Shown here one piece after another: positions 1 to 49,161 of a stretch of 49,161 nt of DNA. Below the pieces are notes generated by a model that saw only the letters and a list, made by a program, of their open reading frames with translations, ran no database searches and was not told the DNA's origin. Origin of the DNA: Octopus bimaculoides (taxonomy: Eukaryota). Both the position numbers and the translations under genes were made by a program. The stretch covers positions 65,821,503 through 65,870,663 of the forward strand of contig NC_068982.1 in the NCBI RefSeq assembly GCF_001194135.2, read 5' to 3'. Within the stretch, counting starts at the first letter, position 1. The number at the start of each line of letters is the position of its first letter.

Positions 1-50
1 TACATATACATCTATATGTATACATATACATCTCTCTTTCTCTCTCTCTG

Positions 51-361
51 AAAGTATCTGTCATTACAGTATCGAAATGTGATTGTTTCAGTTAGTGGAA
101 TAGTTTCATTTTTAAGGTGAAAGTATTTGACATGAGTGTTTTTGTTTCACTTTTGACACGTAATACTTAAATAGTGGAGGAGATATTATGTTGCCGTGGG
201 CTCGAACTCTGCAAGAAGTTAAAAAAATTTTTTGACTAAAACACAACTGGAACCCTAAGTAAGGCATGTGTAAAATTTGAATGAAATTGGTTGCGTAGTT
301 CTCGAGTTTTAGGGATTCACACAGACAGACAGACACACATTCTCATTTTTATATATATAGA
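51..361 (-). mobile_element. Probable 5' portion of a non-autonomous Helitron-like element
   Basis: Minus strand begins A|TCTATATATATAAAAATGAGAATGTGTGTCTGTCTGTCTGTG. The TC start after an A and the (CTGT)n tract match the layout of non-autonomous Helitrons. No CTAG/hairpin 3' end was found and the left boundary is approximate. Confidence 0.45.
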
Positions 362-599
362 TAATCTTTTATCAAATTCCATATGCTAAAGCGAACTAAA
401 TTATGCAACACGTTGACAGTATGCTTCTCTGGAAATATAAGCTGTTTTTTATTTCCCACAAGGGGACAACACAATCTGATTTGGGGTCAGATGAACGAAT
501 GGTTATAAACATAAATATGAGATTAAAAATCCACAAAATATGAAAATATAAAAAAATCGAATGATAGGACAACCGGAAGACATTACAGATGGAATAGGG

Positions 600-2331
600 G
601 TGGGGTTAATTCGGATCCCACGAGCCCCGCCTCGCCACTGATACCTGGGATACGTCCTGTGTCGCATTCATGAGGTTACATTCATACGCAACATCCATGC
701 TACATTCTTCCATCGATTTTCGAACATTTTCACAGTCAGGCTTTTTCTCTATAGCCCTATTTTCCTTTTAAGGTGAAAGGTAAAGTAATTTATCAATTCA
801 GGGCCAGAGATGAAGGTGCCTGACTTTAACCCTTTCAGCCTCGTCTTCCAAATCACCTCTCTCGCAGTTGCTACTACAATGAGAAAACAATTCTTACCTT
901 CTTTCGATAGGAAATCAGGCGGGTCAATTTTTACTATAGACTCAGTCGACAGCTGTACTCTTCTTGCACTTGACAACAGTTGTTCAGCTTAAACCCCCAC
1001 GTCTGACACCTTCGAACACTGATCAATAGCGTGTGGGACGGTTTCCCTATCCCGCCCACATCTTGGACAGGTCGAAGGGCCGTGGCTATCATACCTTGTG
1101 AGCTTGTTCCGAACAGGTAAGGCTCCTAGGTGACACTGCCATGCCAGTGACTTCTGAAAGTTGTCCAGGGTCTTCGGCCCGAATGTACGTTGGAACAGAC
1201 TGGCCAGCGGATTATCGTTGAGACCTAGGGTTTCCCCTAAGGTATCGTCACATTCCGCCTCTACAAGCCCTCTATAAAAGAATGCGGTGGAACCTCCACT
1301 GCAAGCATTGCTCGAGCGACGGAATAGTAGGAGAGCCTTGCGACACTCCGTAAACCATGTACCCAACTTCGATCTTCGATAGAACCAAGTTTCCCGTCCA
1401 CCGAAACTAGTAAACTTGGGAAACATCCGTTTCGCTAGCGGAGACCACACCCGTTCACCATCCAGATACAGCCACAGATGCGTCAACCTCAGCGCATGTC
1501 TGCGCATCAACAGCCAAGGCATTCCTAGCTCACCCTTTAATGGTTGTTGGCAGCAAATAGAGCGTCTTACGAGTGGTTTCGAGCCCTTCCACAAGAAATG
1601 GAAGAGCTGTCTTTCCAGCTTGATCAACCACGAATCAGGGCAAGGAACAACGGTTAGGCGGTAGGTGATGACCGATGCGATGAACACATTAGCTACCTCC
1701 ACCCTCCCTCTCAGGGATAGCCATCGTCAAGACCAGGTTTTGACTATGTGGGTCACCCTGCTCGATACCTCAGCCCAGTTCTCTATTTGGAGGTCTGGTC
1801 CGAACCAAACTCCTAGCAACTTAATCGGACCCTCTGTCCAACGTCCCAGGACGCTGTCAGGAGGCATCGACTTGCCTCTCCAGGTGCCGAGTTGCAAGCC
1901 GACTGACTTTTCACGATTAACCTCTGCTCCTGCCACCGTCTCGTAAACCTTAATGGCCTTGCCTACCCTCTGCAGGTGATCCATTTCGGTTACGACGATA
2001 GTGATGTCATTCACTTAAGCTGAAGCCGACTTTCCACAACCTGGTTGTCTCGAGATGCTGCTCAATTTTCGCAGTAATGGCTCAAGAGCCACTAAATACA
2101 AAAACGGGAAGAGCGGACACCCATGGCGAACCGAGTGTTTGATGTTGAACGGCTTCGATAAGAAGCCGTTCACCTGAACTACCGAGTTGAAGTTGTCATA
2201 AATCTGAATGATCCACCCGAGGAAGCCAAGACCCAAGCCGAACTGCGCCAGAACGGATACCAGATACCGATGGTCAACCTTATCAAAAGCCTTTGATTGG
2301 TCTAAATGGACCAGTGCCCACCCTTGCCAGA
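600..2331 (-). mobile_element. 5'-truncated, frameshifted L1/Tx1-clade non-LTR retrotransposon (RT and C-terminal CCHC finger)
   Basis: Fragmented ORFs give LDQSKAFDKVDH, VQVNGFLSKPFNIKHSVRHGCPLFPFLY, IKLLGVWFG, FHFLWKG and CPRCGRDRETVPHAIDQC (zf-RVT-like). Stops and frameshifts lie between ORFs 2015-2236, 1727-2014, 989-1702 and 749-976. The 3' boundary is approximate. Confidence 0.85.
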
Positions 2332-2810
2332 ATCACTATTAAACTCCTCTAAAGTGTACAACTAGTATTTGTTATTTGCAATGCATTTGTAGACTGAGGC
2401 TTTGTAGACGTTTAAATTTTATTAATGAACCAATTAGTTATCAGATAAGACCAAGAGTACCAAATCTCATCTACATTTCTATTTGGTATTGTAATTTTCT
2501 CTCTTTAAAATCAAGATATAACTGGGAAAAAGAAAAGAAAAGAAAAGTAGAAAGAAAAAACAAATGAAAAATATAAAACCAGCAAGTTAAAGTAAACTAT
2601 AGTTACTATCGGATCTAAACATGTTTAAACATGTTTGTTTGCTCTCGCCAAGTACAATTGATTAGAATTGGGAAAGGGTACTGTGTGAGACTGAGTCATC
2701 ATTAAAATACAAATTGTTTGAACAGGTGATTTTCCTCGCAGTGTTTAGATGTATTTTTGTTTCTTATTTCGATAGAAAAAACCCCAACAAAACACAATCC
2801 CTAAATAATA

Positions 2811-3099
2811 TGTCCTTTTCACAGATACCCAATGTCGAAACTTCAAGAGCATAAAATTTATTAAAGGACTGAGCCACATAAAAATAAAAAATAAGACATA
2901 GACAGACATACACACACACAACTATATATAGTTGTGTGTGTGTGTATGTCTGTCTATGCGCGCGCAAACACACACAATTACATGTAAAATATGCAGTTAC
3001 GACACTCCTTTTTTAAATTTTTTTATTTTCCTGTAGCTCAGTCCTTTGATAAATTTTGTGCTCTGGAAGTTTCGACATTGGGTATCTATGAAAAGGACA
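2811..3099. mobile_element. Foldback/MITE-like element with ~80-bp terminal inverted repeats and an internal palindrome
   Basis: 2811-2891 (TGTCCTTTTCACAGATACCCAATGTCGAAACTTC...) is the reverse complement of 3019-3099 with few mismatches. 2897-2958 is a near-perfect palindrome. No clear TSD. Confidence 0.7.
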
Positions 3100-3180
3100 C
3101 GAAAAAACAACAAGACAAGGACGTGGAATAAGTACAGTGTTATTGGACGCTCAGGAAAGGAAAGGAGAGAAAGAGGATTT

Positions 3181-3207
3181 CACGTTTCGAGCGGAGCTCT
3201 TCATCAG
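3181..3207 (-). ncRNA. Minimal type I hammerhead ribozyme motif (PLE-type), cleavage site mutated to GUG
   Basis: Minus strand reads CTGATGA-A-GAGC(TCC)GCTC-GAAA-CGT-G. It has an intact CUGANGA/GAAA core, a 4-bp stem II, a palindromic ACGU stem III and a stem I of AUUU/AAAU. Confidence 0.7.
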
Positions 3208-3373
3208 AAATATAGAAAAAGTCCAAAGAAGGGAAGACGGAGAAAGAAAATCGCCAACGATACACACGCGGTCACATATTATATNNNNNNNNNNNNNNNN
3301 NNNNNNNNNNNNNNNNNNNNNNNNNNNNNNNNNNNNNNNNNNNNNNNNNNNNNNNNNNNNNNNNNNNNNNNNA

Positions 3374-3496
3374 TTCTTTGTAAGCCTAGTACTTATTCTA
3401 TCGGACACTTTTTCCGAACCGCTAAGTTACAGGGACGTAAGCACACCAACATCGGTTGTCAAGCGATGGTGGGGTGACAAACGCAGACACACAAAC

Positions 3497-3543
<47 letters not shown>

Positions 3544-3730
3544 TGTATGTATGTATATTTACGATGGGCTTCTTTCAGTTTCCGTGTGTTTCCGTCTACC
3601 AAATCCACTCACAAGGTTTTGGTCAGCTCGAAGCTATAGTAGCAGACACTTGCCCAAGGTGCCACGCAGTTGGACTGAACCCGGAACCATGTGGTTGGTA
3701 AGCAAGCTACTTACCACACAGCCACACCTG
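3374..3730 (-). mobile_element. tRNA-derived SINE (octopus-type family A), interrupted by microsatellites
   Basis: Reverse complement of the head GTGGCTGTGTGGTAAGTAGCTTGCTTACCAACCACATGGTTCCGGGTTCAGTCC (A and B boxes) plus the core CTTGGGCAAGTGTCT. Homologous to the copy at 47073-47454. Confidence 0.85.
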
Positions 3731-4289
3731 TCCCTATTTACTATTTTAATCAATATTGAGTCATCGCTTACTCATACAGTTATAGTTGCCGTCCCAGCAG
3801 TGTATCAGCTGCTGTATTATTGTCGTTGTTACTGCTACTGCTGATGTTGTTAATTGTTGTTATCGTTTTTCTTTGATTGTAGGTCTACTCAATTAGGGTT
3901 GACCTAGTTCAACAGACCTACGATCAAAGATATTCCACTCGTGACTATCTGGTCTGTTTGTATAAACACAGAACATTATCAAAGTGTTCCTGCTTGTTTT
4001 AAGACGGTGTGATGTGATTTGAGGAAGATTTGACTGCTATTTCTAGCAGATTGAATGACTATATAAAACTACCCCACTTTCGTGTATCAGATCTCTTATC
4101 AAAAGTAATCGAGCCATGATCACCCAATCTTTCCAGAGGTGTGTAAAGTTAAATCATCTAATGTCTCAGTTCCTAAATCGAGACAGTTGGGTATATGATT
4201 CGAGGGCGATTTGGCTACAGTTTCAACAGACTGAACGACAACTTTGAGGGTTTCTTCACTGTCCTTGGACTATTAGCGACCTCCTTAAC

Positions 4290-4536
4290 TTTAATGACTG
4301 TATCGGGTCATTAATAATTCATACAATCGGTTACCCGGTTTCCTTGGCGTACAAGTGACTGAGATCATAACATTCCCTCTAAACGAAACGACAGTGTGCC
4401 GCACGGTTACCCGTTTACAACTGTGTGAATTGGAGCAGCGCAAAATGAAGAGTTTTGGTCCAAAACACAAAGCACCGCACGTTCCGTTAATCGAAACCAC
4501 AATCTTGCGCGCAACACGCTAACCACTAGACCACGC
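4290..4536 (-). mobile_element. Degenerate tRNA-derived SINE (different family)
   Basis: Minus-strand head GCGTGGTCTAGTGGTTAGCGTG...GTGGTTTCGATT has A/B-box-like elements, followed by a decayed core. Confidence 0.45.
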
Positions 4537-4707
4537 ATCTTCAACTAATTGGCTCGAGCTGTTTATACTATGTGAACAACTATTTGGTTTTGTTTGTATA
4601 AACGTTTATGTGTGGTAGTAAGAGTGGTGATAAGCACCTTGTAAAACGAGTCAGCGATTTGTGTTCAATCCCTGGTTGAACCTTCTCCCTTCACTTGTTA
4701 GTCATAC

Positions 4708-4820
4708 CTGTCATTTCCAGTCGAACTCGAATGCAAGAATATGGAAAGATTCCATTGCGAGGACTTGTCTTTGATATGAACTGAAACTGTAATTTCATTT
4801 TTCGGATATTTGAATAGATT
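4708..4820 (-). other. Candidate spliced exon of an unidentified minus-strand transcript
   Basis: Acceptor AATTTTCAG| with a long upstream polypyrimidine tract, and donor ACAG|GTATGA. Two reading frames are open but no homology was recognised. Confidence 0.3.
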
Positions 4821-5299
4821 CTGAAAATTTATTGGAATATAACATATATGTATATGATACAAATCCAAAACTGAGAGAGAAAAAGAAAAAGAAAAAGAGG
4901 GACAAAGAAAGAAAAAAGGAAATAAAAACATCAATTCAACACCAAGTGCCACAATTGGTCGCACACCACAACATTCAACGGAACCTACTGAAGCAAGCCA
5001 ACACGTTCGTGACAATACAGCGGGCAGTGGCGAGACTAAGGCCTCGGAACAGCCAAATATCCTCACGGGCATCACCTGACACCTCGGTGAAGGTGAGCCG
5101 CTAACGATGACTGTAATTGGTTGTGAATTACATCCACGACCCCCAACAAAACTGACAACTTTTGCGAAGCTGAAAGCTGCTTAGTAAAATCAAAGTATTA
5201 TATTATTTTAAAATTTCATGCTATCATGTTATGAGATTATAGGAAAGTGGGTTATACATCATTAGATGTATACCTGACTTTCCTATATAAAATTAAGAA

Positions 5300-5599
5300 T
5301 ATAACGGAACGCCGAACTCCAGACTATCAACATAACAACATTTATTTAAGGTGGTTAATATATACATCTTTAACTCTTGTTTGTTGAGACGTCTTCTGTG
5401 TGTGTGAGCATGGTTGTTGGGACGTTGGTATGTAGATGTAAGCGAGCTGTCTAGAGTAAGTTCGAAAGATGGAGAGAGACAGCTAAACACGTCCTTGCTC
5501 AATCGCTGGCCAGCAAGAAAGAGATAGAATGAAGCGGGAAAGCTTGGTTGTTGAATTCCACGCATGCGTGAGACTACGTATGCGCACAGCGTAACTACA
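5300..5599. mobile_element. Possible degenerate solo LTR
   Basis: Termini are TATAAC (TGTAAC with G>A) and CTACA, like the two better solo LTRs in the window. The flanks AGAA/AGAT match at 3 of 4 positions. Confidence 0.35.
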
Positions 5600-6356
5600 A
5601 GATAAAATGAATTACTAATACCGCTTTTCTAACACAGACACACACACATAAGAAAAGTAATTGTTGTAAGAACCTCGCTTCCTAACCACATCATTCCAGA
5701 TTCAATTCCACTATGTGACACATTGGGTGAATTTGCGCGCGCGTGTGCGTGTGTGTGTGTGTGTGAGTGAGTGTGCGTGTGTGTGTGTTAACCAGAGGTA
5801 CACGAAGCAGATGAAATCAGTTTATACTGGTTACACATCGAAATGAGAATAAATAAATACCAAAGTTAGCATTCTTATTATGCCGAAGCTTCTACCCCAT
5901 TGCTGGGGAATTTAAATTCTCGACTGCCGCTGATGAAGCATTTTTCCGCAACAGAACGATCCAGTAAACATTACAACATAGGAATCATGTGGGTTTGATA
6001 TTTAATGTATAATGTATTCGATGCTGTACAGTGAGTTTGAAGATGTATGCTTTCTTAAACTACCTCTAGGTACGCTATTGGCCAAAACGCTTTTAAGTTC
6101 AACGAGTTGGGTTTGTGCTGGAGGAGCATTGTAAAATTGACAAGTGCTTTGTTTGCATGCGATACTGCGTCCAAATATTTACGCAGGAAAATATCATCTT
6201 TGGATTGAACAACGATACAAAAAGAGGAAAAACTAAAGAAAAAAATGGGACAAAAAACAACAACACAAATAACAATACTGTCAAGTATATGTCAGCCAAA
6301 GGATGTTCAATAGGCGAAATGGAAAAAAATGAGAATTATATGAAAGACATAATATA

Positions 6357-7740
6357 TTAGATTGGCAACTAAGTTCCCGCCGCTTTTTTAAATTTTAATT
6401 TTTTAAAAGGTTTAATAAAAGATAACTAATTAATCAATAATGTATTCACCCTTGTTGTTTACAACTTCTTCCCAACGTTCAACAAGATTTTCAATACCTC
6501 GTTGGTAGAAATCACCCGATTTCGACTCGAAAAATTGATCCAACCAAGCTCTCAATTTTGCATCAGTATTGAACGAAACACCGCGCATAGCGTTTGAAAG
6601 AGATCGAAAGAGGTGGAAATCCGTTGGTGCCAAATCAGGAGAGTACGGCGGGTGTGGCAGCACTTCCCAGCCATGCGTTTGAATGGCTTCCTTNNNNNNN
6701 NNNNNNNNNNNNNNNNNNNNNNNNNNNNNNNNNNNNNNNNNNNNNNNNNNNNNNNNNNNNNNNNNNNNNNNNNNNNNNNNNNNNNNNNNNNNNNNNNNNN
6801 NNNNNNNNNNNNNNNNNNNNNNNNNNNNNNNNNNNNNNNNNNNNNNNNNNNNNNNNNNNNNNNNNNNNNNNNNNNNNNNNNNNNNNNNNNNNNNNNNNNN
6901 NNNNNNNNNNNNNNNNNNNNNNNNNNNNNNNNNNNNNNNNNNNNNNNNNNNNNNNNNNNNNNNNNNNNNNNNNNNNNNNNNNNNNNNNNNNNNNNNNNNN
7001 NNNNNNNNNNNNNNNNNNNNNNNNNNNNNNNNNNNNNNNNNNNNNNNNNNNNNNNNNNNNNNNNNNNTCGGTAAAGAAATCGTTGCTTGTGTCCATGAGT
7101 TGAGCGGTGACGAGCAAGCAAACCAGCGGAGATTGTGGCTCGTTGATTTTTGTTGTTGTCACTTAAATCATGCAGAACCCATGCTCCATACCTCTAAACC
7201 TTTCCCATCGAGTGAAGATGCTTCTCTATAGCAGTGTGGGAGCATTCCATTTTCTCTGTCAGTTCCCTTGTCGTTTGACGAGATTTTTCGTGCAAAGTTG
7301 GTTTAATCGCTCTTCATCGAACTCAACTGGACGGCCAGAACAAGGTGCGTCTTCGAGATCAAAATTTCCATTTTTGAACCTGGCATACCAATAATGAGCG
7401 GTTCTTTCAGCTATGGCACCCTCTCCATACACAGCACAAATGTCGCGAGCAGCTTTTGCGGCTTTAGAACCTTGATTAAAAGCAAAAAGAAGGAGGTGTC
7501 GAAAATGCTCGTTTCTCTTAACTTGACATTCCATTTTAATCATCTGAAAATAAACAAAAATTAACTAGAAAAAAACAAACGAAATAGATTCCAAAATGAT
7601 TCAAAAATAGAATTCTCGAAAGAAATAGATTCCAAAATGATTCAAAAATAGAACTCTCGAAAGAAATAGATTCCAAAATTTAAAAACGCAATAAATTCCA
7701 AAATTTAAAAAAACGGCGGGAAACTTAGTTGCCAACCCAA
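6357..7740 (-). mobile_element. Full-length but defective mariner transposon (centre falls in an N gap)
   Basis: TIRs TT(A/G)G(A/G)TTGGCAACTAAGTT(T)CCCGCCG, with TA at 6355-56 and 7741-42. N-terminal HTH ORF (7259-7543) and C-terminal PHPPYSPDLAPTDFHLF (6430-6663). A 1-bp frameshift near 7285 and an in-frame TAG. Confidence 0.95.
7581..7679. repeat. 41-bp tandem repeat (~2.4 copies) in the mariner 5' subterminal region
   Basis: Unit GAAATAGATTCCAAAATGATTCAAAAATAGAA(T/C)TCTCGAAA at 7581 and 7622, with a partial copy at 7663. Confidence 0.9.
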
Positions 7741-8053
7741 TATACATGTATGTATGTGTGTGTACGAGCGCGCGCCTTTATGTGTGCGTGTGTGTTTGTG
7801 CATGTGTACACATATGTATGTGTATGTATTTGCATTCATTGGTGTATGTATTTTATTCAAGAAGAGTTGTTGTACGTATGCATACACAAATTTTATGTCT
7901 CTCGTTACGTATCAGATGTTATTTAACATTTACACGTGATAACATTGCACATTTTACTTACCCTTCGTAATGCGCACGCACACACATGCACACCAATATT
8001 TTGAGTTTCTTTACTTTCTCTCTCACTTTCTCTCCCTCGCTCGTGCTCTCCCG

Positions 8054-8146
8054 TTCACACCTCTCTTTCTCGCTTCTTCTCCCCTTCACACCTCTCTTTC
8101 TCGCTTCTTCTCCCCTTCACACCTCTCTTTCTCGCTTCTTCTCCCC
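8054..8146. repeat. 31-bp pyrimidine-rich tandem repeat x3
   Basis: TTCACACCTCTCTTTCTCGCTTCTTCTCCCC repeated three times. Confidence 0.9.
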
Positions 8147-8529
8147 TCCACCCCATTTATTCTATTTCTCGCTCTCATCCCATCCTTCATTTTCTTTTGA
8201 CTCACTTTCACTAAGGTCCATACTGTATCTTTATTTTCGGTTCTACTATCCCTCACCCAACGGCTTCTTTTTGCTCTAAACCTGCCATGTAAACGGAGGT
8301 TGAAAATTCGGTATCGTTTTTTTTTCTATTTTTTTTTCTATCTGTGATATAGGTTGTACCATCTTAGTTTTCTGCCATTAACATATGTATTTTCATTGTA
8401 CACATGCTTCCATTGTTGTCGTTTCATTTCGTATTTCTACACTTTTCCGGTACTTGTTTGCTTGCTTTACTTCATGTATTTTCTGTTTCTTTGTCTCTCC
8501 TGTCTCATAATCTTCCTCGTTTTATTTTC

Positions 8530-8626
8530 TTGTTTCTCTCTCTCTCTCTCTCTTTCTTGCTCTCTCTCTCTCTCTCTCTTTCTTGCTCTCTCTCTTTATT
8601 GCTCTCTCTCTCTCTCTCTCTTTCTT

Positions 8627-8700
<74 letters not shown>

Positions 8701-8757
8701 CATAAATATATATATATGATATATATATATATATACATATGTACATACATACATATA

Positions 8758-8792
<35 letters not shown>

Positions 8793-8815
8793 GGTGTGTG
8801 TATATGTATATGTGT
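8530..8815. repeat. Compound microsatellite (CT)n-(AT)n-(ATGT)n
   Basis: Directly visible in the sequence. Confidence 0.95.
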
Positions 8816-9079
8816 ATTAGTTATGGTCGTATGGCAGTGACTATATATGTGTGTATGTATATGCATATATGTACGCGTTTGTGTATATACGGATGTATAC
8901 TTTAGTATGTGTATAAAGACTTTTATCTATAGATACACATATGTTTATAGGTACAGATGTGTCTACGTATATGTGAATGGATCACCATTGCTTGTGAGTT
9001 ATGCATACACACATGTACATGTGTATGTACATGTACGAGAAGACACATTTAGATGTACACATGTACATGTGTATAAATA

Positions 9080-9739
9080 TGTAACGATAAGAATTTGTTG
9101 TTATAACGGCACGTTGTAGAATGCGAAAGATGAACAATGCATGGAGTTTTAAGAAAGTATTTATTTATCGTTACGTTACAATACCTTGCCTCGACGGGCA
9201 GGTTATGATAAATCCAAAAGCATGCGAAGTAAAGTTTGTGTTTGTGTCCTCTTCATTGTTTAGTAGTAATTACAGAGAGAGATAGAATGATGTTGTAAGA
9301 GAACCGAATTAGAGCTAGTGAAAGTTGTAAGGTTGTTTTCTCACAGTTGTTGACAGTAAACTTCATTTCTCCCTCTGACCAAGGTTCTAGCTGGTTAGCT
9401 AGACTTCGTTCTCATTGAGTCGTCACCGACTGGTGACTAATTAACTTTTTGCTTGGGGTTTATGCTTTTATAACAATCCAGGATAGACATATCATTGAGA
9501 ACAATAGATTTAGTTGGTGGTCTTGTTATCTCTATTCTAGCTTTTGGTGAAGTAGAAGAGGTTAGAAAGGGTCAAGTGGTGAAGACATTATTTCGGCCTA
9601 GTTAAAGGCAATCTGGCGAATGTCAAACTGCTGTCACAGAAAAACCATTGTTCGACCGTAGGAAAAGTTCTGTTGCAGTGTTAATTTAAATTTGGCTATG
9701 GTGGATCGAATCCACTTCATGCATGCAAGATCCACTACA
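9080..9739. mobile_element. Solo LTR (660 bp), likely Ty3/gypsy type
   Basis: Termini TGTAAC...CTACA, flanked by a 4-bp TSD AATA (9076-79 and 9740-43). No coding capacity. AATAAA lies on the minus strand near the left end. Confidence 0.7.
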
Positions 9740-9983
9740 AATATATAAGTGTATATCGTTATACACACATGCATCCCCTACAACAACAACAACAACAACA
9801 AGCAGCCCATTCTGAAATAATTCTGTTGATGTAATAATAATTACATTAGGCCGGGTTTATGTAATTCGGCCTTCATTCATCACCGAAACACATGTGGGGA
9901 TGCTATGAATGAATAATTTCAAAACGAACTCGTCAGTCTTGTTTTCACTACATGCATACATATATACATACATACCTGCGAAT

Positions 9984-10027
<44 letters not shown>

Positions 10028-11710
10028 GCAAAATGAATGTGCGGTGTCACGATCAAACTGGAGTAAAATTGATTATGGACAAACCATTCCTTCTAGTCAG
10101 CTGTTGACTGAAGATCAAGGTTATTTCGGCATGTTATCAATAGGATTTCTCATTTTAATGTGCCTAGGAATGGTGTGGAAAACAGGACAATAATTATGCG
10201 AAAATATAGGAAAAATTAGGTATAGCAAATATTTAAGTCTGTTTATTTAACAGAAGATCAGCTCTTATGATTGAGACAGAGGGAACACACGACGAAGTGA
10301 CAAAGAACGTCTTTCGACTAGAATGAAAAAAGGCAACAGACCAGAGACGATCGTGCATGCAGCAACGCTTACAACCTTTTAAGTAGGAATTTTTTGAAAT
10401 CTTGTGCAGTCTGATGGTTGTAGTTTTCCATACTGGAAGCTGGAGATCCTTGATGTGTTGTTGTATATGAGAGAGGAGAGTTCGTAGAAGGGTTCGGGGT
10501 GTTGATTTGCTTTAAGGAGACAAAGAATCTAATGTTTCGGTATTCAGTGAGAGAAAATATGTAAAAAAATTTCCTGCCTTGCAGAACCGTCTGAAAAGTA
10601 TTACAGGCCCCGGATAAATCAATGCATTGGACCCTAAAGTGTTTCACTAACAGAAATCCACAGCATACATAAATCAGAATTGGTCCCAAGGCTCGTGAGG
10701 CCCCCGAGCAATTGGCCAGTGTACCCATACCTTAAGACCACTGCTGCTTTGGTCATCAGATTGCGAGTGAAAAATTGAATAAAGTAAAAGAATGCTGTAA
10801 AAGGGTTGGTGTTAGGAGAGAGTGAGGGAAAACCAGAAATTGTGGTGGGAAGACTCCTGTAGGTGTACGATCAGTAAAAAAGTAAAAAGTGAAAGAAGAA
10901 TAGAGTGAGGTGAAATTTGTAGCAAGATCCATTTCAGCTGAAATGAAAGCGGAATGGTGAGTTTCATGTCAAGTGAGGTAGGATAGTCATGAGTGGGAAT
11001 GCAAGGCACATGCAAACAAAGTGGGCGTGGAAAGGAAATGATCGGGCGAACTGGTAGAGAACTGAGATCAGTAAATAGTGAACGGGAATGTAAAAAATTA
11101 AGAAGCTATAAGGAGTGGTCGGAATATAAAGACATAAAATGTCAAACTTCTGGAAAGGGAATGAGTCCACGTTGGCAAAAACTGCACACAGCTTATGAAA
11201 CCACGCAGTACATCGACGTACATACATTTATTCTTTATTTTGATGCAATTATTGGTTTCTTATGTACGAAGAGGCTTTGTTCATAGCCTTCGTAGTTGCG
11301 TGACTAGAGTGGGAGAGGTCCATTCTGGACTACATTTTATAGAGTCGGTACTTTTGGGTCTGCTGTATAAGCCTGTATTAATTTGTGTCCCGGTGTGGGT
11401 GGTAAACTCAAGAGCTGCCCCGGGTGGCACACACTGACCGACCTATATACATTGGTTTTTCAAATGTACTGCTGGATTCGTAAAAATAATGATAAATCGA
11501 TAAATTTGCTAGGTTTGTAATTTATATTATATGCAACTAGATCCACACTAGCGTAATCCGACTTGGTTATAGTGACACATGGGCAGAACAATGCGAATAC
11601 ATAAGCACCGTACAACAAAGAGTAGTTTTTGAGGGTTGATGGGTATTGAGTAGGTTGAAGGTTGAAAGCAGAATCAAATGAAATTAAGGTATGTATTTAA
11701 GGTCTTACGG

Positions 11711-12988
11711 CAGTGTTTTCCAAACTGTGTGTAACGACACATTAGTGTGCCGCCAGCAGGGTGTCGGTGTGTCGCAAACGTACGGGAAACCAATATATAA
11801 AATACCCAATACCAATTTGTTTCAGCTTTTCAGAATCTGCTTTTCTTTTTTAGCATAGCGAACATGTCAATGCACGTACCTACCGGTTATCGTTTCCCAC
11901 TTAATGTTTGGAGGCGAGATTTAAAAAAGGAAAAAAAGGCACAAATAATCTTCATTATATAACGCTCATTTTCATTGTATCTTATTTAGTGTAAAAGAAT
12001 TAACATATTGCAAGCGCTATTCTCTTGCCCAGAGTAAATGGAAAATCGATTAAGAATTTTCAAATTCGCACCTGTTTTAGTGAGCGAAGCACACTGGAAC
12101 TGCTTTCAAATTACCTAAAGTTATTGCTCACCTATACGCATTACTGAGGGTGAACTAATAATTATGAAATCACATTAAACTCATGTCACACTTGCTCCTT
12201 GTTCGTCAGTCTCGCAGGCTTAGCCTTAGGAACCGAGTGTTCTAATTTTATCGTACTTAGTGGTGGTGATACTAATTACGTGTTTAGTTATCATAACTTT
12301 ATAATAAATCAGCTTTGTCTTATTCATAAATTGTAATTAAATTACTCATAAAATGAATAAATTTTTAATTAAGAAAAGAAAAGTTGCAGAAGATGGCATT
12401 TCCAATGAACAAAATTTAACAGCTATGAAGGAAACAACTCAAACAACTGTTGAACGACCTGCATCAGTGAGTGAGAAGGGCACAGGAAATTTTTTTAAAT
12501 CTCGTTTATACAACAAAGACTATATAAAACTGGGCTTCAGATTTTCTGGAAATGAAAATAACGCTAGTCCCCAGCATTTAGTTTGTGGGGATATACTTGC
12601 AAACGAAAGTATGGTACCAAACAAATTACAGCGTCATTTCAACACTAGGCACGGAAATTTCTCTATAAAACCAGTGGAATACTTCACCGAACTTGCAAAA
12701 TCTCTCTAAAAAAAGAAAAAAGAAAAAAGCAGGTTTCAATGTTCACAAAGAGAATAAAGATATCTGACAAAGCTCAAGAGGCAAGTTACTTGGTTGCTCA
12801 AATAATTGCCAAAAACAAGGAACGACATAGTATTGCTGAAAGTACTATAAAGGAATCTTGCTGTGCTATTGTTCGAACAATGTTTGGACCCGAATTTGAG
12901 AGAGAAGTTAGATATGCCTGATGATATTAAACTGCAAATGAAGGATACTTTTCAAGATAATAACATGATGTTTGCATTGCAGTTTTGA
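11711..12988 (+). mobile_element. hAT-Charlie/Buster (ZBED5-like) transposon, 5' part only, defective
   Basis: Terminus CAGTGTTTTCCAAACTGTG. ORF 12353-12709 has a BED-finger region (RLYNKDYIKLGF...CGDILANESMVPNKLQRHFNTRH). ORF 12739-12921 contains AQEASYLVAQIIAK, then DDIKLQ...FALQF. There is a stop, an internal deletion and no right TIR. Confidence 0.85.
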
Positions 12989-13803
12989 GCAGGCCTATGA
13001 GCAAAGGCATTCCAGTTCGAGCTGCTAGAAATAGCAGTAAAATCTGGTTCAAATCACACAACTACGGTCTTTGGAAAGGAAGAACACATTAGATAATGTA
13101 GTCTTAGATTGTCAGATAAAGACACTCCAGCTGCTGAATCCAAGATTCAACGGCTGGAATACCTTTCATCATTGGTCTGTTCGATTAAACTTAGTCCAGA
13201 ACTAAAGAGCAACAATTATATGAGCAATTAGTCAGTGCAGGAAGTCTCAAAATTTTGATACTAGTATTGAATATCATCTTTAAAATATTCCTGCAGGATA
13301 TGATGAAATTATATTGGTCTGATGAGCCACAGCTTAATGGTGGACAACCTCAACTAAAATGCTGCAGAAAGCTAATAGTCATGCTACATATTCTATGCAT
13401 GCAATAAAACATTTGCTTTGTAGCAATTATATTCCGTAGTTAATTAAAATTGTAAGCTAGTATATTTGATGAATGATCAGGACGAGTTAGTAAATTATTG
13501 GGAACTGTCTATACATATGATGAGTTGTAATAAAAAAAAACTAGATAATTATGCTGCTTTGTTCTATAAATTATTTCTGTCACTAAATATAATCGATCTC
13601 TTAAAAAAAAAAATCAATTAAAAACAACGAAGAGCCAAGTAAAATAATCTTCATCTCCGGAAGTCTTTATTTGGTCTAATTATTTACTGCAACACCGGGT
13701 GACGGCTAGACGCCATGTTACACACAGTACAGTGTGTGTTCGTAGATAAGGAAATATAATAGCCGCCCAGTAAGGTTTGGTTTATTGTAATCGACAGATC
13801 GTC

Positions 13804-15144
13804 TTTCAAGTAAGCATTGTTTAATTATATCCCTGGCAGATTTTAGATTTTAAAAATAAAAATCTAAACTGAAACCAGAAATTTCAACTTTTCCCCTCGA
13901 TGAACACACCTCATTTATAAATGTGCATGTGTGTGTATGTGTATATANNNNNNNNNNNNNNNNNNNNNNNNNNNNNNNNNNNNNNNNNNNNNNNNNNNNN
14001 NNNNNNNNNNNNNNNNNNNNNNNNNNNNNNNNNNNNNNNNNNNNNNNNNNNNNNNNNNNNNNNNNNNNNNNNNNNNNNNNNNNNNNNNNNNNNNNNNNNN
14101 NNNNNNNNNNNNNNNNNNNNNNNNNNNNNNNNNNNNNNNNNNNNNNNNNNNNNNNNNNNNNNNNNNNNNNNNNNNNNNNNNNNNNNNNNNNNNNNNNNNN
14201 NNNNNNNNNNNNNNNNNNNNNNNNNNNNNNNNNNNNNNNNNNNNNNNNNNNNNNNNNNNNNNNNNNNNNNNNNNNNNNNNNNNNNNNNNNNNNNNNNNNN
14301 NNNNNNNNNNNNNNNNNNNNNNNNNNNNNNNNNNNNNNNNNNNNNNNNNNNNNNNNNNNNNNNNNNNNNNNNNNNNNNNNNNNNNNNNNNNNNNNNNNNN
14401 NNNNNNNNNNNNNNNNNNNNNNNNNNNNNNNNNNNNNNNNNNNNNNNNTTTTTTTTTTTTTTTTTTGTTATGCTTTCTTTTAAAACTATATTCTTCTTAG
14501 AATTATCTCATCCTTGCCCACTCCTCTATGTTTCTCTCTGTGATGTTATATATATAGCCTTCTCGATTCTTGGCTACTATTTTACTATTCGCTTTGCAAA
14601 CATTGAATTAAAACGCTATCTTTTCCAATCTAGTACAGTTCGATTGTAATTCAATGACTTTATATTCTATATTCGATTGCCAAAATTCTACCTATCATAG
14701 TGCTATTAATACTGTCATTATTTTCTCATAAATCTCAATAAACATCATCTACATAGAAAGTAATCCACTATTGTATGCAACTCCGGGTAGATGTTTACTC
14801 TGGATGCTGGAGTTTTAATGTGGGTTCATTTTTGGAACCTTGGTTTTTTTGTTTTTTTTTTAGATTTCTTTTGTGTATGACACGAAAATTGTTTTTCGTT
14901 TACAAATTTCACTAAGTTTTGTTTAAAAATGGAAGAATTTGACATACAGCTATTAGCTATTTTGAGTAAATTTATATATAATCTTAATTCTACCCGCAAA
15001 GTTTGCTACCTATTAACTGTGATACTACAGTCTTAATTTAGTTTATTACTGGTACATTTCAAATTTTGTTTATCTATAATGTATATGTACGTGTTAGTCA
15101 CTGGAAATATCTCACAGGAACCTGTTAGCAACAAACTTAATGCT

Positions 15145-15176
<32 letters not shown>

Positions 15177-15387
15177 AGTAGATACACATATACGCGTATT
15201 ATATATATATATTAAAAATGGGTAAGTCCTGTTTATGGTATTACCTTAGGTTCCAGTCCACAAAGGGTTTAGCTTTATGAACGGGAACTTAAGGTAATGG
15301 CATAAACAGGCCTTCCCTATTTTGAACATATACTGGTCTACATTTTAAAGTGTGCCTCTTTTTTCGGATTTATGTTTTCTGCAAACG

Positions 15388-15442
<55 letters not shown>

Positions 15443-15614
15443 TGCATGCATGCATATGTTTTTAATTTGTATTGAACTATGTTTCAAGTAAGCATTGTTT
15501 AATTATATCCCTGGCAGATTTTAGATTTTTAAAATAAAAATCTAAACTGAAACCAGAAATTTCAACTTTTCCCCTCGATGAACACACCTCATTTATAAAT
15601 GTGCATGTGTGTGT
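13804..15614. repeat. 133-bp direct repeat (13804-13936 and 15482-15614), one mismatch, spanning an N gap
   Basis: TTTCAAGTAAGCATTGTTTAATTATATCCCTGGCAG...ATGTGCATGTGTGTGT is present twice with a single A/T difference. Confidence 0.9.
15212..15326. repeat. Near-perfect hairpin (palindromic MITE or pre-miRNA-like)
   Basis: CCTGTTTATGGTATTACCTTAGGTTCC (15228-54) pairs with GGAACTTAAGGTAATGGCATAAACAGG (15284-15310), with one mismatch and two G-U pairs on the + strand. The arms extend inward to a 7-nt loop and outward imperfectly. Confidence 0.85.
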
Positions 15615-15949
15615 GTGTATTTGTGAATAATATATCCTCTGTTTACAATATTTCATAGCTTGTAATTAACTTTTGAATGGTCTATATATATATATATACA
15701 CACACACAAATAGAAAAGAAAGAGTATTGTTAGATAATGAAATAAATATATATTCAAGAAACTTCAGCTTGTAAAATACACAAACTCTACGTATTCATTA
15801 TTCTTTTCATCAATCCATGTGTGTGTGTATAATATCCAGTAAAATGAGATTTATTCCATTTTCAACAGCTGACATTTCTCAGGAAATCAAATGCGATAGA
15901 ATAAATGTTTGTTACTTTCATATCAGCATAAAATAAATTAGAGGCTAAT

Positions 15950-16300
15950 ATATTCTTTGTATTTATCCTCTAAAACTGCTTTCTTTTACATTTCCTCGCT
16001 CGAGGTAAGCAGAGTACTTATCTAAGTTTGGCTGGCGTTCAATTCCCAATGTCATGTGTAGGCTAATTTGTCGGAAACTTTGTTTAACGTCTGCCTAAAA
16101 CTTCTGCTAATTCTATACAAAGTTTCTGAAATACAGTAACCTTGTAACTAGTCGTGGCTCAATTTCTGCGTGGCGGCATTTTAAAGCACTTAAATGACTT
16201 AAGTTAGTTTTAAATGTCAACACTACATCACTAATCGAAAAAAAGTTTTTCTTTTTTTCTCCTGCAGTTTCTCGCAGCTACGATTAACTTTCTAAAAGCC
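15950..16300 (+). promoter_or_regulatory. Candidate TSS / first non-coding exon region
   Basis: Strong donor CGAG|GTAAGC after 16004 and acceptor TTTTTTCTCCTGCAG| ending at 16267. Non-repetitive CpG-containing sequence just before the CpG-poor zone. The link to CPES is inferred only. Confidence 0.3.
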
Positions 16301-18284
16301 ATTAAGCATCGTAACTTTTCACCCAGTTTTCGGGACAGTCGGGTTTTGAAAATGCAAAACTACTGAACCAGCAAGTGTTAAATCATTGTCGCTTATTAGC
16401 GTTGTCATCATTTATTGGCATTATTATTGTTATGGATCTTTTCGTTTATTGTTATAACGGGTGCAATAAATAAGAAGTTTTCTGTCTGCAAACCGATTCT
16501 ATGAGTTGATTTTGATTTATTTTCCTATAAATTTCAGATATGTATATGTGCAAGAAGTACTGCATTTATTTTTTGCTAAGTGCTTGAGTTAAGATTTTGA
16601 AGAACCCGATTCCGTTGCTAATTTCCTTGAGAAGCATGAATATTACAGACTGTATTTCTTTTCCCCTAAATTTATCTTATTTCATATGTATATTAATTAT
16701 TATTGATGTTTTTAGTGTGAGGTCAGAAGGAAGCTTTATGTTATTTTGCATTTTGCTGAGTTAAACTTTTCTTCGTATTTCATTTCATTACAACTGTAAT
16801 ACTTTGGTACTATATAGTCAGTTAAACTTTGAAAACTTTCTGACTCTCGGGAGAAATGTACTGGCATTGTGGGATTTAGATTCCCACCTTTTTAGTTTTA
16901 AGTCTAAATCTCACCGCAATCTTGACCATAGTTCAGTTCTAATCCTCATCCTGGTTCTATTTTTGGTAGGGAAAAAGACAAATTACTAGTATTCAATAAG
17001 GAAAATAAGTCATTGGAACCTGTTGCAATTTTACCTATACACATATTTATACATAACTTGAGACAACACAGCAATAGTTCCTTCTTTCGAATATCCAAAT
17101 ACTGAGCAATAATTATTAAGATATATATTCAAATCTGGTTTAATAAATATGTGCAGATCCAATTGCTTGATGTAAATTCTGCTGGGGTTGTCTTTCCCTT
17201 TCTCCATTCCGGTATCGGTAAAATTATTACCAAGAAGGACGAGGCAATTCAATCGACTATAATGTGTAAATATTTACAAACGCCTAGTATTTCTACATTC
17301 TGAAACTTTACTATGTATAAGCTGTTGGTGTCTTTCTGGAAGTAACTGTATCATTCCAGTTCAGTTACAAATGAAATGATGGACACATTTGTTATTTAGA
17401 AATAAATCGAATTAGCTACTTGCATATGACACTCAATATTGCACTATTAATAATTAAGACAGTTATGTAAAATTTATACAGGTGTGTTCTATTATCATTT
17501 GCTTTAAAATTTTGTCTAAGAAATTTAAATATCCAATCAAGCAGATATGTATGTCACTATCACCGTTGTTTTTAATATCTGTTTTTCCATCTATACATTA
17601 TGTCACCATTCATCTTGATCTTTTGTCATCTCATCTGTGAAGTCTAGCTTCCTGAGATTTTACGCCACAACTTCTTGTCATACTTTCTTGTGGTACCCTC
17701 ACCTGACAGTCTCACTCAGCACTCATCGTCCATCACATTAGATGTCTATTACCACTTCTGTTAGCTCTCTTTAGCTATGCAGCACTTATTTCCACAAATA
17801 TATCTTGAGAAGCAACTGTTGTATCTCCTGCCAAAACATGGAATCTGAGCCATATTTTATTATCTTATATTACAGTGATATATTACACAACTCTAAAGAA
17901 TTTCATTCAAGCTAGAGATATACATTAATGAACAAGCTACGTATGTTATCTTTCACATGTACTAAATATGTTAGAGCATAACTTTTACAGTTGTTTTTTA
18001 TGGTCACTCGATTTGCCATATCTACATATTTTAGCTACTGCTGAGGTATAAGATTTTTACTAAAACAAATTATAAAAATTTACTGTTGCAGTAATGCTTG
18101 ATTTAAAAAACTTTTTCTTGTCATATCTGACAAAGATTGGGGGGGAAAAAAAAAAGAGTTTGACAGTTTGTGAGGAACATTAATAAAATGAAAAATTCAA
18201 GCATGGAAGATACATATTAGCCATTCAGAAACACACAATGACTGTTAACCTCACTTAAACATTATTATTTGGTGTCAAAATTTT

Positions 18285-19203
18285 CGCCCAGCGTCGCCTT
18301 TCTGGCACTTGTGCCCGCAGCATGTGTAAGGACTTTCGAGCGAGATCGTTGCCAGTGCCCCTAGACTGGCTTTTGTGTGGGTGGCACATAAAATACACCA
18401 TTTTGAGCGTGGCCGTTGCCAGTACCGCCTGACTGGCCTTCGTGCTGGTGGCACGTAAAAGCACCCTCTCCACTCTCTGAGTGGTTGGCGTTAGGAAGGG
18501 CATCCAGCTGTAGAAACTCTGCCAAATCAGATTGGAGCCTGGTGTAGCCATCTGGTTTCACCAGTCCTCAGTCAAATCGTCCAACCTATGCTAGCATGGA
18601 AAGCGGACGTTAAACGACGACANNNNNNNNNNNNNNNNNNNNNNNNNNNNNNNNNNNNNNNNNNNNNNNNNNNNNNNNNNNNNNNNNNNNNNNNNNNNNN
18701 NNNNNNNNNNNNNNNNNNNNNNNNNNNNNNNNNNNNNNNNNNNNNNNNNNNNNNNNNNNNNNNNNNNNNNNNNNNNNNNNNNNNNNNNNNNNNNNNNNNN
18801 NNNNNNNNNNNNNNNNNNNNNNNNNNNNNNNNNNNNNNNNNNNNNNNNNNNCGCCCAGCGTCGCCTTTCTGGCACTTGTGCCCGCAGCATGTGTAAGGAC
18901 TTTCGAGCGAGATCGTTGCCAGTGCCCCTAGACTGGCTTTTGTGTGGGTGGCACATAAAATACACCATTTTGAGCGTGGCCGTTGCCAGTACCGCCTGAC
19001 TGGCCTTCGTGCTGGTGGCACGTAAAAGCACCCTCTCCACTCTCTGAGTGGTTGGCGTTAGGAAGGGCATCCAGCTGTAGAAACTCTGCCAAATCAGATT
19101 GGAGCCTGGTGTAGCCATCTGGTTTCACCAGTCCTCAGTCAAATCGTCCAACCTATGCTAGCATGGAAAGCGGACGTTAAACGACGACAATGATGATGAT
19201 GAT
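18285..19203 (+). mobile_element. 3' tail of an RTE-type LINE (severely 5'-truncated), shown twice across an N gap
   Basis: Same sequence as the 3' UTR following the RTE ORF at 35864-36170, ending in (GAT)n. 18285-18622 is identical to 18852-19189. Confidence 0.8.
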
Positions 19204-19689
19204 AGTACTTCTGCAACTTTCTAATACAATGCCTTTGGTCAGTATAGATAGGTCCCAGGGTTATAAATATGACCCTGAGACCCATACCTCAGTTGTAGTA
19301 GTTGTCATTGCCTGGGGCTTATAGTTGGATCTCTGTCAGTTTTCATGATCAATATCTCAGTTGTTTAAAGATAAGGCTGATTGAATTAATATATAAGTAG
19401 CTTAGTTATCAGTGGACCTACTGAGAGAATCGGTGTGATATAGGTCCAGCATATCCATTACAAGCAATTTCCATCTACCCAGTTTTACTCTCAAAGCTTG
19501 GCTTGACTTATCATCATCATCATCATCATTTAGCTTCTGTTTTCCATGCTGGCATGGGTTGGACAGTGCTTTTTAAACACTCAGGGAATGGCAAAAAGAT
19601 TCTTACCCAAAATGTCCCACACATTGGGATTTAAAATGGAACCTTGTGATTGTGAAGACATGATACTCACCAAACAGAAACCTTCATTA

Positions 19690-20152
19690 TGCCAAGTTCA
19701 TTGTGCAGAATATTCGCAACTCTCAATGCTAATAGCATTGGCTATTTGATTTATAATCAATCACCTGTCATCCATCAGCATGTGGTGAACACGATCAATG
19801 GTTTCCTTGCTGATGGTTGTTGCAGGATATCCAGACCTTGGATCATCTTCAGGACTTTCTCTCCCCTCCTAAATTCAGCCACCCACTTTTGCACTGTTGA
19901 TAAAGCTGGAGTGTCATCCCCTAATGTAGCAACCACGTCAGCATGTTGTTGGGAGCTAAAGCTTTTTACTGCAGGTACTAGAGGTTGCTACCAGTTACTT
20001 TTGAAGTCTGCTTTGAACAGCCAGTTGTCAGTTCACCTGGAAAGAAACAATGCAGTTATTAATAAGAAGAGCTGGAAATAGTGTATGCAAGATTTCACAG
20101 CTCTCCCATTATTTCTTCATAGTTAGCCTATGAACTTTTCAGCCCACTTTCA
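19690..20152 (-). mobile_element. Decayed 5' fragment of a mariner (N-terminal HTH)
   Basis: Minus strand encodes DVVATLGDDTPALSTVQKWVAEFRRGRESPEDDPRSGYPATT...IDRVHHMLMDDR. A TIR remnant GAACTTTTCAGCCC followed by TA lies at about 20132-20154. Confidence 0.75.
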
Positions 20153-20161
20153 TATATGACG

Positions 20162-20318
20162 AGCTTCTACATAGTCTCCCTCTACTAGATTCACTCACAA
20201 GGCTTTGATCTGCCTAGGCTATAGTAAAAAAAAAACTCTTACCCAAGGTAATGCACAATAGAACTGAACCTGAAATCATGTACTTCCTAAGTGAGCTTCT
20301 TAACCACACATCCATGCC
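20162..20318 (-). mobile_element. Degenerate family A SINE head/core
   Basis: TTCACTCACAAGGCTTTG...GGCTATAGTA...ACCCAAGGT...GAACTGAACC...TAACCACAC matches the other family A copies. Confidence 0.7.
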
Positions 20319-21689
20319 TATAGTTTAATTTTTTCATAAATATTTAACCCATTAGTATCCAAATTTTTTAAATTTAATTTATTACCAAAAATCTTTTTTA
20401 TATATAACTTTATCTGATACTAAATATATAAAAAAGTTTTTATTACGATATTTGAAAGACATTCCAGTCTTGAATGACTAACTAAAGATTTCTCAGAAAA
20501 ATACAGGTTTTGCAGAAATATGATGGATTAGCCTTCTGGTCCTAAAAAATGAACCATGGGCACTAATGGCTTAATGTTAATATGCCTTTTCTAAGTTTGT
20601 ATGTAAAGTGCATCAGTATTTTTTTTATTTCTGCAGTACAAAGTCAAAAAGATTGAGAACCACTAACCCAGAAGCTCCTTCTTTGCTCATTTGTTGATTC
20701 AAGGTCTAATTATTACCTCTCCCTGATCAGTTGATAAGTTGTTATCATTGTAGAAAATTAATCTTTATCTCCCACTTTCCTCATTCTCACTCCATTGTAC
20801 CCACATTGGTTTAAGTTCAAGTGTTTTCTTTCTGGTTTCTCATTGTTTACATGATAGTTATCTGTTTCCATTTTACTAACCAGAATTACTGTGGATTTCG
20901 ATTTAGTTTGTAAGTATCTGAATACTTGTATGACTTTATTTCATGAAATTAGGACAACTCCAGTATATATAAGCTATTACAGATAAAGTACACAAGGAAG
21001 TCTCTATGCAGTCAGTCAATCTACTAGAAAAAGCAGCTAAATATCAGCCGATATTACAACTTTTCACTGTCTTGAGCAAAAAAAAAACAAAAAAACTATA
21101 AATTAGATCATGTAGTTCCTGATATACAAAGAGATAGGACTGTAATTCCTGGAACACCTGATTATGTGCCTGCTTGATTAGGATTGTCTTGGTACCAAAC
21201 AATAGATAGTTGTTATCTCTGTTCATTTCAAACATTTTTATTTATTTAACCCATGGAAGATTTGGTGAGCTTAATATATAAATGACCTTTAATCTATGAA
21301 AAGTTGTTGTGCCTAAAAAAATTATTCAGTCAAAAGTAAACATTTTCATCTATTTACATCCATTTTTCCATGTTTGTATGATGGATATTTTACTTGTTGG
21401 AGCAGTTGTTCTTATAACTGGATGTTCTTTCCTTTCCATTAATGTATTCTGTCTAAGTCACTCAAGTCAAAAATATTGCTGTTCGTGTAGCTGAAAATAG
21501 GTACCATAGAGTAGGAGCCAACTGATATTCCAAAAATTGCATAAAAATACTTTGCTAGTATTGAGTTCAGCATCTGTTGTGATTATATTAAAGGATGAAC
21601 TCACCCAAGCTGAAAGGATGAAAGGACTGCTTGATTAGGGTTGGCCTGGAGCGACACAGTGAAAACAGCCACAATACTGTTGACAAAAT

Positions 21690-22462
21690 TCTTAAACCAC
21701 TGCTATAGAAGCACCACTGCAAAGTCGACCTTGGCAGAATTTGAACTCAGAACGTAGTGGCAGACAAAATACCGCTTNNNNNNNNNNNNNNNNNNNNNNN
21801 NNNNNNNNNNNNNNNNNNNNNNNNNNNNNNNNNNNNNNNNNNNNNNNNNNNNNNNNNNNNNNNNNNNNNNNNNNNNNNNNNNNNNNNNNNNNNNNNNNNN
21901 NNNNNNNNNNNNNNNNNNNNNNNNNNNNNNNNNNNNNNNNNNNNNNNNNNNNNNNNNNNNNNNNNNNNNNNNNNNNNNNNNNNNNNNNNNNNNNNNNNNN
22001 NNNNNNNNNNNNNNNNNNNNNNNNNNNNNNNNNNNNNNNNNNNNNNNNNNNNNNNNNNNNNNNNNNNNNNNNNNNNNNNNNNNNNNNNNNNNNNNNNNNN
22101 NNNNNNNNNNNNNNNNNNNNNNNNNNNNNNNNNNNNNNNNNNNNNNNNNNNNNNNNNNNNNNNNNNNNNNNNNNNNNNNNNNNNNNNNNNNNNNNNNNNN
22201 NNNNNNNNNNNNNNNNNNNNNNNNNNNNNNNNNNNNNNNNNNNNNNNNNNNNNNNNNNNNNNNNNNNNNNNNNNNNNNNNNNNNNNNNNNNNNNNNNNNN
22301 NNNNNNAAGGACTGCTTGATTAGGGTTGGCCTGGAGCGACACAGTGAAAACAGCCACAATACTGTTGACAAAATTCTTAAACCACTGCTATAGAAGCACC
22401 ACTGCAAAGTCGACCTTGGCAGAATTTGAACTCAGAACGTAGTGGCAGACAAAATACCGCTT
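21690..22462 (-). mobile_element. SINE fragment (family B), duplicated across an N gap
   Basis: AAAGTCGACCTTGGCAGAATTTGAACTCAGAACG is the reverse complement of the family B head (compare 31679-31870). 21622-21777 is identical to 22307-22462. Confidence 0.65.
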
Positions 22463-22717
22463 CTGCTTAGCTGTGGACTATACTGAACATATCGGCTGAG
22501 CTGAGGACATAATAACTCCATGAGGTGCAGTCTGACAGTCTAGATATGTTACATTATCTCTACTAAACAGTCTGATCTTGAATGTCTGTAGATTTTGATG
22601 GTGGCCATAGTGGAGGTAGGCAAAACAGACTCAGCACAACAGTTGTTATCTGCACTTTGTTGGTGATGCACATCTCAGGAGAATCTCTAGCCGCTGAGGT
22701 TACTGATATTGCAAACA

Positions 22718-25049
22718 CAGTGGTACCTTGACATATGAGTTTAATTCGTTCCATGATGGAGCTTGTTACTCAAATTATTTGTATGTCAAATCAAATTCCC
22801 CAAAACGCTACAATTTTTTTTTGCTATTTGTTTTTAAATAAGAAAAATGTACTTATAAATAATGAACATTGTATAAAAAACAATACAATAGAATGTACTG
22901 CAATAAACTGGTTTATTTGGAGATCAGATGACTTGAAGATGTTGATGGAAGGGGAGGAAAAAGACTGAACTGAATAACTGAAACTTATTCACTGATTTTT
23001 GCCCATTTCACTACACTTTCCTCACTTTCATCTGTAGGAGTTTTTGATAAAAACCTGTCCAATAAGGTCTGTTTCATCCTCACTTTCAGAGTGTTTCTGA
23101 GTTAGGCAAGTATCATTAAATAGCGTCATCATTCCCCCAGTTGCAACTTTGGGCGTTTCTTTTGAATAAAGTCTGAAAGTTTTTCATGCATTCCCAACGT
23201 TTCCTTTATCGCACTGGTAGAGATAACCTCCTCCTCAGTCTCCTCCACATCACCTATTTCGTGCTGCTGCATCTGTTGTTCCTTTAGCTCTTCCATTGTC
23301 AGTTCTGAGTGCTCCTCGATGAGCTCATTGATGTCACCTTCATCTATGTCCAGGCCCATGGACTTGCCAAGGATACAATCTCCTCCACTGCTTCTTTGGG
23401 TTCAAGTCTTTCAAAGTCTGTTTCAAACACAACCTCAGGCCACAACTTCTTTCATGCAAAGGCCAAGTCCTCTTTGTAACACCCTCCCAGGCCATATCGA
23501 TAATTCTGAGGCATATCACGATGTTATAGTGGTCCTTCCATGAGGTTGAGGTTTGTACTCTCCATCACCTCAAAGCAGCGGTGGAACAGGTGCTTGGTGA
23601 AGAGCTTTTTGAAATTAGAAATCTCCTGTTGGTCCATGGGTTGCAGGATAGTGATGGTGTTGGATGGAAGGTAGAGAACCTTTATAAACTTGAACCCTTC
23701 AAGGATGTTATCTTCAAGGTTAGGTGGGTAAGCAGGTGCATTGTCCAGGACAAGAATGGCCTGCAGAGGAAGGTTATTTTCATGGAGATATTTAACGTCA
23801 GGACCAAAGACCAAATTCACCCAGTTCACAAAGAACCACCTGGTGACCTACTCCCTTGGATTTGCCCTCCACATAACCTACAGATGTTCTTTCAGAATCT
23901 TATGTGACTTAAAGTTTGTGGGGTTTTCTGAATGAGAAATGAACAGTGGCTTAATGTTGCAGTCGCTGCTTGCATTGGCACACAGTGTGAGGGTTAGCCT
24001 ATCTTTCATGGGTTTGTGGCCTGCCATCCTCTTCTCCTCTGCTGTTATATAAGTCCTCCTTGGCATCTTCTTCCAAAAAAGTCCTGTCTCATCACAGTTG
24101 AAGACATGCTGGGGGATGTATCTTTCAGCTACTATAATTCCAGCAAAAGTTTTGAAGTAATGCTCAGCTGCCTTCATATCCACTCTTACTGCCTCACCAT
24201 GCCTGAAAAGGGGGTGAATACTTTTTAAAATTCTCGAACCAGCCCTGATTATCTATAAATGGCTTGTCTGATGCTTTGTCCGTATGTACCTGAGGTCTTC
24301 TGCAGCAAATCAGCGTAAATAGCTTGTGCCTTCTCGCAGATTATAACCTCTGTTATGGTATCTTCTCTGAGCTGCTTCTCCATCAGTCACACCATCAGCA
24401 ACTTCTCTGTATTTTCATAGACAGATGTACACTATTTAAAAATTATTTTAATGCCCTTGGCTGACATTATAGTCTTTATTGACTCCTGCTTCAATATGGT
24501 GCAGATCGTAGAAGTGCTACGCTCATACTGCTTCACCATGTTGACTACATACACACACCTTGGTCATGTTTTCCGATGTTTTCTTTCTTTAATTCAATGC
24601 ACATCATCCACTTCTCACCACTGTCCTTCACACTCACTTTCTTTGAATCCAGAGTTGGAAAAACGAAGTTTTGCAAAACAATTGTGAGCACAAACTGATG
24701 CTTCTGTAGCCTGCAATGACTAAGTAAGCATTTTACCACTTGTCTAGCTAACAATCCACTAATGACCTTTGCACTTGCTAATGTGCATGTCTATCTTGCT
24801 ATCAATCTACTAATGATCTTCGCACTTACTAATGTACATATCTTTCTAGCTATTGAGTGAGACACGAGATGCAGGGCAGATGTTACGGCATTCACTGTGG
24901 TGTTTGCTATGCCAGCTTGCAGTGGGGTATCTGAAACTGGCTCATAACTCGAATTTTTGCTCGCAACTCAAAGCAAAAAATTGGTCAAAAGATGGCTCAT
25001 ATTTCGAAAAACTCGTTAGTTGGGGCACTCTTAAGTCAAGTTACCACTT
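22718..25049 (-). mobile_element. Full-length decayed Tigger/pogo (TIGD1-like) DNA transposon
   Basis: Left TIR CAGTGGTACCTTGAC and right TIR GTCAAGTTACCACTT followed by TA. Transposase fragments: VFNCDETGLFWKKMPRRTYI...KDRLTL, LVLDNAPAYP...YLPSNTITILQPMDQ, and an acidic C-terminus. Many stops and frameshifts. Confidence 0.92.
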
Positions 25050-26646
25050 TATTCCCAAGTGTATGTATTCATAATGCTTGTCTGGGCTGAGTGGGTGAGT
25101 TAGTGTTTTTAAAATGTAATAGTATTCCAGAGTGTTGCGTATGTGCTTGGGCATTTGGTACTTTTCCATGTAATAACGTGGACTTTGAGGAGTGAAGCCT
25201 GCTTTGGCAATAAACTGTTGTAGGTCATCTTTCAGTTTTGTGTTTTTGTTTTGTCACGTAGGTGTTGGTATGAAATGTATACAACCTGTTATGATGCATA
25301 GGGCTGTGTTTTGTATTCTTTGTTGTTTATTGTCGAGAGATTGGGAGTGCTGGTAAGACAGGCACAGTTCATAATGGATCTTATGAGTTATTTGTACACC
25401 ATTGTTGTTTCTTTCTATTGGACTGCTAAGTGCTCCCAGTTTGTTTGGTTTGTTTTCCTTACTATGCCATCCATATGCTGTGAATATTATGGATAAGTTT
25501 TACCTAACACCTAGCATTTTCATCTTCTGTAACTATGTGCATGTGTGTGTGTGTGATATGTTGTTAAGCCAAGGTTAATACCTCAGATTTCAGATAGCAA
25601 AATCTCAGAAAAATAGCAAAGGATATGACTCTAGGCTTTATTAGACTGCAAAACTGGAAATATTTCACTAAAATGTGGACATTATCCTTGTGTAGTTGGG
25701 CATTGTTGTAAAATCAACCATTTCCAGCATGTTTTGTGTTTTTATCAAAATGACATCTCTGACTATGAGTAGCAATCTTTAGGTCATGTTATCTCCGAGA
25801 ATAATTGATGTAATAGGCTGAAATTTTGTATGTGTATTACTTTGATACTTGCCTAGATACTGTTATAGTGTAATTAGATGCACTTCATTTGTTCATCTTC
25901 CAGAGACACATGAATGCTACTACCCAGGGGTCAAAAATGCTTGAACTGCTGCATATGGCTATGAGCAACCCCTCAACAAAATCTAGGCCAACTTCATCAA
26001 TGTCTTTGATTCAGCATCTAGTCTGTACCCCAATCTGTTGGTATTCCAAGCTAGAGCATATTATCTTTGATAGTTTGGTAAAAAAAATTGTTTGCCTTGT
26101 CAGTCATTTTGAATTTATAATTAGGTCATGAATAGATAATGTGGAAATTTCAATATTTTTTGATGGAACTAACATTGTTCTTGATGTATGTCATATTTGG
26201 TTTGCCTGGGTTTTGTTCCCACTGAGTAACAGCATCTTCAATTTAGGAGTGTTTTCCTACATCTGAGGTGTTAGTCTTGCTTTAAACATGAAGGTTATGG
26301 TTGTATTTGGTGTTCTCTGATTTTTCTGATAAGAAAGGAGACAATAGATTTGGCAGGTGCTACTTTTAAGCCTTTTGTTTCAAGGTAATTTCGTTAGGGT
26401 TTGGAGTAATTGTGTTGCAGTATCTGGAGAATGGTAGAAAGATGTGTTTGATGTTATTTGCACATGAGGCTGTCTGAATGTATTGTGGAGCTGTGGAAGG
26501 TCGTGTAGCTTTAGGTTGAAGAGTGTGGATGAGAGGTTGTCATTTATTTTATTTCGTATTATGCTCTATAGTCAATAAACACTTTATTCTAAAGTGAGTT
26601 ATTGCTATGCCTAAGTGAATTGTGTGTGTGTGTGTGTGTGTGTGTA

Positions 26647-27817
26647 GGGTCATCCCATAAATAATGCAGTTCTTTTATACTTCTTTTATTTTTCAAAATT
26701 TAGATAAATTTCTTTTTTAATCTAAAATATACACTCCTTCAATTTCTACAATGCTCTTCCATCTATCTAGTAGACTTGCAGTGCCCCTCTTCCAAAATTC
26801 ACTTTTTTGTGACAAAAAATACTCCTCCAGTACTGTTCTGACCTTGTCTACAGAATTCATATTTTTTCCCTCCAAATGATTTTGAAGAGTGTGGAATAAA
26901 TGATAATCAAATGGGGCAATGTCTGGCGAATATGATGAGTGGGGCATCGTTTCCCATTCAGACTGCTCCAGCCTTTGGAATGTCATCCTTGATGTATGTG
27001 GCTGAGTATTATCCTGATGGAGAAACACCTTTCGTCTTGAAACGAAAGATGATTGATTTTCTTCTAGCACTTGTTATCATTTGGTTTGGGTTTAAAAGTT
27101 CAAAGTGGACTAAACCTTTCAAATCCCAAACAGATAATGCACCTTATGTGGGTGAAGACCTTCTTTAGCCTGAGGTGCCGATGTTTCTCCTTTCCCTACT
27201 TACTGTCTTCGGCACTTGACATTTTTATAGAGAACCTATTTCACGTCACCAGTCAGTATTTGGTCCAAAAACAGTTCATTCGTGAGACATGACAGCAAAT
27301 AAGAGCATACATTCACTCTCTGCATGTGATTGGACTCGGAAAGTTTGTGAGGAACCTGTTGACCCAATTTGCCAACTTTTCCAATGGCACACAGGTATCG
27401 ATGAATGGTTGAATGACCAAATCCAAGCTTCTCAGCTAGTTCCTCAACAGTTACAATGCAATTTTATCCCACCAGGGTTTGCAGGATATCTTCGCTGAGC
27501 TCTACAAATCTTCCAGGAGGAGGCTCGTCTTCTAGGCTGTAGTTTCTGACTTGGAATTTCTGGAACCACCATTGATACTGGCTTACATTTATTGTCTGAC
27601 CCCCATATACTGCATTAATATTCCTCACACTTTTCATTGTGTTGTTGCCTTTATTGAATTCATAAAGCTGAATATGCTCCTTTGTCATTTCCGTAGTAGC
27701 TTTGAAAAAAATGACTGTTGAAATCGAACTGCACTCTTCAAAACTTGTACTAAGAATAAGGAACAAGGTAAAATTACTACCTGCTCTTATTATGGGATTA
27801 TTTATGGGATGTCCCAA
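26647..27817 (-). mobile_element. Full-length decayed mariner transposon
   Basis: TIRs GGG(T/A)CATCCCATAAATAAT flanked by TA. ORF 27464-27817 gives the HTH region, and ORF 26717-27070 gives HQDNTQPH and HSSYSPDIAPFDYHLF. Confidence 0.9.
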
Positions 27818-28744
27818 TATAGGTGTATGTGTGTGTGTGTAGTATACTTTTACAAGAAAATGGTTGACAGTGTCTTCAAAATTTCAGCTTGCTAGCTTTT
27901 GTAGGACTGTTCAACTGTGTTTGTGTGTGTGTATGTGTGCCTGTTACACACCCTTTTCTTGACGTCATGATTGTAGATGATCATCACTGTCATAGAAGCG
28001 ATGTTATTTTCTTTCCAGTCTTCCATGAAGAACATATCTAGCCATGGGGAAATACTACCTTGCTTGGAAGCAGATTAGGGTTGGGGAAAAGAAGAGCATC
28101 TAGCCATAGACAAATCTTCCACAATGAATTCAGTCTGATCCATGCAAGCATGAAAAAGTGACTATTAAATGATGATGATGATGGTTATGTTGCTGTTGAA
28201 AGTTGTAGAACAGATTTTAATTTTAGTTTTTACTCAGTTCCTTTTATCTTTGCTTCCTCAATTCTCAGCCTTGATTCACCTGACTCGTTTCTTAGTTGAC
28301 TGCCCACTTCTCTCTTCTTGGTTACTCTTACCTATTTTTTTTACAGTAGTCATTGTTGCCAGGTGATGTTCCATGACTGCTTACTCTTCCAGGCAACACT
28401 AATACAATTCTTTGTAATACTGTTTCTCACACAGACATAGGAATATTTATGTTGTTAGATGGAGAAATGGCGAAATTTTAATTGTAATTTACAATGAGAC
28501 CATAAACTGAGAAGTTGACACCAAATCATGCCAACCACCGTTGACTCATCAATATAATTAGTCTTCATTTCTATTTCTGTGATCATGGAATTTATGCTTG
28601 CATTCAGTTTTTAGAGGTTGAGTAGGAGGAAGCAAGATGGCTAAAGAGATAAAGAAAAGTCATTGTGTCTGTGGTATGTCACTCTATGTAGTTTTCCTGT
28701 TGATGATTTATCAGTGTTTGTGGTTCTGTTGTTGATAGCCGGTT

Positions 28745-29005
28745 ACTGTGTGTCATATTCTCTCAGCATTAATAGGTCGGCTGTCTCATATTTCAGTGTT
28801 AATAGATAAATTGTCTTACATATAGATAAACTGTCTCACATATGTGTGTTAATAGCCCAACTCTCATCCCAGTATTAATACATCAAGTGTATCATATTCT
28901 TCCAGTGTTAATAGGTCAACTGTCTCACATACTCCAGTGCTAATATTGTCCGTCTTACATATCTCTGTGTTAACAGGTCACTGTGTCTCACATATCACTA
29001 TGTAA
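28745..29005. repeat. Degenerate ~30-bp minisatellite
   Basis: Recurring TGTCTCACATAT...CAGTGTTAATAGGTCAAC units. Confidence 0.7.
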
Positions 29006-29209
29006 TACACTTCCATACATGCAGTGTCAAATGATTACTGTCTCATTACCACCCTAGTGTCTTTATTTTATTTCTGTTATCCTATCATAATGTATCGACT
29101 TTCAATTGTTGAGGTGATTTGAGATTTCTCTATTAAAGAAACACACTGAGTAATGTGATATATTAGTGGCTTATTTGGTGTGAGAACTGAGTATACTCAA
29201 TTCCATATA

Positions 29210-30463
29210 CAAAGTCTGCAAAAAAAAATGTATGTACACTTCAGGAAAGGAAAAATCTGTATGAATATTTTAATTCAGTGTTATTGGAATTTATTCAGAT
29301 ACACTAGAAAGGAACTTACATGCATCCAGAGCAAGTGCAGCCGGACAGAGGACAAGGTGACCCACAACACACGCTTCCTAGAGATATTGAAAACTAATGG
29401 ATACCCTATATCCATTGTAAATCAGCTTAAGTACCCAAGATGACAAACATGCCGAACACACAGAAAACCCAGCAACACATGCTTCCTCCAAATACCCCAT
29501 TTTAGTGAGAGGATAACTAGACCCATAAGAAGAGATGGATTAGACATACAACTAGCCCACTCCAGCCCCTCTCTGAGAAGACACCTAGCAAAGAAATGAG
29601 CAAGGGACAGCAATCAATACACACTAGCTAACTGCCCCATCCGTGACACAGATTTATGCCAATAGATAAATGTTGTGTATAGAATATAATGTAACAAATG
29701 CAACAAGTTCTATGTGGGTAGCACAACAAGACTGTTACACATTCGCATCAAAGAACATTCAGACATGCAAGCCGCCTCCTTGAGAAAACATCTAGACCGA
29801 TGCTGGAACACCGACAAAAGCATAACAGTTGCAATTGAGGCCAATGACAGAAATTTGGGAAATCTAAGAACTAAGGAAGCTATCCTCATAGACAAACTAG
29901 GGCCCCAAATTAACAGGCTGGAAATTAGCAATCATTAGCTACATTTGGATGCATGTAAGTTCATTTCTGGTAACATGCTCATGTTTTATTAAAAAAAAAA
30001 AACTGCATGTATAATATATAACTTAAATGCAGTGCTGCGGGTATGCCAACACACACAAGCTTGAGACATGGTCGCCCTCACGCACTTCTCATGAGGAATT
30101 CCAGAAGGAGCTTCATGAGACCACTGCAGAGTCGCTTCCAAAAAAAAAAAAATTTCAGTAACTGTTGGGAAACTGATTATAGCAGTGACTCGATCAATTC
30201 CTAGCAATATCTGAAGAAGGAATTTTTATATTCCGAAATATTATATCAGACTATGAATAATAAAATTATAACAGTTATTATAGTCTACTCTGCATTGTTG
30301 TGCCATTCAAGACACATTATATTTCACAATTTATTCAATGTTATTGCAATTTGATAAAACATCGAAAGAGATATTTATATTTGTAGGGGTACTCATACAA
30401 GTTAAATATTTATACAGATTTTTCCTTTCCTGAAGTGTGTATACATTTTTTTGGTGGACTCTG
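29210..30463. mobile_element. Non-autonomous Tc1/mariner-superfamily TIR element (shell) with internal PLE fragment
   Basis: ~60-bp TIRs: CAAAGTCTGCAAAAAAAAATGTATGTACACTTCAGGAAAGGAAAAATCTGTATGAATATT versus the reverse complement of 30404-30463. TA at 29208-09 and 30464-65. Confidence 0.8.
29306..29938 (+). mobile_element. Penelope-like retroelement 3' fragment (RT thumb end plus GIY-YIG endonuclease), decayed
   Basis: FLEILKTNGYP, NVVYRI*CNKCNKFYVGSTTRLLHIRIKEH and LRTKEAILIDKLGPQIN. Stops and frameshifts are present. Confidence 0.85.
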
Positions 30464-30765
30464 TATGTGCACATAGAAACCAAGTTAACTCGTTTTTAAT
30501 TGTAGGGTACTTTTGGGGATTCTCCACATTTCACATGTAGTACACACATTTTATTTTGTGCTGGACAATAGATAATGACTGAGAACTGATTTACATATGG
30601 TTAACATGTTGCATCACCAACAAAACTTTAATCAGCACTGTGAAGGTCAAATCCAACACTTGTTCAGTTGGAAAATAGATAGAACTTATGTCATACTTCT
30701 GAGTTTGTTTAGTTGTATATCCAGGAAATCATTTGTCTATTATTTGGTTAATACTATAAAACTGT

Positions 30766-31121
30766 GGAAGCACAATGGCCCAGTGGTTAGGGCAGCGGAC
30801 TCGTGGTCATAGGATCGCGGTTTCGATTCCCAGACCGGGCTTGCGAGTGTTTATTGAGCGAAAACACCTAAAGCTCCATGAGGCTCCGGCAAGGGATGGT
30901 GGCGAATCCTGCTGTACTCTTTCACCACAACTTTCTCTCACTCTTACTTCCTGCTTCTGTTGTGCCTGTGTCACGCTGAATATCCTCGAGCACTACGTTA
31001 AGGGTACACGTCTCTGTGGAGTGCTCAGCCACTTGCACGTTAATTTCATGAGCAGCCTGTTCCGTTGATCGGATCAACTGGAACCCTCGACGTTGTAAGC
31101 AACGGAGTGCCAACAACAACA
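30766..31121 (+). mobile_element. tRNA-derived SINE (family C) with 13-bp TSD
   Basis: Head GCACAATGGCCCAGTGGTTAGGGCAGCGGACTC...GGTTTCGATTCCC and an (AAC)n tail. TSD ACTATAAAACTGT at 30753-65 and 31122-34. Confidence 0.9.
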
Positions 31122-31621
31122 ACTATAAAACTGTAACTAAGAAAGCCATCTTACCAATACCTTAGGGTATTTATATTTAAATTATACCCCCTATTTCTGC
31201 TACTCTTTACTTTGATTATAATGATTATTTCAGATTTTGGCACAAGGCCAGCAATTTTAGCGAGAGGGAATAGTTGATTACATCATCCCCAGTACTTGGC
31301 TGGTACTTATTTTATTGACCCCCAAAAGGATGAAAGGCAAAGTNNNNNNNNNNAAAGCCATGGATTTTAAGATGTTAATTTAACCGAACCCATTGCTTAG
31401 TGGTAAGAAGTCATAAATTTTGGTGTGAGGTTTTTGGTTGATCAAATTAACTCTAGAAACTAACTTATTTTATTGATCCTGACAAAATGAAATGTAAAGT
31501 TGACTTCATTTGTATTGATCTTCACCTTTCATCCTTCTGTGATGAATATGGTAAATTCAAATTTCTGACTTTGTGTACCAGCATAGTAAATCATTATTGT
31601 TGTTGTCATTGTTGTTATTAT

Positions 31622-31661
<40 letters not shown>

Positions 31662-31678
31662 CTTGTTATTATTATTAT

Positions 31679-31875
31679 GGCAGTGAGCTGGCAGAATCGT
31701 TAGCATGCTAGGCAAAATGCTTAGCAGTATTTCATCTGCCACTATAGTAGAAAGGATTATTATTATTATTATTATGGTGGTGAGCTGGCAGAATTGTTAG
31801 CACGCTGGGCGAAATGCTTAATGGTATTTTGTCTGTCAGTAGTTTGTCTGAGTTCAAATTTCAGTAGAAAGGATT
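31679..31875 (+). mobile_element. Two tandem truncated family B SINE heads
   Basis: GGCAGTGAGCTGGCAGAATCGTTAGCATGC and GGTGGTGAGCTGGCAGAATTGTTAGCACGC. Each unit ends in AGTAGAAAGGATT followed by an (ATT)n or (GTT)n tract. Confidence 0.7.
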
Positions 31876-31974
31876 GTTGTTGTTGTTATTCTGGTAAGCA
31901 TTTAAGAACAGGGTTAAGCAGCTGGTGAAACCTAGTTTCACTATTCCACTTCCTTTATGAACATAAAGGGTGCA

Positions 31975-32358
31975 TGTGTGGCTATGTGGTTGAGGTTGCT
32001 TCCCAAATATGTGGTCTAGGGTTCAGTACCACTTTGTGGCACTTCAGCGAGTATCTTCTACTATAGCTTTGGTCTGACCAAAACTTTGTGAGTTGATTTG
32101 GTAGACAGATACTAAAAGAATCCCATTGTACATGTGTGTGTATGTATGTACATACATATGTGTTATATATATATGTGTGTGTGTTAGGGTGTACTCTTGC
32201 CCAGGCATCGCATAATGGTTGTAAATGAGCATCAATTTCATACAAGCAAAGCTGCTTGTGAGGGTTGGTGGCAGGAAGGGCTGGTTGTAGAAAATCTGCC
32301 TCAACAAATTCAGTTGAAACTGCAAGCATGGAATAGTGGATGTTAAATGATGATGATG
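31975..32358 (+). mobile_element. Decayed family A SINE followed by an RTE-like tail ending in (GAT)n
   Basis: Degenerate GTGGCTATGTGGTTG...GGTTCAGTACC head and core, then GGTGGCAGGAAGGGC...GCATGGAA...GATGTTAAATGATGATGA. Confidence 0.65.
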
Positions 32359-33337
32359 ACAGATGGCCACAAATTTGTAAGAAAACGCCATTTTCAATTT
32401 AACTAGCACCAATAGTGTATCACTGGTAGTTATTTTGTTGGTCTTAACAGGATGAAAGGTAAAATCTGTGCAGGGTGAATAGTAATGATAATAGAAGTGG
32501 TATTTTCTTTCTCCAATAATGTATATTGTTTTATTTCCATAATAAACTTTGTATATCAGATGAAAGTATTTTGTCTGCTATGTAAATTGATTTCCATCAT
32601 GATATGGCTAGCAATTTCCTTTCTTAATGCTTTACTCCAAATTATCATAATTTCTTGCTCTGATATATATATTTTTGCCTTTCTTGGCTGACAATGATAA
32701 GTGTTCATCAAAGTATAATGGAGTTGGCAGTGATGGTAAAAAACCAGACCATATACTGTATGGGATCATCTCATTCACTGTTTCCTATTCTGTTCAAATC
32801 CCTCTGGGGGTTGTTGAAATAAGAGTACTTCTCATGATATATATTCAAGTTAATTTGATTATCACTACCCCCACCCCACCACCTTACAGAGTTAGCATTG
32901 TATCTTATAAAGAGATTATGTGCTCATTAGATCTTTGAAAGAAAAAATGTCATTAATAGTCTGTGAACTGAAAGCTAGTTGAATATATTGCCAAAATTGA
33001 AACAGCAGCTTGATATTATTCCAAATTGGTTTCAGTACAAAATAGATGTTCATCAACATTAATTTTGTAATGGTTGTATTTTTTTTTGTTTACAATTGAT
33101 AAACCATTTTTTAAAAAATAAGGCAATTTTTTTCATTTTCTCTATAGTATTCTTTCTTTTTAAAAAAAATTTTGATAAAGGTTGGGGCTTCTGTGGTTGT
33201 ATTGTGATAATTATTGATGGATTTTCAAATTTACCTTGTCCTTCTTTTGCTTCCTAGTTCCATACCTAGTCAGTTAATTATATACCTATCCACAGTTTCC
33301 TTTTTTTTTTTCATTTGTTTGGTCAGACTTAGTTTTC

Positions 33338-33648
33338 TCTACTAGGTTCTGTGTCTAATCTCCTAATTCTGTACTTAACTACATACTTTTCTATCTAATC
33401 CTTTATTCTGTACCTAACTACTTAGTTCTATATTTAAACGCTCAATTCTGTACTTAGCCACTTAGTTCTGTACCTAGTCACTAGGTTCTGTATCTAACCA
33501 CATAGTTCTAGTCATAGCTATATAGTTCTGTACCAAGCCACTTAGTTCTGACCTAACCATTTAAGTTTGTACCTTGTTGCTTACTTCTTTCCATGGTCAC
33601 TACAGTAGTAATTTAGTTCTGTACCTGACCACTTAAGTCTGTATCCTG
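33338..33648. repeat. Degenerate 20-bp minisatellite
   Basis: Units resemble CACTTAGTTCTGTACCTAAC and recur with substitutions. Confidence 0.75.
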
Positions 33649-33851
33649 TCATTTTGTTTTGTAGTAAAAATAAAAAGTAGAAACTGGTGAAGTCTTTTGT
33701 CAACAAAAAGTGACAGTAGAATGTGTAATACTCTGGACTTCTGTCTTTTGTCAGTAAGAGAGTAAAAATGTAGATCTTGTCATTGTTAGGCTGCAAAACT
33801 GTGGATGAGAAAATGAAGAGGAGTGATGCTGAGGGATAAGTGTAGAGAGAG

Positions 33852-34030
33852 AGAGTGGCTGTGTGGCAACAAGTTTGTTTCCCAGCTACATGGTCTTGGG
33901 TTCAGTTACACAGTGTGGTACCCTGGGCAAGTGTTTTCTTCTGTAGCCCTGGGCCAATCAAAGCCTTGTGAGTGGATTTGGTAGACAGGAACTGAAAAAG
34001 GCCTGTTTGTGTGTGTATGTGGTTGCATGC
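33852..34030 (+). mobile_element. Family A SINE, decayed
   Basis: GAGTGGCTGTGTGG...GGGTTCAGTTAC...CCTGGGCAAGTGT...GCCTTGTGAGTGGATTTGGTAGAC. Confidence 0.75.
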
Positions 34031-34290
34031 TTGTATGTCTTTATTGTCACCTTACCTTGATTTCACTTGATAGTTGTAAATGAATGTTACTGTTATGCAA
34101 ATGGTATTGTTCATTTCCAATCTTCCATGAAAACATGTCTAGTTATGGGAAATGTTATGTTACTTAGAAACAGGAGTATGTGTGTGTGTGNNNNNNNNNN
34201 NNNNNNNNNNNNNNNNNNNNNNNNNNNNNNNNNNNNNNNNNNNNNNNNNNNNNNNNNNNNNNNNNNNNNNNNNNNNNNNNNNNNNNNNNN

Positions 34291-34350
34291 AAGGCTTTGG
34301 TCGGCCCGAGGCTGTAGAAGACACTTGCCCAAGGTGCCACACAGTGGGAA
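34291..34350 (-). mobile_element. Family A SINE core fragment, truncated at a Tc1 terminus
   Basis: AAGGCTTTGGTCGGCCCGAGGCTGTAGAAGACACTTGCCCAAGGTGCCACACAGTGGGA. Confidence 0.7.
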
Positions 34351-34353
34351 TGA

Positions 34354-34787
34354 GGGGGTTGGACAAAAATAATGGAAACAACTAGCATCATAATTTTGAA
34401 ATATCTATAAAAACGTCAAAAGCTTGTTTATTTTTATGTTTTTTGATTTATTATTAGTGTTGCTTAAAATGTTTTGCTAAAATTGCTGTTTCTTTTCAGA
34501 TATCATCAGAAAAAGGTAATTAATATTCATTAAAATGACAGATCTATTGAACATTCAAAGAGGTCAAATTGTTGGTGCTCATATGGCAGGTGCTAGCATA
34601 ACGAAAACAGACAAAATGTTAGGTGTATCAAGAAATACTGTCTCGAAAGTAATGACAGCCTTTGAGAAAGAGGGAAAAACCTCGTTGAAACAAGACTCCG
34701 GAAGAAAACCAAAACTTTCAGATAGGGACTGTCAGACTCTTATGTTAATTGTTTGAAAGGATCACAAAAGTACAGCTCCTAAGATTA
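34354..34787 (+). mobile_element. Tc1-type transposon 5' fragment (TIR and paired-like HTH)
   Basis: TIR-like GGGGTTGGACAAAAATAATGGAAACAC. ORF 34535-34756 contains QRGQIVGAHMAGASITKT...LGVSRNTVSKVMTAF...SGRKPKLS. Confidence 0.8.
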
Positions 34788-35164
34788 TGTGTCTTGCTAT
34801 AGAGGAGGTACATGGTTATCCAGTGAGAGAGAGAGAGAGAGAGGTACAGAAAGAGACCAGAAACAAGTGTGCTGGTGTAAAGGTGATACTTGGTTACCTA
34901 GTCAGAAGAAAAACAAGATAAGGAGAGAATGAGTGATCTAAGGGAAAGTGAGAGAGAGGGAGTGAGAGAGTGATCAAAGGGAAAGAAAGAGAGAGGGAGA
35001 GGAAGACTTAGGAAACAACAAAAGTGTGTAAGAGAGAGCAGAAGAGAGATGGTGTAGTGCTAGGGTTTACTCACAAGTAACAAAAATATGAGCATAGAAC
35101 CTGGTTAGAAAAATAGGGAGTGGGTGGTGGGTTGTGTGGGGAGCAGTGATACAGTGAGGGCAAG

Positions 35165-36170
35165 AAAGGGGATTGGAAAACAATTACAATGTATGAGGAC
35201 ATGTGTAAGCTCGCAAGAAATGAAGCCAGTATGCTCTGATGGATGTGTAATGTCAGTGTGCATACTCGACAGAGTGTAAGTACCTTGAGAGAAAAGTTGG
35301 ACCTAAGAAGCATCAGCTGTGGTGTGCAAGAGAGACGATTGCGCTAGTATGGTCATGTGGCGAGAATGGATGAGGATAGCTGTGTGAAAAAGTGCCACAC
35401 CCTAGCGGCTGAGGGAAATTGTGGAAGAGGTAGACCCAGGAAGACCTGGGATGAGGTGGTGAAGCACGACCTTCGAACATTAGGCCTCACCGAGGCAATG
35501 ACTTGTGACCGAGACCTTTGGAAATATGCTNNNNNNNNNNNNNNNNNNNNNNNNNNNNNNNNNNNNNNNNNNNNNNNNNNNNNNNNNNNNNNNNNNNNNN
35601 NNNNNNNNNNNNNNNNNNNNNNNNNNNNNNNNNNNNNNNNNNNNNNNNNNNNNNNNNNNNNNNNNNNNNNNNNNNNNNNNNNNNNNNNNNNNNNNNNNNN
35701 NNNNNNNNNNNNNNNNNNNNNNNNNNNNNNNNNNNNNNNNNNNNNNNNNNNNNNNNNNNNNNNNNNNNNNNNNNNNNNNNNNNNNNNNNNNNNNNNNNNN
35801 NNNNNNNNNNNNNNNNNNNNNNNNNNNNNNNNNNNNNNNNNNNNNNNNNNNNNNNNNNNNNNNCATGGAAAAACATTCAAGCGAGGTCATTGCCAGTGCC
35901 GCTGGACTGGCTCCTGTGTAGGTGGCACATAAAGAACACCATTTGAGCGTGGCCGTTGCCAGTACCGCCTGACTGACCCTCGTGCCGGTGGCACATAAAA
36001 GCACCCACTACACTCTCAGAGTGGTTGGCGTTAGGAAGGGCATCCAGCTGTAGAAACTCTGCCAGATCAGATCGGAGCTTGGTGTAGCCATCTGGTTCAC
36101 CAGTCCTCAGTTAAATCGTCCAACCCATGCTAGCATGGAAAGCAGATGTTAAACGATTATGATGATGATG
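35165..36170 (+). mobile_element. RTE-clade LINE 3' end (ORF C-terminus plus 3' UTR), gap inside
   Basis: LREKLDLRSI...RRLR*YGHVARMDEDSCVKK...GRGRPRKTWDEVVKHDL, followed by a 3' UTR ending in (GAT)n. Confidence 0.85.
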
Positions 36171-36289
36171 AGGAGGAGGAGGAGGAAATGTGTGGAAGAG
36201 AAAGGAGTTGCAATTTGATTTCTTAGGGCGGAAAGTGTGTTGTTACATGTGGGTGTGATACAACACTTCTAGCACTCAGTTTCTTGGAA

Positions 36290-37153
36290 GGGTCTTCCCT
36301 AAGACCTCATATTGCCAAACATCTTGGTCTACCGTCATTTCTACCATGAGCCCCAACATCCTAAGATCAGTCCTCATCACTTCATCCCATTTCTTCCTGG
36401 GTCTCCCTTTTCCACAGGCACCATCCACTTTCAGTGGCAGCTACTTCTGTATACAGCTGTCTTTACTCATATGCATCACTTGTCCAAACCAATGCAGTCT
36501 CCTCTCCTGCATGCCACATCAATCCCTCTTATGCCGAACTTTTCTCTCAACACAGTTGTATTTTGTCGATCATGCACACTGATGTTGCAAATCTAATGGA
36601 GCATACTACCTTCATTCCTCTCCAACCTACGCGTCATCAGCAGTCAGAGCCCATGTCTCACAACCATGTAACGTAGCTGTTCTCACACAAGCATCATACA
36701 ACCTACCTTTCACTCTGAGAGAGTTTTACTGTCAACAGAGGTAGTAGTTCTCTGAACTTCCTCCACTCTATTCTTATTCTAGAAACAATACTTTCAGAGC
36801 ATCCACTGCTGTTACTAATTTGGTCACCTACATAGCAGAAATTATCTACTACCTCAAGAGAGCCTCCTAGGCATTTGAGAGAGTTGAAGTCCCTCTTAGT
36901 ACTTACTGTTCCTGCGCACCTGCCACACGAAAGTGACCTTATCTCATAATCTTCCTATGATTCCACTGCATCTCTTATGCATCCATAGATTACACTTGGT
37001 GCAGCGAATGGAATTACATCCCACTCTTTTCCTACATATTGAACAGAGCCATTTGCCAACCAGAATGAGTGTCTTATTTCCTTTCTCGATAACAACTATG
37101 GATGCAAGCTGAGCTGTAGAACCTTTGCTATCGAGAGAAGCCTCAAGATACAT
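36290..37153 (-). mobile_element. RTE-clade LINE fragment with PHD-like C4HC3 finger, decayed
   Basis: GKWLCSICRKRVGCNSIRCTKCNLWMHKRC...FVCGRC, followed by VVDNFCYIGDQIS...WRKFRELLPLLT...KGRLYDACVRT...HGCETWAL. Confidence 0.85.
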
Positions 37154-38081
37154 CAGGGAAAGACTTGTTAGAAGAGGACAGAGTAGTGTGAATCATCTAA
37201 TCGGAAAACATGTGGCAAATTTTCCCCAGACACAAATCACAGCGTATCAGTAAATGCTACAGCAAAAACCTCTTTCCAACCGGAAACTACAGGTTATGAG
37301 ACTGATGCATGCACTTGCAAGAAACCGAGGGTTCTGTTGCCTGCTGCTACTGAAAAAGTAAGATATAAAGAATTTGAGAACAAGGTATGTAAATCTCTAT
37401 ATAAAATGACAGGATCTACAATGGAGAAACTAGGGAAGTTAGCAAGCTGAAGACAGGAATGAAATTATTTGGAGTAAAAAATCATGATCCCTGATTGGCA
37501 AAAGGGAAGAGTGGACCAAGCAGGAGGAACAGAAAATGCAGTTGAGGATGCAAAAGAACAACTTAAGAAAGTGATGAAAATTTGTTTTGCATCTATGGTA
37601 AGAGATCCCTTACTAGAAAAAAAAAGCATAGGTTAGTGACAGGAAAGGCATCCAACTGAAAACAATGCTTCAACAATATATCTAAGCCATGCTAGTATAG
37701 GAAAATGAACATTAAAAACAAATGAGCAAAGAAAAACTTCCTTTCAAGAATAATATTACAATCTCAATCAACTTATGAAACTGCTGTTACTACATCCTTA
37801 GTTCTTTTAGCAGCCATTCTCTTCTAACTTTCAATAGTTCAATAATTATGTCACAAAGCAGCAAAGCCTTTACATAATTTGCCACCACCTATTCCTCTGT
37901 GGATCAACATAACCTTTTGTTGTGGACAGTTGAATTGTAAAGTTTGCAAATGCTGGCATTTGAAAGAACACAAAGAATAACAAGCCACAACACAAAACAT
38001 TTTATTACTATTGGCAGAATAATGTGTTAAAACTGCATTGTCAACATATGTCTGATGTATTCCGACTATTGTACAAAACGT

Positions 38082-38460
38082 GGAGGCGCAATGGCCCAGT
38101 GGTTAGGCCAGCGGACTCGCGGTCTTAGGAACGCGGTTTCGATTCCCAGACTGGGCGTTGTGAGTGTTTATTGAGCGAAAACACCCAAAGTTCCACAAGG
38201 CTCTGGCAGGGGTTGGTGGCGAACCCTGCTGTACTCTTTCACCACAACTTTCTCTCACTCTTACTTCCTGTTTCTGTTGTGCCTGTAATTCAAAGGGCCA
38301 GCCTTGTCATACTCTGTCACACTGAATCTCCCTGAAAACTACATTAAAGGTACACGTGTCTGTGGAGTGCTCAGCCGCTTGCACGTTAATTTCACAAGCA
38401 GGCTGTTCCGCTGATTGGATCAACTGGAGCCCTCATCGTTGTTACCGACGAAGTGCCAAC
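38082..38460 (+). mobile_element. tRNA-derived SINE (family C) with TSD
   Basis: Homologous to 30766-31121. TSD ATTGTACAAAAC at 38068-79 and 38465-76. Confidence 0.9.
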
Positions 38461-39264
38461 TACCATTGTACAAAACAAAAAAAAAACATTTTTCTTTGCC
38501 TCTATCTGTGTGCTTACTGCAATACTGTTTCTGTGCTGCATCCATAGAAATGAATACTGCACCTTATATTGAATTTGACAAATGTAAGGTGTCAATGTAG
38601 CTGAGGTTGTTTAGGTTCACACTACAGCATTGCGGCTACTCTGATGTTAACACATTCACTCAGTAACCACATGGTCCTGGGTTCTATATTACTGCGTGGA
38701 ACCTTTGGCAAACATCTTCTACCATCTTTCTTAGGTCGACAAGTACTTTGTGGGTTTAATTTCAAAGGGAAAAACTATTTAGAAGTCTGTCACATGCACG
38801 CACACACACACACAGACGTGTGTGTGTCTTTGTGTGTAAAATGTACAAGAACAAGTCAGACATAGGCTCTACAAGTTACATTGCAGGCTGATCATCTAGG
38901 CATGCAGTAACTTCAAATAAGGTAGAAGAAACTTTTTGATCCTCTCACATGGGACTTTTTCAGTACATGTGACACAAAATAATACACACTATAAAGCACA
39001 AGACTACAAAGTTGGCTTGTTTTCTCTGTTACTATTATGTACCTTCTACTGCAGCACACTATCAGATATCTCCTTCTTCCCCACTCACTTCTGACACCTC
39101 TGCCCCACTAATTCCTACCCAGCTCCACTATTCTCACCCACTTTTCTAAAATGTGAATAATCATGTCTCTTCTACAAGAAACTTGTTCTGCTCCAGCAGC
39201 TTTTCTCTCACACTTTGCCTCTCTCTCTCTCTCTACTCTTTATTCTTCTAGCATAAAGGCTCCC

Positions 39265-39500
39265 CACCTCCTTGGGGTTCATTGTCTGGCAAGCTGCATG
39301 GTGACCTCAGTAGTGCCGGTGGCATAAAAAAAAGGTGCTCAGTACACACTGTAAAGTGGTTGGCATTAGGAATGGTATCCAGCTGTGAAAATCATGCCAA
39401 AGCAGATAGTGGAGCACATTGCAGTTCTTAAGCACTTCAGATCTATCCTGATCGACACATGCCTGAATGGAACATGGATGTTAAATGATGATGATAATAA
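39265..39500 (+). mobile_element. Decayed RTE/SINE-type 3' tail
   Basis: GTGCCGGTGGCATAAAAAA...GTGGTTGGCATTAGGAA...ATCCAGCTGT...CATGGATGTTAAATGATGATGA resembles the tails at 18285 and 35864. Confidence 0.6.
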
Positions 39501-39949
39501 TATTGATGGTGATGTAGACCATGAGAAATGATTGCAAGATAATGATAATGATACTTGTTGAGATATATTGATTTGGAAATCTCAAGTAAAGTACAAGTCA
39601 ACTGGTTTTGTTACATTGTAAGCGAATGAAGTTGTGGGTATGATATTATGTTGAAATTTGATGAATTAAATGAGTGTATGAACTGTTTAATTGACTTGTT
39701 AACTTTATTCTGTTGTGGTAAAATGGAAAATGGATGAATATTTGGTTTAGAAATAGTTTCTACAGAATTTGTTTAGGATTTCTTCTATAACATTTCTGTT
39801 TTCAAAATGTAGGGTTTTGATGGGTGTTAGTGGTTGTTGCTGTTGTTTGGCACCTAGTCAGACTTGATTGAGCAAGTAAAGTATATTTCAGGGAATCATT
39901 CTCTTATCTTAATAACAACCAATACATCTTTCATAAAGACAAATCTACT

Positions 39950-40800
39950 GGAGACCCATTGTTCACCAATGGACTCTCAACCTCAAGAAATTTTACAAAT
40001 GCCATATTATTGCACTTGTCATCAATAGAAATTTTGGATGTGCTTGCCTGTTGTCTCCATGTTTCTTATTCCTTGGATTTAAGGCAGATTGTTTCATCAT
40101 GACATACTATAGGAGCTTTTTTTACCCATATTCTATGGGTCCCCCTCGTTCTTTATGAACTTCAGTGTACCCCAAAGTTTGGCTTTGTCTCCCATACGCT
40201 TCTTTCTTACCTACTTGCCATCATCTCCAACAATGTCCATTCTTATACAGAAAATACAGTCCATCATTCCTCTTGGAGCTTAGCATAATCCATATGCAAC
40301 CTAAGTGTCTCATGTCAGACTGTCCTGATTCCATGAACATAGACCGTAAAAACAGTCTGCAATGGGATCATGTCAGTATTGTCTCACTAAGACAGTCACA
40401 TAAAAAATAATAATAAAGTACTCCAAACATGAACAACATGCAATTAGACCCCTCAAAATCACTATAAATTTTAGGCCTTACCATTATTGGAGGATATCTC
40501 CTCACAATCTCATCTCCTCAACAGCAATGATTGCATCACAAAACCTGACCTTTCTCTTCAGGGTCAGAAAATACTTCACACCCTTTGCCTAGGAAATACC
40601 CTTTCACCCTTGCAAGTAAGAGATCTACAGTGGAATGCTGCTCCTACGTATTGGACAATGTTGCTGTTACACTCAGACATTCTAGACTGCAATAGAAAAA
40701 TGGTCATATAACTAGTTAGCATGAAACAACTTTCTAATGCACTCCAACTTCTGGTCCACAGTTGTACTATCCCTATACTGTTTTTCTTTTCCTTGAGGAC
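39950..40800 (+). mobile_element. Highly decayed CR1/L2-like LINE RT fragment
   Basis: Residual motifs read across frameshifts: PQSLALSP (GVPQGSVLSP-like), ILGLTI, and QVR..VECCSYV (VRPxLEYCS-like). Confidence 0.45.
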
Positions 40801-41215
40801 ACCTGTATAGAGAAGTGTGCTTAATGTGGTTGGAACTTGCAGAAGAGGGAGACCCAGGAAAACTATGATGAAGGCTGACCTCAGTTTCCTTCATGCTAAT
40901 TTAATTTAATTTAATATCAACTTTAGTAGCCTATGGCTTATTATGCAACAGATCAAGATAAGCTTATTGGTATTATGGAAAAAAAAAGCCAAGTGCAGTT
41001 TTTTTCTCCTTTTTTTGTAATTTATCCAAGTTGAGTAAAATTGGAAAATATTAAGATCTTGATGAAATTCTTTTAAGAAATAAATAGCAGCTTGGTTTGT
41101 GTCAAACAACAAATCGATCTTATTAAAAAAATTTTTTTTGTTAGATCTTTTGAAATAATTTGTTTAGTTGCATTTTGCTATTAACCAATTATTGACTTTG
41201 TTTCTTCTTTTGCAG

Positions 41216-41296
41216 ATACCAACCAGTTTTCAAATGGCGTAGTACTTCTGCATCCTGCTAAAATTGTCTTGAACAGCCACTTAAACATCTGTCAAA
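41216..41296 (+). other. 5' UTR part of the CPES coding exon, with an in-frame mini-uORF (ATG GCG TAG, 41234-41242)
   Basis: Strong acceptor TTTGTTTCTTCTTTTGCAG| at 41215. An in-frame stop lies upstream of ATG 41297, which has a good context (CAAAATGG). Confidence 0.7.
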
Positions 41297-42064
41297 ATGG
41301 TTTCATTACAAGCACTGCGCAAAGACAAAAATGGATTATATTTATTCAGTTTTATTATCTTTGTTTATTTTGGAATTATGGATATAATTTTGTACATCAC
41401 ACTTCAAAAGTCTGTTCTAAATGAGAAGAAAAACGGCAGTTTCTCCCCTTTCCGGCCACTTACAGTGAAACTGTTAATGACAGATCCTGTTGATCACTAC
41501 ATTCTCTCTCCTGTTGCTGAATACTTTGATGAAATCACGCAATTCAGTCATGTCTTTTACTTTATTACCCCAAATATGATTAGTTTTTCCCACGTTTTCA
41601 TTGCTATTATTGCTGGCAAGCTGATATCTTCGGACTCTCTCTACAACCGTCGAATGGGTGTTCTTATCTACCAGTTTCGTTGCTTCCTTGATGCCTTTGA
41701 TGGTGTTGTCTATAGAGCACATGTTGGTGCTGGCCATATCTACAAATCTCACCGTTCATCGTTAGGTTACCTGGTGGATTCTGTCTGTGATATAAGCGGT
41801 GGTACTGCTTTGTGTATAGGAATGGCTGTCTATGTCTGTAGATACCCACCTTTGAAAAATCAGCAGGATATATTACCATGGACAAAACCCGTTGAAAACG
41901 GGACTGGAAATACTAAAAAAAATGGTCATGTAAGCAGTTGGATGGCCTTTTGGAGAACTTTCAGTTTTGGCATGCTGCTTGCAATGTCTGCATTTTCATG
42001 GGACAAAACTGTTGAGAGGTTCTCAGGTATTCTTCAAGTGCCTATTTCAGATGCTCAGGACAAA
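41297..42064 (+). CDS. CPES: Ceramide phosphoethanolamine synthase (CPES)-like CDP-alcohol phosphotransferase, first coding exon (256 aa); downstream exon(s) not located
   Basis: N-terminal TM helix; TVKLLMTDPVDHYI; ITPNMISFSH (the TPNxxS/T motif); catalytic motif D132-x2-DG-x2-YR...G157-x3-D161-x3-D165; further TM helices. Phase-0 donor AAA|GTAAGT at 42064/65. The 315-aa ORF in the track reads through into the intron. Confidence 0.9.
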
Positions 42065-42288
42065 GTAAGTACAATTTTACATTCTCTTTTACATTGTTGT
42101 CCATATGTAACTACATCTCTACAAGTCTTTATCTTTTTCTATCTCTATCTTGCTGCATCTCTGCTTGTCTTTATCTCACTACCACAGCCCAATCTTTATC
42201 TCATAACATTTTATATACCATTTTCTCAATACATTTTGTTTTAAAAAATTGTACATCAAGAATTAATAGTACTGGTGTCCTTTGCAAG

Positions 42289-42321
<33 letters not shown>

Positions 42322-42377
42322 CTCTCTTTTATCTCTCTCTCTTTTCTCTCTCTCTCTTTTCTCTCTCTCTTTCTCTG

Positions 42378-42409
<32 letters not shown>

Positions 42410-42924
42410 TTCTGAACTTCTGTGATTGATGTCTGTTGGATTAACAAAGATAGAGTAAGAATTTTTTACTATCACATTCAAGAAAAATGTTTAACTTTTT
42501 TGCTTTTGTGGCAAGTTTTGTTTAATTTCTGGATAAACAGAGTGGTCATGGTAAATGTATCTTTGTCTGTAGGTTGATTTATTTTAACTGAATAAATTGA
42601 TAAGAAACAGTTACTGAGAATCAAGTTGTTTTATTCAGCTGTAACATTCAACTTCAGTATACAAAGCACATATCCATTTTTATATCAAATGACTGGCTAC
42701 CAACCTTCAACTAAAGTATGCCATAATGCTCCTAAATTAGAAGTTGTGAAAAATTATGTCAGAGGTATTTAACTTGAGTTCATCAAAAATTTTGTGATGT
42801 GAGGTTATTAACTAATGTGACAATTACATTTTAGTGTGGGGTATATATTTTAGTGTGGGTGCTGTGGATGGAGAGAATTTTGAGTTGGATCTTGGAAAGT
42901 ACATGAAATGGAAGGTGGCACAAT

Positions 42925-44200
42925 ATTTTGTTATCTAGGAGACATGTTGAATGGAGAAGGTGGATCAGGCATGGCTATGGTGGCTAAAGTGAGATGCACA
43001 TGAAAATTCCATGAACCAAGCAGTGTGCTACTGAGGAGGAAAGTGTTAATGACACTGAAGGGAACGGTATATACTGCATGTATAAGAAGTGCTAAGCTTT
43101 CTTGGAATAAGACATAGGTAACAAATACAGGGCAGTAGATAAGGCTACAAAGAGCAGAATGAGAATGGTTCAATGGATGAGTGGAAATATCATTGAGTAA
43201 GAGGAAGACAGACAATGAATTGCAGAGTATGGTGGGAGTAAAGCCACTGATGAATGTTGTGAAAAGAAATTGGATGAGATGGCTGGATCATATGCTGAGG
43301 AAGAATGTGTAACGACCGTGCGACCAGGAGATGGTGACGAAGGAATGGCTCCTTTAGTGCATCGCATGGTTGGCACAAATATAAAAAACAAAGGACGTTA
43401 GTAGAAAGTCCAGACACAAAGATGGGAAATACCAGTTCATAGCTAAGGTACACAGTAGTTGAAGTGCTGTACCAAGAGGTTGTGGCGTTGAAAGCAGAGC
43501 CGAAGTAAGACACATGTCGTGTAAGAAGTTGAGGCTTTAACGCTGTTGTTGGTTACTTGGTACAGGAGTTCTTGCAGGTTGAATTTGCTGTTAACCTTGG
43601 TGAAGCATTTCACAAACAGCGTGAAGAAAGTTATGTTAGCGTTGCTGGTTTAGTGTGTACTTAGAGAAGTTGGTGTAGACACTGGCGACAAAGAAGCTTG
43701 TAGTAAACAGTTAATTGAACGAAGTGTTGGATCTCCAGTGAAGCGGAGTCATGTTGTTGCTGGAAATGGCTGGTGCTCTGTGGTCAGCGGCTAGACCTCA
43801 GAAGGTCTAAAGCCGAGACAAACTTTAGCGCAGACAAGCTAGCTATTTATGAGAAATAATCGGCTCAAACAGGGGTTCAGAAAACTGTCGAACGCGACCT
43901 TATCTGAAGGCGGTGATTGGTTGGGTTGCACCCTGGCACGAGACAGAATAAGAAAGAAAAATACGCCAATACCAACCAATCAGAGTGGTGGACATAAGGT
44001 CCAAAGAAGTGGCTGAAGGCTAGCTGTTATCTGCTACGTCTGCTTTCATATATATATAATAGAGAGAGAGAGAGCAGCTTCGCTACAAATGCAAGTGACT
44101 GGGAGGAGTGATAGAAATGAATGTAAAAGGAAGTAGAAGAAAAGAAAGACTAAGATTACAGGGTTAAAGATGATGGAGAAGGAAATGAGGGCAAGGGGGT
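42925..44200 (+). mobile_element. Old RTE-clade LINE fragment split by a solo LTR
   Basis: YLGDMLNGEGGSG... before 43307 ends at HMLRKN and resumes after 44088 (ASDWE..EMNVKGSR), corresponding to the GHVMRM..RGRP region. Confidence 0.6.
43308..44087. mobile_element. Solo LTR (780 bp), likely Ty3/gypsy type
   Basis: Termini TGTAAC...CTACA with a 4-bp TSD AATG (43304-07 and 44088-91). CpGs are retained. A TATA-like CATAAATAG lies on the minus strand. Confidence 0.8.
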
Positions 44201-44329
44201 TGGTGTGGAGGCATGTATAAGATAGGGCAAAATAGAGAAGACCGTCATGTGGTCCACATAGTTAACCCATTATTGAACAGGGAAATTATTTTAAAATGCT
44301 TGTTGTTATTGTATGTACTTCGCTACATT

Positions 44330-46200
44330 CAACCAATGTAGTTGCAGATGAAAATGCAGAGAGATAAAGTAACACATCCATAATCCTGTGGGTATAGTAC
44401 TATGGTGAGTGAATATTTGCTAATTAGCTGGATAGCCTCTTTTATGTGATCTAGAATGTTTTTAGTTTTGTAATAGCAGCACTGTCTTGAATATGTGCAC
44501 AGTGCTCCAATGTGGAGTGCATTCTAGTTTTTGGAAAGGTCAGTCCCTGGCCTTTCAAAAGTTCTTTTGTGATTTTGAGACATAGAATTTTATACCATTT
44601 TATTGATGTTATTTAGTGCAAGACTTTTTCTCTCTGATGTTTTTAATGATTATATCATGAAGAAGTCTTTGTACATAGGAATGCAAGTCTGGTGTGAAGT
44701 GTTTATCATGCATGTATATGGCATCTGTATGTGGTAGGTTAAGGTTGAAGGGTGGTGTTATCTGAGTAGGAATATGTGGATAAAACAGAAAAAAAGTTAG
44801 TGTATAGAAAGGAAGTGTGTGGGAAGATAGTTAAGCAGTGAGATACAAACTGATGTGATGAGGTTAGCTGATAAAAAACTTCTGATCGAAGATATAAGAG
44901 AGATAGATGATTTAACATTAACTCGAATTTGCTATCTTAACTAGGTTGTTCACACACTATACATGGTTGATGGCTTTACTCACATAAAGGGAAACAACAT
45001 TACTTCCCTTGAAGCTGGCTGTGGGAGTAAGTTTCTTATAGATCTGCCTGTACAAAACTGTGCAGAGGGTTACTGAGAGAAGAACGAAAGGGAATGAAAG
45101 TAGTGATTGGTGATAACTGTTTCCATCACCTTTGAAATGTTGGAAGTGAGGTTCATAGAGTGGCGTCTGGCAGGGATCTGAAAGGTTCTTATGAATGACA
45201 TTTGGTTGTATGTTTCCATAGACTAAATCCCTTTACAGAAAGCTTGAAGAGTTTGATAAGAAAAGGAGCTAACTCTGGAGTGCACAGTTTGAGAGTAATG
45301 GAAGGGACACAAACAGGGCTGGTCACTTAGTTGTATTGGAGATATCAGAGATTTACTGGCGAAGAGTGCAGTTTTATTGTCCGTGTGTGTGTGCAGGTTC
45401 CATGTGTGGTGACTATCTGTAGGAGTATTACAAAATTGTCTTGGTTGAAACATAGTGGGAGGAGAATAATAAAAATTCTGTTGGCTACAATTCAAAAGAA
45501 AAGAGGGTTGGTTGACTACTTTTTGTATGAAAGTATCCTTTCTTAATGGTTATTTTGTAAGCATTTCAGTGTTGGGCGAACATTCCTATGTTGTTTTGTA
45601 GCCTCAAGTGAGTGCTGATTAAGCGGATCTGTTCCAGTTGTAACCATTATGTCTTCTTTTCAAGCATAATATATCTAAGATTACCTTTGTACTTTTATTT
45701 TGTTATACGTTAAACATATTTAAGAAAAATATTGGGAAGGAAAAAGCAAAATGTTTGTCCATTGTTGAATGAAGTGCATAATGCCCTTAATCTCTTGATT
45801 TGGAAACAGCTATTGGACAAACTAGATTTGTTGGCATTAGACTGTTGTCATTGTCATCAAATACTTTTGTTATGGTTATGGAGCCATGGTCAGTCCATAC
45901 TTTTTGGTTTAGAGGAAGGGGCAATGTCCAAGGCCTTCACAAGCCCTTTTAGAAAGGTGAAATCGATGTCAATAATCTATTAATGCTCATCGTGGATGTA
46001 TGTTACTCAACACATGTAAGGAAAGGTATGAGCAGGGAGGGGATTCCAGGAGGCTGATGTTCTGTGAAAGAAGGACTGGTCATTGTAATTAGTGCAGTAC
46101 CTGGGTAGGACTGGACATAAGGGTGATGGGAGGAGGAGAGACAAGAAAGATGGGAATGCATTAGTGGAGGAAGTATGAGCAGAGACAGTTGATAACTATA
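44330..46200 (-). mobile_element. Highly decayed CR1/L2-like LINE (EN-RT linker and RT)
   Basis: Minus-strand remnants NLTSNISKVMETVI, SLYVSKAINHV (LDISKAFD-like) and STLEHCAHI (PxLEYCSHI-like). Boundaries are approximate. Confidence 0.55.
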
Positions 46201-47072
46201 TTCCATAGACCCAGTGTTTTAGATACATAATGTTGCCACAGCTTGCGAACACTAATATGCAGGTAATTATATTCTGAAGTGCAGTATAACAGTCTGCCTG
46301 CCTGCCTTTTTTTCTCTATTTTTTCTCCCATCCTTATTTATCAAGTTCAGGTAGTTGTTCAGTCTTAAGTCAGCTCTTAATCCTTGTGTCTGGTATTCCA
46401 GTCATGACTAGCTTATCTTTTTTTTTTTTCAGACTTAATATATCTAGGTTCACATTATTCAGTGTGACCTATCTTTTTGAAGATAGTAAAGTGTGCTTTG
46501 GGGGAGATTTGTCTGCTAGACCTAACAGGTCTCATGACTAGATGCTTTCTTGTTTGGTTCAAAATTCCTCAACAATCCCTATTGAAGTGGTTTTTAACCT
46601 ATGACATAGTATCCTCTGGTGTTGTTGCAAGTTGCCTAATTAGATGCCAGTCATCTTTCAATATCAAAATTACATTAAACAAACGTCTTTCATTATAACT
46701 GTATATAGTTATTATTTACAATAATATACCTGACATCAAAATTGATGTCATAAATGTATTGAAAATAAACTGAAAATGGTATTTAATAAATGTGTTGACA
46801 TAACATACATTCCATTTATTTGATACAGACTTGTATAGTAAAAATAATTAAACTTTTATTGAAAACATTTTGAAGGATTTGATAGAAAAAAGTGAACTAA
46901 ATATAAGGGAGAGTTTTATATAAATTGTTTTGATATTTTTTGAGGTTAAAACAATGAAAATCTCTTTATTTAATGATTGAAAATTGTTCTAAATATTTTA
47001 TTAAATTATTGGTGAGTCTGTACCATGGAAAATGACAGCGATTAACATGTATATTAAAAATTTATTCACAAA

Positions 47073-47228
47073 GGCACAGGAGTGGCTGTGTGGTAAGTAG
47101 CTTGCTTACCAACCACATGGTTCTGGGTTCAGTCCCACTGCATGGCATCTTCTACTATAGCCTCGGGCTGACCAAAGCCTTGTGAGTGGATTTGATAGAC
47201 GGAAACTGAAAGAAGCCTGTCGTATATG

Positions 47229-47259
<31 letters not shown>

Positions 47260-47454
47260 CTGTGTTTGTCCCCCTAGCATTGCTTGACAACCGATGCTGG
47301 CATGTTTATGTCCCCGTCACTTAGCGGTTCAGCAAAAGAGACTGATAGAATAAGTACTAGGCTTATAAAGAATAAGTCCCGGGGTCGATTTGCTTAACTA
47401 AAGGCAGTGCTCCAGCATGGCCGCAGTCAAATGACTGAAACAAGTAAATGAGTA
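47073..47454 (+). mobile_element. Near full-length family A tRNA-derived SINE
   Basis: A box TGGCTGTGTGG, B box GGTTCAGTCCC, internal microsatellite, and 3' part ending GACTGAAACAAGTAAA. It lacks the TGGGCAAGTGTCT core segment seen in other copies. Confidence 0.9.
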
Positions 47455-48066
47455 TGCATGATTTATGGCAAGGAATACTGAAAAAGGCTTTGGAGTTTAC
47501 TTACCACAATTTAGTTACTTTGATACATTTGTGAATGATATTGCTGACAAAATTCCCTGACAAATTTCATCCCTAAAAGTTGAAATCATGGCCCACTTTA
47601 TGAGTTTTCTTACAGAACCACATGAACACACTTTTCACCCACTCTACCCTAGAAACCGAACTACAACCCTTCTTCTAACTGCATCTTTCTTTTCCTCACA
47701 TTTTCTCTTCATAAATTACCATTGTTTTCCAATCTTCTTTCTTGCTCTCACTGCCTTGCTCACAGTATCCTACCCCCTGCAACACCCACACTCTATTTTT
47801 CTACCCAGGTTCTATGCTCAGATTATTGTTACCTGTGAATATACCCTAGCACTACACCATCTCTCTTCTACTCTCTCTTACACTTTTGCTGTTTCCTACT
47901 CTTTCTCTCTCTCTCTCTCTCTCTCTCCCTATGATCACTCATTACACACACACACACATATATATATATATTTGAGATGGTAATTTTTTTTCTTGCCAAA
48001 TAAACACAAACATTATATATTCATTCTTCATTTATTATTGTTCTTGTCTTTATTTCCCATTGTCTG

Positions 48067-48100
48067 TAATTCTTTCATCACACACCTGTGACCTCTTCAG
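48067..48100 (-). ncRNA. Minimal hammerhead ribozyme motif (PLE pseudo-LTR type)
   Basis: CTGAAGA-G-GTCAC(AGGTGT)GTGAT-GAAA-GAATT-A. The core is intact and stem I is degraded. Confidence 0.6.
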
Positions 48101-48186
48101 TGACTTTTCCACCCCATGTGTCTCTTCCTGCTCTGTTTAGTACATTCTCACAATTTTACATCAGGAATCTTGCAAAACAAATTCAT

Positions 48187-48258
<72 letters not shown>

Positions 48259-48267
48259 TGTATTTCG

Positions 48268-48790
48268 GGATGGTCATGGCTGTGTTCTTGTGGACAAGGT
48301 ATTTAGAGGCCATGGGTTTGGTATAATAGGAGTGAAGGATCTGGACCTTATTGTTCTTGATTTCTAACCAGAGTTCCATGTCTAAAACTGGTAGCCTATA
48401 GTTGGGGTGCTTGTTAGAGTAGTCTGTTGTTACTTTGATACTCTGGTGGATGTAGTTAGCTATTTGTGGGATGCTCTCCATAGTGTTAGCTCCTAGATCA
48501 ACATTGTCTTGTAGGGGTGCTTTGGCTACTATCTTGATATCATCCATATAGCGGGAGTACATGGTTAGGGTTATGGAGCTCTCTGCTAATTTCTCTTTGA
48601 GTCTCCTAACCCACAATACCATAAATAAGTTAGCCACATCACCAGCGATACTGACACCAATGGCTGCACCTTCCTCTTGGGCGTATATCTTGTTACTAAA
48701 CTTAAATATGTGGCCCTTGAGTGTGATCTTGGTACTCTCACCCACTATGTGCGAGGAGATGGGGCTGAGGAGAGGGTCATTATGCTACTG
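48268..48790 (-). mobile_element. Penelope-like retroelement reverse transcriptase fragment
   Basis: FKFSNKIYAQEEGAAIGVSIAGDVANLFM, YSRYMDD, DYSNKHPNYRLPVLDMELW and YYTKPMAS. It is truncated on both sides, and the ORF tail runs into (TG)n. Confidence 0.88.
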
Positions 48791-48906
48791 AGAATAATCA
48801 CACACACACACACTAACACAGATGCAGGCGCATATAAGGATACACATCATAGAAGAACAGAATGGAATAAGCTGAGCAAGAGCACACACAAAGACAGAAA
48901 GTGTCA

Positions 48907-48940
48907 CTGAGGCGGTCACAGATGTGTGACGAAAGATTTC
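48907..48940 (+). ncRNA. Minimal hammerhead ribozyme motif, A9>C variant
   Basis: CTGAGGC-G-GTCAC(AGATGT)GTGAC-GAAA-GATTT-C. Stem II is perfect, the cleavage triplet is UUC, and stem I is GUCA/UGGU. Confidence 0.55.
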
Positions 48941-49115
48941 TGGTCAATGGACATTAGTTTGAATAAAAACAGTAATAAATAAGTGAAGAACGAATATATA
49001 GTGCATGTGTTTATTAAGCAAAAAAAAAAAAAAGAAATGACCACCCCGTAAAACAACAATATCTGTTTCAACTTATGACTTCACATCAGGAATCTTGCAA
49101 CACAAATTCATAAAC

Positions 49116-49161
<46 letters not shown>

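Follow-up and report, generated by a model that had tools for sequence, protein, structure and literature searches.

We found that a 49,161-nucleotide stretch of Octopus bimaculoides DNA, hereafter called the window, contains an exon that very probably opens the coding region of a functional octopod gene belonging to the ceramide phosphoethanolamine synthase (CPES) family, with membership indicated by motif and homology. The gene is a newly recognised member of this already known family, and its product is likely to be a ceramide head-group transferase, that is, an enzyme with ceramide as its acceptor. We further propose, tentatively and with slightly less than even confidence, that the octopod enzyme uses a phosphonate donor and contributes to the formation of ceramide 2-aminoethylphosphonate (CAEP). 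The reading as a whole, in which a CPES-family ceramide enzyme would accept both CDP-ethanolamine and CMP-2-aminoethylphosphonate (CMP-AEP), is put forward with the same reserve. The hypothesis that an octopod CPES acts as a CAEP synthase is plausible and apparently unpublished.

The exon had been proposed in a first-pass annotation made from the letters alone, and its open reading frame, start codon and GTAAGT donor all proved intact, with coordinates that are exact (Table 1). Three in-frame stops lie within the 81 nt upstream of the ATG (translation of 41186-41320). The acceptor AG is putative, being read from the sequence rather than from a same-species transcript, and suggests an exon start at 41216 and a 5' untranslated portion of 81 nt. 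The orthologous locus of Argonauta hians aligns over window positions 41191-42070 (87.6% across 880 nt), so that conservation begins 24 nt upstream of the acceptor and stops at the donor; the rest of 30001-49161 gave no alignment to the Argonauta locus apart from short matches of about 66-83% at 35.4-38.0 kb, which fall at several places and on both strands of that locus and are likely to be dispersed repeats. Argonauta has the identical ...GATAAA/GTAAGT exon-donor junction, and in a spliced cuttlefish-like transcript (L002/P0003) the next exon is joined exactly after the homologous ...QDK. The exon accounts for no more than the N-terminal ~77% of the protein. Searches by tblastn with P0001 and P0003 as queries found neither the C-terminal ~75 residues nor the next coding exon in the window. 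Intron 1 contains a (CT)64 microsatellite at 42289-42413 (TRF) and, on the reverse strand at 48161-48745, a reverse-transcriptase fragment (weak Pfam RVT_1 match).

Table 1. Features of the octopod CPES-A locus in the window
Feature	Positions	Strand	Evidence
Pyrimidine tract and putative AG acceptor (3' splice site), AG = 41214-41215	41195..41215	+	sequence ctttgtttcttcttttgcag
5' untranslated portion of the CPES exon, 81 nt (putative)	41216..41296	+	translation; Argonauta alignment 87.6%
Octopod CPES-A first coding exon, ATG start, 256 codons, residues 1-256 of about 331	41297..42064	+	ORF, 89% Argonauta identity, dN/dS, family profile
Predicted N-terminal TM helix, residues ~14-37, ahead of CDP-AP core	41336..41407	+	hydropathy; AlphaFold helix 11-38 in orthologue
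Predicted catalytic CDP-alcohol phosphotransferase signature, residues 132-165	41690..41791	+	regex on translation; invariant residues; PMC9550178
GTAAGT splice donor, phase 0, directly after Lys256 (codon 256)	42065..42070	+	sequence; Argonauta junction; spliced transcript L002
Intron 1, incomplete, >7.1 kb	42071..49161	+	no C-terminal match by tblastn

Three stretches of the exon product are hydrophobic (residues 12-38, 86-112 and 163-181), with a hydropathy maximum of 2.35 over the first of these. A regular-expression search of the translation located D132-AF-DG-VV-YR140-x16-G157-YLV-D161-SVC-D165, i.e., DAFDGVVYR-x16-GYLVDSVCD, a match to the CPES motif as published, D(X)2DG(X)2(A/Y)R(X)8-16G(X)3D(X)3D (PMC9550178), long spacer included, with Tyr replacing the canonical Ala; D132, D135, G136, R140, G157, D161, and D165 are invariant across 54 homologues. 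An AlphaFold model of the Argonauta orthologue, which is 89% identical, reached a pLDDT of 86.6 and a pTM of 0.83, and its 10 best PDB matches in Foldseek were all CDP-alcohol phosphotransferases (PIPS, AF2299, IPCT-DIPPS, and CHPT1), with a probability of 1.00 for 9 of the 10, yet with weak E values (0.009-0.3) and TM scores of 0.3-0.4. The predicted fold is thus that of a CDP-alcohol phosphotransferase. The generic Pfam model PF01066 (CDP-OH_P_transf) matched residues 90-176 with 15.4 bits (E = 0.026), under its 22-bit gathering threshold, which we attribute to a CPES branch too divergent for this model; full-length P0001 and P0006 gave no PF01066 match at E <= 0.01, and a precomputed match is present in some homologues. 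A PDB sequence search with the exon product returned only chance matches (olivetolic acid cyclase, E 0.4-0.75). The N terminus is net positive (3 K/R versus 1 D/E), residues 111-119 form an RR-rich turn, and an N-terminal helix behind a positive N terminus is compatible with an active site on the lumenal side.

The closest relative was the Argonauta hians protein P0001 (89% identity, E = 2.5e-153), followed by bivalve and gastropod "CPES-like" proteins with 39-47% identity, the bivalve ones named "ceramide phosphoethanolamine synthase-like" at 1e-63. Among arthropods, a tick CPES aligned with 93% of the exon product at 36% identity (E = 1e-34) and a lepidopteran protein named CPES, moth P0364, at 32% identity (E = 1e-33); the latter, taken from cluster look-ups, stood in for the fly, mosquito, and silk-moth enzymes as the arthropod anchor of the comparison. 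A profile of the CPES family matched 325 representative clusters at E <= 1e-10 and the lepidopteran cluster P0229 at E = 3.7e-62, and a profile search with the arthropod-type branch (A2) gave at least 34 proteins, whose sole source name (jgi "phosphatidylserine synthase") is uninformative. Blocks of the putative lumenal loops, SPF.PL.VKLLMTDP..HY and FITPNMIS, are common to octopod and arthropod CPES. Judged by sequence comparison, the similarity to CPES proteins is not a chance one. Homologues occur in molluscs, scleractinian corals, hydrozoans, a brachiopod, a bryozoan, a rotifer, ticks, mites, a copepod, a dragonfly, a moth, and a nematomorph, and those of the tick, mite, copepod, and moth are named CPES by their sources. 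The first-pass annotation had described a multi-TM CDP-alcohol phosphotransferase of the CPES type with a patchy distribution: motif, homology, and predicted fold agree with the former, the distribution is indeed patchy and broader than had been stated, and the sequence does not group with a non-CPES CDP-alcohol phosphotransferase family, so that the CPES assignment stands.

Cephalopods carry a second CPES paralogue, copy B, which is intronless, while the octopod exon belongs to the intron-containing copy A. The two are each other's closest relatives with 98% bootstrap support, and on this ground an ancient "CAEP paralogue" common to all CAEP-making phyla was rejected: the duplication is cephalopod specific, and there is thus no pan-animal copy of this kind. 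At four sites that are conserved elsewhere, paralogue B carries derived residues (Y68W, G121A, R128H, and Y149F/Q), and copy A is nearer to other molluscs, which makes copy A, as far as the sequences tell, the more conservative member of the pair. In Argonauta, copy A is annotated as a "hypothetical predicted protein" and copy B is named CPES-like. The earlier proposal, that this gene could be the final enzyme of CAEP synthesis, is supported as regards its CPES type; given the second paralogue, the gene is just one of two cephalopod candidates.

Insect CPES enzymes (Drosophila CPES/CG4585, Aedes, and Bombyx) have the same divergent signature, long spacer, and loop blocks as the octopod protein, in which an extra N-terminal TM helix like theirs is predicted, and the Bombyx and mosquito enzymes have been shown to work in flies (PMC9550178). 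In contrast to them, the octopod protein, which is known from sequence, has Tyr and not Ala before the motif Arg; it is also shorter than moth CPES (about 331 versus 372 aa), and its host makes CAEP and N-methyl-CAEP besides CPE and encodes PEP mutase. The Kennedy-pathway enzymes CHPT1, CEPT1, and EPT1/SELENOI belong to the same superfamily and would have in common with the octopod protein the four-Asp di-metal site, the chemistry in which an alcohol attacks and CMP leaves, and the motif Arg, which in xlCHPT1 binds the CDP diphosphate (PMC10182977). CHPT1 was among the 10 best structural matches of the orthologue model, and yet the sequence similarity of these enzymes is very low; moreover, they act on diacylglycerol and not ceramide, have 10 TMs, and carry a proposed extra catalytic Glu/His pair in GExxDHxxD where the octopod protein reads GYLVDSVCD. 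Sphingomyelin synthases (SMS1/2) and SMSr yield the same product class, ceramide with a phospho head group, CPE included, but are unrelated in fold and chemistry, being of the lipid phosphate phosphatase type with a glycerophospholipid rather than a nucleotide as head-group donor.

Among bacteria, the "CDP-OH" (Burkholderiales) type is the most abundant ppm gene-neighborhood family in RefSeq and includes two PntC cytidylyltransferases along with two genes for phospholipid biosynthesis (PMC8942020), which counts in favor of the CAEP proposal. These Burkholderiales_CDP-OH phosphonolipid clusters, with Ppm, Ppd, AEPT, and the two PntC, follow the same proposed logic, from AEP through a CMP conjugate to transfer onto a lipid alcohol by an enzyme of the CDP-alcohol phosphotransferase type (PMC8942020, PMC6697681); their products are uncharacterised and their enzymes are not close relatives of the octopod CPES. 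When the CPES profile was run against 185,579 prokaryotic genomes (one per species), it gave two weak, generic CDP-alcohol phosphotransferase matches, in an Acidimicrobiia MAG and a Woesearchaeota MAG, and no PEP mutase gene (ppm) lay within 10 kb of either, so that bacterial gene clusters lend the CPES family no support.

CAEP is a major membrane sphingolipid in molluscs and cnidarians (PMC9174665, PMC8708635, coral lipidome review), and cephalopods are counted among the animals that contain it (PMC9174665). In Octopus vulgaris arm muscle, 29 CAEP, 6 N-methyl-CAEP, and 7 CPE species were recorded, and ceramides 16:1;O2/16:0 and 19:3;O2/16:0 were among the leading species of CAEP and CPE alike (PMC12335516), in line with the first-pass annotation, which had placed CAEP in cephalopods. 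That annotation also knew of no characterised cephalopod enzyme for the final assembly step, and in the literature we searched no paper names a CAEP synthase and no enzyme is named for this step. The genomes of Octopus vulgaris (P0106, on a 59-Mb contig) and Argonauta hians (P0102, on a 36-Mb contig) each have a PEP mutase gene, both proteins being 81-82% identical to the crystallised Mytilus enzyme, and corals have PEP mutase together with a CPES homologue (82-member cluster); these observations give the CAEP proposal circumstantial support. PEP mutase was also seen in polyneopteran insects, Collembola, and barnacles. The presence of PEP mutase in the same genomes means that the whole phosphonolipid pathway may be host encoded and not dietary or microbial in origin. 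Coral CAEP amounts can be comparable to those of PC and PE (coral lipidome review). The proposal presupposes an AEP-accepting cytidylyltransferase that supplies CMP-AEP in the compartment of the enzyme, and it is a complication that the gate between phosphate and phosphonate can sit at the cytidylyltransferase step, as the ethanolamine-phosphate cytidylyltransferase (ECT) of T. brucei rejects AEP (PMC2784872).

By analogy with solved CDP-alcohol phosphotransferases, we speculate that D132, D135, D161, and D165 would hold two divalent metals, that the CMP-linked donor of the head group would be bound at its diphosphate-type bridge by R140 and these metals, and that the C1 hydroxyl of ceramide would then attack the distal phosphorus while CMP departs. 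For the fly enzyme an active site on the lumenal side of the Golgi has been reported, and the extra N-terminal membrane helix predicted in the octopod enzyme would orient its active site in the same way. An ethanolamine-type head group would thereby be put on ceramide, with CDP-ethanolamine giving CPE and CMP-AEP giving CAEP, and the supply of donors would set the product mix. In a wider form of this proposal, also somewhat short of an even chance in our estimate, the octopod gene and its orthologues in other molluscs, brachiopods, bryozoans, rotifers, and cnidarians would encode the missing animal CAEP synthase, a lumenal enzyme using CMP-AEP instead of or besides CDP-ethanolamine, and in cephalopods the old copy B and the parental copy A may divide the synthesis of CPE, CAEP, and N-methyl-CAEP between them.

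The residue before the motif Arg is Tyr in the octopod product and likewise in nearly all spiralian and cnidarian members, and a change from Ala to Tyr, Phe, or His at this position, beside the Arg expected to bind the diphosphate, splits Spiralia and Cnidaria from the arthropods. As a clue to the donor, this substitution is only suggestive. It tracks not only lipid type but also phylogeny (Spiralia and Cnidaria versus Ecdysozoa), and it switches within a few clades; it is therefore not diagnostic and was rejected as proof of phosphonate use. No sequence feature separating a phosphonate from a phosphate donor was found in the octopod protein, and we know of no sequence determinant for this choice.

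The most serious competitor of the dual-donor proposal, a realistic if somewhat doubtful one, is that the octopod gene encodes a plain CPE synthase using CDP-ethanolamine only, with CAEP arising through SMS/SMSr-type head-group transfer from a glycerophosphonolipid or through paralogue B. CPE synthesis of the SMSr type from PE is established in animals and may be counted in its favor. The product exists both in octopus muscle (7 species, PMC12335516) and in mussels (19 species, PMC8708635), and since octopus contains ordinary CPE, a CPE-only role would be enough to explain the gene; furthermore, the CPES members said to have been tested, from fly, mosquito, and silk moth, all make CPE (PMC9550178), and the four derived sites of paralogue B could mark a changed specificity in that copy and not in copy A. 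Corals fit less easily, as the coral lipidome review includes CAEP and is silent on CPE and sphingomyelin, yet the coral CPES homologue is well represented. In mussels, moreover, diacyl phosphonolipids, the glycerophosphonolipid donors of an SMS-type route, are found only in trace amounts (PMC8708635), which weakens a lipid-donor route to CAEP, and no SMS-family enzyme was reported to make CAEP in the literature searched.

It is improbable that the protein is merely CPES-like and, as a CDP-alcohol phosphotransferase, takes a different acceptor or makes a different product, such as PE, its phosphonate analogue, or another Golgi head-group lipid. To our knowledge, no member of the spiralian and cnidarian CPES branch has been assayed, and beyond the CPES family the matches are generic and weak, as the PF01066 score and the 14-22 bits of archaeal and bacterial inositol-phosphate lipid synthases illustrate. 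Nevertheless, the homology to arthropod CPES proteins extends without a break over the full length, the CPES-specific long spacer and the loop blocks are common to the octopod and arthropod proteins, and the Glu/His pair of eukaryotic choline/ethanolamine phosphotransferases is absent (G-Y-L-V-D-S versus G-E-x-x-D-H in xlCHPT1, PMC10182977). That the exon is a decaying, nonfunctional copy, with the other paralogue as the working gene, is scarcely credible: while the names given to the two Argonauta copies and the position of the remainder of the gene beyond the window would allow it, the open reading frame and both splice signals are intact, all invariant family residues are kept, copy A is spliced in a decapodiform transcript, and its closeness to other molluscs likewise speaks against decay. 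The dN/dS of 0.12 between the exon and Argonauta (dS 0.44) indicates purifying selection, and the pseudogene reading was rejected on this basis.

Our findings turn the CPES family into a short and concrete candidate list for the CAEP synthase, comprising a pair of genes in cephalopods and one or more in each coral, hydrozoan, and brachiopod species sampled. If the octopod enzyme makes CPE only, the gene is simply one more orthologue of a lipid synthase already known. If it does use a phosphonate donor, this would bring a phosphonate into the donor range of CDP-alcohol phosphotransferases in an animal, complete an animal-encoded phosphonolipid pathway beginning with PEP mutase, and account for the building of hydrolysis-resistant membranes in marine invertebrates. 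Knock-outs and probes would then provide a genetic handle on the function of CAEP in corals, bivalves, and the nervous tissue of cephalopods.

In the protein encoded by the exon under study, residues 12-38 form a strongly hydrophobic helix at the N terminus, and there are further membrane segments. The protein carries the motif D132-AF-DG-VV-YR140-(16 residues)-G157-YLV-D161-SVC-D165, the version of the CDP-alcohol phosphotransferase signature that marks ceramide phosphoethanolamine synthase (CPES) and that work on the fly enzyme writes as D(X)2DG(X)2(A/Y)R(X)8-16G(X)3D(X)3D (PMC9550178). Identity to the exon product is 89% for a 331-aa protein of Argonauta hians, about 83% for cuttlefish-like proteins, 39-47% for bivalve and gastropod proteins that go by ceramide phosphoethanolamine synthase(-like) in their sources, 36% for tick CPES, and 32% (E = 1e-33) for a moth protein named CPES; lepidopteran and mosquito CPES can replace the fly enzyme (PMC9550178). 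Pfam PF01066 scores the exon product at 15.4 bits, below its threshold of 22, and archaeal and bacterial inositol-phosphate lipid synthases give weak matches. The homology at family level is overwhelming, whereas generic models scarcely detect the protein. AlphaFold modeled the Argonauta orthologue with confidence (pLDDT 86.6, pTM 0.83), and the ten best PDB neighbors of the model are all CDP-alcohol phosphotransferases, with weak scores (E 0.009-0.3, TM 0.3-0.4). The first-pass annotation had assigned the exon to a CPES-type CDP-alcohol phosphotransferase, and the motif, the homology to tick, moth, and mollusc CPES, and the PDB neighbors of the model all bear this out, so that the window gene is very probably a CPES-family member. 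The gene is new and its family is known; relatives are already automatically annotated as "ceramide phosphoethanolamine synthase-like," and the Argonauta orthologue is annotated only as "hypothetical predicted protein."

The exon coordinates read from the sequence proved exact, because the ORF and its donor, the conservation with Argonauta, a shared junction, and the splice point of a decapodiform transcript all agree. Three in-frame stops lie within 81 nt upstream of the start ATG, and the pyrimidine tract and AG acceptor suggest that the exon starts at 41216, with a short 5' UTR before the ATG. In an alignment of 30001-49161 with L001, the orthologous Argonauta hians locus, 41191-42070 is 87.6% identical at the nucleotide level, the exon/intron junction (...AAA/GTAAGT) is common to both species, and in the spliced decapodiform transcript L002 (encoding P0003) the homologous ...QDK is followed at once by the next exon. 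Comparison with Argonauta shows purifying selection on the exon (dN/dS = 0.12 at dS = 0.44). The exon is only part of the gene: about 75 C-terminal residues of the protein (RQTDALHLTSTW...REKVRI in Argonauta) match nothing in the window, and intron 1 therefore exceeds 7.1 kb in Octopus bimaculoides, versus about 3.75 kb in Argonauta. The exon belongs to a selected, spliced gene encoding a CPES-family CDP-alcohol phosphotransferase that keeps all metal-binding Asp residues and the diphosphate-binding Arg.

Features located in the window, with strand and basis
Feature	Position	Strand	Basis or remark
256-codon ORF, coding exon	41297-42064	+	ATG start, ends at donor
GTAAGT canonical splice donor	42065-42070	+	directly 3' of ORF
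Pyrimidine tract and AG acceptor	AG at 41214-41215	+	sequence
Reverse-transcriptase zinc-binding fragment (zf-RVT)	989-1702	-	Pfam, E = 2e-5
118-aa ORF (MNKFLIKKRKVAEDG...LQRHFNTRHGNF)	12353-12709	+	
Mariner/Mos1 transposase HTH fragment	27464-27817	-	Pfam, E = 1e-11
Weak RVT_1 fragment, in intron 1	48161-48745	-	Pfam
(CT)64 microsatellite, in intron 1	42289-42413		about 225 nt into the intron
CT dinucleotide array	47899-47927		
AC dinucleotide array	48189-48257		
TA dinucleotide array	49129-49161		
N runs (assembly gaps)	about 3.3 kb, 6.7-7.0, 13.9-14.4, 18.7-18.9, 21.8-22.3, 35.5-35.9 kb		X-runs in ORF translations

The surroundings of the exon are repeat-rich eukaryotic sequence interrupted by gaps, and no second recognizable host gene was found in the window. 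The two reverse-transcriptase fragments and the stretch at 26717-27817, all on the minus strand, are transposable-element debris; that stretch consists of the mariner/Mos1 fragment and a second ORF just downstream of it. The sole other matches to L001 within 30001-49161 lie at 35432-37966, where 50-220-nt segments match multiple places in L001 on both strands at 66-83% identity, and these are probably dispersed repeats common to octopods, not conserved regulatory sequence. Short features near the N runs may be missing because the assembly is a scaffolded draft. The 118-aa ORF has no Pfam match at E <= 0.01, and it may resemble the N terminus of domesticated or hAT-transposase-like proteins.

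A family profile built from 54 homologues and searched among 1.84 billion representatives retrieved 579 representative clusters at E <= 1e-3, of which 325 pass E <= 1e-10. Their members include scleractinian corals (Oculina, Pocillopora), the hydrozoan Hydractinia, the brachiopod Lingula, the bryozoan Watersipora, the bdelloid rotifer Adineta, bivalves, gastropods, ticks, a spider mite, the copepod Tigriopus, the dragonfly Ladona, the moth Anticarsia, and the nematomorph Gordionus. The patchy distribution asserted for CPES earlier is real and, reaching from corals to a nematomorph, wider than was claimed. Tyr139 (41711-41713) replaces the canonical Ala of the "AR" dipeptide of CDP-alcohol phosphotransferases. 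In the family alignment and neighbor-joining tree, the nematomorph and the named arthropods have Ala before the motif Arg, and almost all spiralian and cnidarian members have Tyr, Phe, or His there, with a few switches either way. This residue adjoins the bridging phosphates of the donor, since the motif Arg of xlCHPT1 binds the CDP diphosphate (PMC10182977). We set aside Ala versus Tyr/Phe/His as a marker of donor type because the split also tracks animal phylogeny. To our knowledge, there is no sequence determinant that tells a phosphonate from a phosphate donor.

Cephalopods have two CPES paralogues. Copy A comprises the window gene, Argonauta P0001, and the cuttlefish-like P0002, P0003, and P0059; P0004-P0007, with P0006 as the Argonauta protein, make up copy B, whose identity to the window product is 58%. 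The two are sister groups with 98% bootstrap, the same value as for the enclosing mollusc clade, and each contains octopod and decapodiform sub-branches, so the duplication is cephalopod-specific and predates the octopus/squid split. The coding sequence of Argonauta copy A is split over at least three exons (L001:10001-15718), whereas copy B of this species lies on another chromosome-scale contig (BAAFZT010000013.1; L003:10001-11020) as one uninterrupted ORF of 1020 nt. For this reason copy B appears to be an old retrogene of A that has been kept in octopods and decapodiforms. Counting only sites with at least 80% conservation across 40 other mollusc sequences, copy A carries one derived change, a conservative one, and copy B carries four (Y68W, G121A, R128H, Y149F/Q); identity to other molluscs is 2-4 points higher for A. 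The window gene, as the more conservative copy, is the parental one and has most likely retained the ancestral molluscan activity.

Protein searches with a Mytilus PEP mutase sequence, identical to PDB 1M1B, found orthologues on chromosome-scale contigs of Octopus vulgaris and Argonauta hians (81-82% identity), so that cephalopods themselves encode the enzyme that forms the C-P bond. Animal orthologues are widespread, spanning 75-92% identity to the Mytilus enzyme, and also occur in bivalves, gastropods, a chiton, corals, hydrozoans, sponges, rotifers, and Lingula. PEP mutase was seen, too, in a barnacle, Collembola, and polyneopteran insects (locusts, cockroach, termite, stick insects, katydid). 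Its presence in sponges, rotifers, Lingula, and these arthropods suggests that host-encoded phosphonate synthesis is much broader than implied by the literature on ceramide 2-aminoethylphosphonate (CAEP), the C-P analogue of ceramide phosphoethanolamine (CPE).

The first-pass annotation proposed that the window gene could be the final enzyme of animal CAEP synthesis, using CMP-activated 2-aminoethylphosphonate (CMP-AEP) and ceramide. Its premise that cephalopods make CAEP is sound, as Octopus vulgaris arm muscle contains 29 CAEP species, together with 6 of N-methyl-CAEP, 7 of CPE, and 14 of sphingomyelin, and ceramides 16:1;O2/16:0 and 19:3;O2/16:0 rank among the main species of CAEP and CPE alike (PMC12335516). 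Because octopus contains CPE, the conventional function, CPE synthesis, is enough to explain the gene. For corals, where a CPES homologue and PEP mutase are both present, a lipidome review gives CAEP as the sphingolipid class, with no mention of CPE or sphingomyelin, which are thus unreported, not proven absent (PMC10301201). Mussels have CAEP along with its methylated forms and CPE, and lipid-to-lipid head-group transfer is a less attractive route to CAEP because their diacyl phosphonolipids are present only in traces (PMC8708635). Bacteria activate AEP as CMP-AEP (PMC6697681), and the commonest bacterial ppm neighborhoods are labeled "CDP-OH" and hold two PntC cytidylyltransferases together with two genes for phospholipid biosynthesis (PMC8942020); our scan of prokaryotic genomes for CPES-like genes beside ppm gave nothing useful. 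The cytidylyltransferase step can strictly separate phosphate from phosphonate, as T. brucei ECT rejects AEP (PMC2784872), and CAEP synthesis by the window enzyme would have to involve entry of CMP-AEP into the Golgi lumen. Within the literature searched, no CAEP synthase is named and no CPES-CAEP link is drawn, in line with the earlier remark that no characterized cephalopod enzyme was known for this step.

By analogy with solved relatives, D132, D135, D161, and D165 would hold two divalent metals, R140 would bind the bridge to CMP, and the acceptor hydroxyl would attack the distal phosphorus with CMP as the leaving group. The extra N-terminal helix, the charge distribution, and reports on the fly enzyme suggest an active site towards the Golgi lumen with ceramide as the acceptor, and CMP-AEP may, more speculatively, be among the donors. 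We consider ceramide head-group transfer by the window enzyme likely, and its contribution to CAEP a tentative proposal that falls a little short of probable. Because the duplication is cephalopod-specific, the simplest version of this proposal would be an ancestral spiralian/cnidarian enzyme that takes both donors, with donor supply setting the product ratio, and copies A and B may since have split the work.

A role in CAEP synthesis is a sensible extension that is apparently unpublished within the literature searched and unlikely to surprise a lipid biochemist. The idea reduces a gap that has stood for decades to a few genes, for which the assay is clear.
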